Virus record (IMG/VR): IMGVR_UViG_3300028591_000003
Span: 112,444-176,443 of that record
From: a virus
Lineage: Duplodnaviria; Caudoviricetes
Reading direction: 5' to 3' (one strand)
DNA length: 64,000 nucleotides
In this document: positions 1 through 64,000 of the stretch, one piece after another
Numbering within the stretch: the stretch's first letter is position 1
Layout of the letters: each line of letters starts with the position of its first letter
Notes under the pieces: generated by a model
What the model was told of the DNA's origin: nothing
Database searches by the model: none
What the model saw: only the letters and a program-made list of their open reading frames with translations
Position numbers and translations under genes: made by a program

Positions 1-71
1 CAGAATGTCCTAGAATAACAATAGCACAAGCTGAAGCTGGATAGATAGGTTTAATAGAAGAATATATGTAA
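1..71 (+). CDS. 3' end of upstream gene (partial), possibly a paralog of the following LRR protein
   Basis: Frame from nt 3 reads ECPRITIAQAEAG(TAG=Q)IGLIEEYM-TAA. Confidence 0.55.
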
Positions 72-162
72 TTACGGCAAACTTTCTGAATAATACGACA
101 ATATAAAGAATTTTGTTGTTCATTATAATTATAACAAATTAATTCAAACATTTAATAATATT

Positions 163-1185
163 ATGACACATTTAAGAATAGAATAGAATGAAGGCGTAGT
201 AGAATATGTTGATTCTTCTGTTGTAGAAGAACTATATGATAAATCTAAAAATTCTTCTAATAATTTTATAGGAACAATCAATGTACCTGCTTGTTATAAA
301 GAATAGGCTTTATATTTGACAACTACGTATCCTAATTTTCATATATAGTCACAAGATTATTGGGTTTGGTTTTAGGATAAAGAATTCGAAACTTATATTT
401 CTGGCATAGCCGGATCTGGGGGACATATAACTGAAACTCAAGCTAAATAGGTTACATCTTGGTACTACACGTTTAGAAATAGCTTTTAGAACAAAGAATT
501 TGAATATGTAGATTTTTCGTCATTTACGAATATGAAAAGTATTTATCTTAATACTAATTCTAATGATATAATAAACTATTGTAAATTCAACATTCTTAAT
601 TTCGGTAATATAGAATCGGCAGTTAATGGCGATTATATTATGAATTAGAGTTTTAATGCCAGAATTGCTAACGAAACATATGCTAAAATTATAATTGGTG
701 AAAATATAAAAGCTATTGCTGATTATGCTACACGTTCGCTCGGTTTCGAAGAAGCATATTTCCCAAATTTAGAATATCTTGGTAATGGTACAGGATCGGC
801 TTATGGTACAGCTAATGGTATTTCATATCACAGAAAATTTATATTTGTAGGAGATAAATTAAAAGCTTTAGGAAGTCCTTTTTCAGAGAGTAATTAGGAA
901 GATAATGGTGGAATTTTTGTGTTAACCGCAACTACTCCGCCAAAATGGCAAAGCTGGAATAATGGTGCAAAAACAACTGAAGGCACTGATAAAACAGCAG
1001 TACCATCAGTTTATGTACTCGGTGCTTATACATACTACGTACCCGATTCGGCGATAGAAAACTATAAAACAGAATTCGTATGGAGTACTATTGCTACAAT
1101 GTTTAATGGAACAAGATTAAAACCTCTTTCAGAACTTCCAGATTAGTATAAAGAAAAAATAAGTAAATGGTATACTTTTGAATAA
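163..1185 (+). CDS. BspA-like leucine-rich-repeat protein, putative fibre/receptor-binding protein (340 aa, TAG=Gln)
   Basis: ATG 163 (MTHLRIEQN) is open to TAA 1183-1185 when TAG is read through. Degenerate LRR_5-like units (IIGENIKAIADYA, FPNLEYLG) and a C-terminal LTATTPP...YVPDSAIENYK...W segment typical of BspA-like proteins. Confidence 0.7.
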
Positions 1186-1189
1186 TTAT

Positions 1190-1468
1190 ATGAAAAAATT
1201 TTATAATTGGATAATAAATATTCCAAAAGATAAATTATTACACTTAGATATAGAAATGTTAATTACACTTGTTTCTATAGTAATATTTAAACTTTTTGGA
1301 TGTGGATTAGAGTCATGTGCTTATGGATGGCTCGTAGGATTTTTATTCGGAATCGGAAAAGAAATTTATGACGAAATAAAATATAAATCGTCAACTTCTT
1401 CTGATTGGTTTGCTGATGTAATCAGTTGTACTTTTATTAGTATTTGTGCTTTATTGTTATTACTATAA
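1190..1468 (+). CDS. Small integral membrane protein (VanZ/DUF2279-like DKxxH...KE...D motifs)
   Basis: DKLLH, GIGKEIYD and DWFAD motifs with three hydrophobic segments. ATG at 1190 follows the upstream stop. Confidence 0.7.
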   Translation: MKKFYNWIINIPKDKLLHLDIEMLITLVSIVIFKLFGCGLESCAYGWLVGFLFGIGKEIYDEIKYKSSTSSDWFADVISCTFISICALLLLL

Positions 1469-1470
1469 TT

Positions 1471-1500
1471 AAAGAGAGTCAGAAATGGCTCTCTTTTTTT
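1471..1500 (+). terminator. Rho-independent terminator
   Basis: AAAGAGAGTCA-GAAA-TGGCTCTCTTT stem followed by a T-run, just after a stop codon. Confidence 0.85.
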
Positions 1501-1638
1501 GTTACTAAATGTAACTATCTGATAATCAATAAGTTAAAAAATTTTTAGTAATGTTTTCTCATTTATAAGGTCATAAATAATTTAATTTTAGTTGCAACTA
1601 GATACTTTATTTAAAATTAAAACTAAAATTATTTATTT

Positions 1639-2613
1639 ATGTCTGAAACAAAAGTTTTTAATGTTCCCGATGGAAACAACAGTATTAATCCTGCCTTAAT
1701 GTTAGCACTTTCTCAAAACGGAGGTTTTGGTAATGGAATGAATTGGATGTGGCCTATGTTTCTTTTCTTTATGTTCCCTTGGATGTTCAACGGAGGATTT
1801 GGTGGATTCGGAGGCTTCGGTGGAGCAGGAAATGTTATGGGAACTGGATTCTTATCAAATCAATTAAACAATGATGCTGGTAGAGATTTACTTTTACAAG
1901 CAATCAATGGTAGAGCAGATTCATTAAATCAATTAGCAGGTATTCTTAATACTAGTGTAAGCCAAGTTTAGAATGGTGTAAATGCTATTCAATCAGCTAT
2001 TCAGAGTGTAGGTGCTCAAGTTGGTATGTCTGGACAGCAAGTTATTAATTCTATTTAGAATGGAAATGCAGCTCTTAGTCAACAATTATGTAATTGTTGC
2101 TGTGAAAATAGATTAGCTATTGCAAATCAAACTAATGCTATTCAGGCTCAAGCTGCTGCTAATCATTCTGATGCTATTCTACTTGCTTCTTAGAATCATG
2201 CTGCTGATCAATTACAAAATGCACAAATTGAAGCTGCAGATCAATTAGCTGTTTGCCAGTAGACTAATACTCTTACTAATTAGTCTGATAGAAATACTAA
2301 TAGTATTCTTAATGCTATTGCTGGTCAGAATACACTCATTACAAAAGAGTTCTGTGACCTTAAAGAAAGAGAATTACAAAATAAGATTAATACCCAAGGC
2401 GATATTATTACTCAGTTAAGAAATCAAATTAGCAACGATCATCAAACTCTCCAGTTTAATGCTGCTTTCCATGCTCTTGATGACAAGATCGATGCTATTG
2501 CTGCAAAACAGCCAAATACTGTTCCTGTTCAGTGGCCTAATCTTATCGGTGTAAATGCTACTCCTTATATCGGAGGAGCTTGGGGTTATGGACAAACTAA
2601 TTTTTGGAATTAA
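1639..2613 (+). CDS. Hypothetical protein with Gly/Phe-rich hydrophobic N-terminal region, Q/N/A-rich coiled coil and CNCCC motif (324 aa, TAG=Gln)
   Basis: Translated by hand through five TAGs to TAA 2611-2613. Contains WMWPMFLFFMFPWMF, GGFGGFGGFGG and LCNCCCENR. Confidence 0.85.
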
Positions 2614-2634
2614 TTAAAAATAGGAGGAAAGAAT

Positions 2635-2973
2635 ATGTTTGGAGCAACAACTAATTATCCATTTAATTTTGCAAATAAAATGGGAATACCTATGATTGAA
2701 AGTAGTTCAGTTAATGTTACAGATACTAATGTTGTAATTAATATTCCAAGTAGAGCATTTAGATTTCTTAGTGGAACTGGATTGATTCTATTTAGATTAA
2801 ATACTGAAATTACTAATACCACTCTTCCCATTCTATTCTCTTCAAATGAATTTACTCAACCTCTTACTTTAGTAGGAGGTACTGCTGCAACAGGTACAGA
2901 TATTTCTGCAGTTGGTGTTTATATTATTTATTATGATAAAAACGCTAACTTAATGTAGTTAATAAATATATAA
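2635..2973 (+). CDS. Hypothetical beta-rich protein (112 aa)
   Basis: AGGAGG upstream. TAG 2956 reads through to TAA 2971-2973, which overlaps the next ATG (TAATG). Confidence 0.8.
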
Positions 2974-3437
2974 TGTTTTCAGCATTAACTTAGGGAAGTT
3001 CTGTCTATATATTAGACAAAACTTCCTCTCCTAAATATTCAATAGGAGAAGTTGTTGGAGTAAGTTAGCCTAAAATTAATTTTAATGGTTAGTCTACTGT
3101 AGATTTAAGAGTTAATGTGGATAATACTACATAGGAATTCAGTAACTTATTAAGCATTAATAGTATAAATACCTATAATGGAGGAAAAGTTATTATTAGT
3201 GAAACTAAATAGGGAATTCAAAACGAAGTAGAATCTATACTTGAAAATAGTAAGAAAATTATTGATAATATAGATGTTTATAAGTAGAATATTTCGGATT
3301 GTGAAGAAATTCTTAAGTAGTTAAATCCACAATTTGCTAAAGATAAGGAAAGAGACGATAGACTATTAAATTTAGAAAATAGATTTGATGGTGTCGAATC
3401 TAAATTGGATAAAATTTTTAACTTAATATAGAAATGA
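2973..3437 (+). CDS. Hypothetical protein with C-terminal coiled coil (154 aa, TAG=Gln), absent from the ORF track
   Basis: MFSALT(Q)GSSVYILDK...LNPQFAKDKERDDRLLNLE...TGA, translationally coupled at both ends. Confidence 0.8.
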
Positions 3438-3646
3438 TAGTATTAGAAGTAACTGAGGATAAATATGGCAAACTTATGAAAGCTGTTTCTGAAATTGGAA
3501 AGCATTCTGAATGCCTTGCTGCTATATTTGAAGATTTAACTGAAGATTCCGAATATGACGAAAGAATGGGAAATCGTAAGCATTATGACGATGATGATAT
3601 GTACGGTTCTCGCTATGGCAGTCGTCGTGGTGGTAGACGTTATTAA
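3434..3646 (+). CDS. Hypothetical protein with acidic and RG-rich tail
   Basis: ORF track; ATGA overlap with the upstream gene. Confidence 0.8.
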   Translation: MIVLEVTEDKYGKLMKAVSEIGKHSECLAAIFEDLTEDSEYDERMGNRKHYDDDDMYGSRYGSRRGGRRY

Positions 3647-3648
3647 TC

Positions 3649-4044
3649 ATGACTAGAAAACCTCTTGATTATTACGACGATAGACCTACTTCAATGAAAA
3701 GATATTTAAAATATTACGGACAACACTTTAATAAAAAACTTTGTGAATTTGCTATTTCTAAAATGGATCATGGAAAAACTCCTGTTACAAAAGATAAAGT
3801 GGATGAAATACTTAGTAAATATAATATTAATTTAGAATATAATGAATTATATGACTATGTATATGTCTATAATATGGGAAATAATGATTTTCTAGGAAGT
3901 AGTATTCCAGATGAGAAACATTTAGCATTATATGTAAAAGATGTTATTGACGATAAAGATGGATATGATGGAATTGTATTCAATAGATGGTATGCTGATA
4001 CAGTAACTTCTGGAACTCCTATTGAATGGGAAGAAATGTTATGA
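3649..4044 (+). CDS. Hypothetical protein
   Basis: 131-aa ORF tightly packed in the operon. Confidence 0.85.
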   Translation: MTRKPLDYYDDRPTSMKRYLKYYGQHFNKKLCEFAISKMDHGKTPVTKDKVDEILSKYNINLEYNELYDYVYVYNMGNNDFLGSSIPDEKHLALYVKDVIDDKDGYDGIVFNRWYADTVTSGTPIEWEEML

Positions 4045-4439
4045 TTAAAGATTCTTTTTCAATTCATGACTGGGAAGTAACTATATTGTATGAATGTACT
4101 TGTGATGATATTGATTATATAATTGAAACTTTAGAAGGAATTTATTGTCCTAAAAAATATATAAAAGAAGCAATAGAAAATTTAGAAACTTGTAATTTAA
4201 ATATAGGCTTAACATATTCAAATTTAAAAATAAAAAGTTCTGTTATAGTAGTTAATAAAACAAGTTCATTTGCTCAATTAATAAATACAATTTCACATGA
4301 ATATTTTCATTTAATATATCATATTGCAAAGGCATTTAAGATTAAAGATGAAGAAGAATTAGCTTATTTAAATGGAGATTTAAATATGCGTTCTTATAAA
4401 TTTGTAGAAAAATTAAATAAAAAAGTAGGTTCTTATTAA
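4041..4439 (+). CDS. Putative zincin-like metallopeptidase (HExxH)
   Basis: TISHEYFH followed by EEELAY. Start placed at ATG 4041 (ATGA overlap). Confidence 0.7.
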   Translation: MIKDSFSIHDWEVTILYECTCDDIDYIIETLEGIYCPKKYIKEAIENLETCNLNIGLTYSNLKIKSSVIVVNKTSSFAQLINTISHEYFHLIYHIAKAFKIKDEEELAYLNGDLNMRSYKFVEKLNKKVGSY

Positions 4440-4456
4440 GAATCTACTTTTTTTTT
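4419..4456 (+). terminator. Rho-independent terminator
   Basis: AAAAGTAGGTTCTT-ATT-AAGAATCTACTTTT followed by a long T-run. Confidence 0.85.
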
Positions 4457-4511
4457 GGTCTTATCTTAATATATAATATTTTTGAATAAAAGATCTAAAT
4501 TTATAATAAAT

Positions 4512-4607
4512 ATGGCTAGACCAAAACCGTTATCTCACAAACCTGGAATTAGTAAGGGTAAACCTTATGGAAAAGGAGGTAGAGTTGGGAAATAGACTTC
4601 TAAATAA
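4512..4607 (+). CDS. Small basic peptide (31 aa) with YGKGG motif
   Basis: MARPKPLSHKPGISKGKPYGKGGRVGK(Q)TSK-TAA. Overlaps the next ORF by 41 nt. Confidence 0.45.
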
Positions 4608-4953
4608 GATCTTTCTTATTTATACTAAATATATTCCACATATAGTTGCAATTTTATACGCAATTTATACTTTATTAGGATTTTATGGAATAGATTGGAA
4701 TTTAATGGGATGTGTATTTCATGTATCATTGTTAATTTGGATACAACTTTTATTCACATCATTTAGATTCAAATATTGTTATGTTCATAGACTTCCAATA
4801 TATTATATTGGATTAAATGAATTAATAACTTGTGTAGATTATTATATCGGAATTCCCATATCTGAATTTAATTTATTAGTTATTCATATACTTTTTATTT
4901 GTTTAATGATTATAGGGTATTCTTTTTATTACGTTAAATTTAAATTAAAATGA
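4567..4953 (+). CDS. Multi-pass membrane protein
   Basis: About four hydrophobic segments in 128 aa. Confidence 0.75.
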   Translation: MEKEVELGNRLLNKIFLIYTKYIPHIVAILYAIYTLLGFYGIDWNLMGCVFHVSLLIWIQLLFTSFRFKYCYVHRLPIYYIGLNELITCVDYYIGIPISEFNLLVIHILFICLMIIGYSFYYVKFKLK

Positions 4954-5342
4954 AATTTATTCAACGATTAGGAGGACCTTGCTATTCAGTTTCTGATAAT
5001 ATTATTCCTCCCGTTACAGAATATTAGAAAATATTAAATATGCTTGCGGAATCCGGATATACAAATGATTATAAATTATTTACAAATGGAACTTATGTTT
5101 GGATAGAAGGAACAAACAATGATAATTAGATAAAGGCTATTGTATTAGCTGATGAAAATTCTTACCTAACTCCAACAATAGCAGGAGATTCGGAAAATAA
5201 AGTAATTTCATCATTAACTTAGGTAGAAGGTACAGTTAATCTTTAGCTCTTTATTGGAAAGAATGTAAGTTTTTATATACCTAATTATACAGGTTCTTTT
5301 ATAGATAAAAAAATTAGGGAACAAAACTTATCGGAAGAATAA
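4950..5342 (+). CDS. Hypothetical protein (130 aa, TAG=Gln)
   Basis: ATGA overlap. MKFIQRLGGPCY... is open through four TAGs to TAA 5340-5342. Confidence 0.7.
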
Positions 5343-5346
5343 TATC

Positions 5347-5631
5347 ATGTTGAATATATTAAAAACTTTATTGTTATAGTTATTAAATGACATCGATTCT
5401 GAAAATTCAAATATATCAGAAGATGAATAGTAGTAGATTATTGAATTATTTTAGAAAATAAATTCTAAAGAGTTATCTAAAATAGAATCTGCTAACTATA
5501 TTGGAGTTTCTAGAGCTACTTTTGATAATTATATAGCGAAAGGATTAATTCCGAAAGGAAAGAAACGGCAAGGTTTCAAAGAACTTTCTTGGAATAAAAA
5601 TGATTTAGACAAATTTCTCAGAATGTCCTGA
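5347..5631 (+). CDS. Helix-turn-helix DNA-binding protein, excisionase/AlpA-like (94 aa, TAG=Gln)
   Basis: LSKIESANYIGVSRATFDNYIAKGLIPKG...LSWNKNDLDKF. Contains TAG-TAG-TAG at 5428-5436. Confidence 0.8.
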
Positions 5632-5654
5632 GAATTTAAAAATATTTAAAAATT

Positions 5655-6680
5655 ATGAATATAGGTATTAATGATTTAGATGATGATGATTTCGGTATGG
5701 GATTTGAACCATCAAGTTAGACTCCTCCTCCAGGTTAGGAACCTCGACATTAGGAGCACGACGATGATGATGATTTCTTATCAGATTTTTTGAAAACTAG
5801 AGGTATAGATGATCCTTCTAAAATCAAATTTGAAGGAGATGATGGAGGTATAGAAGAAAGAGATTGGAATTCTTTATCAAAAGAAGAGAAAATTAACATT
5901 TTAAATACTCCTCTAGAAACTCATGAAGATAATAAGTCTAATGAATTAACTTAGGAAGAAATTGATTTTATTAATCAAATTAGACAATCTAATCTAACTC
6001 CTAATCAATTCGTAGAAGGAATTAAAAATCAACAAGTTTAGATAGAACCTCAATATAAAGTAGATGATTTATCAGACGATGAATTATTTTTACTAGACTT
6101 AGAATCTAGAGTTGGAGATCTATCTGAAGAAGCAGAAGCTTAGGCATTAGCAAATGCTAAGCAAAATGAAGATTTATTTAAAAAACAAGTAGAAGGAATT
6201 CGTAGAGAATATAAAGAAAGAGAAGATTATGAGACTCAGAGGGAAGAAGCTAGAGTTGAACAAGAAAAACAAGAAGCTTATAATCAATTCTAGGATACTG
6301 TTATTGAGTCTATAAACCAATTTAATAGTATTGGAAATTTAGATTTAAACTTTGATGATTCAGATAGAGAAGAACTTGCATAGTTTATGTTATCTAGAGA
6401 TGAAGCTGGAAATAACTATTTGTGGTAGGCTTTATAGGACCCAGAAACTTTAGTGAAAGCTGCTTGGTTTATTCTTAATGGGGAAGAGGCCTTAAATGGA
6501 ATTTCAGATTATTTTGTAAAGTAGATCAAATTGGTTTCAGATAACCAATACAAAAAAGGTTTTGAAGAAGGAAAAAATGGATAGACTCCTTCCAGACCTT
6601 AGGTAGTTATTAGTAAAAATAATAAACAAATAAATCGTCCATCTTATAAAACAATAGAAGATCTAGATGATGACGATTGA
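5655..6680 (+). CDS. Acidic protein upstream of the major capsid gene, putative scaffolding protein (341 aa, TAG=Gln)
   Basis: ATG 5655 to TGA 6678-6680 in one frame, very D/E-rich and helical. Function inferred from position. Confidence 0.7.
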
Positions 6681-6700
6681 TATAATGGATAATAGAATAT

Positions 6701-7243
6701 ATGAAAATTGCTTCATTTACTTCTAATATCCCCACAATGGGTGATACTAGAACTTATGAGGACTTTTATAAGTACCTTGGATTTAAACCTCAACGTCTTG
6801 GTGTTGTATCAAGAATGTATGATGATTTAACAGCTTCATTCCTTACTGAATCTTTAAAGAATATTTTCTATCAAGATGCTAAAGGAAGCGGTAACAAATA
6901 TCAAAGTATTAATGCTTTAGCATATGACTGGGATATAACTAGCAACTATATCAAAAGAATTGAATTTGCAGCAGTACCTGAAGGTGATGGTGCAGGTGGT
7001 ACAGAAATTGTAATGGCTTTCAGAGAAAGATATTACGAAAAGTATGATACCTTCAAAATTGAAAATTCTGGTCAATAGTGTATGGTAGTAGGTCGTCCTG
7101 TAAGAAAGGGAGATAATTATTGGGAAGTAGTAGTAAGATTAGTTGATAATAACTATGATACTGTTCTTGATGTAAGTGCTTGTCAACCTGGCGACAAAAC
7201 ACGTTGGATTAGTGCTCATATGCCCGAATTACACGAGGAGGGT
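6701..7243 (+). CDS. Major capsid protein, exon 1
   Basis: ORF pieces 6701-7078 and 7082- join through one TAG and end ...PELHEEG at the 5' splice site. Joined to exon 2 this gives 476 aa, a size and position that fit a crAss-like MCP. Confidence 0.85.
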
Positions 7244-8231
7244 TTAGAAATCCTAGCCATTGGTATGGCTCTCCTCCGCTTAGTTGCTTAAGTGTAAAAT
7301 TAAATAAATATTCTTAATTGCTGGAAAGCTAAGTCTTTTAAGATACGCTAATCAGCAGCGAAGCCTAAGATAACATGAACTCATAGAGAGATGCTTAGGA
7401 ACGTTCATCGACTAGTCTGAATAGACGTAGGAGAAGAATACTCCGAAATGGAATAAATCTAAAATTTAAATATGGAAAAATATATTGTATATCAAACAAC
7501 TAATAAAATTAATAATAAAATTTATATTGGAGTTCATTGTACTAATAATCCTGATGGATTTGATGGTTATATAGGTTGTGGAGTAAGAATTACTCAACCT
7601 TGTACTTATATGAATCCTAAAACTCCTTTTCAATATGCTGTTAAAAAATATGGAACAGGAGCCTTTATTAGGACAACGTTAGCTAAATTTGATACAGAAG
7701 AAGAAGCTTTTGAATTAGAGAAAAAAATTGTTAATGAAGAATTTTTAAGACGAGCAGATGTATATAATTTAGTTGAAGGTGGAAAATTTCATATAACACA
7801 TCAAACTCCAATATATATGTATGACTTAGAAGGAAATTTTGAAATGGAATTTAAAGGGATTAATGAAGCAGTAAGATATGTAAATCCTGACCATAATCAA
7901 AGAGGAGGAAGTCATATAATAAGAGCAATAAATCAAGGTCATCAATATCATGGACACCAATTTTCTTATGAAAAGGTTGAAAAATTAAAAAATTTAACTA
8001 AACATAGAAAAATGTCTACTGTTGAAAGACCTTATGTTGGAGGAAAAGTTGGAAGATATGATGATGATGGAAATCTCTTAGAGACATTTGAAACAATGAC
8101 AGATTGTGTTAAAGCTGGATATAAAAATGCTAAATTAGTAGCTTTAGGACAAAGAGAACATTGTAAAGGATTCGTATTTAAATATTTAGATTAAGATATA
8201 GTCAGGCGACGTGGAAACACGATCGGTTATG
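7244..8231 (+). mobile_element. Group I self-splicing intron (IA-like) in the major capsid gene
   Basis: Exon ends in U and intron ends in G. P1: GAGGAGGGU pairs with GCUCUCCUC (7268-7276). Core elements: P AATTGCTGGAAA 7316-7327, Q AATCAGCAG 7350-7358, R GTTCATCGACTA 7403-7414, S AAGATATAGTC 8193-8203. P9 CGTG-GAAA-CACG 8210-8221. Splicing restores the frame (EEG|YTKW). Confidence 0.93.
7472..8194 (+). CDS. Intron-encoded GIY-YIG homing endonuclease with two NUMOD1-like repeats
   Basis: YIVYQTTNKINNKIYIGVH...GYIGCG...EEEAFELE...YN. Repeats PIYMYDLEGNFEMEF and VGRYDDDGNLLETF. Lies in the P8 loop. Confidence 0.92.
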   Translation: MEKYIVYQTTNKINNKIYIGVHCTNNPDGFDGYIGCGVRITQPCTYMNPKTPFQYAVKKYGTGAFIRTTLAKFDTEEEAFELEKKIVNEEFLRRADVYNLVEGGKFHITHQTPIYMYDLEGNFEMEFKGINEAVRYVNPDHNQRGGSHIIRAINQGHQYHGHQFSYEKVEKLKNLTKHRKMSTVERPYVGGKVGRYDDDGNLLETFETMTDCVKAGYKNAKLVALGQREHCKGFVFKYLD

Positions 8232-9119
8232 TATACAAAATGGCAATCTAATGTAGAAAAACACCGTGGTTATATACAGACCCACAGATTTGACGCTTCT
8301 TATTCAGCACAGTATGCTGCATTAGAAGATGTATTTATTAAAATTTCAGAAGGTAAAGATTAGGGTAGTCTAACTGAAACTATTTATAAAATGGATACAG
8401 TTTAGAAGAACTTACTTGAAACCTTCCTTACAGGACGTAACCAAGCTTTACTTTTCTCTAAAGGAAACGTAAATCCTCAAACAGAAAAGCCTACTATAGT
8501 TGATCCTGATACTAATAGACCTATTTACATTTCAGATGGACTTATTCCTCAAGTAGAAGCTTATGCAAGTAAATATGCTTACAATAAACTTACTATAAAT
8601 GTATTTAAGACTGCTTTACAAGCACTTAATGAAAAAGCAGAAAAGCCTACTGGAAACCACTATATGTTTATTGTCAACGAAAAAGCTTGGTATGACCTAC
8701 AAGATGTATTAGATACATACTTAGCACAATATCATACTGATGGAACTTATCTTTGGTCTGCTAAGGCAGGAGATTATGTTTCTGTAGGTGCTAAAGGATT
8801 CGATACATATAATTACGGTGGAAATTCTATTAGCTTTAAAGTTGATAGAACATTCTCTCGTGAATATGGTTATCAAAAAGGTTATATGTTAGCATTAGAT
8901 TTAACAGCAGACAAGACTTCTGCTCAACCTCCTATTGCATTATTTACTTTAAAGGGTGGAGATATGATCTCTAACAAATATATTGGTGTAGGTGGATTGA
9001 ACGGATTATCTTCTGGTGAAGTTTCTTCACCTGTAGCTGGTTCTAAACTAATTATGTGGGGATATTCAAGCTTAGCTGTATTTAATCCTTACAGATCGTA
9101 TGTTATGAGAGAGCTTTGA
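8232..9119 (+). CDS. Major capsid protein, exon 2
   Basis: YTKWQSNVEKHRGYIQTHRFDASYS..., same frame as ORF 8664-9119, with two TAG codons and a TGA stop. Confidence 0.85.
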
Positions 9120-9148
9120 TGCTTAAAATAATTGATTAATAATAGATA

Positions 9149-9190
9149 ATGACTAGACAACCACTCAATTGTGCTTGTCTAGTCATATTT
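9149..9190 (+). terminator. Stem-loop after the MCP gene (terminator or mRNA stabiliser)
   Basis: ATGACTAGACAA...TTGTCTAGTCAT perfect 12-bp arms, followed by ATTTT. Confidence 0.7.
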
Positions 9191-9220
9191 TAAAATTTTT
9201 ATATGTTAATAAGAAATAAT

Positions 9221-10087
9221 ATGGCAGAAAGTAAAAAAGAAATTGATTTATCTTCAAAAATCATACTTAGAAGTGTACGTGGTAAAGTAGGAAATGTAAT
9301 AAAAATTCAACCTTGTGTAGATCCTGAAACTGGAGAATATGCAGATTGTGTTAAGAGAGTAGATTCTAACAATGATATGATTCTCTCAGAAAAGGAGAAA
9401 AATGATCCCAATAGAGTATATTTTATAAAAGAAACAGCAACATTTGATGTAGTTGATGGAACTACTTTCGATTTAACTGATACTAAACAAAGATTTATTT
9501 GGGAAGCTATTCGTCATTGTCCGTTAATTGCTCCAGAATATTATGCTAAGGACAAAAATGGAAATTCATTAATTAACGGAACTCCTGGAGATTATACCTT
9601 AAAAGATTATTTAAATAGAAATCCAAGACGTTTTGGTATTGCAGAACTTTATGTTGAACGTCCTGGAGTTGAAGCTAATCGTAGAGTATCTCGTAAGAAA
9701 CTCAAACACGATGCTGAAACATATATTTATAATGATGAAAGAGGTTATGATGGAAGAGTACTTAAAACTAAGTTACTTGGACACAGAATGGATGGAATGG
9801 CAGATGCTGATGTAACAGATTATCTATTACAAGTTGCTGAAAAAGATCCTCAAAAGATTATTAATCTTTATACAGGAGGAGATTCAGCTGTTAGATTATT
9901 ATTTATAGAAGCTAGAGATAAAAAAGTCATTCGTTATAAAGATAAACTTTACATGTATGCAGATATACTTCTAGGAGCAACTGATGATGCTGCTATATTA
10001 TATCTAAAAGATCCTAAAAATGCTAATGTTTTAAAACTTATTAAAGAGGAAACTTTTCCTGAATTAATGGGTAAAAAAGAAAAATAA
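9221..10087 (+). CDS. Conserved protein downstream of MCP (crAss-like capsid module)
   Basis: Uninterrupted ORF with no TAG. Start at 9221 (alternative 9203). Confidence 0.8.
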   Translation: MAESKKEIDLSSKIILRSVRGKVGNVIKIQPCVDPETGEYADCVKRVDSNNDMILSEKEKNDPNRVYFIKETATFDVVDGTTFDLTDTKQRFIWEAIRHCPLIAPEYYAKDKNGNSLINGTPGDYTLKDYLNRNPRRFGIAELYVERPGVEANRRVSRKKLKHDAETYIYNDERGYDGRVLKTKLLGHRMDGMADADVTDYLLQVAEKDPQKIINLYTGGDSAVRLLFIEARDKKVIRYKDKLYMYADILLGATDDAAILYLKDPKNANVLKLIKEETFPELMGKKEK

Positions 10088-10095
10088 TTCTTAGC

Positions 10096-11133
10096 ATGAC
10101 AGCGAGAGAACTTTATGAAGGGGTTCTAATAGAATTACAAAAAGAAAGTGCCCCTAATATCTTACTTGAAGACTTTAATTATTTTGCTAATAAAGCTGTA
10201 AATCAGTATGTAAATAAGCGTTATAACATATATGATACAAATCAACAGACTACTGATGATTTAAGAGTATTAAAATCAAATGCTATTTTAATCCCTAAAA
10301 AAGTAAAAGACATATATGATGGACTAACATTAGTTGATTCTGGAATGGCTACATATTATGTTGAACTACCATCTGATTACTTACATTTATTAAATTGTAT
10401 TTGTATATATAATATTACAAAAACATATAAATGTTATAATGCTGGAGATACTTGGAGAGCAGCTGCCACAAAATTAACCGCAGATGCTTATTCACAAGTT
10501 ATTGATAATTTTTGGACTAAACCTACATATAGAAGACCTTATTATTATATACATACTGTAAATCAATATAATACAAATCCAACTAATCCTTATAATTCTG
10601 ATAATGAATTTGGAACTGATATAAATGCAGTAAAAGATACAACAAAAAAAGATGCAAATGGTGTATCTATAGTAGAATAGGATGGAGGTATAATTTAGAG
10701 TATTGATTTAAGAAATAGTTTGTCTAGTACTATACAAGCTTCTTTAGTATAGAGAACTGCTGGAGTACGTTACGGAAATGTTTCTAAAGTAAGAATGGAA
10801 ATTCGTTATGGTACTGATACTTCTGTATTTACTTTAGATCACTCTGATAATCCAAACTCTCCACTTAATAAAGGAGGAAAAATATATATTGATTATATAA
10901 AAGCTCCTTAGCATATACGTCTTACACAAAAACAAATTGATTATACAGAGGATCAATCTCAAATATTAGAGTTTCCAGATTATGTATGTCAAGAGATATT
11001 AAATGAGTTGGTAATTCTTATCATGGAGCATATCTCTGATCCTAAGCTCCAAACATTCCCAGTAGTTAGTTAGTCTATTGCTAATCCAGCTCAGGCATAG
11101 GCCCCATAGGCACAGGGTTAGAGTGCTCAATAA
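10096..11133 (+). CDS. Putative tail ring / head-tail connector protein (345 aa, TAG=Gln)
   Basis: Reads through TAG 10678 to TAA 11131-11133. Motifs TDDLRVL, ELPSDYLH, IDYIKAP and EFPDYVCQEI resemble crAss-like ring proteins. Confidence 0.75.
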
Positions 11134-11148
11134 AAATAATTTTAAATT

Positions 11149-12222
11149 ATGTTTAATTTCACAACTCAAACAGTTTACAATTAGATTTCTACTACAGGTG
11201 CAAATAAAAACTTGTATGTAGCAGCAAATGGAAAAAAGCCAGCTATAAGAGTTGGTAATACTAGATTTGATGCAGATAGTATTTTAGATATTCAAGTTAA
11301 AAATCCTACAGTAGAAAATCTAGCTAAAGTAACTTTTGATTTATCTAAGGTTCTTATTCCATAGAATTCTACTGATAATGAAATAACAGCAAGAATTGTT
11401 CTTTATGTTGGACTTTCTATGAATAGTCAAGATGCTTTCTATGCAAATGACTTTGTATATAAAGGAAAACCTTTATTCATCGAATTTCCCGTTAAGAAAA
11501 CTGATACTGTTGATTTACTAGCAAAGAGAGTAAAAAATATCGCAGATAAGTATCTACTTGTTATGATGGGTACTGAAAAGATTCTTGATGTAACTTTTGA
11601 AGGTACTGCTGCTTCTGGTGATGATCCTGCTACAGGTACAATTACATTTACAGGTGTAAATGGTTATCAATAGATTAAGAAAGCTATTCTTCAGAAATAT
11701 GATCCTGAAGCTAAAACAGTAGATTGCTGCTCTAATCAAGGTGAATATATTGATGTAATTACCGGTGTTCCTGTAGTTTATACTACAGATGCTGATGGTG
11801 TAGTAACTACAAGTAATAATAAGATCGATGCTGATGGCAATACAGTTGCTCTTGAAGAAAATGAAGTAGCAATTACTCCAGGTCTTGAAGCATTTGGTGA
11901 TTACAATTGGTTAATCCATAACCTAAGACTTCCAACTGCTGCAAATTATTATCCCTGGTCTCCTGCAAATAGAATGGGAGAAATTCCTGTTCCTGGACAA
12001 CAATATACTTAGATTATTATTCGTATGATTAAGGAACGTGATGGAATCATGGGAGAAATTGTTGGTGCTAGAGGTACTTCTGTAACTACTCATGTTCTTT
12101 ATGTTGCTGGAAAACCAACAGCAGGTGCTGCTAAGACCGTATTAGACGCTTTCAAAGCTCTTGATGGTGTAACAGCAAAAATTAAAACTGATGCTGATAC
12201 TGCTCTTCAAAGCCCTTTTTAA
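11149..12222 (+). CDS. Structural protein, putative auxiliary capsid protein (357 aa, TAG=Gln)
   Basis: MFNFTTQTVYN..., same frame as ORFs 11419 and 12025. Assignment by synteny between ring-protein genes. Confidence 0.7.
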
Positions 12223-12254
12223 ACGGGGGAGGTGTAACCCCCTCACCAACACCT
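12213..12254 (+). promoter_or_regulatory. Programmed -1 ribosomal frameshift signal (slippery heptamer plus H-type pseudoknot)
   Basis: C-CCT-TTT (12213-12219) in X-XXY-YYZ phase directly before TAA, then a 5-nt spacer. Stem 1 GGGGG/CCCCC (12225-12229/12238-12242), stem 2 AGGTGT/ACACCT (12230-12235/12249-12254). Confidence 0.8.
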
Positions 12255-12593
12255 ACGCCTATCCCGGTAGAGGGTGACGTACAAATCTTTGACGACCCCG
12301 AATGCACACGATACGCTGACGGCTCTGTCGCAACGGTTTATGCTCGAATTAATGTGCCGTGGGGATTTAATGGAGGTTGGGCTGTAGGAAGTACACAGCA
12401 AGCAGGCACTCTCCTGGAAGCATTTGGACCAACTACGGCAAATCCAAACGACCCTTACGCAATTTCAGTGTGGAATTATTGGGTCTCAAACGATTTTGAC
12501 ACACCTTTTGAGGCAGGTCAAATCGTTGAACTTCAACCAAATCCGAATGCTGACCCCATCGCTAACCCGAACGTCATCTTTACCAAACCGTAA
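12219..12593 (+). CDS. -1 frame C-terminal extension (124 aa) of the 11149 protein: Gly/Pro/Thr linker plus small beta-rich domain
   Basis: LNGGGVTPSPTPTPIPVEGDVQIFDDPEC...VIFTKP-TAA. Open from the slip site with no in-frame ATG, and includes ORF 12354-12593. Confidence 0.75.
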   Translation, partial: LNGGGVTPSPTPTPIPVEGDVQIFDDPECTRYADGSVATVYARINVPWGFNGGWAVGSTQQAGTLLEAFGPTTANPNDPYAISVWNYWVSNDFDTPFEAGQIVELQPNPNADPIANPNVIFTKP

Positions 12594-12674
12594 TGACACA
12601 CTCAAGTCGTCATCTAGAAAAAGCAATCGCCGCGGCGTAAACAAATTTTAGTAGATACTTATAATTATTTTAAT

Positions 12675-12714
12675 AAGCTAGACCAGGCCTAAAAAGGTCT
12701 AGTCTAGCTTTTTT
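12675..12714 (+). terminator. Rho-independent terminator
   Basis: AAGCTAGAC-CAGGCCT-AAAA-AGGTCTA-GTCTAGCTT followed by TTTT. Confidence 0.8.
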
Positions 12715-12721
12715 ATTTTAT

Positions 12722-13435
12722 ATGGCTTGGACATCAATTAAACGGCTAGCTGATGCTGTATTTAATGATATAGTTAGTGGACTTCGTGGTTATCACTAGA
12801 ATATGTCAATGTCAAAAGAACAATTAGAAGAAGAAATTGTTCAAATGAGGCTAGCAGTTATTAAAGAATATATGTTAAAAGGAATACTTCCGATAGACGA
12901 TTTATTAATGTCTATTAATTGTGTTCCAGTAGATTGTGATACTTTAGACAAATGTAAATGTGGAGGATTAGTTTGTGGAGAACCTACAGCACATTTTCAA
13001 ATACCTTAGATACTATTTGATTATGGTTTAGGAAAATCTATAAAATATATAGGATCTTCTGATAAAAGACATTCTTTTTTAGTATATACTAAACCTATAG
13101 ATAAAATAAATACATATCAAAAATATAGAAAAAGAGGAAAAAATAAACCTTGGGTTTATGTTGATGTAACTCCAAATTCTGAAGGATTATTAGATTGTTA
13201 TATTTTTGGAGCACCTCTTATTAAGCAAGTTTCTGTTGTAGCTATATTTAAAGATCCTAGATAGTTAGAAGAATTTCAGTGTAATTGTGACGGAAGTGAA
13301 GATAATTAGATGGATATTAATTTTAATTTTTTGGATATTATTATAAAAGATAGACTTACATAGCAAAAATTAAGATATTATCGTCAATATTAGGCTCCAA
13401 TTCTTCCTAACGATTAGACTTATAGCGCCGGATGA
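12722..13435 (+). CDS. Putative tail ring protein (237 aa, TAG=Gln)
   Basis: MAWTSIKRLADAVFND...AIFKDPR...PND(Q)TYSAG-TGA. The xIFxDP motif and position suggest a ring protein. Confidence 0.7.
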
Positions 13436-13437
13436 TT

Positions 13438-14127
13438 ATGAATTTAAATAATTTTCATTATATAGCAGTACTTCTAGATTAGTTTTATGGGTTAGAATTA
13501 GAAGATGAGGAATTAGAAGAAATGGGTTTAATGGGATGGGAATTAATCGGAAATAAAAATACTAAACTTTATCAATTTAGGACTTGTCCCGATTCTAATA
13601 ATTCAATAAAATTACCTTGTAATGCATCTTCTGTAGAATCCGTTACAACTTCTTATGAAGATTGGAAAAGAATTACAAACTATTCAGAAAACGGAGATCA
13701 AAGAACATCATTCATAGAAAATCATATAGAAGCAGAAAAAATTTACAGAAGTCCTTATTATATGTCTGGAAAATTAATTCCTTATGAATTAGTAGACGAT
13801 ACTTTATATTTTACTGGAAATTATGGTACACTGAATATCTTATATAAAGGTATTTTAGTTGACGAAGAAGGTTTGCCAATGCTTTCAAATAAAGAAGCTA
13901 TGGCAATAGCTACTTATATCGCATATTATTTAAAATATAAAGAAGGTTTAAAAACAAATAATACAGGAATAATTAATCTTGCTAATAATTTAGAATAGAA
14001 ATGGCTTAAACAGTGTGATTAGGCAAGAGTAACTCCATTAAGTCAAAATGATATGAATGAAATACTAAACATAAAAGATAGTTGGAATCGTCACAATTAT
14101 GGTTTATCTTATAAACCTATACATTAA
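13438..14127 (+). CDS. Putative tail ring / tubular protein (229 aa, TAG=Gln)
   Basis: IKLPCN...ILYKGILVDEEGLP...AIATYI, open to TAA 14125-14127. Confidence 0.7.
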
Positions 14128-14573
14128 TGCATTGGGCGTTAGGTTGGGCTTGTAATCTTAATGATATTTTTGTTCGATTTCCATACGAAAAATGTAAACA
14201 CTTAATTCAAATTTATAAAACTAAAAATGAATAGAGATAGAAAATAAAGCAAATCTTTAGAACGGGAGTTGAAATAATTTTGAATGATATTATAGAAAAT
14301 AATTCTACATTTCAACTTCCTTCTTTAGGTTATTATGGTGGAGAAATTCACTTTGAACCTGTTAAAGGAGAAGAATTTATAAATTTAAGATCTAAAGGTA
14401 AATTCTCTGGAATAGATTTTTTAGAGACTATGTTTACTGGATATCAGCTTTATCTATATTTACACGGAAAAAGAGACAATTTCTTAGCTAGAAGAAAATA
14501 TCCTATTTATATGAATAAATTTTATAAAGAAAAATTAGAAACTCTTGCCAATAACGGACAAATTTATTGTTAA
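14127..14573 (+). CDS. Hypothetical protein (148 aa), at the position of IHF-like genes in crAss-like tail modules
   Basis: TAATG coupling at both ends, same frame as ORF 14280. Confidence 0.7.
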
Positions 14574-15139
14574 TGAAGATAACTACTATAGATGATTATG
14601 TTGATGCTGTATGTGAAAAATATCCAGAAATTCCAAAAGATGAAATAAAAAGAATTTTAGTTTATGGCTTTAAAATGATATTATAGTATATAAGTTTTGG
14701 AAATGATATATCTATCATGTCTAATAAATTCTTTTTATTCATTGGTAAAATTCCAAGTTCTGCTTTAGCTGCTTTTAACACTTATTGTTATAAACTTGCA
14801 AAAAGAATACAATATATGTTTAGAAGAACTAAATCTAAATGGGATGGATATTATTATTTTGCTAGAACAGAAGATTAGTATTTAAATTACTTAAGTTAGA
14901 ACAAGAAAAAATATAAAGTATTTCAAAATGTAATGCTTTATAAATTATTAGATGAATGTAAAATAAAAGAACACTCTAAACAATATATATTTAGGTTATC
15001 AGAAGATAAAACACAGTGGATGTAGAAATTTTACAAAGAAATTAAATCTGATAAAGCCGAATTAATAATTTAGAGAGATCCTTTAAAGATGAAAGATTTA
15101 CTTACATCTTAGAATAAATTTAAATATATACAATAGTAA
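14573..15139 (+). CDS. Hypothetical basic protein (188 aa, TAG=Gln), possibly IHF/HU-like N-terminus
   Basis: MKITTIDDYVDAVCEKYPEIPKDEIKRILVYG..., ends CAA-TAG-TAA. Confidence 0.7.
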
Positions 15140-15140
15140 T

Positions 15141-18100
15141 ATGGAATAGGCAACGAATACATTTAGTAAAGGTCTACAACTTGATACTAACCCTATGATT
15201 TAGGGAAATGATTCATTGACAGACTGTCTGAATGGTACAGTAATTACTATGAATGGTAATGAACTTATTTTACAAAATGATATGGGTAATGGAAAAGTAC
15301 ACAAAGCTTTTTTACCTGCTGGATATTAGCCAGTAGGAATGAAAGAATATGGAGGCATTATTTATGTAGCTGCCTATAACCCCATTACTAATAAATCTCA
15401 AATTGGAAGTTTTCCTTCTCCTCAAATAATTTTCGATGATAACACAGAAAATAAACAAGAAATCGAAAAATCAACATCATTAGAGTCTAGATTAATTAAA
15501 TTGACTGATGATATTCTTCATGCTGGAGATAATTTTCTAGTTTATTCTAAAGACAATTTAGATTCATCGAATATTACTAACTATAATAACATATATGGAA
15601 ATAAAATAAAATCTCCGAAAAATAAACTTTATACCTATTCAATCGGAATATTAAATTCTTAGAATCAATTTGTAGATATTACATCTTCCTTAAAAAGATA
15701 TAATGCTAATGGAAATATAATTAAATTTACTGATAACGATTCAGAATTATATAAATTTAATAGTGGATATTTTATTCCAACAATAATTGATCCAAAAAAT
15801 TTAGATTATAATAAAGTAGTAAATATATATTCATATAAATTAGTTGGTCCTCTATATTTAAAGATTCAAACTAACTATGTTTAGGATTTTAGTTATAGTA
15901 TATAGGATGCTGAAATAACAACAAAAGAAGATAAAAAATGCTTAGAATTTTCTATATCAGGAACATTAATTTATAATTGTCCAGATGGATATGTTGTTCC
16001 CTAGAACGAGGTAGAGAAATGGGAACCTGGAGATGATACCTATTATACTTATGAAAATGGTAATGTAAAAAATTCAAATGTTTTTGGATTTGATTTGTTT
16101 ATTGATGGTAAAAAAGAACCACTAAATAAGGATAAAACTTTTTCCGTAACTTATAATAAAGAAACTAATTTATATTATACAACAATAGAAGGTAAATATA
16201 GAATAGAAGAATTATCACCTGATAAATTTGAAATACCTTATACTATTAAAGTAAAAAGTCCATTATTAACATATACAGGTGAATCAACATATATAGAAAA
16301 ACTAAATGATTCTGGAACAATAGAATTATCTTTAATCGGAACTGATGAAGCAAAACTTTCTGCTTGGAGATATAAGTATGATTCTGGAAATATAATGCTT
16401 ACTTACTCATTAGATGTATATCTAAATTCTAATAAACAATATAGTGAAATTAATTTTGAATTTATTGACGTTATAGATAATAATTCACGTCATAAATTAA
16501 ATTCAACTTATCCAGTTACGACTGGTAGAAGAACTATTTATTTTAGTAATTCTGATTTTGATAGTCCATTAACAGAAAGAAGATTATATAAAATAAATAT
16601 GTTCTACAAAATCGGTAATAAGAAAGTACAAATTTTAGGTGAAAACACTAATGTTAATAGATGGATATTAACAACTCCGTTATTTAATGATTGTTATAAT
16701 AAATTGTAGGATTATGGATGGGAACATACTGCTAATAATGAACAAGATATAATTTATAATAAACTAAAAGTAGAATTAGAAACTGATGGTGATATAACTT
16801 TTAAAAAAGAAGATACTACAGTTAAAACTACTGGAAAATTATTTCCTCCTAAGTCTGGAAATGTAGAATATAAATATACTACAACTACAAAATATTCTTT
16901 AATTAATAAAAAAACAGCAAAAATTAAAAATGAATATCCTTCATTCTTAAGTTTAGAAGATAGTTCTTTAGAAATACAAGGAGTTAATATTATTTCTGAC
17001 AATAATATTGTAACTGGAAGTTATGGTACTAATAAACTCACATTAACAGTTACTGATACATTTACTGGAAGTAGAGGAACATAGAACATTAATATATCAA
17101 GAGCATTTGATAAAATTATTAATTGTAAAGACATCATAATAGGAAATCCTTCTTATTCTGGAATATATTTTCATCCTTCTGGTAGCGGTAAACATTATAA
17201 AAGAGTTATAAATTATTATAATAAAACAGTTAATATGGATGATAATATATCTGGTTATACTGAATCGTTTTTTATAGAAAATCATGTAATATTGAATTTT
17301 AATGATACAAGAATAGCTGATTATTATCATGATATTTTTAATTCTGTTAATCAAAACTGTAATCTTGTATATTTATTTGTAAAACAAAGTAGTGATAGTG
17401 GTCTTACTGATATTTATTATGTAAATGAACTAAATGATGACGGACTTCCACATACAACAGACTATAGTGCTAGATATTATTCAAAATTATGGTGGAGAAA
17501 TAAAAATCACGAATGGACTTTAGTAGATGGATTAATTGAGCGTAATAAGAGTGATAGTATTATAACTACAATGTTTGGAAATAAAAAAGATAATTATGTT
17601 TATTGTGCATATAATTAGTATGATAAATTTAGTAATGATTTTAAAATTCCAATCAATTGCAAGTATAATGAATATTATAAAGGCAATGTTAATTGTAATA
17701 TAAATATAATTTCTTCAAACAAATTACAAAAGGTTGATGATGAAATTAGTAAAATATTAGATTTTCATTTAGAATCTACTCCTTTCTCTGAAAATATAGA
17801 AATTCCTGTTGAATCTAGTCTTGCTTTCCAAGATGATATACAAAAAGCAATAACAGGTAATGTGGATGGAATATATCTAGAAACAGGTGCTATAAGAGAT
17901 GCAAATGGAAATTTATTAAAGAGAACTTAGATATATGATAATAATTTAAATCCAATTTCAATTCCAGTAGTTGTTGAAACAAGTTCTGCTAATACTGATC
18001 ATAATATTCTATTATGTTCTCCAACTAATATCGAAAGAAATGATAATTTTAAATATTTACTATCAAATAATAGTGCTATAAAAGGAGGACTAGAATTTAC

Positions 18101-18143
18101 GGGAAGTATAATAACAACTATTGGAGCTAGCGATTTTACATAA
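15141..18143 (+). CDS. Tail stabilization/muzzle-family protein 1 (about 1000 aa, TAG=Gln)
   Basis: N-terminus ME(Q)ATNTFSKGLQLD...LNG...LQNDMGN resembles crAss-like stabilization proteins. ORFs 15339, 16095 and 17235 share the frame. Confidence 0.8.
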
Positions 18144-18144
18144 T

Positions 18145-21100
18145 ATGAATTTACAAATTTATTAGAAATCCTTAAAACAAAAAGGAAATATAGCATACGA
18201 ATATCATCCATTTCACAATTATCAAACTAGTGTAGACATATATAAAGTAGAAAAAGATGGAATAGAATATTGTATTCCATATAAACAAGCAATAAATTTA
18301 GATAATGGTGAACTCCTTAATAAAATTGAAAATGGAAGTTATTGGGTAGATAAAAGAAGCAGAATAATTGAAAATTATATTACTTGGGATGGTCATTATA
18401 TTAATGGAGGAAAATTTGAAAGTGTTCCTTCAGAAATATTATATCCAGCAGGTTCTTTAATTGATTTAGATACTGACAAATTAAATTTCGATTTAAATCA
18501 TCCTGTTGATATAACAATACAACCATCTTATGACGGTTCTGTAAATTTAATTCTTAATGATGACAAAAATATTCCAAGATTAATTAATTCTAGATTTTCT
18601 GTAAGAGAGAAAAATACATACGAAATAGTAGATAGAATAGGTGAAAATGATACTAATATATATAATTCAGATACTTTTGATAAAGATACTTCATTATATT
18701 TTTAGTGTGAAACAAATCCTGTTATAAAATATTTAGGATTTATAAATGGAATATTACCAGTAGGACAATATTGTTTTTATTTTACATATTGTGATGCTGA
18801 TGATAATGAATCCGATTATATTGCAGAATCTGGATTAATACCTGTATTTATTGGTTCAGATTCTGATCCTAACTCAATAGATGGAGGGATAAAGAATCAA
18901 AATTCTAATAAAGGTATTAGATTAAGACTTAATAATATAGACAAATCTTATAATTATTTAAAAGTATATTATGTAAGATATTTTGCAGATTATGAACAAA
19001 ATAGGGTTTATGAATGTAAAAAAATTTATCAAAAATATCCTATAAATTCTAACCTATTATATCTTCAAATAACTGGAAATGAAGAAGCTGAAGATATTGA
19101 TCCAAATATCTTAAATATACAAAGATTTAATCCAAAAAGTATATTAACACAAGCACAATGTAAAAATATGTTATTTTTTGGAAATATTGTAAAAAATACT
19201 GATAATTATACTGAGTTATAGGATTGTGCTTTAAGAATTATTCCAAAAGTATATGAGAAAGACTTCGAGAAACTTAATAACGATTATGAATCTAATCAAA
19301 CATATTGTTATTATAATTCTATAAATATATATAATCAGGTTGGATATTTCGATCAAGAATTCTATAGATTTGGAATAGTATTCATTTATAAAAACGGAAC
19401 ATTATCTAATGTTTACAATACATTAGGATGTACTTTAAGTCCAGAAGATAAAGAAAATAAAGAAAATAATTGCAAAATAAAAACTCAATTATTTGTTAAT
19501 AATAATGAAGGTTTAAGAATTAGACAATATATTAAAATTGATGATTTTGGATGGATTAAAAATGAAATTGGATAGAATTTAAATGCTAGAGGTGTATGTT
19601 AGTTTAAATATAACAAGGAGTATAACGATTCTAAAATTTTCGGAATTAAATTTGAAATCCCTATAGAAGTTATAGATTATTTAAAAAAAGATTTAGGTGT
19701 AAGAGGATTATTTTTCGTAAGACAAAAAAGAATTCCTAATGTTTTAGCTCAATGTTATCTAATGCCTTTAGATAAAATATTAGAAGCACCTGTAATTAAA
19801 ATTGGAAATGAATATCAAACTGAATGTTTTGTAACACAAAATGATAGATTGATAAGACATGATTATAAATCTAGACTTTATAAATATTAGAATAAAACAG
19901 ATAATATAAGTAAAAATGCTTATGCTGCTATTTGTCCTGATTTTCTTTTAAATTAGCCTTATTATAATCAAATTTTTAACGGAGGAAAATTCAGAATACA
20001 ACAAATCTCAAAATCCAATTCTGAATTAGTAAGTAATTCAAGATATTATAAAGAAAAAGAGGATACTAAATATGAAGTAAATAAAAATCTTAATTTAGTT
20101 AAAATATGTTCAGTTACTGAAAATGTTTCTCAGGTTGCTATAAATGATTAGATTTTTAGTTTAAATAAGGGATATGCTGAAGAGGTTTTTAGATTTAAAT
20201 ATGCTGAATAGGATAATAGTAGTTATACTTTAGGAGAAGGTTCTTCAGAAGATGTAACTAAAGCAACTAATATTGTAAGAGGAATATATTCCCCGTTTTT
20301 AGCTATATATTCTTCTTAGCCGTTAAACGTAAATGCTCTTTATAATATATATCGAGAAAATGTAATTAATATTATACAAGAATTTCAAAATAGAATGGAT
20401 TCATCTGAACCATTTTATGCTATAAGTGATAGATATAATTTTGAAGATTTAGATACAATCTCAAATACAAAAATTGTAACTTGTTGGAGAGGTGACTGTT
20501 ATTTAAATACTTTTACTTATAGATTAAATAGAAATTTCAATGATCCAACTTTACCAAATAATGATACTATTATTGATGAAAAAACTTGGTTAAATAATTA
20601 TGATGCTGAAGACTAGACAAAATGGGAAAAAATTTCTAGGTCTGATTTAAATGCAATTTAGATGGGAAGTTGGATTACATTTAAAGTAAGAAGTTATATG
20701 AATTATGCTCTTCGTTCTGAAGATCATTCATACGTTTCTGAAGAAGCGTTGATGGGAAGTCCTAGAAGTTTTTATCCTCGTTAGAAAGTAATGTGGAAAG
20801 GAAATAATAAATAGCCAGATTCATATTTATACAATGATGCATATAGAGCATCACTTGGATTCAAATGTTATTTTACATTACAAGATATAAATTATTTAAA
20901 AAATTCTTTTTCAAATAGAATATAGTATTCTGCAATATCTATTTAGGATTCTTTTAAAAATAATTATAGAGAATCATTATCGACATATTTTAGAGATTAT
21001 TCTCAAGAATACGGAGGAATAACTAAATTAGTAGGATTTGAAGGATACTTATTAGTAATATTCGAACACGCCATTGCTGTCGCTGTAGTTAACGAAAGAG

Positions 21101-22989
21101 TTTTAGCTGGAAATGGAGATGGTGAACCTGTATTTATTAATACACAAAATGTTCTTCCAGAAGAATTAACAATAATTTCTGATACATACGGAACTCAATG
21201 GGGAGATTCTGTAATTAAATCTGAAGTCGGATATGTTTATGGTGTTGATACAATCGCTAAAAAGATATGGAAAGTTAAAGGATAGTAGATAGAAATATTA
21301 TCTGATTTAAAAGTTAATAAATTTTTAATTGATAATATTTCTTTAGGTGAAAGAGAAGTATATCCAATAATAGGTCTTAAAAATGTAAAAACTCATTATA
21401 ATAATAATAAAAAAGATATAATATTTACATTTTATGATGATATTTACAAAGATGAAGAAAAAGTATGGAGTCTTTGCTATAATGAATTATTAAATCAATT
21501 TATAACATTTTATAGTTGGATTCCGAGTTTTTCTGAAAATATTGATACTTAGTTCTTTACTTTTAATAGAAATACAGCTAAAAAACTTTCATTATTAAGT
21601 AAATGTAATTATGCTATTCCAGAAAATACTGGAGTTTTAGTTGATACTCCAATATTAAAAGAATCTGATAATTATTATCAAACACAATTATATTATTGTA
21701 CAATTAATAAAGAAATATATGGTGTTGGAGATAATTTAATTACAAAAGAAATTAATAGATATTTATAGAAAGACGTTAAATTCCATTTAGAAAAAGATCA
21801 TTGGAAATACTACGAATAGGTAAATATTAATGAAAATACCGGAGAAGTTAAAGTTGCTAAAGGATTATTTAATAATAATGATATAATTATAATATATATT
21901 ACACCTTATATAGAAAATAATAATGGTAAAATTATTTTATAGACAGAAAGTATAGCTTTAACTATCCCTGATAAATTAAATGAATATACAACACATTTTT
22001 ATATTCATGGATAGTCTGGTATAATTACTGATAAAGACCCTATTTATCCAACACACTGGTATGATGAATATCATCCATTCGAATTTGAATTTGTTGTAAA
22101 TGACAAAATTGCACAACAAAAAATATTTTAGAATTTGATAATAATATCAAATAAAGCTGAGCCAGAATCTTTCCATTTTGAAATTGAGGGAGATAATTAT
22201 GAATTTTCTTCTGATAAACGTACAATGTATTTTAGACAAGAATCAACTAAAAATTTATTTTAGAACCTCGGCTCTGATATATTATATGATAGAGATTTTG
22301 AAAATGTAAAATCGAACGGATATACTTATGAACAATATTATAGAGGTAATGGAATAAATCCTGACAATGGAACTAAAAATAACTATGAAAGTTATAAAAA
22401 TTCATATCCTGTACAAAATAAAGGATTAGTTAGACAAGTAAAATCTACTATATTTCCATTATACTATGAAAGAATTGATACATACAATGATATTTATCAT
22501 CATTATTCAGAAATGAAAGGTAATAATTACGATTTTAAAAATCTTTCAGGTTCAGAAATAAAATGGATTAAAGATTCAAATCAATTTGATATTGTTACTC
22601 ATATTAAAAATAGTCCAATTGATTTAGTTGGAAGAATGAGAGGAAATTCTATGTATAAAGAGGGAAAATGGAATATTCAAATTCCTTCAATTATATTTAG
22701 TTAGAAAAATGAAAATTGGACTGACTTACCTCCTATAATAGTTAATTCTCAAAATATTCCAAATGATTTAAGAACTGAAAAAGTATCTAAAGACAAACTT
22801 CCAAACATTTATATAAATCCCGAACAAGAAGATTTGGATTTAAGAAATTATTTGGAAGTTGGAGAATGGACTAATAGAAAGGAAACTAAAATCAGAGATA
22901 AATGGATAAAAATAAGAATTAGATATAGTGGAAAGAACTTAGCTGTTATACACAGTTTAATTACTTTATATAATATAAGTTATAGTTAA
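18145..22989 (+). CDS. Tail stabilization/muzzle-family protein 2 (about 1614 aa, TAG=Gln)
   Basis: ORFs 20395 and 22513 share the frame. Motifs YRFGIVF, GDCY, YGTQW, FYSWIP and C-terminal KIRDKWIKIRIRY...SYS. Confidence 0.8.
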
Positions 22990-22994
22990 TAATT

Positions 22995-24278
22995 ATGGCA
23001 CTAGATATAAAATTTGAAATACCAACAGCTGATCAATTACTCAAATAGACTAATATAGGAAATTTAGGACTTGACTTAAATAAAGTTTATCCTCCTCCTA
23101 AATTAAGCAAACCTAACAATCCATTAGCTCCAAGCGGTACTAAATTAAGAAAACAACAATTAAATAATCCATTAAGTACTGGAATTAATGCAGGAATTAG
23201 TTTTCTATCCGATAAAGTTTCTGATAAAATATTTGATGATTCTGAAATTGGTAGAGCTACTGGAACTTTATTTAGTTCTGGAGTAACAGCAGCAGGAAAT
23301 ACTATTGTTGATAATTTAATCAAGGGTAATATTTTTTCTGACGGACTTGCTTAGAATGTAGGAGCTTCTTTAGCTGGTGCTGGAGCTGGAATTGCTGCTA
23401 ATTATATGGGAAAAGGAATAACTTCTTTAATGGGAGATTCTAGATTAGGTAGAGCAGTTGGTTCTGGATTTGCTACTGCTGCTGGAACATTAGGTGGAAA
23501 TGCTGCTGCAAAAGCTTTAGGTACTACAGTTAGTGCTATTAATCCATATGCTTTAGGAGCACAAGTATTAGGTTCTGCTTTAGGAGCTGCTACTGGACCA
23601 TCAAATGAATATAATGGTGAATACGGTGGAATTACAAGAACTATGGATACAGCATATGATGTTGCAACTATAGGAGCAAATTTTATACCAGTTGGTGGTC
23701 AAATAATTTCTGGAGCGATGGCTCTTAATAAAGGACTATCTAATATATTTGGTTCAACTGATGGAATGACTGTTTAGGATGCTATTCTAGGCTCTGCTTT
23801 TATGCCCGCTCCTGTTAAATGGTTGAATATGGTAGGTTCTTCTAAAACCGGAGGATTCCAAAATTAGTCTTGGTAGAATTCCGAAAAAACAAATTCTTTT
23901 ATGCAGAATGCTTTCGGAGATTTAGGTGATAAATTTGATTAGGCTAGAAGAGAAGCAGGTAAAACTTATGGAACTTTTGCTCAAGGAGCTAAAAGAAGAG
24001 CACAAGATAATCTCAATTTTGCCAATTATGCTTGGAATAGGGTATTATCAATGGCTGATTAGAATGAACTCCAAAATATCAGAAGTTAGGCTATGTCATC
24101 TATTAATAATTAGAGATATGCTCAAATGATTCAAGGTGGCTATTCTCCTTTAGCGATAGGTAAACAAGGAATGAAGATATTTGATAATGCAACTAACCAT
24201 AATATAGGAATGAGACTATTATCGGCAGCTGCATTAATTGATAATAAACAAATGATATTATGTAGCGCAGTAGATTAA
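22995..24278 (+). CDS. Gly/Ala-rich putative cargo (ejection) protein with membrane-inserting helices (427 aa)
   Basis: Same frame as ORF 23406, long GA-rich hydrophobic stretches, located directly after the muzzle-type gene. Confidence 0.7.
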
Positions 24279-25426
24279 AAAATATAATTAATAAATCAAA
24301 AACTATTTCCAATAAACAAGAAGTTGGAAATCCTTTTGATTAGTTTAAAAAATCTCTTCCTATAGAGATTGATGATAATTATCGTCTAGAGGCTGCTTGG
24401 AAAGCTTATGGCAAACCTAAAGATTACAAAGAAGCTTTATGGTAGGGATTGATACAACCAATAGATGAAAATAATATTAAATTACCCTCGATTGGCTACA
24501 ATGAAGAAACAGATGAATACGAGTATCTTAATAAAGGTAAAGAAAATGAAACTGTGGCCAAAGATATTCGAGTATGGGATAATGATGTAATTCCATTAGT
24601 TAAAGAACTTAAACTTGGAGGATATATTAGAGTTTATAATGAAGAAAAAAATTGTTGGATATACAGTAAAAATAAACCACAAGAAACCTAGAATGAATAG
24701 AGGGAAGTAATTGATAGTTTTTAGAAAGGTGGAAAACCTAAACCTAAATTTGAAGATTGGTATAAAACTGTTCCGAAAGAAAAAAACGATACGACTAATT
24801 ATGATTTAGAAAAAGCATATAATGAATTGCCTTTTGAAGAATTAGAATAGTTTAGAACAATTCCAGAAAAACATCTTGATGGAAGATTTAAAAAACCTAA
24901 TCATATTACATATTCTGATGAGGGATATGGCTGGATAGGTTCTGATAAAATAGGGTGGACATTTTATCCAAGTCCCAGACAACAGCAATTATATCCTTAT
25001 GAGAAATATGTGGAATATTGGAATCAAAATGAACCTAATTCTATATTAAATTATAATGGAAAAATATATAAAGTATCTCCACAAGCTTTTAAACAAGGTG
25101 GACAAATGAATGTTATCCCAGAAGGTGCTCTTCATGCTAGAAAAAATAACATGGAAGGTGCTGGAGAAGATTTCACTGCTAAAGGTATTCCTGTAATTGA
25201 TAATAAAGGAGAACAAGTTGCTGAGATTGAACGCGAAGAAATTATTTTCTGTAAAAGAGTAACAGATAAAATAGAAGAAGCTTATACGAAGTTTAATTCT
25301 GAAGATATTTCTAATTCTGAAAAAGACGAATTAGCAATTAAGATAGGAAAATTCTTAACAAAAGAAATACTTGAAAATACTGAAGATAATACTAATTTAA
25401 TATAGGAGGTGGAATAGAAAATGTAA
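24260..25426 (+). CDS. Putative cargo protein (388 aa, TAG=Gln)
   Basis: ORFs 24449 and 25010 join in one frame. FKQGGQMNVIPEGALHARK...GIPV...AEIEREE segment. Confidence 0.75.
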
Positions 25427-25427
25427 T

Positions 25428-26039
25428 ATGATAGAAGCAAAAAAAACTAAAAACATAGGTAGTATAAAACTTGGTGGACAAGAATACGATATATTTATTG
25501 CTAAATCTGAAGAATAGAAAAAACAAGGATTACAAAATTTTGAATCGCTTCCATCTGATGAAGGAATGTTATTTGTAATAAATGAAACTAATCCAGTTGA
25601 AACATTTTTTCATATGCATAATGTACCATTTCCTTTGGATTTAGTATTTATGGATGATGAATTTAAAGTATTAGACGTTAAAAGAGGTAATCCAGAAGAT
25701 GATAAAATTGAAGGAATAGCTTCATATGTACTTGAAGTAAACGCTAATTCTGGAATAAAAAAAGGCGACGAAGCAGATTTAGATGATGACGATTCTACAA
25801 AATATGTAATGAAAGTATTAGGTCCAACAGGAGAAGTTCAAATGCATTTAGAATCAGGAGAAAGAATAGTTAGTAGAAAAGAAACTAAAATTCTTATTAA
25901 AAAAGCTTTAAAGGCTAATTATTCAAAAGAAGATAAAGACTATAAAGCACTTGGAAAATATATATTTAAAGTATTAAAAGGATAGAATGAACGTCCTGCT
26001 GAATATGTTGAAAGTCCAAAAGGAAAGGATGGTGAATAA
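25428..26039 (+). CDS. DUF192-family protein with C-terminal extension (203 aa)
   Basis: AKSEE(Q)KKQGL...LPSDEGMLFV...FHMHNVPFPLDLVF...YVLEVNA matches the DUF192 pattern. Confidence 0.8.
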
Positions 26040-26728
26040 TGGCCGATTTATAGTATAACTTTTTAGATAATAATTTTACTACATATGAAAATGTAGAAAC
26101 TCCGAAAGTGGAATTATTACAACCTTTATCTGATGATCCTATTGATATTTCTGATTGGGCTGTAGGAGTAACAAAATCCGGAACTCCAATAGTTAAAAAT
26201 AATATTAGTAGCGAAATAAAAATTAACAATAATCCAGAAATATCATCTACTAAAACAAATAATACAGCACCTTCTCCTGAATAGAAATCAGAAGAACCTA
26301 AAATAACAATTGATAAATCAGATAAAAAACAATATGCTAAATAGTTCTTTATAAATAAAGGACTTTCCGAACATACAGCAGCTGGAATTGTAGGAAATCT
26401 TTTATAGGAAAGTAATTTAAATACTAAAGCTAAGGGAGATAGTGGAAAAGCGTTTGGTATAGCATAGTGGCATCCAGATAGACAAAGAGGATTAAAAGCT
26501 TTAGCTGATTCGAGAGGAACTGATATAACAGATTTTGATACACAGCTAGAATATGTATGGTAGGAATTGAATACTACAGAAAGATCTGCATTAGAACATT
26601 TATTAAGAACAAATACTATTGAAGAAGCTACAATATCTTTTATGGATAGATTCGAAAGACCTAACAAAGATCCAAGAATAAATAAAATAAAGAAAAGAAT
26701 TGAATACGCAAGATCATTATATGGATAA
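26039..26728 (+). CDS. Phage tail-type lysozyme (Phage_lysozyme2-like, 229 aa, TAG=Gln)
   Basis: AAGIVGNLL(Q)ES, FGIA(Q)W, QLEYVW(Q)EL and FERP motifs. Confidence 0.88.
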
Positions 26729-26951
26729 AATTAAATTAATAACTGTTTTTCTTAAAAATAGTGGAGGAATTAGTTCAAAAAGAGTAATTGCTTTGACAGG
26801 ATGTTATATTTGTTTTGGATTATTAATTTTTGCATTTATTTTTAATAAAGATGTTCCCGAATTTGGAGAAGTTGTTTTCATAGGATGTTTATCCTTATAT
26901 GGAATAGAAGTAGTTCCGAATTTTGGAACTAAATCTATTAATAAATCTTAA
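26721..26951 (+). CDS. Small two-TM membrane protein, holin-like
   Basis: ISSKR followed by two hydrophobic helices, overlapping the end of the lysozyme gene. Confidence 0.6.
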   Translation: MDKIKLITVFLKNSGGISSKRVIALTGCYICFGLLIFAFIFNKDVPEFGEVVFIGCLSLYGIEVVPNFGTKSINKS

Positions 26952-27044
26952 AATTTTGATTACTATTAAAAAATAGATATTTTTATTGAAATGATATTAA
27001 AAAATTAATATATCATTTAAAATTTATTTAAATATTTAAATATT

Positions 27045-27350
27045 ATGAAATTTAAAGTAAACAATCAAGAATTTATTAAATTCATGCAAGAAGGTGGTGT
27101 AGCTCCGGAAGCAGCAGCACCAGAAGAAGCTCCAGCAGCTCCAGAATAGGCTGGTGGAAGTCCAGAAGAATAGATTATTCAGGCTGCAATGCAAGCTGTT
27201 CAAACACAAGATGGTCAATTAGCATTATAGGTATGTCAAGCACTTGTTGAAATGGCTGGTGGTGGTGCTCCAGCAGAACAAGCTGCACCAGAAGGTTAGG
27301 CACCTATTTATAAAAAAGGTGGAAAACTTAGTAGATGGATTTAGAAATGA
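27045..27350 (+). CDS. Small Ala/Pro/Glu/Gln-rich putative virion protein (101 aa)
   Basis: MKFKVNNQEFIKFMQEGG...YKKGGKLSRWI(Q)K-TGA, translated by hand. Confidence 0.8.
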
Positions 27351-27356
27351 TTAACT

Positions 27357-27396
27357 AAGGCAAATACGACACGTTAAAAGTCGTGTTTGCCTTTTA
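27357..27396 (+). terminator. Rho-independent terminator
   Basis: AAGGCAAATACGAC / GTCGTGTTTGCCTT arms followed by T-rich sequence. Confidence 0.8.
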
Positions 27397-27416
27397 TTAT
27401 TTAAAATATATATAAT

Positions 27417-30200
27417 ATGGCTGATATACAATATTTAAATTATGGTGATTAGCAAATAGAATAGTAGGCATTATTAAATAATTTAGCGAATGATGTACAA
27501 AATTATGTATAGAATTAGCCCTGGAGTAGAAAACGTAAAGAAAAATTTATGTCAGCTTATTCAGATTTAATGAATAGAGGTATTATAGGTGCTTCAAACA
27601 ATTCAGGACAATGGATGTTAGATGTAAATGGACCTGATATCCAATTTGATACTATGGATAAAAAAGACAAAGAAATGTATCAAGAAGCTGCCTATTATAT
27701 TAGACAACAAATGTCCAAACTCCCTACTAGAACTAGTCAAGAACAACAATAGCAAAAAGAACTTCCGACATTTGAATTTAATAATAGTTTTAAGGCTCAT
27801 GTAAATAAAACCTTTAATGGTGGACAACCTTTACAAATTGGAGGAAGTTCAGATTAGTGGAATTATTTAGATGAAAGAGACCCTAATACTGGAATTAGAG
27901 GAAGAAAAAACAGAGCCGATAAATTAGCAGGACTATTAAAAAGTTATAGAAAAGAACTAGGAGATGGTTCTAAATATAATTTTGAAGGTAGTCCTTATAA
28001 AGATATTACCGATTTTGATAGTAGATTAAACAAAGCTATAACTGCTTTAGAAACTTATGATAATCCTAATGATGATAGAGAAGCATTATAGGCAATAGGT
28101 TTAAATTCTGCTGATTGGCTCAACGATGGATCTGGTGATACTACTACATATAATGGACAACAAGTAACTTACGGTTAGTTAAATTAGTTGAAATAGGCTG
28201 AAGAAAAAGCAAAAAAAGAAGAATTAGAAAAAAATAGATTGCATTTATCCATATCTCCAATTGCAATGAACGGATAGGATTTAATAGCATTAGGTAAAAA
28301 ATATAACGGAAATACTAATGCTTTACTTTCTAAAATGAATGAATATTCTTAGAGAGGATTAGAAAATCTTTCAGGAGAAGAACTATCTGAATTAGTAGGA
28401 ACATTTAAATATGGTCATAGAACATCTATTGACGAAGACTTATTTAATAGAATTAAATCTTCTTCTCAAATGTTTAAAAATTCTAAAATATAGGATTTTT
28501 AGAAAGTTAATGGAATCGAAGGTGCTGTTTGGCATGTTCCTACAGGAAGATTAATAGGATATTAGACTGCTGAACAACAATAGATGGCCGCTAACTAGTT
28601 TAACGATTTTTTAAAAGGATATTCTGCTGAAGAATAGGACTTGTTAAGAAGAGCAAATGCTGGAAAAAGACAAATGTTTACTCCGACATTTAATGAAGAT
28701 GGCTCTATAGATTGGATAAATACAGCAAAAAATGGTGGAATTGATGGTGCTAGATTAAGTGCCTTAGTGGAAGACATAGGTGCTGGAGTAGCTGCATTTA
28801 TACCAATGTATGGTACTGCTATTTCAGCAGGACTTTCACTAGATGCTCTTAAACAAGAACTTTTAGCAGATGTTGCTGACCCAAGTGTATCATGGGGAGA
28901 AGTCGGAACAAATGTCATCTTGAATGCAGCATTTACTGCTTTAGGATTATTTCCTGGAGGTAAATTATTTAGAGCAGGAAAATGGGGTAGAACATTAGCA
29001 AGAATGGCTCCATCACTTATTGGAATAGGTATATCTTCTGGAGCATTTGCTTCGTTAATGGAAGATGAATCATTTAGATAGTCTTGGGGTAAAATAGCTG
29101 ATGGAAAAGTAACTGATTTAACTGTCGAAGACGGTAAAAATATAATTAAAGGAGTTAGTTCAGTAGTCGGAATATTACAAGGAGGAGTAGGTACTTATAA
29201 TGCATATAAATATAGAAATGCAGGAAAACAAGCTGCAACTAAAGTAAAAACTCAAACTGTAAAAACTAATAAAGGTGAAATTCCTGTTAATGATGAACAA
29301 GTAAAAGGTCTTAACGAAGCAGTTCAAAAAGGAGGTAAAGATGAAGCAAATAAATACTTAAATAAAGAAGTCAAAAACGATGAAAATGCAGGACTTGTAT
29401 TAGAACAAGAATTACCTTCAGCAACTTCTGCGAAAATAAGAAGTCATGCATTTAATCCTTTACGTGGAATTACTAAACCTACTGTAAAGGTTTAGAGAAC
29501 TTATGAAACTCCTTCTCTTAGTACTTCAGTACAATAGAATTTAGCAAGGCTATAGCAATAGAATTTAGATGCGAAAGCAGGAAAAGGAACGTATAGATAT
29601 ATTCCAAAATGGGTTAGAGAAAATGTTCCAACTGATTATGATTTATTGACTAAAAAATTAGGTACTTCTAGAACAGATTCTTCAACAGAACCTAATTCTT
29701 CTTTCTTTCCGAATAAAAATATAGGTAAAAATGAAATTACTCCTTTAAAACCATATAATCCTATTGATATAAGAAAACCTGTTTATGAAAATAAAAATTT
29801 AGATCCTTTCTCAGCAGAAGCTAAAGCATATAGAGATATACTAAAAGGACATTTTTCAAAAAATCCTTTGTAGGATAATAAATCTATTACAATAGGAGAT
29901 TATATTTTTCAAGTTACAAAATAGAAAGATGGAACTTGGTCAATATAGGCAACCAATAAAAGTATGACTGATAATCATGTGTAGCATAATTTAAAATCTC
30001 AAAAAGAGATTCAAGAATATATGTCTAAAGTTGTTCAACAAATTCGAAAGAATAATTCAAGTTCCAAATCTGGTAATAGAATGTCTATGGAAAATGTAGG
30101 AAAACTTCTAAAGGAATTTAAAGCTAAAGGATGGCTCAAACAAGGTGGACGAATAGATAAACAAAGAATACAACGATATAAAAATTTTATAAATAAATGA
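27417..30200 (+). CDS. Putative cargo protein with central hydrophobic helices (927 aa, TAG=Gln)
   Basis: ORFs 27549, 28641 and 29646 share the frame. GVAAFIPMYGTAISAG and ALGLFPGG segments, C-terminal LKQGG. Confidence 0.75.
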
Positions 30201-33200
30201 AAATAAGACCTAAAATACCTATGCTTTAGGGAGGTAATAATATTTTGTACAATGGAATTAGATATCCCCATGCTTATGATACTTCTAGATTAGTCAATCC
30301 GTTAAATTTTGGAGAAGCTTGGGCATCTAGAACTAATGGCTATGGTAGAGGTCGTTATGTTCCAAATCCAAGTTTTTCTAGAGATTATGTTAGAAATATA
30401 GAGTTAAATAATACTTATTATAAAAGATTTACTGATGCATTGTTTAATACAGACGGAACTCTATCTAATGTAGGTAAGGCATATGCAAGATTATCTGACG
30501 ATCTTCTTCCAAAAAATTCTTTAGCAAGAGTTTATGATGGAAATTAGATGAGATCTAATTGGACTACTACAAACAATGATACTTATGGAAGGCCTGGAAA
30601 AAGTTTTAATAATGTAAAAGATTATTTGTACTATGAACGTAATGATAATTTACCTGGAGGAAGACATAATGTTTTCTTAGATAAAGGTAAACGTTATTTT
30701 TATGTAGATAACGAAGGAAAGTATCATTGGGTAAGTCCAGAAGATGCTGGTAAATATTAGGTTTCTAAAGAACCTGTAGAATATGGTTGGGGAGATGATG
30801 GAGTTTATTGGGAAGACTACGAGATTACTCCGTTAAAGATTACTCCAGTAATTAAAGAAGAAAAATTAGGAGCACCAAAACCATTAGAGATTGATGATAA
30901 AATACAAAAAGTAATAGAAGAAAGAAAAAAGACACAAGTACCAGCCGGTGAAGGTGGAAAAAAATACGGTTTTGATTGGAATAAAATAAAAGAAGGTCTT
31001 TAGGGAATATTAACTAATCCTAATTTGTATGCTATGGGTAGATTAGCTGGAAATTTAGCTAATAACGAAAGAGTATATGATGAACAAATTCAAGGAATAA
31101 GACCTACATTAAAACAAACTTACAATACATACAGACAAGTTGTAGGTGATGAAGCTACTAAGCAAGCATATTACAGGAGAGCGACACAAGGATAGACTAA
31201 AGCTTCTAGACCATTTACTTCAGATGCTGATAGACAAATGGCTTATTAGCAAGAGGCTAAAAGAACAGGAGATGAACTAAAAGCACAAGGAGACTTAGCT
31301 GATAATCAAAGGATTAGAGAAACTTCTGAATAGTCTTCTCAACATTCAGATGCTAATAGACAACGTGCTACTGAAGTAGCAAACTATAATATAGCTTCTA
31401 TAAATCAAGCAAATGCTTTAAAACATAATCTTCTTTCTGAGAAACATTCTGCATAGTGGTCTTCTATTGATAACTTTTTATAGGGAATTGAATATAGAAA
31501 AAGATAGCAATTAGCTGAACAATAGTCTTTAGAAGATTAGATATACTTATTAGGTCAAGAAGGTTTTCAATATACTCCTGAATATAGAGATGCTTATAAA
31601 GCTTATAATGATGTATTAGAGAAACATAAAAAATCGGATGAAAGTTATGATTATGATGATCCAGATGTAATTTAGGCTAGAGGAATATTTTAGAATTTTA
31701 TAAATAAACATAAAATAGAATAGCTTAAAAATTTACGAAATTATAGAAGAAACAGAAATTCATTTATAGATATTGCAAAATCTGGAACTAAAATAACACA
31801 TAAAAAGAAAGACGATTTGTTATATAAATCAACTAAAGATGTTGTAGAACACTTTAGAAAAATGTCTAAATTATCTTCAGATGCTTTAAATAGAAAACAA
31901 CCTAAAATAGAAAAGCTCGCACCACACCCCAAAGGAAAGACTAGACGATATTAGTAGGGTGGAGTGGCCCCTTTTACAATTTACAAACCAGTAACTCTTG
32001 GTGGAGAAACCACAACAACTTCACAAAAAAGTACTTCAAGTACTACTAAATCTTCTTCGGGAGTTTTAGATTTGATGAAGGATTTATTTAAAAGTTTATC
32101 TAGTGAAGGAATTCCTTCTGATGTAAATAGTCTATATATAGCAATGAGTAATTTAATGTAGAAACAAAATTTATTTGGAAATGAAATTAGTTCCGATGAT
32201 CTTGCTAGTATGTATTTACAACAAATGTAGAAAATAAACAATATTAAATTCTTTAAAAAATAGTATGATGATGTTTCTAAAATTGTAAATGAAAAAGGAG
32301 CTATATCTGAATTTGCTATTGATTAGTATGGAAGAGTTGCTACTTAGAACGTAGAGAATGGAAAAATTGAATATAAAAAATTAGATGATATTGATCCAAA
32401 AAAGAATAATCCTCTTACTAACGGAGATTTATTAAATCTAAGAGCAGTTGATCCTAACTTAGCATTTAATTCTAATGTATTACAAGTTGTTGGAAATGCA
32501 ACTAGTATGGAAGAAATAGCAAAATTCTTAAAAGCACAACTTCCTAAAATAGGTTCTTCTGAAATAGAAGGATATACTAAACAAGATGCTAATTTTATTA
32601 GACAAGGTATTCAAGTATTAAAAGACGCTCCTAATGGAGATTATAAATATAATGATAAGAATTCTGTTTAGTAGGCTAAAATGGCAATAAATTATTTAAC
32701 TTCTATTTTACCTAGTAATATGAAGAATTTATTAAGAGTAAATTCAGCTATGACTGGAACATCTCCTGATGCAATTATTGCTTCAATGGTCGGAGCAGAA
32801 CTTGATGAAAGCAATACTTTAGATGCTGTTAGCGGAAAAGCTGCTAGTAAAGATGGAAGTTCTAAAGATGGTTCAGATGGATTAAAATTAAATGCTGCTA
32901 CTGCATTAATTACAGGAAAAGGATATAAATCTGAAATAGAATTAAATCCTGGAAGTAGTTATGCTGTAAAAGTGTTAGGAAGGTATTCTGAATTTTAGAA
33001 AAATAGTGGAGAAAATATGGGGGCTGGAACTTCTATGCAAGAAGCAACTGAATCTACAGTAAAAGGAAATTTAGATTGGAATAAAGCTACAATAGGAGGT
33101 TCTAGAATAATTCCTACTGCTTATAATCAAGTAATATTAAATAACGGTGAAGTTGTAGGAATGGATTTACCTGTTGATCCAAGTAATCCAGATATTCCAG

Positions 33201-33721
33201 ATTTTGAAATATTAAAACAATTAGAAAATCTTGATAAATAGTTAAGATTAAATAATATTGAAGACAATGGAGAAAACTGGCAATAGATAAATGAAATATG
33301 TGATAAATTAGGAATTCCTCATAAATATAATTCTTCTGGAAATCTTAATCAATAGAATTGGAAAAGATTTGCAGCATTTCAAGTAACTACTCCAGATACC
33401 GCATTAGTTGATAAAAATGTAATTTTAGATATGGTAGGAGTAGCTAATGATTAGGAAAGAGAATTATATAATAATTTTATACAACAAAAAAATAACGATA
33501 AAAATTTTGAATTATCAGATAGCTTCTTAGGATTTATAGGACATAGAGATGAACTATATAAAGGAACTGTGTTTGTCCCAATAAAAGAAAGTATAGTTGC
33601 TTCTGCTATTAGTAGTGGACAAGATATATATATGACTCAAGCTACAAATTTAGAACTTCGAGAATAGAGATATGATTAGTCTAAGATAAATTCATATAAA
33701 AAACCAGAACATAAATTATGA
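30197..33721 (+). CDS. Putative cargo protein (1174 aa, TAG=Gln)
   Basis: ORFs 30245, 30548, 31964, 32681 and 33017 share one frame. 30760-31964 translated by hand without TAA/TGA. ATGA overlaps at both ends. Confidence 0.75.
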
Positions 33722-36700
33722 AAGAACATGATTATTTTTTAGAATTAATGTCCAATCCAACTTTTAGTCCAAAAGATTTTTAGTTGGTTGGACTAGATTC
33801 TTCAAATACTGAATTATTAAACAAAGATAAATATAAAAATTCTCAAACTGTTCAAAATTTCGATTTGTTTTAGACAAATGGAGAATTTGATGAAAAAAAA
33901 TTCGACTTAGCCTATGAATAGGCATTATAGCAATATAATGAATTATCAAACTTGACTGAATCTTATAAACCGTTTTATAGAAATGATATATTTGCTCCTG
34001 AAAATTTAAAAAATAAAAATTAGGAATTTAAAATAACTAAAATTGCAAATCCACTTCGTTAGTAGAGAGGTTTTGTAGATTTTGGAATATAGGAAAATCC
34101 AACAAAATCAGTTAGAGAATTAGCAGAAGCTAATGTACAATATGATTATAAAACTGGACAATGGCTAGAAAGTCCTAATGAAAGATGGTGGGATAATTTT
34201 TTTAATCCTAAAGTATTGGCTTAGTGGGATTTTGATGCAGATGAAAATGGTAATCCAACAACCGATAAAGATAAAATAGTATATCATAAAGGAGAAAAGA
34301 AAATAGATCCTATAACTGGAACATATTATTATGAGTCTTTAGGTGATAGAAATATATATGGAAGAGATGTTCTTTCAGGATTTGATACTTTGACTACTGA
34401 TGGTTCTGCTTGGAATGAATATGATTTTTTTGATTCTGATGATATTGAAAAATCTACTTTTGGAAGTTTAAGTAGAACTGTAGCTCAAATAGTTCCAGTA
34501 TTCATACCATATGTCAATACTGCATATATGATAGCTAGAGTAGGACTTGGACTTTCAGAAATACTTCCTACAATAGGAAAAATTTTCTTAGGAAGTGATA
34601 ATGAATTAATGTCTCAAATAGAAGGATGGAATAAAGCTTTTAGTTTCTCCACTTCTGATTCTACACAAGGTTCTGAAGAATTAGGAATAGAGGCTGATCC
34701 GTGGACAATGGAAACAGGATTAAAACTTATTTCTGATGTATTCACTCAATTAGCAGAACAAAGATTTTTATTTAAATATGGAAACGCAATTGCTTCTAGA
34801 ATAAATCCTAAATTATTAGGAGAAGGAAAAGAAGCAGAAAAAGCTAGACGAGCTTATTTAGAATCTCAAGCAGCTTTAGAAGGATTTAATTTAAATGTAC
34901 TTAAAAGAGCTAAATCTAAAGAAGAATTAGATTTAATATTAAAATCAGAATAGGGAATTAAATGGGCAAGAGCCAAAGCAGCTTTAAACGAACGTTTAAA
35001 AGTTGGATAGAATATTGCTAAAAATGCTTCAATGGCGTACATGACAGGAATAACTACTGCAAGTTCTTATGGTGAAGCAAAGTAGCAAGGTGCTACAGAT
35101 TTTGAAGCAGCTGCTTTTGCTATAGGCTATTCTTTAGGCGAATGGCAAATATTAAGAAGTGATATAGGTAAATGGATTCTTCCAGAATTAAAACTAGAAA
35201 AATTTGAAAATTAGAGTATTGCTAAAGCATTAGAATCTGTTACCGACAAAGAGGCAAAAAGTTTAATTAATCAAAAAACTACTAAAGAAAAAAAGAAAAA
35301 TCTTTTTAGAAAAATTGTTGATTTAGGAAAACAAGCTGCTACAGGACATTATGCAGATAGTACTATCACTAATACAGCTAAAATAACTACAGCTGCAGCT
35401 CTTTCTGAAGGAGTAGAAGAAACCTCAGAAGAATTATTACTTGACTTTTCTAAAACTGTATTTAATATTGCTACTGAATTAGGAAGCGGTGCTAAATTTG
35501 ATGATAATTGGAAAGATATGGCTACTCGTTACGGAATGAGTTTTATAGGAGGTGCTATTGGTGGTGGAATAGCTACTGGACTTCCTGGATATAGAGCTGC
35601 CAGACAAAGACAAAAAGACATAATTGAAAGTATAAATAATCCAGACGCAAATACACAAGCATATAGAAAACTTGTAAATAAAGCATTGAATGGACAATTA
35701 GATGAATATAGAGATACTGTTAGAAAAATGAATTTTGCAAAAGAGTCATTATCTGATAGAGAAATAATAAATTCTGATGGGACTATATCTTATGAACCAG
35801 CTAATTCTTACGAAGATAGTTAGGATTATAAAGTTAAACAAATACTTATTAAACAAGCTGATATTATTGAAGATATTTTAAATTCTCATGGAGCAGAATT
35901 TAAATTATCTGACAATCAATTACTCGATGAACTTACTAGAAAACAATTAAGATTTTATAGTTTATTAGGTAGTAATGTTTTAGGAGTATATACTAATGAA
36001 TATTAGAATTATATTACTAAATTAGTTGATGTTGCTGCTAAAGTTGATTAGTTAGAAAAAAGAAAAAACGGAGTTCCTAAAGGAGAATCGGATTCTGCTG
36101 AAAGAGAAGCTAAAAAAGAAAAAGAATAGTGGACAGCAACTGATGAAGCAGAATTAAAGAAACGTAAAGATGAATTAAAGGAAATCCAAGATAGACTTAA
36201 GATGTATCGTGATGGTACAATGGCAAATGAGTTTATTGCTGAAGCATTATTTGAAATGACTGTTCCTATTTCTTCTGTTTATGGACCTACAGGATTAGTC
36301 CAATGGATAGAAGATGTTGAAGGTAAAAAATATGAAGAACTCAATTCTACGGAAGAAGGAAAAGCTAGAATAAAAGAATTAACAAAATAGTGGACAGATG
36401 GAAGTATTGCTAGAAGAGAAATAGTTCATAGAAATTATTAGGTTTTTAAACATAATCAACAAGCATTTAACAATCTTCTTAAAAAATACGAGTAGAATTA
36501 TTTTACTGATAATGAAGAAAATGTAATAAGAAATCTTGAAGAAATATTTTTAGGTGATAGAGGACGAGAAAAATCTTTAACATAGTCTAGAGATATTATA
36601 GGAACTACTGAACTTTATGCATTAGATGGTTTAAGAATAGCTGGAGTAGCTAATTTTGGACTTACTGAAGATATTCTTAATACTTTATTATAGGGAATAA

Positions 36701-39700
36701 AAGGAAAAGTTGATTAGAATACATCTTCCGACTTTGAAAATAAATTAAATTCTTTTAAAGAATCTTTTGAAGAACATTATGGATTTAAAGTACCCTAGAC
36801 TATAGAAGAATATTAGAATTTAACTTCAGAATAGAGGTAGAAGTTAAATGATGATTACAAAGAAACAGTATTACAATGGCAGCCCATTCCAACTAATACT
36901 GAAGAAAATTTTTAGAATATTATAAGAAAAATTTAGGAATAGTTTGTTTAGGAAAAAATTGAAAGTTATGAAGACTTTATATCATAGTTTATTCAAAATG
37001 TTGATGTATAGGATTAGTTAATTAATATATTTAAGTAGGCTAAATATATAACTCCAGCTACAAAATAGTATTTAAAAACATTTATTAACTCAGCAAATGT
37101 AACTAATTAGAAAATTAAAGATAGATTAAATCAAGCAATTAATTCTATTAAATCTTCTCCACTAGAAGAATTATTAAGTCAAATGGTTTATTCTCTAACA
37201 TAGTCTGGATTTGATACTACAGGAATGGTTACAGATTTAGCTTAGTTAATGAATGATTTAGCACAGGGAAGTAACTTAGGAGAATTTTCTTATTCAGAAG
37301 AAGTAGAAAGAAAAATAAATAATACTATTAAATTAATTGATATAGCTGCTGCACATATAAATGCTGCTAAAACTGAATATTATGGAACAATAGGTGATAC
37401 TTTTGGATATAATAGTACAGTAAATGAACTAGCAGAAAAATATCCTCCAGAAACTGAAGAGAAATCTAAAACTAAAAAAGTTGAAAAACTTCCAGAATTA
37501 CAAACTGGAACTGCTGATAGTATGCTTCATGAATTAGCTAAACTTAGAAATGATTTAACTTTTTATAAAAAATTATATGATGCTAATAGTTCGACAAAAC
37601 TTACAGAACATTTAAAACAAGAAGCTAAAATAAATCAAATTTATTATGCTAATATATAGAAACTATCTGTAGAAATTCCTGACGATTGGGGAGAAGAAAA
37701 ATCTGAATTAATTAAAGCTATAAATGATGCTACTACTTTAAAGAATACTAAGGATAAAGAAGAAAAACTTTCTTTAGAAGAGAGAAAAGCTATATTTAAA
37801 GAAAAACTTAGAATAGAAAAAGCAATATATAATCTCTTTTAGAAACATCAAATTAAAGATTTAAATCAATTTAAACAATTATTTAAAGAATTCTTAGATT
37901 TTGATGAGGAAAAAACATCTACTATAAATGTAGATATGAAAAGAGAAGACAATGCCGACTTTATCTGGTATATAGCATCTTTAATAGCAACTGATCCAGA
38001 AGCTGTCTATAAAGAATATATAGAAGCTACTGACGATCCAAGATATACTCCTGTTATAGGTCAAGAAGAAGCAATAAGAAGAGCTTATTCTTATTTGATA
38101 AATCCTAAAACTTTTGAAGAATTTCAAGGATATGTGAATCAAGTTGTCGAAGAATAGGTTACTGCCGAAGGAAAAATTAAAGGATTTGATGTTGCAAATT
38201 ATATATTATCATCAAGACATTTTTTAATTGAAGGTGATCCTGGAAGTGGTAAAACTTCCGCTACTTATAATACTATTGTAAGAATGTTAGCTAAAAATCA
38301 TCCAGAATTATTAGAAGATGTTTGGATAGTTAGTAATTCAAAAGAAAATGCGGCTAATACAGCTAAAGAATTAGGGTTAGAGCATGTTACAACATTATCT
38401 AAAAAACAGTATTTTGAAGAAATTAATGATGGATATTAGAATAGAATAGTAAATGATGAATTTATACTATTAGAAGATGATGTTACGAAAGATAATAAAG
38501 GAATTTTCCATTATAAAAACGAAACTTTAAAGGAAGTAAAAGTTCCAAAACTTATCCTTTTTGATGAGATTTCTTCTTTTTCACAACAAGATTTATTATT
38601 GTCTGATAAATTCTTAAGAAAAAATAATTTATATTCATTAGCTGCTGGAGATTTTAAATAGTTGGGAGTTTCTGGATATATATTAAAAAATGATGGACCA
38701 AAAGATAATAAAGGTAATATTATTAAATATGACAAATATTATGATCCAGAAGATAACAGACCAGTTTTTGTAGGTTTAGGAAATGCTAATTTTATAGGTT
38801 CTTGGAAATTAGGAACCTCTATAAGAAGTAATAATTCTTATAAATCTGGAAATATATCTAAAATAGGATTATAGTTTAATACTATATTTGATAATATGGC
38901 AAAGATAGAAAATGGAGTTTCTCCTATTGTTCTTTCATATTATGAAGATCCTAATAGAGGATTATTTGGAGATAAAATAGAAACAGATATAGATAAAGCT
39001 ATAGAAACTATAAAAATAATGTTAGATACTCTTGCTCCTGATACTGTAAAAATAAATAAAAATGGAGAAAAAGAAATTGTAAAAAATGTAATTAATTTTA
39101 TAACTGATAATCCAGGAAGTGAATTAGCTATTGCTATTAATAATTTATCTAAATCAGAAAAATATAAAGATAGAATAAAAACAGTAACAGCTGGAGCATC
39201 TTAGGGGCAAGAAGGACAATATTATATTATAGATTTACAAAAAACTTTTGGAAGTGCATTAATAGATGCTGCTAATAATCAAAATGAAGGGTTAAGTGAA
39301 GCTACTAAAGCACAAAACTTTATAAAAGGATTTTATACTGCAATATCTAGAGCTAAACAGGGTTCTTTAATATTTGGACATTATGGAAATCCTGGAATGG
39401 ATAATATAAAGATATTTACATCTATTCCACAAGCTAAATATCAAGAAAATAATTTATCTCAATCAGTTAAAGATGCTAATGCTAAAGAGAGAAGAGATAT
39501 AATTAATAGTGCTATAGAAAATAAAGATGCAGCTACTCCTTCTATAAACTGGTCTAATACTGAATAGAAATAGCAAGAAGAACCCGAACAAGAAGAAACG
39601 GTTCCAGATGAAGAAATAGTTTCTAAAGAGGAAGTTCAGAAAAGAAATATTGATCCTCCAGTAGTAATTAAAAATGAAGAAGAAGGAAAATTAAATATCC

Positions 39701-42700
39701 TTATTCATACATTTATGTGTAATGAAACTGGATGTAAAGTAATTGATAGTTCTGGAAATCTTAATGCAACTATGGATCCTATGGAGAATGAGGCTTAGTT
39801 GTAGTTAGGTGATTTTCATGAGGATAGAATTGATAATATTCATGGACTTGTTAAATTATTTGAAAACAGTGGAATTAGACTTCCTTTTGAAACATATGAT
39901 GATGAAGGAAAACTAGTAAGTGGAGTAAAAATTAACAATTAGGGAATTATTACTGAAGGTAAAGAACAGTTAATTACTTTACTAAATCAACTTAGAGAAG
40001 CTGGACGTAATTGTGATGATTATAATACTTTAGTGACTGTAGTACAAAATTTATTAGGAACTGATAAAGCTCTTGGAATAGATTTTATATATGACTAGTA
40101 TTATGAGGATTATAATGGAAATACTAAGGAAGCTTTCGAAAACGATGAAGAATTATCTAAATATAGAGAGCGTTATAAAGGACAAGATGAAAATCTTTCT
40201 GGAATAATTAACGATGATAATGAGGAACCTATAATACGTCAACCTAGAAATGCTGTTATTTCTATGGTAATTACTTTAGAAAATGGCAAAAAATTAGTAA
40301 GAATTCCATTAGCAAAACTAACTTCTCCTTTAACTCTTTTAGGTCAAGAAGAGTTTGAGGAAATAAAAGAAATTTATGATAATGTAGGAGGAAATTTAAC
40401 TAAGTTTAAAAAAGCTATAAAACAAGCTTTAATAAATAAAGAAAATATTCCTCATTTAAAAGAGTTTGCTATGTTACTAGATATTTATCAAGGTACAGCA
40501 TTTAATAATATTGCATATCTTAATAAATTATTTAATGGGACATTGGCGGGATTTGCTAAACCTACAGGAATTACTATTACTAATAAACCTAAAGGTGAAG
40601 AATATCTTCAGAATGAAAAATATTACTATAGAGGAAAATGGGTTAATCTTTCTAAATATAAGAAATTAATGCCTTGGAGAAATGTTAGTCAAATAATGGT
40701 TTGTGTTGATAAAGATCCTATAAAGAAGAATAATAAACAAATTACTCCAGGTAAACCTTTTGTATTAGTAACTGATGATCCCTTATTGCAGGGTGTTAGT
40801 TCTGAAGTATTATTAAAAGAATATGTTAAACAAATAAAAGATTCTACAGCTAAACCTAGAATTAAATTAGTTGAAGTAATTCCTCCTTCATTAGAGACTG
40901 AACGTTATTTATTTAATCTTTATACAGCTTTAAATACTCATAAGGATAAAAATAAAGAAGTTGATAAAGATTTAGGAACTAAAAATACTGCTTTTAGATT
41001 ATTATCTTAGGCTATATTAAAATAGGATAGTCCTTTCATAACTGAATATGAAAAATTTATTAAGGATAATATTAAGGATAAAGTAGTAAAAATAAACGGA
41101 TAGGATGTAAATTTATATAAGAAAACTGTAGCAGAATTCAAAGCATTACAAGAATTAGTAAAAGCTTTGTTAGATTATGAAAAGAAAAATAATACACATT
41201 CTTTATATAATTTATTAAATAGTCCTATCACTTCTTTAGATAAGAATAATTCAGAAATAAAGAGTATTTTAGATTTACTAAAATATAATGTTGAAGGAGA
41301 ATCTAAACCAAGATTTTTATAGCCTACTAATAATGATAAATTAACTCTTAGACATCTTTTTTAGAGAAAATTAAATGAAATGATATTTAATACTGCTCTA
41401 GGCAGTTCTGAAAAAGTTGTTAGAAAAAATGGAGATAATATAGAATATTTAAAACCAGAAATAGAATAGAGGGTTAAATCATTTATTGATACAATTGAAT
41501 GGAAAGAAGTTCAATTACATACTAGAGTAAAAAATGGAAGTAATTTTGATCCTATTGAAATTGACGATGAAACTAATTTAAATGTTGCTTTAGTTGAAAC
41601 TAATTATGGTAATGATTATGCTATAGGTAAAAACGGAGGAGAATATCAAATCAATGGAAAAATTGATTCTACACAATATTCATTAGATATTGTTCCAATG
41701 CTAAAATGGATTCTTACAGGAGCTTTAGGTAGAGATTCTGAAGTTATTGATACTAATATGGATAATGAAAATATATTTGCAGTTACTGACAAAGCGATGC
41801 AAATTAAGAAAGGTAATAATGTTCATTATTATGAAGAAACTCCATCTGAAAGAGAAACCGAAGAAGAAAAGTTAGCTAAAAAATAGTTAGAATAGGATAC
41901 TAAAAAATTGAGGGAAATTACTCCACGAGATTTTTCTAAAAAAGGTTTAGGAAAGAAAAATGATTTTATTGATAAATTTGCTGAACTTGATGAAGAGTCT
42001 CGTAAAAAAGTTTTGGAAGATCCGAGAGAATTTATATATTAGACTTTAGGTATTTTATGTTCAAAATAGGATGATGGAAAATATAAATTTTTTACAAGTG
42101 AAGAAATTAGAAAAGCTCAAAATGTTAAATTTAATTCTGATGGTACTACTTCATTTACTTTAAATGGAGACCCTTGGATTTTAGATAGTAATGAGGCTAA
42201 ATTAGATGATAGTAAGTTTATTATACCTGAAGGAGCAGTAAAAATTATAAATAACTCCATCTATAGTTCAAATGCATATTCTGCTAAATTGATAGACCAT
42301 GGAAACAATAATTTTGCTATTGAAATATATGATAGAAATGGCAATAGAATAGCTGTAGGAGATAGTAGTATATCTGAATATAATACTCTAACTGGAAGTA
42401 ATTTACCTGAACCTCAATAGAATATAATAAAATCTAAATATAAAGTAGGAGATATTATTGATATATATACATCAGAAGGAGAATCTCAAGGAGAAGATGG
42501 ACAATGGACTATATTTGAAATAATAGATCGTCCTAAATATGGACCTGTTTATAGACTTAGAGGAAACAAAGGTCAAACATTAAATCTTGCTATAGAATAG
42601 GTAGATAGTAATTCTAATAAATATAGATTATATAATCCTTTTACAGGTTTTGAAGAAAGAAATCCTGATGTAATACAATCTTTAATTAATGTTGATAAAC

Positions 42701-43038
42701 AAGGAGATAAAAGTATGTTGTATGGATTTATATTCCCTATGAATGATACTAGTAATGCTGACGTTCTAGCTCTTAATTTAATGTTTAAACTTAAATTACC
42801 ATTCTGTTATCAGGCGAAGTTAAATCCAAATATTCCTATTAAAGGTACTGATAAAACTTTTGCTTAGTGGAAATAGGAATTATTAAGTACTTCAGAAGGA
42901 GTTAAATTATTAGAATCTGTTTAGACAGAAATGCAAAAATACTTATCAGAGAAAGATATTATCGAAAAAGATAATACAGATAATAAATATGTAGAAGATG
43001 GAAAAAAATACATATCTTGTAGTAATGCAAAATTTTAA
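33718..43038 (+). CDS. Giant virion protein with SF1 helicase domain (about 3106 aa, TAG=Gln)
   Basis: Nine + strand ORF fragments in one frame. GDPGSGKT, LILFDE, GDFK(Q)L, S(Q)GQE and YTAISRAK motifs. Confidence 0.85.
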
Positions 43039-43049
43039 TTGAAAATTTT

Positions 43050-46000
43050 ATGGGAAAAAATTGTAGATTAGGAGACGAATTAAATGAATTCATATCCGAT
43101 ATGAATAAAATTATAATAAATTCTTTTAATTCATTGGATCCTGTTAATTATTTTAAATCAGAGTTATCTAAATTAATTCCTAAATATGAAAATAGTTTAG
43201 ATGATTTCAAAGAGTCTGTACAAGAATATTTAGATGATGAATATGGACAATATGCAATTACATTATTAACATTTGATAATTAGGAATTAAATAGTATTGC
43301 ACAAGATATTATTAATTCTGTCGATCACGTGTTTGATGATATAAAGCAAGAATCAGAACAAAATCAAAGTTCTCCCAAAGATAAAATCGGGAGAACTTTA
43401 AATACTGATTTTAAAGAAAAAACACAAATTAGATAGTAGTTTTTAGATAAATATTTTAAATATAATTCTTCAAGTAAATTACTTTTTCAAAAGTGGTTTA
43501 GAAATTCTGCGATTCGTTCTTTATTTATTGTAGAGGATAAAAATAATAAATATTTAGCGGATTCTGGTGAAGAAATAAATGAATCTATTTAGAATTTTAG
43601 ATAGAGATTATTGAATGATATTATAGAAGTACTTAAAATACGTACTAATTCTTAGACTATAGAACAATTTGAATTTGCTTATAAAATTAATTCTAATGAA
43701 GCAATAAAAAATTTTCTTGATGAAATATTTAATGATGAAAATGTTTTTCCTAAAATATTAATTGCAAGATTACCAGAAATTAATTCTGATAGTTTAACAC
43801 AAAGTGGAAAGATATTATTAAAGGGATTTTAGGCTTACGTTGCTTTAAAACATTTTGATGAATTAATGTCATAGACTTTTTAGAAGGCTATTTCAATTAA
43901 AAATTTTGGAGAATATAATTTAAATAATTCTGATAAATATTCAATAAAAACTGCTGATAGGGTTATTCACCAATGGCGTGATGATGATGTTGATGCAGAT
44001 GAAACTGAAGAATTAGGTAGTTTACCAATGCTTTTTGTTTCATCTCTATAGGTACATGATAAATCAGGAAGGGCTACAGATGAAACACTAGAATTTTCTA
44101 ATGTAAAAGTAGCTATTGGACATTTAATGAAAATATTAGATGTTCAATCTGGATCTGATTTTTTAGGAAATCCTTTTCCGAAAGATATAATTGATGATAA
44201 GATAACTAGTATTATAGAAAATGAATTTGCTTCTTTATACAACGGAAAAGTTGAAAGTGGTTAGGCTGTAAATTCTTTTAGTAAAAGATATGGAAGATTA
44301 AACTAGAAAGAAAATGAACAAAAAACAGTAAACTATTTAAGATGGATTCTTGATACTTATGTAAAAGGAAAAACATTTAAATAGGTTCTTGCAGCTGCTA
44401 AACGCTATCCTGAAATATTAATGCCTATAATATTTAGACTTACTCAACCAGTATATTAGATAGGACTTGATGGAAAGAAAAGTGATATTGATATAAATAA
44501 ATATTCTAGTATATTTAGTAAATAGAGTAAAACAGAAGAAACTATAAGGTCATTATATTATGAAATGTATTCTCCAGAAAGTTATTCAGTTTTTTCTATG
44601 AATACTGGAGAAAAAGGTTTTGATCCAAATAATAATTCTATATTTCAACATGTTAATACAATGTTTTTAAATATAGAAAATAAACAACAATTAGAGTATC
44701 TTAAAGATGAAGAAAAAGGTATAATTACTGTAAATCTCGGAGATAAAGTTGGAAATACTAGATTAAAACTATTTCAGAGAGCATTAGAAACTAAATATGA
44801 TAAACTAAATCCACTTAGTTAGACTAATAGTAGTGGTGAAGAACAATTTTAGGAGTTTTCTATAATTGATAATCTTGAAAAAGAAGAAAATAACGAATCT
44901 CCTTCTGGAAAGTCTATTACTATAAAAACTAAAGATGGAAAACAAATTGTAGTAGATTCTGATTTAACTTATAAAGTTTTAGATGAAAATGGAAAATCTT
45001 TTCCTATAACTGAATAGAATTTAAGACATTTTATTCCAATATTTAATGAAGTATTAGATTTAGATTTTAACGAAGCTTTTATTAATATATTAAGAACCTA
45101 GAAAGGATAGTTAAAAGAAGTATTAGGATTAGTATCTAGAATGTTATACAATTTCTAGGTTAGTAAACATATGATTAATACTAGTAGTAGTAAATATGAT
45201 AATGTTATTAAGAGTTATTATACATTAAAAAATGCTAATGATAAATATCCTACTGTCGCTTATTCTTCAGTTCAACCTAGAATTATTTCTAATTTTGATT
45301 ATAAAGGTATATTATCAAAAATATCTAAAGTTAAAGATATTTTAGAAGGGTATTCAGAAATAAATACTGTATAGGATGGAGAAAGAAAACAAGTTTCTAC
45401 TTTAGGATTGTCTTCATTATTATCTAAATATAATGAAATTATAGAAAATTATGGAAAAAATCCAGATTCTCCTATAAAACATTTCTCTATATACGGAATG
45501 TATGAAGGTGCTGAATTAATGCGTGATTATGCAGAGCCTGGAAATAATAAACAAGCTAAAAAATTTACAGAAGAAGAATTAGTGACTGCATCCTTCTTAT
45601 ATGATATGTATGGAGATTTAATGGAACTCAACGAAGAGGATGGAACACTTGTTGAAAAAGGTGGAGGTATCTTAAGAGTAATGGGTCCTGTTGTATCTGA
45701 TAAAGGTAATCTTATTAAATTAAAATATAATTGGGATTCTCCTATAAAAGAAAAATACAATGCTTTATTAAGACCTGAAGATCCAAATATTAAACTTCGA
45801 TTAAGAGATTTAACTGTAAATGATTTAAAAACTATTATTAAAGAAGAATTTGGAGAATATTATCAAAATGTTCTTAATTATGTACAATCTCAATATGGGG
45901 TTTTAAATAAATCAGCAATAATTTGGGCACATCCCGCAATGGGAAAATCTTGGTCAGTAGAAAATGGTAAATACAAAGACCAATTAATTGATTGGGATGT

Positions 46001-49000
46001 AGAATTTAATAAAAAAAGAGATGCTTGGATAGCAGAAAAATCTAATACTGAAATAGGAAGTAAAGAATTTAACAAAGTTAAAAAACAATATTTAACTGAT
46101 TCTGTAAAACATCCAGAAAAATACTAGGATTTTATAGAATTTTATACACAAGAATGGAATAGAGTTAAAAATAAAGCACGTTTAGAAGGAAAAATATTAG
46201 TTGCTTCTCCACATATATTATTAAAATTGTTTCCACAAGATTTTGATAAAATTATTACAATGGATGATGAAACATTTATCCAAAGAAATATGGAAAGAGG
46301 AGGCACTGAAAAAGACTCTATATCTTTAAAACAAGATTTAAATGCAACATTATCTCAATTACAAGAATAGAATAAAATAATTACTGATAATAGATATTTA
46401 GAGGAAATATTAGAAGAAGGTTCATTAAGAACTAGTTATGTTGATATGGCTATAGATTCTTTAGGATTAAATTATCCTAAAGGATATGGTTTTGATTATC
46501 TTTCATCATTTGCTAGATTTAACGAAGTATTTGGAAAAGATGCTCAAAAAGTTCTAAGAGAAGCTATTTATTTAGCACAACGAGCCGGAGAAGAAATCGA
46601 AATAATAGATTAGGTTCATTATATTGTCAAAGATGGGCAATTACAAAATAATCCTTCTTTAATACATCAACTTCAAGTATTTGGAAAACTTGACGGAGGA
46701 GAATAGTATGAAGATTTCTGGAAAAGAAAAGAGGATTAGTTATTTGTAGATTTCTTACAAACAGAAACTGAACTTCAAGTTAAAGAAGGAGTAAATGATA
46801 AAAAGGGAATTGCTATTCAGACAGCTCTACAAAAGAATCAAGGATGGATTAAGGGAGAAAATATAGCAGTTGCTAAAGTTTCAGAAGATGATAGAAGTTT
46901 ATTAATTGCTACTAAGGATGATTTTAAGAATTGGTATCCTTATAAATCTTTATTAAATTGGTATGGTAAAGAAATTCCATCTGAATTAAATATTGATAGC
47001 CCTGATGCTAATTTATAGGCTATAATGGAAGCTATAGATTAGTATAGTATTGTTAGAAAATTATCTGAAGAAGAAACTCTTGATAAAATTATAGAGTCTA
47101 AACCAGATAAATGGAAATCTAATACAAAAGGAGAATATCTTTTATAGTAGGCTTTTATATTATATTCTATAACAAGACGGAAATATAATAGAGATATTCC
47201 TGCCGAAAAATTACAGGAGGATTTTAATAAAAAGATTGAAAAAGAGTTTACTAAAGATGGAAAACTTGATAAAAAGACTCTTGTTGATTATATAAATAAA
47301 AAGGAAACTATTAATGATATTGAAGCTTTGATGGATCCAATGTTATTAGGTCCAGATGGTGATAATTCTTATTTAAATCCTTTTATAGAATCTATTGAAA
47401 AACCAGTACATAATATAGAATTAAATCCAGAATTTGTAAAACATAATCTATATGATTTCTTATTAAGTGAAGAATTTGTTCTCTCAACTACAGGAACTCA
47501 TGTTTCTTAGCCTGGAAAATCTTCTAATATTACTGAAAGAGAAGCTGAACAATTTGGTAATGCTGTAAAGAGATATGTTGCTTATACTGCTTCTAAACAT
47601 AGAGAAGAAGCAAATGCTTTAAATGGAATTACTGAAGATATAAATCTTGCTATTATAGAAGATGATAAGGATTTTTCATTTAACTTTGTAGGAGAATCGG
47701 GAACTGATAAACCATTTGATGGTGCTAGTTTCTATAATATTTTAATGAATTATCTTGATAATAATTCTCTTGGTGGAGATGCAATGGGTGTTGATAAAAA
47801 ACCTTTTGCACATTATCAAGGAACAAAATCTGGAATTGGATTTATTCTTAAAACTGCTGGATTTGCTCATACTAATGATAGAATTAGAAATAGTAAATTT
47901 GATGCTCGCTTAAATAAACAAATGAATGATATTAAATGGGATTCTCCGAAGGTCCAAAAATTAATAAATCCTAATTGGAAACCTGGAGATCCAGTAGTTA
48001 CTCCTAATTGGACTGTTGATTATTTTGGAAATAGAATTAATTATGGAGAATGGTTTGCTTATAGACAAAATCAAGATGGAACTTGGTCTTGGTATAAACA
48101 TAGAGTAAATGGAAATAATATTGAAATGATTAAAGTGCTTTCCAATGGAGAAATTCAAAATAATCAAGAATGGGTTAAATATCCTAAATCCATAAATTCA
48201 AATTATGATTTATGGGAAGCCTTCGGAGGAGCTTATTCTGGACATTTATAGAAAAATTCTGATGGAACAGAAACTCTTGTTTATGAAAATGATGAAAGTT
48301 CTATTTTAAGACTTCTAAAAGCAGTAAATAATGTAGGAATTAGAAAAACTATAAATGGAAAACCTATTAAGAAAGTATTTGATTAGAATGGAGTAAATTA
48401 GTATCTTAAAAAAGCTTGCATTCACATAGTTGCTACCGGTGGTGCTGTTAAATATGGTGGAGCTAATATTAATCCTAAAGAGGCTTATTATAATGATGAT
48501 TATCATCTTACACATATGGTAATAAAAAGCTATGATTTAGGAGAACAACTTGATGCTGAACATTCTGCAGAAGATGGTCATGTATCACTAATGACTTAGG
48601 TTATTAATGCTTTAGGAGCAAGAGGATATACTTCTCAAGAAGCTATGTAGTGTTATGTTGCCTTATCTAATATGGCTGAATATATTACTGGAGATATTTT
48701 AAAATCTATGGAAACAGACGATCCAGAACTTATTGATAAAGTAATGGAAAAGAGTATATATAAAACTCTTTTACAAGCTTCTGATAATGACGGAGATATG
48801 TTAAATGCTTTAGCAGCTTCTTTATTAGACAGAAAAAATCCTTCTTCTAAAAATATATCGGAAATAGCAAAAAATTTTCCAATAAGTCATCCTGCTGTAT
48901 TTAATAAAATATTATCTAGTTTAGCATCTTAGTTAGAAAAAGGTATTAAACTTAAATTCGAAGGAGGAATGTTTGTATTAAATCCCTCAAATAGAAGAAT

Positions 49001-52000
49001 GACTGTTATTAATGGACATTTATCTGGATATTATGATACACACAATAATGAATGGTTACAGTTAGAAGAAGAAAGTAAAAATAATCCTATAACTTCTATA
49101 GCTGATATTAAATTAGGATATAATTATAGAGATTCTGAAACATACGAATTACACATAATAAATAAACCTACTGATATATATGCTATCGGAGAACTTATAA
49201 ATCAAGGACACACTTTTTATGAAACTTTTATTGATAAGGATAATCAACCATTGGGAAGAGATTTAACAACTTATCAATTAGTTTTTTCAGATATTAGTGG
49301 TAATAGATATAGTTCTTGGGAATTAGATTCTGTTAAAATGCTACAATATCTTCAAATTGATAAAAAAGGTAATGAAATCGGATTTAAAATTCCATCTAGA
49401 GAAACCGAAGAAGATAGAATAGCATTTATGGTTAGACTACAAGCTAATTGGGATACTCTAACTGATTTATAGAAAGCTTTTAATATATTTAAAAATAAAT
49501 AGTTATAGTAGATTGATCCTAAAAAAGGAGGAGTTGATTATGATTTATTATCTTTATTAAGAACTGATTAGTAGGAAGAAATAGAATAGTTACTATTACC
49601 AGAAGAAGTTCGATAGTTTGGAGTTAAAAATTATTTGACTAGACAATTTCAAAGAGAATTAAATGCTATTAGTTCTGGAATTGAAACAGAAGTACAAATA
49701 AACGGTAGAAAGATAAAAGTTGATAAGACTAAAATAGAAGTTACTCCGTTTGGTATAATTCTCCCTCCTATATATAAAACTCAATTTGGATTAAGAGAAT
49801 AGGATAATTTATCCGATATAGAAAAAGATAAAATGTTCTTTGTTAGAAGATAGTTATAGAATTGGAAAACTAAAATAGCTAACTAGAATACATATGATTT
49901 AGAATTAAAAACATTAAATGGAGAACATATTTATTTAGCTCGATTAACTAACGATTTTATTCCTAATAATTAGATATAGTAGGAAGTTTAGTTAGAATTT
50001 CCAACTAACTTTGAATTGGATGGAGAAGTATTATATAGAATAACTCCTTTAGGAAAACGTTTATATTCTGTTCCCTATACTACTGATGAAACAGGAAATA
50101 TAATTCCTGACATAAGAGTATTTAAAGATAAAGCTACAGGAACTGAAGTAATTTATTCCAGAAATTTAACACATTTCTTAGATGAATTTAATTATACTGG
50201 AATAGTTTTTTCACAGAGAGTTCCATTTACAAAAGAGGATTATGAAGAAGAATATGAACAAGCTCTTTTAACTTATAAATTGGATTTATTAAAATAGATT
50301 AATTCTAGTAATAATAAATCTGCTGTGAGAAAAATAAATAGTCTTGCAAAATTATTTTCTGATATAATTAATAATAATGTATCTGAAGATTTAAGAAGTG
50401 ATTCCTATGATATTGATTATTTAGCTAGAATAGCTCCAAAGACATTGATAAATTTAATGGACGGAGATTATGATTTTACAAATAAAAAGATTCAATAGTT
50501 GGAAGATGATTTATCTCATTCAGAATTAACCATAGAAAATTTATTATCTAGAAATAAATTCTTTACAGGATTAATAAATTCTGGAATAGAAGTACATACG
50601 TCTTTCTTAGAATCATTAGAATCTGTTGTATCAAGAACTCCTGCTCAATCTCAACAATCTTTTATGGCAATGAGAATAGAAGCTTTCGGATTAGAAAATA
50701 CTAATTCAGCTTATGTATCTAGAGATCAGTTATGGTTACAAGGTTCTGACTATGACATTGATAAAATCTCTTTATTAGGTCTTAAATTTAATCATGGTAA
50801 ATTAGTGGTTTGGAGTCCTTTCTTTAGTTTAAAAACTAGAGAAGCATTTTTAGCATCTAAAAAATTACCATTCCCTACTAATAAAGAATTACCAATGTTA
50901 CCTATTGATAAATAGAGTAAAATTCCTTATAATGTATTAAGAAATAACTTAATTGTTACTAATCCTGAAGATTCAGAAACTGGAGAAATGACTATCGAAA
51001 CAGCTTCTGGAAGTGGTTTAATTATTAGACAAATTCCTGGAATATTAGGAAATAAAGATAGTATAGAAATTACTGCAAAAAATTGGGATAATGCTTCAAA
51101 ATTAGATTAGTATATATTAATCCATAGAGCAATGGAAGCTCTAGAAAAATTTGATGGACAAATATTCTTTACTAATTTTAATATTTTCTTTACTACAAGA
51201 CTTGCATTAGGTTTATCTGAAGATGGATTTTTAACTGAAGATAAAGATATTGAATAGGACTTTAAGGATTTTAATGAAGCTATTCTCGGAGATTATATCA
51301 ATTATAATGGAATAAAACAAATTCAAGATAATATATTAGAATTTGCTCCTAACCTTGGATTATTAATACAAGCATATAATGATTTAGGATATATCCCAGA
51401 AAATTAGAATAATATATTTATTAAAACCTTAATTGATATACACAATACTTCCATTTAGAATAAATCATTAATAGATGCTCTTTATAACTTTATTTCTATA
51501 AAAGTAAAAGATATATCAGCTGATCCTGCTAATAGAATACAAGGACAATCCCCAATTGATCCAGAAATGGATAAAGTAAAAGATTTAGTTAATGATTCTG
51601 AAACTTACCCAGAAAATTAGAAATTAGCTGGATTTATAAAGAAATTTGATAGAGGTTCTATGTATTCTAAAATTAAAATGCTTACGCTAACTCTTGGAGG
51701 TAAAGAAGGAGTAGGTATTGAAGCTTCTTCATTGAAGAATTTCGAACTATCTAGTTAGTATAATTATGAAACTCTAGATAAAGGAACAGAGGAGGATTAG
51801 GAAGATTTATTATTTAACGTTAAAATTAACGGAAAAACTTATGAAATCTTAGCTAATTCGAGAGCTAGAAACATGGATACTGTGAAAAGTAGAAGAGTTA
51901 GAGAAGTTCTTAAAAGAGTAAATCAATATCAAGATACATACTTAACTAAATCTGGATTACTTTCATTAAGTACTGATAACGCTAAAGATCCTAAGTTACC

Positions 52001-54563
52001 ACAGCTTAATTGTGGTCCTAAAATGATGTCATTATATGATGCAGGAGTAATGTTAGGAATGTCAGTAAATGAATTAGCTCATTTAATTTTAACAGATACT
52101 GGAATACTTATAAATAAGATTGCTCAAAGTAATATATTTACTGGAAAGCAAGAACAAGGAAGAGTTATTGATGTAATTAGATACTTATAGAGAGCACCTC
52201 AAATTAATCTTACTGATTCTCAGTTAAGTGTTTTATAGCCTTTATTTGAAAAACTCGGAATACTAAAATATACAATAAATCCTAAGACTAAGCAAAAAGA
52301 GTATGAAGAATTAAATAAAACTAGATTAGGAAATATTCTTTTAAATAAATCTCTCAGAGCACAACTTAAAGAAGTATTTAGATTTTTATAGAGTCCTAAT
52401 GAAGAGTATAGTTTATTAGAGTTTAAAAAGAATAGAGTTGTTGATAATATTATATCTTCTCTTTATGGGAGTAAAGAATATAAAGGATTTTCTAATAGAG
52501 CAGAACGCTATTTTAATGAACTTGAATCTTTAGATAAGAGATCTGAAGAATAGGAAAAAACTTATCAAGAATTATTAAAAAAGAAAAATGAAAAAACTCA
52601 AATATTGGAAGAAATAAAACTCTGGGAAAATTATAAAAATGGAATACTTCCAAATGCTTCTATTAAAATAGGAGAAAAGAAAGTTGGTTAGTAGATAAAC
52701 GACTTAGACAATACTTTAAATAATTATACTAAAGATGATTTTAAATCTGAGTTAAAAAGAATTCAAGGTAATATATTTTCTGGAAGATAGTATTTAGGTG
52801 CTATTAAAAATATATATAAATGGTTAAATTATCAAGATATAATTGAAGAAACTGTCAAAGATGAAGAAGGTCAAAAACATAGAGTATTATATCAACTATT
52901 GAAATTAGCTGAAATTGCAGAAGAACAATCTACTTTAAGACCTTTAATGAAACTTAACCAAGGTCTTGAAAATAAAGTAGAAGATTCAATTAAATTTTAT
53001 ACTGATTTTAGTAAAATTATTTCTGATAGAATAGAAATATTAGGAAAAGAGGAAGCTTTAAAAAGAGGTAATACTTCTGAATTATTAGCCAAATTAAAAT
53101 AGATGAATGATGATTTAAGAACATCTGGAGTTATTAATTCTAAAGAATATTATTATATAGATTTACATACATTTTTATATAATCCTGAATATAATAAATT
53201 AGTTAAAGATATCTATGGAAATATAAAATGTACTACTAATATATTTAAAGTCATTGATAGTATTCCTAATTATAGAAAATATTTGAGATTGGCAGATGCT
53301 TGTACTACAATTTCTTATAAAAAATCTAGACACTATAAAATTCTAAAATATATTGAAGATAGAGTTATTCCAGAATTTGGGGTTAGAAAGACCAAATGGT
53401 TGGAACAAATGAGAAAAAATGCTACTTCATATATAAATAGATAGAAAAATAAAGAATTTTTAATATCATAGAATATAGTATTGAAAATTCCTAGTTTTAA
53501 AATTGAAAATGGAAAATTAATCTATTTATCTAATAAACCAGAAACTATTCAATTAGGATTAAATAAAGAAAATGATTTAAAATTTAAACAATATATTGAA
53601 TTTATATTATTTCCTAAATTAAAAAAGAACTATCCTGGTAATGCTTTCTTATCTTATTTAGGATATAGAGTATTTGATTTTAATGATGACCATAACTCTT
53701 CTATCGATTTGTCTAAGATTAAAACTAATAATATGGATAATCCTTCTGATTTAGCTCAATTCAATCTCGCTAAATTAGATATGTTAGAATTAGATAAGGA
53801 AGATATTAAAAAATTGTTTTATTATAATCTTATTGCTTATAATAACTAGTCTGGGTAGTCTTCACTAACAATAATGTTTGATGATATTATTAGAAATAAT
53901 AGTATTGATACTATTGTTGATTATAATAAATTTATAACAGAATGGGATAAATAGCCTATTAGTACTTTAAATATGATTGAAACTATGAAAGCTATTGCTC
54001 CAGTACTTAAATTATATGAAGTAAATCCTGGATTAAGAATTAAATATTTCTATGTTCAGAATCCTGAAGATAAGAAAACATATTTATGTTATAAATTAAC
54101 TAAGCAAAATAATTCTTATGATGAAGATGATCCAAATGAATTTAATAATTATGGATCAGATGAATCAGAGAAAAAAGTTATTAAATCCTTTAGAAAATCT
54201 ATAGAAGATGCTGGATACGGTATATTTGGATTACCTAAATAGGAAATTAAAGGTAAAGAAGTTTAGATGCTAGAATTTGGTAAAAAACATAAATATAAAA
54301 TAAGTAAAACTACTAATTTTGATAATATCCAAATATAGGTTGATGATGATTGGAAAAGTATAGAAGAAATTTTAGATATAGCTGAGAGTAAAGGATTTTC
54401 TATTGGTGATGATGGAGATTTAATTAAAGGTAAATCTGAAAAAGGAATAACTCCAACAAAATTATTTAATGGAAAAGCTAAAGATATTGAAAATAATCTA
54501 AAACTAATTTAGTATAGATTAGATACTATATTAGACGATGATCCAAACGGATGTAAAAAATAA
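43050..54563 (+). CDS. Virion-packaged DNA-dependent RNA polymerase (about 3837 aa, TAG=Gln)
   Basis: Fifteen ORF fragments in one frame. Catalytic-type GSDYDIDK at 50742-50765 preceded by SRTPAQ, plus FDG and TDNAKD motifs. Confidence 0.9.
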
Positions 54564-54565
54564 CA

Positions 54566-55636
54566 ATGAATTATTGTGAAATTAAAAATTCTTAGAAAGG
54601 CCAGACATTAAAGGAAATGTCTGGTCTTTCAGAATTTTCCTCTTATTCTTTTATAAGGGGTTTTGAAGAAGAAAATGGAAGAATGCCTGAATTAGATGAA
54701 ATTCCTGGAGCTAATTCAGAGCCTTATTTAGATAAATAGTTAAAAATAAAATAGATAGGAAATACTAGATATACTACAATTAAAAAACTTTAGGAATTAG
54801 GATTGAATCAATCTATAGAAGAACTTAATCCTAAATTAAATCAAGAATATTCTGACTTAGAAATTCATCTAAATTAGATAGGAGATTCAGTCACTATAGA
54901 AACATTACATCGTCCTTCTGAATATGATGACATTGAAGAATATGAAAGAGATATTGATTTTGATGGAACTACTGAAAGTAATGCTGTAATTTTAGGAAAT
55001 GCTCTTGATAGATTACAAAAATATTATGGAATATCTATGATTCCTATTACTACTCAATAGTTATCTGAAGATCCTCAATTTCAAAATCTTCCAATATTTC
55101 AAGCAGAAGCATTCATATTTAATGGAAATATTTATATAAATACGGATAAAGCTACAATAGACGCTCCTATACACGAATAGCTTCACTTATTTTTAGGTTC
55201 AATTAGATATAATCATCCTAATTTATATTTTCAATTAGTAAGTTCTGTCGAAAATCTTTCAGATTTTTAGGATAGAATTAAACAATATCCAAATAGGACT
55301 ATGTCAGATATTCAAGAAGAAATATTTGTAGAAGAACTTGCTAAATTTTTAGTGAAAGAGCCAAGTGTTTTTGATGAAGTAGATCCTAGTATTATGAATT
55401 TTGTAATGTACAATATTAAAAGAGATATAGATTCAATAGTATTTGGAAAAAGAAGTGTAAAAACACTAGAAGATCCTTTTCAGTATTCTTTACTTTAGTT
55501 AGGACAACAACTAGATTCTAGTAATTTTGAAGTGAATAATCCTGGTATTATAAATGATGCAGCAATTCATAGAATAATGGCTAATACTAAAGAAGAACTA
55601 ATGAAAAATAACGAATTAATTGAAACTTGCTCATGA
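54566..55636 (+). CDS. Zincin-like metalloprotease-domain protein (356 aa, TAG=Gln)
   Basis: APIHE(Q)LH at 55163-55186 with downstream EEIFVE. ATG 54566 to TGA 55634-55636. Confidence 0.8.
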
Positions 55637-58600
55637 CTTGTAGATATGAATATAATGGACTTACTTTTGAGTCCGAATTAGAATTAGACCATTATTTACT
55701 TTTTAATAAGAATACTAGTAAAAATATATTTGGAGATGCGGTCTTTAAACTATCCCCAGAAAATGATAAAGATGAAAAAATAGAATGGGGAAGTGATGAA
55801 TAGAAAATAATAGGTAAAAAACTTAAGGATAGTTCTAATGAATATAATAGAGCTGTAGGAACTAAGCAAGTTACTGATTCTAAGGGGGAAGAAGGAGAAC
55901 CTTCTGATTTAGACAATGTAAGAGCTAGAGGAAGATATAAATCTATTACTGATATAATTCATAATTTATGGTCTCCTAAAAATGGTGAATTACATCGAGT
56001 TTTTCCTGAATTTGAACCAGATAATTATTGGAATGGAACTCCTGCTAATCCTGTTGGTCAACTACAATTATATAGAGAAGGACGATTTGATCATGAAAAT
56101 GTAATAGATTAGATTCCCTTTGTATAGGATTTATTAACTCCACAAGGAGACTCTTTTGCTCCTGTTACTGATGAAACTACTCTTCGAAAAATTCGTGAAA
56201 GAATGGAACTTGTTTGGAAACAACAAGCCTTATGTGGAGATTTAGTACATAATTTAATGTCTGACTTCTTTAAAGCAAAAACTGAAGACGGAAGACGTTT
56301 TATTAATTTAAAAGGACAAGAACTTGTAAAAGAACTTGAAAAGAAAATTCAAGAATCTTTTTATAATGAAACTAGAAAATTTTGCAATCGAGAAATAGTA
56401 AAAACTACTGCTGAAGCAGCTGAAAAACTATTATCTGAAATTAGAAAGGATGAAAATTATGGACCAGATTGTATAATTTATTCTGAAAAATCATTATTAG
56501 GACAAGGATATTCTGGAGAAACTGATACTTTTCCAGTTGTTGGTAGAATTGACTTATTAGTAGTATCTAAAACTGGAAAAATGGGAGTACTAGATTTTAA
56601 ATGTTCTCCTAAAGAATATTCAGAATTTAATGAAGAGAAAGATAAAACTAAATATGATCCAGCTAAAATATTAACTTTTAAATACCAACTAGCTGCTTAT
56701 AGAAGATTACTTCAAAATATCACTGGAAGTGATAAACAAATTGATTTATCTGTTATTCCATTAAAATTTGAGAATTTCAGATGGGATAAAAATAAAGTAG
56801 CTTTTGATTCTATATCATTTATTAGGGATCAACCTATACAAAAATTATCTAATTCTACCGGAGGAGATAATTTATCTAATACAATAGAAAATAATCTTGA
56901 TTAGATTTTTCCAAGAAATAGAGCTTCTCAAAATATAGTAACTGGAAAATTATTAGTAAAAGTAGCTGAAAATACTAAAAAAATATTTAAAGTTAAAAAT
57001 GCTAATAAAACATTATCTGATGAAGAAATTAAAGAATTAATTAAAGAAAAAGGTGGAATAAAAAAGAATAAAATTACCCAAAAATGGGAATTTAAAGAGG
57101 ATAATAAAACAATATATAGTGAATCAGGAAATAAAACTAAAGAAGAAGCTGAAATAGCTATATTTAATAAAATAAAAACTTAGCATGAATATAGAGATAA
57201 TTATGTTTAGAATACTACTGAAAGTTTAAGAAAAGATATTAAAGAATATGAAGAAACTGGAAAAGAACCAGACTTTCAAAAAAAATATTCAACAAAAAAA
57301 TCTAATAATTAGAAGGATCCTATTTGGATTCAAAAGAAATTTAAAAAATATTTAAATCAAAATAGATGGAAATTAATTTCAGATGCTAATTTTAATCCAA
57401 TATTTGATGAATTAGGTATTTTAATGTTTGAAAATCAAGTAACTCACTTAGTAGATGTTATAAAAATTTCTGATTATTATGATCCTACTTAGAAAATAAG
57501 ATTTGCTACAAAAGATAGAACTACTATATTAGGATCTTTTTTGCCTGATTCTGTAATTTAGTCTGATAGTAACAACCAAGTACTTGAAGGACGTGGAGGT
57601 AACATGGAATTAATGGAAACTATGATTACTTTAAATGAAATTTCTGGATTCTTTAATGATAAAGGTGTTGGAAATATTGAAGTAATAAGTCCCAGAGCAC
57701 AAAAAGGATTAACTGCTACAAACGAACAATTACTTTATAATTTTAAAAGACTTTGTGAATTAGGAAAAATAAAAAATAATTTTAGGATTTCTAACCAAGA
57801 AGGAACTATTAAAATGGTTGACAGAATTAGTAGTTGTAGAGAATTATTTAGTGAAATCTAGTAGACAGCTTATGATGAAGGTGGATTAGGAAAAATTGCT
57901 AAAACAATGAAAGATAAAATTATATCTTGTATTAGTGATTTTGACTCATTTGGAGAAAATCCAAATATATTAAGACAAAAATTAATAGATTTGGATAAAT
58001 AGTTAACGGGAAATGGAAATGATTTTGAAGGATACCAAAATTTAAATAGAGAAACTTCTGAAATTCCTGACGAAAACGATAATCCAGAATATCTTTTACA
58101 TAGACAAATTCTTTACGCTATATCTCAATTATCTGGAGTAAATTTATTATAGCAAATCGAAGATCATGCTCAATTACAATTAGTGTCTGAAGGAATTCAA
58201 TTTAAAGGAATATATGGAAATATTACAGATAATCCTGGAACAATGCAAAGTAGAACTCTTAACACATTTACTGATTAGGTAACAATAGCATATCAAAATA
58301 CTAGGGATAATATTATAGCTTTTAATTAGGAACTAAGGAAACGTGTAGAAGCTCTTAAAAAAGCTAAAGGATTTGGGCTAATTCAATAGTATGGAATTGG
58401 AAACCAAGTGGAATCTTTATATAAGGATATGTATGATAAAGAAGAATAGGATGATTTATTATTTTTAAATCCATGGGATAATTCTACTGAACTTACTGAT
58501 GAGGAAAGAGATTTTCTTAAATTTGCTTTGCTTAAAATTAACGATAACAGATTTAAAGATTTCGATCCGTCTAGAATAGAAGAGGAAATTAAATTGGACC

Positions 58601-60687
58601 CTAAAAAATATCTAAGGGTTCCTCTGGTTAAAGGGGATTTATCTTCTGAAGTAGCAGTAAGAGATGGATGGTTAAATTTTATCAGAGCAAGATTTGCTAT
58701 GTTATCTCCTAAAAAACTATTTGCTCGTCTAAAGGAGAGATATGATAAAGAAGCTAACGGAATGTGGAGTTAGGAAAAATATTAGGCTGAAGTATTAGAT
58801 AGAGGACAATTTTGGCAAGCTCTTAATGATTTTGATGCTACCGAATCCGATGAAGAATATAGATTAGAACTTTTAGGGGATGAAAATCTAGGCGGAAAAG
58901 CGTATTTCGAACATAACCTTGAAACATTATTATTAAAACATACTTCTGCATACAAAATGGCAGAAGAATTAAATAATATATTTCCTGTTCTTAGAGCTTT
59001 AACTCTCCATTTAAATCTTCAGGGTTCTATTTTAAATGAATCCTTTCAACATGATATGGAATATATTCTTAATTATGTAAAAAATAGAATTCATAATAGA
59101 AGTATTGAAAATAGAGAAAATGTTGTTGAAGCTGTAAGTGCTGATGTTATAAAGAAAATGATGTCAACTGCTTCCAAATTATCATTAGCATTTAATCCAA
59201 AACAATGGTATCAATTTATTGATGGATTATGGAAAGATATAACTTTATTTTTTAAATATTATAATGATGATGATAATCCATTTACTAAGGAAGGATTAAT
59301 TAAAGGTTGGAAAAAGGTTATTACTGAAGATTTAGCTCATTTAGGTAATAATTTTACTATGTCAGAATTATTAAATCAACAATATGGATTTAATGATATG
59401 GATACTAATAGTTATATAGATAGAATTAGAACTGATAATACTGGATTATTGTATCATTTCTGGAATGTAGGATTTAGATTTGCATCTAGACCTGACTTTT
59501 ATAATAGAATGACTCTTTTTTATGCTCAAATGTATAAAGATGGAAGTTTAGATGCTCATAAAATAGTTGATGGCAAATTAGTTTATGATTGGACTTAGGA
59601 TAAAAGATTTAACATATTTGCTAAATATAAAGGAAAAGACTCTGATGTCCCTGCTTCAGAAATGAAAAAATATTTAGAATAGAAATCAATGTATATAACT
59701 TTAGCTAGACAATTAGTTCAAGAAGGTACGGAATATTCTGATAAAAATTTATTTGAATTAGATTTGAATAATCCAAAACCTCTTCCTAAAGCTTATTCTA
59801 ATAGAGATTCTGAAAGTTTTAAAGCTGTTTCAGATAGAATTTATGGATACTATTCACATGAAAAAAGGTCTATGATTCATTCGTATCATGTGGGTTCTTT
59901 ATTTATGCAAATGAATACTTATTGGTCTGCTAAAAAGAATCAGTATGCTCAAGTTCGTTCATATACTTAGGAAGGAAAATGGGAAGATTATACTGAAATT
60001 GGAGCTAATAATGAAGAAATTAAATACTGTTGGGCTGAAGATGAAGATGGTAATTTAATTCCAAAAAGAATTGAAAAACCGGAAGATGATACTCATGTTC
60101 CAGTAAAAGTATGGAAAGGAAGGCCTCAAGAAGGTATTTTTGTTACTGCGTGTGAATTAATATCAGCAATTAGGGGAAAATCAGAATTAACTTCTGAATC
60201 TGGTTTAAGTGCTGCTTGGAATATTTTATATGGAAATAATCCTAATATAGATCCAGAAATAAGAAGGCTTTATTAGGCTAATATACATTAGTTAATCGCT
60301 GATTTATTAATTTGGTTATTAGTAGGAAATCTTATGATAGGCTCTCTGTAGGAACAAGTTAAAGAACATATTAAAACTACAGGAAATACTAAATTAAGTA
60401 ATGCTTTAGAAAACACCTTTATGAGTTTGGGAACTAATATATTAGAAATGTCTACAACAGATGCTAATTTCAAAGAATCTATTTTTGGTAGAGGACGAGA
60501 TTGGACACCTTTTGCTATAAAATCTACAGATAGATTATCTTAGAATATAGTAAGATTAGGTACAGGTAATCAAGATTTAGTTGATTTTATAGTAAAATCT
60601 TTCGGTGCTGCTAAAAATACTCAACCTTTATGGGATTATGTAAAATTAGAAACGACTGGAAGAAAAATAGGTCAAAAACCAGAATAA
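55633..60687 (+). CDS. Large virion protein with PD-(D/E)xK nuclease-like domain (about 1684 aa, TAG=Gln)
   Basis: GDLVH...SEK...GRIDLLVV...VLDFK...YQLAAY. Five ORF fragments share the frame. Confidence 0.82.
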
Positions 60688-60725
60688 AAAAATAATCTCA
60701 ACTGAACAATATAACTTAAAAAAAT

Positions 60726-60766
60726 AAGGGCTAACCAAGGAGATTAAACTCCCTGATTAGCCCTTT
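60726..60766. terminator. Probable bidirectional terminator at the convergence of the two gene blocks
   Basis: AAGGGCTAA...TTAGCCCTT arms with inner GGAG/CTCC, flanked by A-rich and T-rich sequence. Confidence 0.8.
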
Positions 60767-60810
60767 AATATTATATTTCTTTTCTAAAATTATCTGCAAC
60801 ATCTAAAAAT

Positions 60811-61074
60811 TTACTTTCTTCCATATAATGATTCGTATATATTCTTTAGTTGCCATTCTTCTAATTCAGATAAATCAAATTCTTCAGAACAACCTTCTAG
60901 CATATAACCTATTTCTCCAGATGAAGGTTCTTGCCAAATTTGAATAATATGAAGTTTTTCTAAATCAGAAAGTCCTTGATCTTTATTTGTTTCAAGAATA
61001 ATATCTACATTCAATTTATTTTCGGAATTCGTGTCCATTAAAATTCCAGAAATTTTATTCCAGTAATTTTCCAT
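60811..61074 (-). CDS. Hypothetical protein
   Basis: 87-aa ORF with TAA stop and no TAG. Confidence 0.7.
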   Translation of the reverse strand: MENYWNKISGILMDTNSENKLNVDIILETNKDQGLSDLEKLHIIQIWQEPSSGEIGYMLEGCSEEFDLSELEEWQLKNIYESLYGRK

Positions 61075-61169
61075 AAAATTTTAATTTTAAGATAGTTTTT
61101 AAAGTCTACAATCGATTTTTATAGTAAAAATGATTAACTATCAGTCTAAATTTTTTTAAAAGATTCTAG

Positions 61170-61214
61170 AAAAAAATAAGCCCGAAACTATCAATTAAGA
61201 TAATTCCGGGCTTT
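61170..61214 (-). terminator. Rho-independent terminator
   Basis: AAGCCCG...CGGGCTT arms with a T-run on the minus strand, just after the 61217 stop. Confidence 0.75.
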
Positions 61215-61216
61215 GT

Positions 61217-61603
61217 TTATTTATTTGCTCTACCTGCTTCAAGTACGGGTAGACCTGTTTCAGTTGGAATGTATATAATTTTAGTATTATCTGAAGATAG
61301 ATTTTGTTGTCTTACCCAAAGATATTGAATATAAGTAGGAGTTACAGCTCCGTTTTCAATTTTAATAGCTTCTGCCGCACCTTTAGCTCTTTCAATTTCT
61401 GCCTGAGCATTTAATTTTTCTGCTTCAAGATTAGCTTTAGCTTCTTCAATTCTAATCTTTCTATTTTGCTCTGCTTTAGCAAATTCAGCTTTACCACTCA
61501 TTTCTTGTTGCCATACACTATAATACGGACAACCTACAAATCCTCCTAAGAGTAAAAAGACTGCACAACAGATACTTCCGAAATAAATTCCAATTTTATT
61601 CAT
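61217..61603 (-). CDS. Membrane-anchored coiled-coil protein (SPFH/HflC-like fragment)
   Basis: N-terminal TM helix, AE-rich coil, YIQYLW...IIYIPTE-GLP tail. Confidence 0.75.
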   Translation of the reverse strand: MNKIGIYFGSICCAVFLLLGGFVGCPYYSVWQQEMSGKAEFAKAEQNRKIRIEEAKANLEAEKLNAQAEIERAKGAAEAIKIENGAVTPTYIQYLWVRQQNLSSDNTKIIYIPTETGLPVLEAGRANK

Positions 61604-62180
61604 AATAATTTTTAATTAAATTAATAACATTAACATTAACATATTTACTAATATCTTCTCCGCTTTTTACTTTATTTCTAATTTTTGTAGACGAAATAGA
61701 ATTTTTAGGTCTATCTACTATTAGAAAATTATAATTTTGAATTATTGCTTCGCCATTCATCCAATTTGGAATATCCTTAATAGTATCTTCTCCACATAAA
61801 ACAAATATTTCATCATTACAATATTTATTCTTTAAAGCATGAAGAGTAGCATAACTATAATAAGGAGGAATAAGTTCTTTTTCTATTTCTGATACTCTAA
61901 TATTTGATAAGGTTTCTAGAAACCATTTACAAAATTTTAAGTCTGGATTTTCATAATCAAAATCAGGATCGCCTTTTTCAAACATATAATCACAAATAGA
62001 TTTTATTATAATTTCAATTCTTTTATCAATATCAAGAACTTTCTCTTTTTTCCAAGGATTTTGCATTGTTGGAACAATAACTACTTTATCCATTTTAAAG
62101 TCATTCAAAGCAGTTTTAACTACTTCTAAATGACCATTATGAAATGGATTAAATGAGCCAAGATATAATGCGATTTTCAT
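61596..62180 (-). CDS. nadD: Nicotinate/nicotinamide mononucleotide adenylyltransferase
   Basis: GSFNPFHNGH, GED...W and ISSTKIR motifs. Confidence 0.92.
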   Translation of the reverse strand: MKIALYLGSFNPFHNGHLEVVKTALNDFKMDKVVIVPTMQNPWKKEKVLDIDKRIEIIIKSICDYMFEKGDPDFDYENPDLKFCKWFLETLSNIRVSEIEKELIPPYYSYATLHALKNKYCNDEIFVLCGEDTIKDIPNWMNGEAIIQNYNFLIVDRPKNSISSTKIRNKVKSGEDISKYVNVNVINLIKNYYE

Positions 62181-62368
62181 CGTTTAATAGGAGTTAAGAA
62201 AATAGTTTCATCACAATCTGGACAAACAATATATTTTCTTATTTCTCCATCTGTTAAAATAGTATCTTGAACTTCTACTTCTTTAATATCTTCTTGCTCA
62301 TATTGTAATTTAGCTTTACAATTAGGACAAGTAATTTTCCTTATACCATGTTCTAATACTTTAATCAT
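62177..62368 (-). CDS. Small zinc-ribbon protein
   Basis: CPNC...CPDC. Confidence 0.75.
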   Translation of the reverse strand: MIKVLEHGIRKITCPNCKAKLQYEQEDIKEVEVQDTILTDGEIRKYIVCPDCDETIFLTPIKR

Positions 62369-62489
62369 TTCTTATAAACCTATTAAAAAGTTCCTCGAAT
62401 CCTGGGGGTAAATCACATTTTCCTTCAGCAATTCTCTTTTTTCTATTTATTTCAGCCATTATTTGCTGAAACTCTTCATATCCTGTCAT
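62361..62489 (-). CDS. Small hypothetical protein (42 aa)
   Basis: MTGYEEFQQIMAEINRKKRIAEGKCDLPPGFEELFNRFIRND-TAA, fills the gap and overlaps the next start. Confidence 0.55.
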   Translation of the reverse strand: MTGYEEFQQIMAEINRKKRIAEGKCDLPPGFEELFNRFIRND

Positions 62490-62564
62490 ATTAATTAAAT
62501 TTAATTTGTGATACTATTATAATAACTGATCCTATAAATATCCCAAATATTATCCAAGGTACAT

Positions 62565-63431
62565 TTAACATAATCCTAGTTCTTCTTTAGTTGGTTTAAT
62601 AGGTAATTCTTTTCTTTTATAGTTAGTATTCTGATGGAGCATCATTACTTTATCAACTCCTTGTTCATTGTAAGAATCAATAAGTCGAATAAATTCATTA
62701 GAATTAGCCATTCCGTTTTCATCCAATTTTGGATAATACATAGTTTTTAGAACATCATCAACTTGCTCATAGTTATCTAATCCAAATTGATCACAATCTG
62801 AATTAGAAATTCCATTACCATCTGTTGGAATAAGTTTAATAGATTCTATTATTACATTAGATTCTTTTAACTTATTTTGAGCTGCATAGTTAGTTACTAA
62901 ATATTTAGCTAATTCATATATTTCAGTTTTCCAAAGATAATGTAGACCTAAGTTAATATCCATAGGAGAATCCCCTCCAACTGTCCAGAAACCTAAATTC
63001 CATTCAGTAAAGTTGTCATTATCAAGAACTACTCCTTTATGAATTGATGCAAGATGTCTAAGATAAATCATACGAAGTCTAGCTTTAATATTACCTTCTT
63101 GTAATGGAGTAATACGTCCTTCATTTAACGCTAAATCAGAAAAAACAAAATTAAAACTATTCTCAATAGGAACTTCCTTAAAATCATTACAGAAAGCTTC
63201 TCCTACTTTAAAGGCTGTAGTAGTTTCACCTATTTTATTACTAGTAGTTGGTAAACTTCTACCTATTAAAGGAATGTTAAGTTCTTTACATACTGGAGAA
63301 GCAATAGCACAACTAACTGTGCTATCAATTCCACCAGAAACTCCTATTATAATACTTTGTAAATGGTTATCCTTTATATATTGAGATAACCATTTACGAG
63401 AATTTTCTATAAATTTACTATAATCAATCAT
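62565..63431 (-). CDS. nadE: NH3-dependent NAD+ synthetase
   Basis: GVSGGIDS, GNIKARLRM, GFWTVGGD, KTEIYELA and PTDG motifs, with no glutaminase domain. Confidence 0.93.
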   Translation of the reverse strand: MIDYSKFIENSRKWLSQYIKDNHLQSIIIGVSGGIDSTVSCAIASPVCKELNIPLIGRSLPTTSNKIGETTTAFKVGEAFCNDFKEVPIENSFNFVFSDLALNEGRITPLQEGNIKARLRMIYLRHLASIHKGVVLDNDNFTEWNLGFWTVGGDSPMDINLGLHYLWKTEIYELAKYLVTNYAAQNKLKESNVIIESIKLIPTDGNGISNSDCDQFGLDNYEQVDDVLKTMYYPKLDENGMANSNEFIRLIDSYNEQGVDKVMMLHQNTNYKRKELPIKPTKEELGLC

Positions 63432-63682
63432 AATAATTTACCTACAGTTAAACATTGATTGTCAAACTTTTTATAAGCATCAAGATACCAACGATTTTTA
63501 TCTCCATCATAAGTCATTTCATAATACATCCCATCAGGAAGAGTAGTACTTATAAGATATTTCCAATTTTGAAGAATCTTACATTTCCATACAGTAAATA
63601 CTTCAAATTGAGGAATTTCATCTGACTTATCAAGGTGTGATAAGACATAATCTGTTACTAATTTAATCGCTGTTTTATCCAT
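63428..63682 (-). CDS. Conserved small phage protein (DUF6275-like)
   Basis: VWKCKILQNWKYLISTTLPDGMYYEMTYDGDK...YLDAYKK. Confidence 0.75.
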   Translation of the reverse strand: MDKTAIKLVTDYVLSHLDKSDEIPQFEVFTVWKCKILQNWKYLISTTLPDGMYYEMTYDGDKNRWYLDAYKKFDNQCLTVGKLL

Positions 63683-63803
63683 TATTCCAATGTAGTCTTA
63701 TATAATCATACATATTGATCTTTTGTTGTTCATAAACTCCTAATTTAGTATATTTTCTAAATAAACTAAATACTTTGTCTAATTCTTTATCACTTGGTAT
63801 CAT
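63675..63803 (-). CDS. Small hypothetical protein (42 aa)
   Basis: MIPSDKELDKVFSLFRKY...HWNNG-TAA, overlapping both neighbours. Confidence 0.5.
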   Translation of the reverse strand: MIPSDKELDKVFSLFRKYTKLGVYEQQKINMYDYIRLHWNNG

Positions 63804-64000
63804 TGGTTACAAATTACTTCAAAATGTTGATATTGCGGTTGTTCATATGTAATTTGAGGCCAATTCGGCGGAATATATGGAATCGGAATATATGGAATAT
63901 ACATTCTATTATTTTTATATAAGTCCTCAATTAACTGAACAGCTTCCTCTTCAGTTATATGTTCTTTTTTATATTGATTTAATATAATATAAAGACTATT
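63800..64000 (-). CDS. Hypothetical protein, 5'-partial
   Basis: Open from the window edge: ...ITEEEAVQLIEDLY...YIPYIPIPYIPPNWP...CNQ-TGA. Confidence 0.55.
   Translation of the reverse strand, partial: NSLYIILNQYKKEHITEEEAVQLIEDLYKNNRMYIPYIPIPYIPPNWPQITYEQPQYQHFEVICNQ

Follow-up and report, generated by a model that had tools for sequence, protein, structure and literature searches.

A putative programmed -1 frameshift and a foreign domain cassette at the end of an auxiliary capsid protein gene of a crAss-like phage

Among the phages of the human and animal gut, crassviruses are the most abundant, and the way in which their capsids make contact with mucus, host glycans and bacterial surfaces remains largely open. 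The stretch of DNA analysed here as a whole (64,000 nucleotides, hereafter the window) belongs to a large gut virus, a Zeta-type crAss-like phage with a 176-kb genome. One of its head genes and the DNA that follows it carry the following features:

11149-12222, + strand: auxiliary capsid protein gene, zero frame, with a translation of 357 aa.
12213-12219, + strand: slippery heptamer C CCU UUU (X XXY YYZ), in phase with the 357-aa frame.
12220-12222, + strand: zero-frame stop UAA directly 3' of the heptamer (a 'shifty stop').
12225-12229 (GGGGG) pairing with 12238-12242 (CCCCC), + strand: stem 1, a hairpin with an 8-nt loop, supported by covariation.
12230-12235 (AGGTGT) pairing with 12249-12254 (ACACCT), + strand: candidate stem 2 of a pseudoknot, unproven.
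12219-12590, + strand: -1 frame extension of 124 codons, recognized from its translation, its homologues and an AF2 model.
12220-12638, + strand: foreign GC-rich insert, made up of the signal, the linker, the domain and a remnant of a donor 3' UTR.
12353-12592, + strand: hypervariable core of the domain, delimited by comparison of the window with the contig L018.
12675-12716, + strand: intrinsic terminator of the capsid operon, a hairpin (12675-12710) followed by a U-run.
12722-13435, + strand: ring protein 2-like gene, with a weak CrAss_Ring_2 match.

The capsid gene contains four in-frame TAG codons that are read as Gln (TAG=Q translation), and neither this gene nor the extension matches any family of PHROGs or Pfam. 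The AF2 model of the 357-aa protein, built on 8 homologues, has low confidence in its last residues. Its best Foldseek match in the PDB is chain a of 7qof (333 aa, E 5.7e-7, probability 1.0, TM only 0.35), followed by several FliD structures. The model displays the two-domain fold of the gp36 type, i.e. a PH-like domain with an inserted FliD-like one, with the reservation that its pLDDT is only 74, and these matches agree with the published architecture of gp36 from phicrAss001 (PMC10172136). The gene lies in the head module, upstream of the CrAss_Ring_2-like gene, where the crAss synteny resumes and whose N-terminus is kept in all relatives, and of an ORF (13432-14127) that matches CrAss_Ring_1 (E 9.2e-12). 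As judged from its modelled fold, the encoded protein is a homologue of the auxiliary capsid protein gp36 of phicrAss001, and a previous sequence-only reading of this DNA had already proposed it as a putative auxiliary capsid protein. In phicrAss001, gp36 forms the outer layer of the capsid (PMC10172136); the location of the 357-aa protein on the outer surface of the virion is inferred from this phage alone, and an outward orientation of its C-terminus is untested.

The zero frame ends with AGC CCT TTT TAA (12211-12222), and the 5-nt spacer (12220-12224) that follows the heptamer begins with the three letters of the UAA. TAA remains a stop codon in a phage that has recoded TAG, and it is the one that the capsid gene of the window uses. 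An in-phase X XXY YYZ heptamer at the last two codons is found in only one of the 33 + strand genes of the window, the capsid gene; with the database homologues of the -1 ORF, this indicates that the arrangement exceeds a chance occurrence. A search of the phage genome for a second adapter site found none. From 12219, the -1 frame is open for 124 codons that include no Met, up to TAA TGA (12591-12596), and no ATG, GTG or TTG precedes the conserved domain start in this frame. The predicted products are 357 aa (zero frame) and 481 aa (trans-frame) long. The sequence-only reading had placed the heptamer, the 5-nt spacer and the sequences of both stems exactly where they are present, and the open -1 frame that it had described, 124 codons without ATG and with a linker at its start, is borne out by translation. 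Its expectation that annotation would miss the extension is also supported.

Across nine sequences, 100% of the cells of stem 1 are paired with the same 5-8-5 geometry, and two of its five pairs show compensatory changes on both sides, the values of slid controls being far lower. Across the same number of sequences, 65% of the cells of stem 2 are paired; a core of 3-4 pairs is kept and a single compensatory change (U-A to C-G, in L026) was observed. The full 6-bp form of stem 2, which leaves 0 nt in loop 1, is sterically doubtful. Conservation in homologues, which had been put forward as a check of a pseudoknot-stimulated frameshift, was thus found for the heptamer, the stop and the covarying hairpin, but the second stem, and with it the pseudoknot, is only partly supported. 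When folded alone, the downstream RNA has an energy that is ordinary in comparison with shuffled sequence (z about -1), so that the support for the structure comes from the comparison with other sequences and not from thermodynamics. By itself, a 5-bp hairpin is a weak stimulator, and the G-rich and C-rich arms of the stem are partly a by-product of the Gly and Thr-Pro codons. As a 5-bp hairpin that begins 5 nt past the heptamer and covaries, the element has what is expected of a stimulatory structure. The only strong terminator lies beyond the extension, as had been pointed out earlier: its hairpin is very stable (dG -21.7 kcal/mol, z -5.9, 0 of 200 shuffles) and the same hairpin is located after the gene in L002 and L004-L008.

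The extension comprises a linker of Gly3 and Pro/Thr (codons at 12225-12266) and a beta domain of about 108 aa (12267-12590). It belongs to an uncharacterized family, with 95 homologues at E<=1e-3, including 51 at E<=1e-10, it keeps the residues that are invariant in the family, and AF2 models it as seven strands with a pLDDT of 94.9 and a pTM of 0.85. The addition of a linker and an extra domain, previously proposed from the sequence, is therefore corroborated by these homologues and by this confident model. The fold search that had been suggested gave no such support: with the extension model, Foldseek retrieved nothing at E<=1e-3 from the PDB or BFVD, a wide VIA-align search gave a best Z of only 3.2, and a fold search in the ESM Atlas yielded nothing usable. 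Comparison with the Ig-like fold and with the Ig, BACON and PKD families of Pfam did not assign the domain to any Pfam or PHROG family, and it has not been shown to be Ig-like. No paralogue of the domain was found in the phage's own genome. In other viruses, the domain is also fused in frame to DUF6266-like proteins through the same type of linker (P0004, P0081, P0087), which argues that the fusion protein is the functional form. The possibility that the GC-rich island is an RNA gene was rejected, as Rfam and tRNA scans of this island gave no match.

The signal recurs in other viruses. In the donor-type context, the cassette is located behind genes of an unrelated family, the DUF6266-like genes, in small integrating viruses of about 7-10 kb. 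The full layout, i.e. U UUY and a stop, a 5-nt spacer, a 5-bp hairpin with an 8-nt loop and a Gly/Pro-Thr linker, is present in 8 further distinct sequences, and two further sequences have the slip site and the stop with a stem that is different or unclear. A -1 extension behind U UUY and a stop was found in L018, L019, L011, L031, L012, L013-17, L023/24, L025, L028 and L026. In-phase equivalents of the heptamer (A AAU UUU, G GGU UUU, G GAU UUU, G GAU UUC) occur in 10 other distinct copies; two of these heptamers, G_GAU_UUU (with a stop nearby) and G_GGU_UUU, have been documented as sites of -1 shifts (PMC5009743). The Phe codon is directly followed by a stop (UAA, UAG or UGA) in all 11 frameshifted copies examined, and the L013-type junction is identical in five independent assemblies. 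One copy, L040, carries the same adapter joined to a different domain of 230 aa. The control genes of L035, L036 and L038, which end with Ile or Val, are devoid of T-run, hairpin and open -1 extension. A Phe directly precedes the stop in 38 of the 120 best matches among DUF6266-like genes, of which there are about 1,800, and, as far as can be predicted from gene ends, the signal is probably shared by hundreds of these genes. The idea that the two upstream gene families descend from one ancestor was considered and rejected (hhalign probability 1%). The DUF6266-like proteins have no match among PDB sequences, and a literature search found no mention of DUF6266.

The GC content of the insert (0.46-0.53) differs from that of its flanks (about 0.30). 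The insert is missing from 8 related crAss-like loci, in which the stop runs straight into the terminator, and the domain was not found in five related phage records, two of which are complete genomes. The homology to L019 extends beyond the stop up to 12638 and then breaks; positions 12597-12638 are a remnant of the donor 3' UTR that ends inside the donor's terminator stem. Comparison of the loci shows, within the limits of inference from sequence, that the cassette was obtained by recombination from small integrating viruses, where it extends a DUF6266-like protein. Only two copies of the crAss type were found, those of the window and of L018, an independent metagenome contig that keeps the slip site, the stop, the hairpin, the frame and the full ORF length. 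The phage GenBank collection includes one distant DNA relative (MT835492), which lacks the insert, and the extension was not found in this collection by tblastn. Scans of IMG/VR with the extension itself or with a small alignment did not retrieve any further copy, the domain was not found in the GTDB species genomes, and the DNA pattern of the gene end matched IMG/VR only twice, by chance, in GC-rich genes that are unrelated.

Given the demonstrated sequence anatomy, homology, foreign origin, signal conservation and hairpin covariation, a programmed -1 frameshift at the end of this outer-layer capsid gene appears very probable, the slip in the host, its efficiency, the display and the binding being inferred. 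The two isoforms that had been attributed to a -1 slip at the last codons are supported by the conservation of the signal and by a real domain family; the slip itself remains an inference. The expression of the gene can be envisaged as follows. Most ribosomes would halt at the UAA (12220-12222) and release the 357-aa protein. A fraction of them would move back by one base at C CCU UUU, helped by the adjoining stop and by the hairpin, or possibly the pseudoknot, beginning 5 nt further downstream. They would then read 124 more codons and produce a 481-aa subunit ending with a flexible Gly/Pro-Thr linker and the beta domain of about 108 aa. As proteins of the gp36 type are located outside the capsid and are as numerous as the major capsid protein (1:1), the domain would be exposed on a subset of several hundred positions. 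There, by inference, it would probably act as a binding or adhesion module. That U-rich sites promote shifts on the ribosomes of the probable Bacteroidota host is likewise inferred, without direct evidence of slippage or of a trans-frame product. A literature search found no description of a frameshift in a crassvirus capsid gene.

The cassette might instead have landed out of frame by chance, through a recent illegitimate recombination, and remain untranslated, the 357-aa protein alone being made. The insert is indeed foreign and confined to one lineage (the 8 related loci lack it, and the domain is missing from the five phage records mentioned above), a random insertion would be out of frame in two cases out of three, and there are no expression data for the extension. 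However, the insert is joined exactly at the slip site, which preserves the relation between the zero and -1 frames of the donor, and with both crAss alleles of the core the -1 frame is open over its full length and the slip site, stop and hairpin are kept. Together with the retention of the family-invariant residues and of a TAA stop that is still functional in a TAG-recoded phage, this makes such a silent passenger improbable.

A very unlikely possibility is that the extension is made without ribosomal slippage, either from an internal start (e.g. GTG 12354) or after stuttering of the RNA polymerase on the T-run, as one U added to the mRNA would yield the same protein. Gene callers do propose ORFs that start with a GTG of the linker in several relatives, as well as one of 79 aa in the window (P0002, P0005, P0007, P0009), but the GTG of the linker is not conserved, being absent from the window, L019 and L025. 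In the window, translation from the first start codon would yield a domain without its first two strands; the 79-aa product of GTG 12354 models poorly (ESM Atlas, pLDDT 0.47). Independent initiation at this GTG, which the sequence-only reading had named as a potential refutation, is thus disfavoured, there being no start before the domain. As regards stuttering, L023/24 has only TTTC, and the runs known to cause transcriptional slippage in bacteria are longer than five T. Finally, it is highly unlikely that the T-run is a sequencing or assembly indel in a genome that really has six T and encodes a plain in-frame 481-aa fusion: homopolymer miscalls are common and in-frame fusions of the domain are known in other viruses (P0004, P0081, P0087), but five T are also read in the independent contig L018, and the two frames stand in an identical relation in ten further distinct sequences drawn from many assemblies. 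One of these, L023/24, has TTTC and no homopolymer, and the zero-frame stop is conserved beside the site.

The kind of event implied by a programmed frameshift is already known, and the present case is a new variant of it. The U-rich heptamer C CCU UUU followed by a pseudoknot is used for NS1' in the Japanese encephalitis serogroup. Pea enation mosaic virus has a G_GAU_UUU -1 site with a nearby stop (PMC5009743). These sites resemble that of the window by their identical or nearly identical heptamers, a short spacer, a downstream structure and the contribution of a nearby stop, but they belong to eukaryotic RNA viruses. To our knowledge, these U-rich heptamers have not been tested in Bacteroidota or in any other bacteria. 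Among phages, the capsid gene of T7 (gene 10A/10B) and of T3 (gene 10) undergoes a -1 frameshift close to its 3' end (review: PMC5009743). In these phages as in the proposed scheme, the slip concerns the final codons of a capsid gene whose product is very abundant and gives a minor longer subunit, both products of T7 and T3 being found in the shell. In contrast to T7 and T3, where the protein is the HK97-fold major capsid protein, the gene described here encodes an auxiliary outer-layer protein of the gp36 type, its canonical heptamer is directly followed by a stop, the extension adds an entire 108-aa domain borne by a long linker, and signal and domain appear to be transferred horizontally as one cassette.

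Ig-like C-terminal extensions of phage structural proteins, added in frame or by frameshift, have also been described (Fraser et al. 2006/2007, cited in PMC5009743). Like the extension studied here, they are modular accessory domains of head or tail proteins; they are spread by non-homologous recombination and are presumed to mediate weak adhesion. However, the domain of the window has no Pfam family and no match to the Ig-like or any other fold, and its recoding signal is conserved and seems to travel with the module across unrelated genes rather than being improvised at each landing site. The gp36 of phicrAss001 shares the zero-frame fold (PH-like and FliD-like) and the genomic neighbourhood of the gene but lacks any extension. 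In that phage, display relies on separate fibre proteins docked in hexon pockets, unlike the extension of the window; these head fibres, gp21 and gp29, are thought to confer capsid binding specificities, and their homologues are missing from most crassvirus groups (PMC10172136). By analogy, the frameshift extension may be a comparable solution. The predicted isoform of the virion surface is overlooked by annotation, and its junction peptide offers a concrete, testable target.

It is also plausible, and on balance somewhat favoured, that the adapter, from the slip site through the stop, spacer and hairpin to the linker, moves as a self-contained unit between unrelated viruses with interchangeable display domains and gives partial display on the capsid protein of the recipient. 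Its presence in both temperate viruses of about 7-10 kb and a 176-kb crassvirus, its association with at least two unrelated cargo domains (those of L040 and of the window type) and the exchange of the cargo core as alleles between near-identical phages all fit this proposal. If it is true, the frameshift signal belongs to the module rather than having arisen on the spot to repair an out-of-frame insertion. Frameshift signals may therefore spread horizontally inside domain cassettes, and such a compact natural adapter for partial display could serve phage display in Bacteroidota phages.

The two crAss-type copies differ sharply in the core of the domain: between the window and L018, its nucleotide identity is 48-67% without gaps, compared with 97-100% for the capsid gene and the 3' flank. 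Neither this hypervariability between near-identical phages nor the foreign and transferable nature of the cassette had been recognized in the sequence-only reading. The core was rejected as a target of a diversity-generating retroelement (DGR), as a 551-nt query matched only itself in the 176-kb genome, which leaves no template repeat, and no RVT_1 (reverse transcriptase) match was found. A binding surface that undergoes exchange or diversifying selection would be expected to differ as sharply as this core does.

In the zero frame, the capsid gene ends with AGC CCT TTT TAA, and a −1 ribosomal frameshift had been proposed at the in-phase heptamer C CCT TTT that this end contains. The −1 frame is open for 124 codons without any Met, and both complementary segment pairs named in the sequence-only reading lie where they had been placed. 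No terminator was found between the zero-frame stop and 12593, and neither Rfam nor ARAGORN gave a match in the region. The features are as follows.

11149-12222 (+): capsid gene (upstream gene), encoding a gp36-type auxiliary capsid protein
12213-12219: heptamer C CCT TTT
12219-12590 (+): extension in the −1 frame (linker and beta domain of ~108 aa)
12225-12229/12238-12242: putative stem 1
12230-12235/12249-12254: putative stem 2
12591-12596: two stops closing the −1 frame
12675-12716: terminator, a strong hairpin followed by a U-run (dG -21.7, z -5.9)
12722-13435: gene with a weak CrAss_Ring_2 match
13432-14127: gene with a Pfam CrAss_Ring_1 match (E 9.2e-12)

The parent record of the window (176,443 bases, direct terminal repeats) is rated complete. 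TAG encodes an amino acid in the late genes: with TAG read as Q, the ORF of the capsid gene is uninterrupted (357 aa, four in-frame TAG). TAG stands in frame all along the late genes (163-60687), with 67 such codons in an ORF of 3,106 aa and 81 in another of 3,837 aa. No tRNA gene was found within the 64-kb window and any suppressor tRNA must therefore be encoded elsewhere in the genome or by the host. Genomes of the Zeta group of crAss-like phages span 145-192 kb (Yutin et al. 2021, PMC7886860), and the phage fits this group in both genome size and TAG recoding.

Pfam and PHROGs gave no match for the capsid gene product. Homologues sharing 48–58% identity were found in seven IMG/VR loci and one GenBank record, and the AlphaFold model built on them (pLDDT 74) matches chain a (333 residues) of the phicrAss001 capsid entry 7qof (E 5.7e-7, probability 1.0), followed by several FliD cap structures. 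In phicrAss001, the auxiliary capsid protein gp36 (333 residues) consists of a PH-like domain in which a FliD-like domain is inserted, and the asymmetric unit of the capsid includes nine gp36 and nine major capsid proteins that jointly form the outer shell layer (Bayfield et al., PMC10172136). This structural match, together with the two ring-protein genes located 3' of the capsid gene, supports the auxiliary capsid identity that had been put forward as putative. The auxiliary capsid gene is directly followed by ring 2, then ring 1; 5' of it, the capsid region appears as separate ORFs (6701-7291, 7472-8194 and 8106-9119).

That the extension encodes a real protein domain is shown by 95 matches at E<=1e-3, 51 of them at E<=1e-10, in a full HMMER scan of 1.84 billion representatives. 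Four settings are seen among them: as the C-terminal domain of ~440-aa proteins, attached through a Gly-rich then Pro/Thr-rich linker (P0004, P0081, P0087); as tandem copies (P0003, P0008); beside surface-type modules such as leucine-rich repeats (P0010, P0015, P0020, P0066); and as ORF calls of ~117-130 aa that start within the linker. AlphaFold, run on a 20-sequence alignment, predicts an all-beta domain of seven strands (pLDDT 94.9, pTM 0.85). As searches of PDB and BFVD found no similar fold and the extension has no Pfam family, the domain cannot be called Ig-like.

Outside crAss-type phages, the upstream gene belongs to a family of at least 1,808 members (typically ~329 aa) with a weak match to DUF6266. 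Its contigs, mostly no longer than about 7-10 kb, also encode an integrase, an SSB and a lysis enzyme. In L035-L039, as well as in L019, L025, L026 and L040, the integrase is of the tyrosine type, and an amidase or lysozyme and two more large ORFs accompany the SSB. The two assemblies of one 7,711-nt contig are permuted relative to each other and it is therefore probably circular; one copy is integrated within a 142-kb bacterial contig. These elements probably form a family of small temperate viruses, and the DUF6266-like protein is probably their capsid or surface protein, although this is not established. Common ancestry of the DUF6266-like and crAss capsid gene families was rejected (hhalign probability 1%). 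Among the best 120 of the at least 1,808 family members, 38 have a C-terminal Phe, most others ending with Asp-Ile or Asp-Val.

The main evidence for recoding, which is comparative, is the conservation of the putative signal in the contigs from which the linker-started ORF calls and the metagenome matches derive. In every frameshifted copy examined, the upstream gene has Phe as its last codon; a U precedes this codon and the stop directly follows it, with UAA, UAG and UGA all in use.

Slip-site heptamers in the window and in the loci compared with it
C CCU UUU: window and L018 (second crAss-type contig)
A AAU UUU: L011, L031/32, L012
G GGU UUU: L025, L028, L026, L040
G GAU UUU: L019 (donor-type contig of a small virus), L013-17
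G GAU UUC: L023/24

Five independent assemblies show an identical L013 junction. Three control family members ending with Asp-Ile or Asp-Val have no T-run, hairpin or open −1 extension. In L040 (2103-2823), the same slip site (G GGU UUU UGA), hairpin and Pro/Thr linker lead to an unrelated 230-aa cargo in the −1 frame, and in P0157 and P0172 cargos of other kinds follow the same linker in frame. In L027 (150-571), the domain is in frame with a DUF6266-like gene behind a single TAG codon, which implies that either the stop is read through or the virus recodes TAG. Three arrangements thus occur side by side (direct fusion, −1 frameshift, in-frame stop codon), as they do for the Ig-like extensions of phage proteins (PMC5009743).

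In the absence of protein data, it cannot be excluded that the cassette is a silent, untranslated passenger, but its presence in a second crAss contig (L018) speaks against this. Independent initiation inside the extension is unlikely, as the window, L019 and L025 have no start codon before the conserved domain start and the 79-aa GTG product gives a poor model. Transcriptional slippage on the T-run is likewise unlikely with only five T, and TTTC would not permit it at all. An assembly indel in the T-run is very unlikely, since L018 and many independent assemblies agree, one of them without a homopolymer.

Nine sequences share a common geometry comprising the heptamer, a 5-nt spacer, a 5-bp stem and an 8-nt loop. 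Stem 1 is 100% paired, with both-sided changes in two of its five pairs (G-C to C-G or A-U) that are synonymous and lie in Gly/Arg and Thr-Pro codons, versus 41–60% pairing for slid controls. For stem 2, 65% of the cells are paired, with a single compensatory change, in L026, and 3-4 core pairs retained; the full 6-bp stem with 0 nt in loop 1 is sterically doubtful. The stem is different or unclear in L012 and L013, and single-sequence folding of the downstream RNA revealed no significant stability. From the claimed pseudoknot, the stem 1 hairpin is thus supported by pairing and covariation, whereas the pseudoknot itself remains possible but unproven; the homologues keep the slip site, stop and hairpin but stem 2 only partly. 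In the two-tRNA model, stem 1 starts 11 nt past the first base of the P-site codon, an offset compatible with the mRNA channel entrance. As P-site re-pairing is poor at the G GAU UUY sites, a contribution may come from tRNA-Phe slipping on its own while the stop occupies the A site; both routes give an identical protein.

Between 12100 and 12600, GC content rises from ~0.30 to 0.46-0.53. Where the DNA of related crAss-type loci reaches beyond the capsid gene, this gene ends 1-9 codons beyond a conserved Pro-Phe/Tyr motif and a conserved terminator lies directly 3' of this stop; the extension is absent from all eight related loci. The domain profile had no match in five related phage records, of which two are complete genomes, and no further match in the genome of the phage itself. 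The window and L019 remain homologous beyond the extension stop, through ~45 nt of non-coding DNA up to 12638, where the window returns to crAss-type AT-rich sequence; in L019, a contig of an unrelated small virus, the limit is the 5' half of a terminator hairpin. The left junction is inside the T-run itself. The cassette was therefore copied from an L019-type donor, 3' UTR portion included, and joined in such a way that the relation between the two frames at the slip site stayed as in the donor. The pentamer TAAAC is present at both junctions (12220-12224 and 12639-12643) and may reflect microhomology, target-site duplication or chance, which cannot be distinguished.

L018 and the window share 97–100% identity across 650 nt of the capsid gene and also across the 3' flank, and 92–93% across the slip site and linker, but only 48–67% DNA identity, without gaps, between 781-1020 of L018 and 12353-12592 of the window. 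In L018, the frame of this core is open and the invariant family residues are retained. Since point mutation cannot give such a pattern, the comparison indicates allele replacement by recombination between conserved domain ends. A DGR was excluded.

Phage structural proteins whose C-terminal extensions arise by frameshifting are well known (T7/T3 gene 10; Ig-like domains; PMC5009743), and no published report of a frameshift in a crassvirus auxiliary capsid gene was found. The crassvirus case itself, the uncharacterised domain family and its allele-like core are new, as is the evidence for horizontal transfer of the recoding signal as an integral part of the module, with two unrelated gene families, and at least two different cargo domains, sharing it.

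The proposed outcome can be viewed as follows: a tethered ~108-aa domain would be present on a minority of the subunits in the outer capsid layer, an inference made without reads, RNA or protein data and with the efficiency and the orientation of the C-terminus undetermined. Allele-like replacement is inferred to characterise regions on which diversifying selection acts, for instance binding surfaces. The linker, the variability and the company of leucine-rich repeats and surface-type modules point, by inference only, to binding of a glycan or other surface ligand. Homologues of the phicrAss001 head fibres are missing from most crassvirus groups (PMC10172136), and by analogy the extension may take the head-fibre role.

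Follow-up and report, generated by a model that had tools for sequence, protein, structure and literature searches.

Among the phages of the human gut, crassviruses are the most abundant. How they pass megadaltons of protein down a narrow tail, and in which order, has yet to be settled (Bayfield et al., 2023, PMC10172136). The cargo proteins of cultured crassviruses are carried in the virion and are thought to cross the tail partly unfolded (PMC10172136). Mass spectrometry of crAss001 virions identified gp47, gp50 and gp49, and intermolecular disulfides are present in the particle, including bonds to other structural proteins in the tail; terminal cysteines go unmentioned in that work (Bayfield et al., 2023, PMC10172136). 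A direct view of a bond between ejection proteins comes from the pre-ejectosome of cyanophage A4, in which cryo-EM resolved a disulfide that joins gp27 (1717 aa) at Cys1715 to gp26 at Cys5 (PNAS 2025, PMC12002296). The ejection proteins gp71-gp73 of the N4-like phage DEV, including its virion RNA polymerase, are essentially devoid of cysteine, ends included (PMC11445570).

Here we analysed a window of 64,000 nucleotides from a 176-kb crAss-like gut phage, for which a first-pass annotation had proposed that four consecutive cysteine-poor proteins are joined in gene order, by disulfides or metal bridges at their terminal cysteines, into one chain that is threaded through the tail and released in the reducing cytoplasm.

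Gene content and cysteine distribution

The phage is TAG-recoded (TAG=Q) and the window was translated in that code; under table 11 the genes fragment. The block of four genes (Table 1) is tightly packed, with the nuclease ATG overlapping the TGA stop of the small-protein gene. The nuclease gene ends the plus-strand block, and the genes downstream are on the other strand.

Table 1. Positions in the window of the four genes and of the codons for the junction-facing cysteines.
Feature	Position	Strand	Details
Helicase-like protein, chain member 1	33718..43038	+	3106 aa, 7 Cys; ORF under TAG=Q
Cys 6 residues from C-end of helicase-like protein (...YISCSNAKF*)	43018..43020	+	TGT
Two-barrel RNA polymerase (RNAP), chain member 2	43050..54563	+	3837 aa, 8 Cys; ORF under TAG=Q
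Cys5 of RNAP (MGKNC...)	43062..43064	+	TGT
Cys 3 residues from RNAP C-end (...NGCKK*)	54552..54554	+	TGT
Zincin-like small protein, chain member 3	54566..55636	+	356 aa, 2 Cys; ORF under TAG=Q
Cys4 of small protein (MNYC...)	54575..54577	+	TGT
Cys 2 residues from small-protein C-end (...IETCS*)	55628..55630	+	TGC
PD-(D/E)XK nuclease protein, chain member 4 (last)	55633..60687	+	1684 aa, 10 Cys; ORF under TAG=Q
Cys3 of nuclease protein (MTC...)	55639..55641	+	TGT

Once TAG is read as Gln, every junction cysteine lies where the first-pass annotation had placed it, and its description of the proteins as cysteine-poor also holds: together they contain 27 cysteines in 8,983 residues (0.30%), compared with 1.2% in 79 other proteins from this and related genomes. 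Six of the 27 fall within six residues of the six junction-facing ends, forming pairs at -6/5, -3/4 and -2/3 (negative positions being counted from the C-terminus), and none is near the two outer ends, as had been noted; the first cysteine of the helicase-like protein is residue 2001, and the last cysteine of the nuclease protein is 178 residues from its end, leaving the final 177 residues free of cysteine. The chance of finding a cysteine within six residues at all six ends is about 2e-9 to 3e-11, and only 1/79 of the control proteins has one at positions 2-7.

The earlier functional labels stand as far as these comparisons reached, though with differing strength. The RNAP label is upheld by fold and motif: the AF2 model of its core (residues 1454-2614, pLDDT 75) has as its best structural match the virion RNAP of phi14:2 (6VR4_A; Z 14.7, rmsd 5.8 A, 415 residues aligned), followed by QDE-1 (Z 8.5), P23-45 gp96 (Z 7.8) and cellular beta-prime (about Z 7), and its GSDYDID sequence (GSDxDxD) contains the DxDxD metal-binding motif. 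Its sequence matched nothing in Pfam or PHROGs, and neither phmmer nor a 7-sequence profile matched PDB sequences. The nuclease label is supported by a PF12705 match over residues 199-369 that exceeds the Pfam cut-off for this PDDEXK profile (E 1.4e-8, 35.4 bits vs 22), and D307 and K345 are invariant in the nuclease alignment. For the small protein, the zincin label stands at motif level, with HExxH at 203-207 and the downstream acidic third ligand (EE at 251-252) invariant among 118 homologues. It has no match in Pfam or PHROGs; its AF2 model (pLDDT 93) found nothing in the PDB by Foldseek, and a VIA-wide structural comparison gave a best Z of 4.4, with the zincin PPEP-2 at Z 3.2. The label 'helicase' is retained only as 'helicase-like': the P-loop matches to AAA_19 and AAA_30 (residues 1496-1649) are weak, at 22.5 and 19.7 bits under curated cut-offs of 25.1 and 27, and PF13604/PF13245 are precomputed on many homologues. 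PHROGs returned no match for any of 14 window proteins, the four chain members included, and tblastn against named phages returned three unannotated records only.

All four proteins are probably packaged in the virion as cargo, because they stand at the end of a plus-strand late block, because of the RNAP fold match and by analogy with the mass-spectrometric detection of gp47, gp49 and gp50 in crAss001.

Conservation in related phages

The junction cysteines are strongly conserved and strictly paired, and they are lost or gained together with gene fusion, split and insertion. The 7 context loci all obey the rule, as do nearly all of 80 IMG/VR loci (one of which, L037, was left out because no code gave a clean reading); the codes in use among them are 11, TAG=Q and TGA=W. 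Both terminal cysteines are kept in 76/76 RNAP homologues of 25-100% identity, and across 31 diverse homologues C5 and C3835 are invariant together with D2567, D2569 and D2571. A cysteine 1-12 residues from the C-terminus is present in 63/63 full-length helicase-like homologues, and an N-terminal one in 0/63. C3 is invariant among 36 nuclease N-terminal sequences. Of 240 small-protein homologues about 98% comply, with an N-terminal cysteine in 235 and a C-terminal one in 239, and the exceptions are miscalled starts or fragments. The only cysteines of the window protein are Cys4 and Cys355, and the only invariant columns in an alignment of 118 homologues (A1) are C4, H203, E204, H207, E251, E252, N340 and C355, making the terminal cysteines as invariant as the HExxH catalytic motif. 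Exactly two cysteines are found in 120 of the 240, and the long forms (773-1352 aa) likewise have exactly two, both terminal.

A related-locus search with the small protein alone found nothing, and the RNAP N-termini diverge too far for their alignment to serve as a query. Apparently truncated RNAPs ending in ...LQGSDY were considered as exceptions to the rule and rejected, being interrupted by an intron with a LAGLIDADG gene.

A nucleotide-level signal at the junctions, such as translational coupling or an RNA motif, or plain chance might be invoked for this pattern, given that TTGTAG occurs at 3/6 window sites and that the junctions are tight or overlapping. We consider this very improbable indeed: the cysteine codon never leaves the reading frame and may be either TGT or TGC, it lies anywhere from 1 to 12 codons from the stop or start among relatives, cysteine pairs are absent at other tight junctions in the window, and chance alone has the very small probability given above. 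In crAss001, gp47 has one cysteine at -3, gp50 has Cys5 and a cysteine at -9, and gp49 has one at position 5; gp47 is encoded convergently to gp50 and yet abides by the rule, so the pattern is not a nucleotide signal of the junction.

Rearranged loci provided the comparison that the first-pass annotation had suggested, namely whether the pair disappears on fusion and a new one arises on a split. The fused junction lacks cysteine in 3/4 fused forms, comprising an RNAP+small fusion (P0341/L006) and two small+nuclease fusions (P0329/L007 and P0347), in all of which the free junction-facing ends keep theirs. Conversely, a split helicase-like gene (L004) yields a 1540-aa protein with its sole cysteine at -5 and then a protein that carries Cys5, and a 333-aa protein inserted in L073-L083 has exactly two cysteines, at position 6 and -2, so that the split and the insertion each add a pair. 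The fourth fused form, P0316, retains a single cysteine 19 residues before the fused domain, and in one lineage the nuclease carries an apparently unpaired cysteine at -9; we counted both against a chain.

The second of these observations also bears on a reading in which the terminal cysteines are unpaired and each anchors its protein to the portal, to the capsid interior or to another copy of itself, or serves as a signal for packaging or processing. The disulfides to other structural proteins in the crAss001 tail would agree with such anchoring, and the partnering of terminal cysteines is itself a deduction from sequence. We judge this reading quite improbable, as it leaves unexplained why the first protein has an N-terminal cysteine in 0/63 cases and the last no C-terminal one, and why cysteines are jointly lost at fused junctions and jointly gained at split or inserted ones. 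Closure of each protein on itself, N- to C-terminus, was rejected on the parity of the cysteines: the first protein carries just the C-terminal one and the last just the N-terminal one, which is true of the fused forms as well.

Nature of the link

On balance we think it probable that the four proteins form an RNAP cargo block in which each C-terminal cysteine is disulfide-bonded, in the particle, to the N-terminal cysteine of the protein encoded next. This head-to-tail disulfide chain is preferred because the A4 disulfide was seen by cryo-EM and because intermolecular disulfides occur in crAss001 virions. The product would be a single thread of about 1 MDa and 8,983 residues that runs helicase-like - RNAP - zincin-like - nuclease. 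Its tethers would hold the proteins at a 1:1 stoichiometry and in a set order as they cross the tail, partly unfolded, after which host cytoplasmic thiols would separate them. The first-pass interpretation as a whole is thus partly supported, through conservation, pairing by adjacency and the behaviour of fusions and splits; the disulfide nature of the link, the order of ejection and release by reduction are what we infer from this pattern. A complex prediction that paired the small protein with the C-terminal 400 residues of the RNAP, both taken from homologues, had a median of 0.29 vs a mark of 0.32 and was counted neither way.

Two conditions count against a disulfide: the hosts and the place where they live are anaerobic, and the cytoplasm in which assembly occurs is reducing. 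Aerobic purification could in principle be the source of the disulfides in crAss001. The 176-kb genome yielded no thioredoxin, and a search for Erv-type oxidases had no match anywhere, control genomes included, and is hence uninformative. The anaerobic habitat and the reducing cytoplasm would suit a clasp bridged by metal (Zn or Fe) or otherwise not a disulfide, which would still make a head-to-tail chain and would draw on the same evidence of pairing and co-variation; an acidic or amide residue is also common two positions before the C-terminal cysteine of the small protein (consensus LxExC). Such a clasp is nevertheless improbable in our view, as there is one cysteine per end with no conserved His or second Cys nearby, the only solved example of this geometry, that of A4, is a disulfide, and disulfides do occur in crAss001 virions.

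On a broader proposition we remain doubtful, although it is possible: that Crassvirales stitch their whole set of injected enzymes, RNAP included, into a disulfide thread of ~1 MDa, in which gene order would be the order of the thread and of exit through the tail, the reducing host cytoplasm would be the release switch, and over evolution a Cys-Cys clasp would be able to stand in for a peptide bond, and the reverse, in joining the same modules. A conserved end-to-end tether, if true, would put order and stoichiometry on a concrete mechanistic footing, would account for the ease with which these giant genes fuse and split, and would make a general principle of a bond that has been seen in one cyanophage. 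The cysteine rule is also an aid to annotation: it marks true protein ends and corrects start codons, separates intron-split from truly split genes and shows which proteins make up the cargo set.

Comparison with known systems

Cultured crassvirus cargo (gp47-gp50-gp49 of crAss001, gp32-gp33 of crAss002 and gp66 of phi14:2, the protein of PDB 6VR4) is, like the window block, giant and cysteine-poor, and the terminal-cysteine rule is common to the window block and to the crAss001 and crAss002 cargo; in crAss002, the only cysteine of gp32 is at -2, and gp33 contains a candidate internal start that reads MSC. The window block nonetheless has no detectable sequence similarity to this cargo (PHROG, PDB sequences), and unlike the cultured crassviruses it has four genes, a free-standing zincin-like protein, all genes on one strand and TAG recoding.

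The interchain disulfide of two-chain AB toxins is reduced in the target cytosol. One disulfide holds the chains together, as in the clostridial neurotoxins (reviewed in PMC6899712). These toxins serve as a working analogy only, for a single interchain disulfide during translocation through a narrow channel with release in a reducing cytosol; they differ in that the proteins are unrelated, the chains come from a nicked single precursor and the bond is proven.

The first-pass annotation knew of no description of such a system. One such bond had in fact been seen in A4 (PMC12002296), whereas we found no paper on a terminal-cysteine pattern in Crassvirales. Our sequence comparisons suggest an end-to-end tether, probably a disulfide, that is not known to have been described for crAss-like phages. 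The geometry in A4 is that of the window, running from a cysteine three residues from the C-terminus of a large ejection protein to Cys5 of the protein encoded next. In A4 it is a single link in the T7-like core stack of a cyanopodophage, said to stabilise a layered assembly (PMC12002296), whereas the window has three consecutive links (four in some relatives) between unrelated proteins including an RNAP, and the pattern is order-wide; the bond was seen in A4 and is here deduced. The N4-like DEV gp71-gp73 and the crAss block are alike in that internal cysteines are strongly suppressed in giant proteins, but the crAss block, unlike that of DEV, keeps exactly the cysteines that face the junctions.

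Gene block and coding capacity

The window makes up the final 64 kb of a virus record 176,443 bp long that has direct terminal repeats and is rated complete, and its GC content is 28%. Under translation table 11 the region is fragmented into short ORFs, in place of which four long, tightly packed genes appear when TAG is read as Gln. In-frame TAG codons are present in most plus-strand (late) genes of the window, with a maximum of 81 per gene, and are absent from the minus-strand genes near its end. No tRNA gene was found within the 64 kb, so that a suppressor tRNA, if any, would lie in another part of the 176-kb genome. Of 14 window proteins tested, none had a match in PHROGs.

Genes of the proposed chain and other features of the window (ORFs read with TAG as Gln)
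Feature	Position	Strand	Remarks
148-aa protein	14127-14573	+	Cys9 and Cys as very last residue
427-aa protein	22995-24278	+	sole Cys 5 residues from end
927-aa and 1174-aa proteins	27417-33721		just upstream of chain; 0 and 1 Cys
Helicase-like protein, chain member 1	33718-43038	+	3106 aa
RNAP, chain member 2	43050-54563	+	3837 aa
Small zincin-like protein, chain member 3	54566-55636	+	356 aa
Nuclease protein, chain member 4	55633-60687	+	1684 aa; ATG overlaps TGA of gene before
Genes without in-frame TAG	61217-63431	-	

The functional labels of the first-pass annotation hold as far as they were tested, with unequal support. That of the nuclease stands, its PD-(D/E)XK domain exceeding the Pfam cut-off. 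The RNAP had no family match, but its label is supported by a GSDxDxD motif that is invariant in an alignment of 31 diverse homologues (D2567/2569/2571) and by AlphaFold modelling of residues 1454-2614 (pLDDT 75). The best structural match of this model was 6VR4_A (Z 14.7, rmsd 5.8 A over 415 aligned residues), the RNA polymerase packaged in virions of the crAss-like phage phi14:2. Scores were well below this for QDE-1 (Z 8.5), for gp96 of P23-45 (Z 7.8) and for cellular beta-prime barrels (Z about 7); Foldseek by itself ranked 6VR4 second, with a non-significant E-value. The small protein had no recognisable fold match in structure searches and is called zincin-like from its HExxH and EE motifs, which are invariant among homologues. 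The helicase-like protein showed weak SF1-type P-loop matches (AAA_19/AAA_30) below the Pfam cut-off, and the same domains are precomputed for many of its homologues.

Terminal cysteines of the proposed chain proteins

Translation of the window with TAG as Gln places all six previously named Cys codons exactly where they had been reported, at the junctions ...YISCSNAKF* / MGKNC (helicase-like protein to RNAP), ...NGCKK* / MNYC (RNAP to small protein) and ...IETCS* / MTC (small protein to nuclease). The two outer ends do lack Cys, the first in the helicase-like protein being residue 2001 and the last in the nuclease lying 178 residues from its end, and the proteins are Cys-poor as had been proposed (27 Cys in 8,983 residues, 0.30%); the small protein has two in total, both terminal. 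The chance of a Cys within 6 residues at all six junction-facing ends is about 2e-9 at the window-wide Cys frequency and about 3e-11 at that of the four chain proteins. Among 79 other proteins from this phage and six relatives, used as controls (Cys 1.2%), a single one carries a Cys within positions 2-7, and 15 have one in the final 12 residues.

Terminal Cys also occur in the 148-aa and 427-aa proteins, whose neighbours have no matching Cys; these may be further inter-protein disulfide sites, as in the tail of crAss001. The 927-aa and 1174-aa proteins have no terminal Cys and stand outside the chain, and they resemble the Cys-free ejection proteins of N4-like phages.

Conservation among relatives

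The rule, a Cys near every end facing the next chain protein and none at the two outer ends, was kept together with synteny in seven long context loci and in almost all of the 80 loci taken from IMG/VR, among which code 11, TAG=Q and TGA=W are all in use; one locus, L037, was left out as unreadable under any code, and L048 has one in-frame stop within the RNAP. Across 240 homologues of the small protein (335-800 aa, 28-97% identical) a Cys lies within 9 residues of the start in 235 and within 3 of the end in 239, the exceptions being fragments or starts placed inside a conserved EYQTL motif. Exactly two Cys are present in 120 of these homologues, and in an alignment of 118 the sole invariant columns are C4, H203, E204, H207, E251, E252, N340 and C355. 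In all 76 full-length RNAP homologues, with identity down to 25%, one Cys falls within positions 3-6 and another lies 1-4 residues from the C-terminus. The helicase-like protein has a Cys 1-12 residues from its end in 63/63 homologues and before residue 51 in none, and Cys3 of the nuclease is invariant in 36 N-terminal sequences. Both TGT and TGC serve as the terminal Cys codon, and its distance to the stop or start is not constant, which points to selection on the residue.

Seven loci that seemed to be exceptions (L039-L044 and L057) have non-ATG starts, with the Cys in place; their small protein seems to begin at a non-ATG codon (...VANCLIK..., L039:6957-7046). The nuclease of this lineage carries an additional Cys nine residues from its end (L039:12800-12846) with no visible partner, solely a 62-aa CxxC protein lying downstream.

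RNAPs ending in ...LQGSDY were considered as true protein ends and rejected, since the gene is interrupted there by an intron that contains a LAGLIDADG gene. Five loci (L007, 5408-6112; L009; L033; L039; L084) are interrupted at the catalytic motif, ...LQGSD/Y..., by a roughly 1-kb insert that codes for a protein of about 234 aa in all except L009, where just a gap of some 440 nt was visible. A Pfam LAGLIDADG_2 match is recorded for L007 alone. The insert resembles a homing intron placed in the active site, and database entries 2246-2574 aa long with the ending ...QLWLQGSDY are 5' exons of interrupted RNAPs.

Fusions, splits and insertions

The prediction that fusion loses and splitting gains the pair held in most cases. 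P0341 (4272 aa, locus L006) joins RNAP and small protein in one gene and has no Cys in 3695-3989, while Cys3 and the C-terminal Cys are kept and the next protein begins MAC. Small protein and nuclease are fused in P0329 (2006 aa, L007) and P0347 (1931 aa), both without Cys at the fused junction or the C-end and with Cys4 kept. Conversely, the helicase-like gene is split in L004, which belongs to a lineage with an RNAP cluster of 1187 members: the sole Cys of the 1540-aa first half lies five residues from the end, and the second half starts MQSNC. The partial exception is a second RNAP and small-protein fusion, P0316, which retains a single Cys, 19 residues ahead of the fused domain.

In a code-11 lineage (L073-L083) the RNAP is followed by an additional protein of 333 aa (L073:4992-5993) and then by a 549-aa small protein, which makes a five-member chain. 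The additional protein has no detectable similarity to the other chain members and contains exactly two Cys, the sixth residue and the penultimate one. Elongated forms of the small protein (773, 790, 1022 and 1352 aa) likewise have exactly two Cys each, both terminal. With P0316 partly excepted, the Cys pair is found where modules lack a connecting peptide bond and is gone where they have one.

Cultured crassviruses

In crAss001, gp47 (2341 aa; sole Cys third from the end), gp50 (2412 aa; Cys5, one internal Cys and one nine from the end) and gp49 (1349 aa; sole Cys at position 5) obey the rule although gp47 is convergent to gp50-gp49, which excludes a signal at the nucleotide level of the junction. 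In crAss002, the sole Cys of the 2020-aa gp32 is its penultimate residue, and gp33 has a Met followed by SC 32 codons past the annotated start (L089:10918-11190; MN917146.1, about 51072-51344), with a terminator-like hairpin and T run between gp32 and this Met. Its fit to the M-x-C rule suggests that gp33 truly begins at the internal MSC and that the annotated start lies 32 codons too far upstream.

Nature of the proposed link and comparison with known systems

Intramolecular N-to-C closure and homotypic pairing can be rejected, as they would leave unexplained why an N-end Cys is never present in the first protein, why the last lacks one at its C-end and why a small protein-nuclease fusion retains its N-end Cys alone. 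Head-to-tail pairing of consecutive proteins explains both the Cys-free outer ends and this fusion.

For the link itself the main alternative to a disulfide is a metal clasp between the terminal Cys. The habitat is anaerobic and the cytoplasm in which assembly takes place is reducing, both of which count against a disulfide. So does the lack of a detectable thioredoxin in the 176-kb genome, and virion disulfides could be a product of purification in air; a search for Erv-type oxidases gave no match in the genome, yet none in control genomes either. In favour of a disulfide, cryo-EM of the cyanopodophage A4 pre-ejectosome shows Cys1715 of the 1717-aa gp27 bonded to Cys5 of gp26 (PMC12002296), and crAss001 has intermolecular disulfides in its tail and gp57 dimer (PMC10172136). 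N4-like phages suppress all Cys in their ejection proteins (PMC11445570), which the low internal Cys content of the chain proteins fits. On these grounds a disulfide is the likeliest link, a reading we favour with moderate confidence. In the proposed chain the four proteins would be packaged in the virion, joined by disulfides between consecutive terminal Cys, ejected in gene order and released by reduction.

In crAss001, gp45, gp46, gp47, gp49 and gp50 were found in virions by mass spectrometry, the cargo was argued to need partial unfolding for tail passage, and extrusion order was considered probably fixed by packing and mutual interactions; the terminal Cys of the cargo go unmentioned (Bayfield et al., PMC10172136). 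The first-pass statement that no description of such a system was known agrees with our finding no paper with the rule for Crassvirales, and has to be qualified by the single gp27-gp26 bond of A4, the closest published case. To this the window contributes a chain of four members, one of them a free-standing zincin-like link, in a lineage without sequence similarity to cultured phages (no PHROG match), and its relatives add clear gains of Cys pairs by split (L004) and by insertion (L073).
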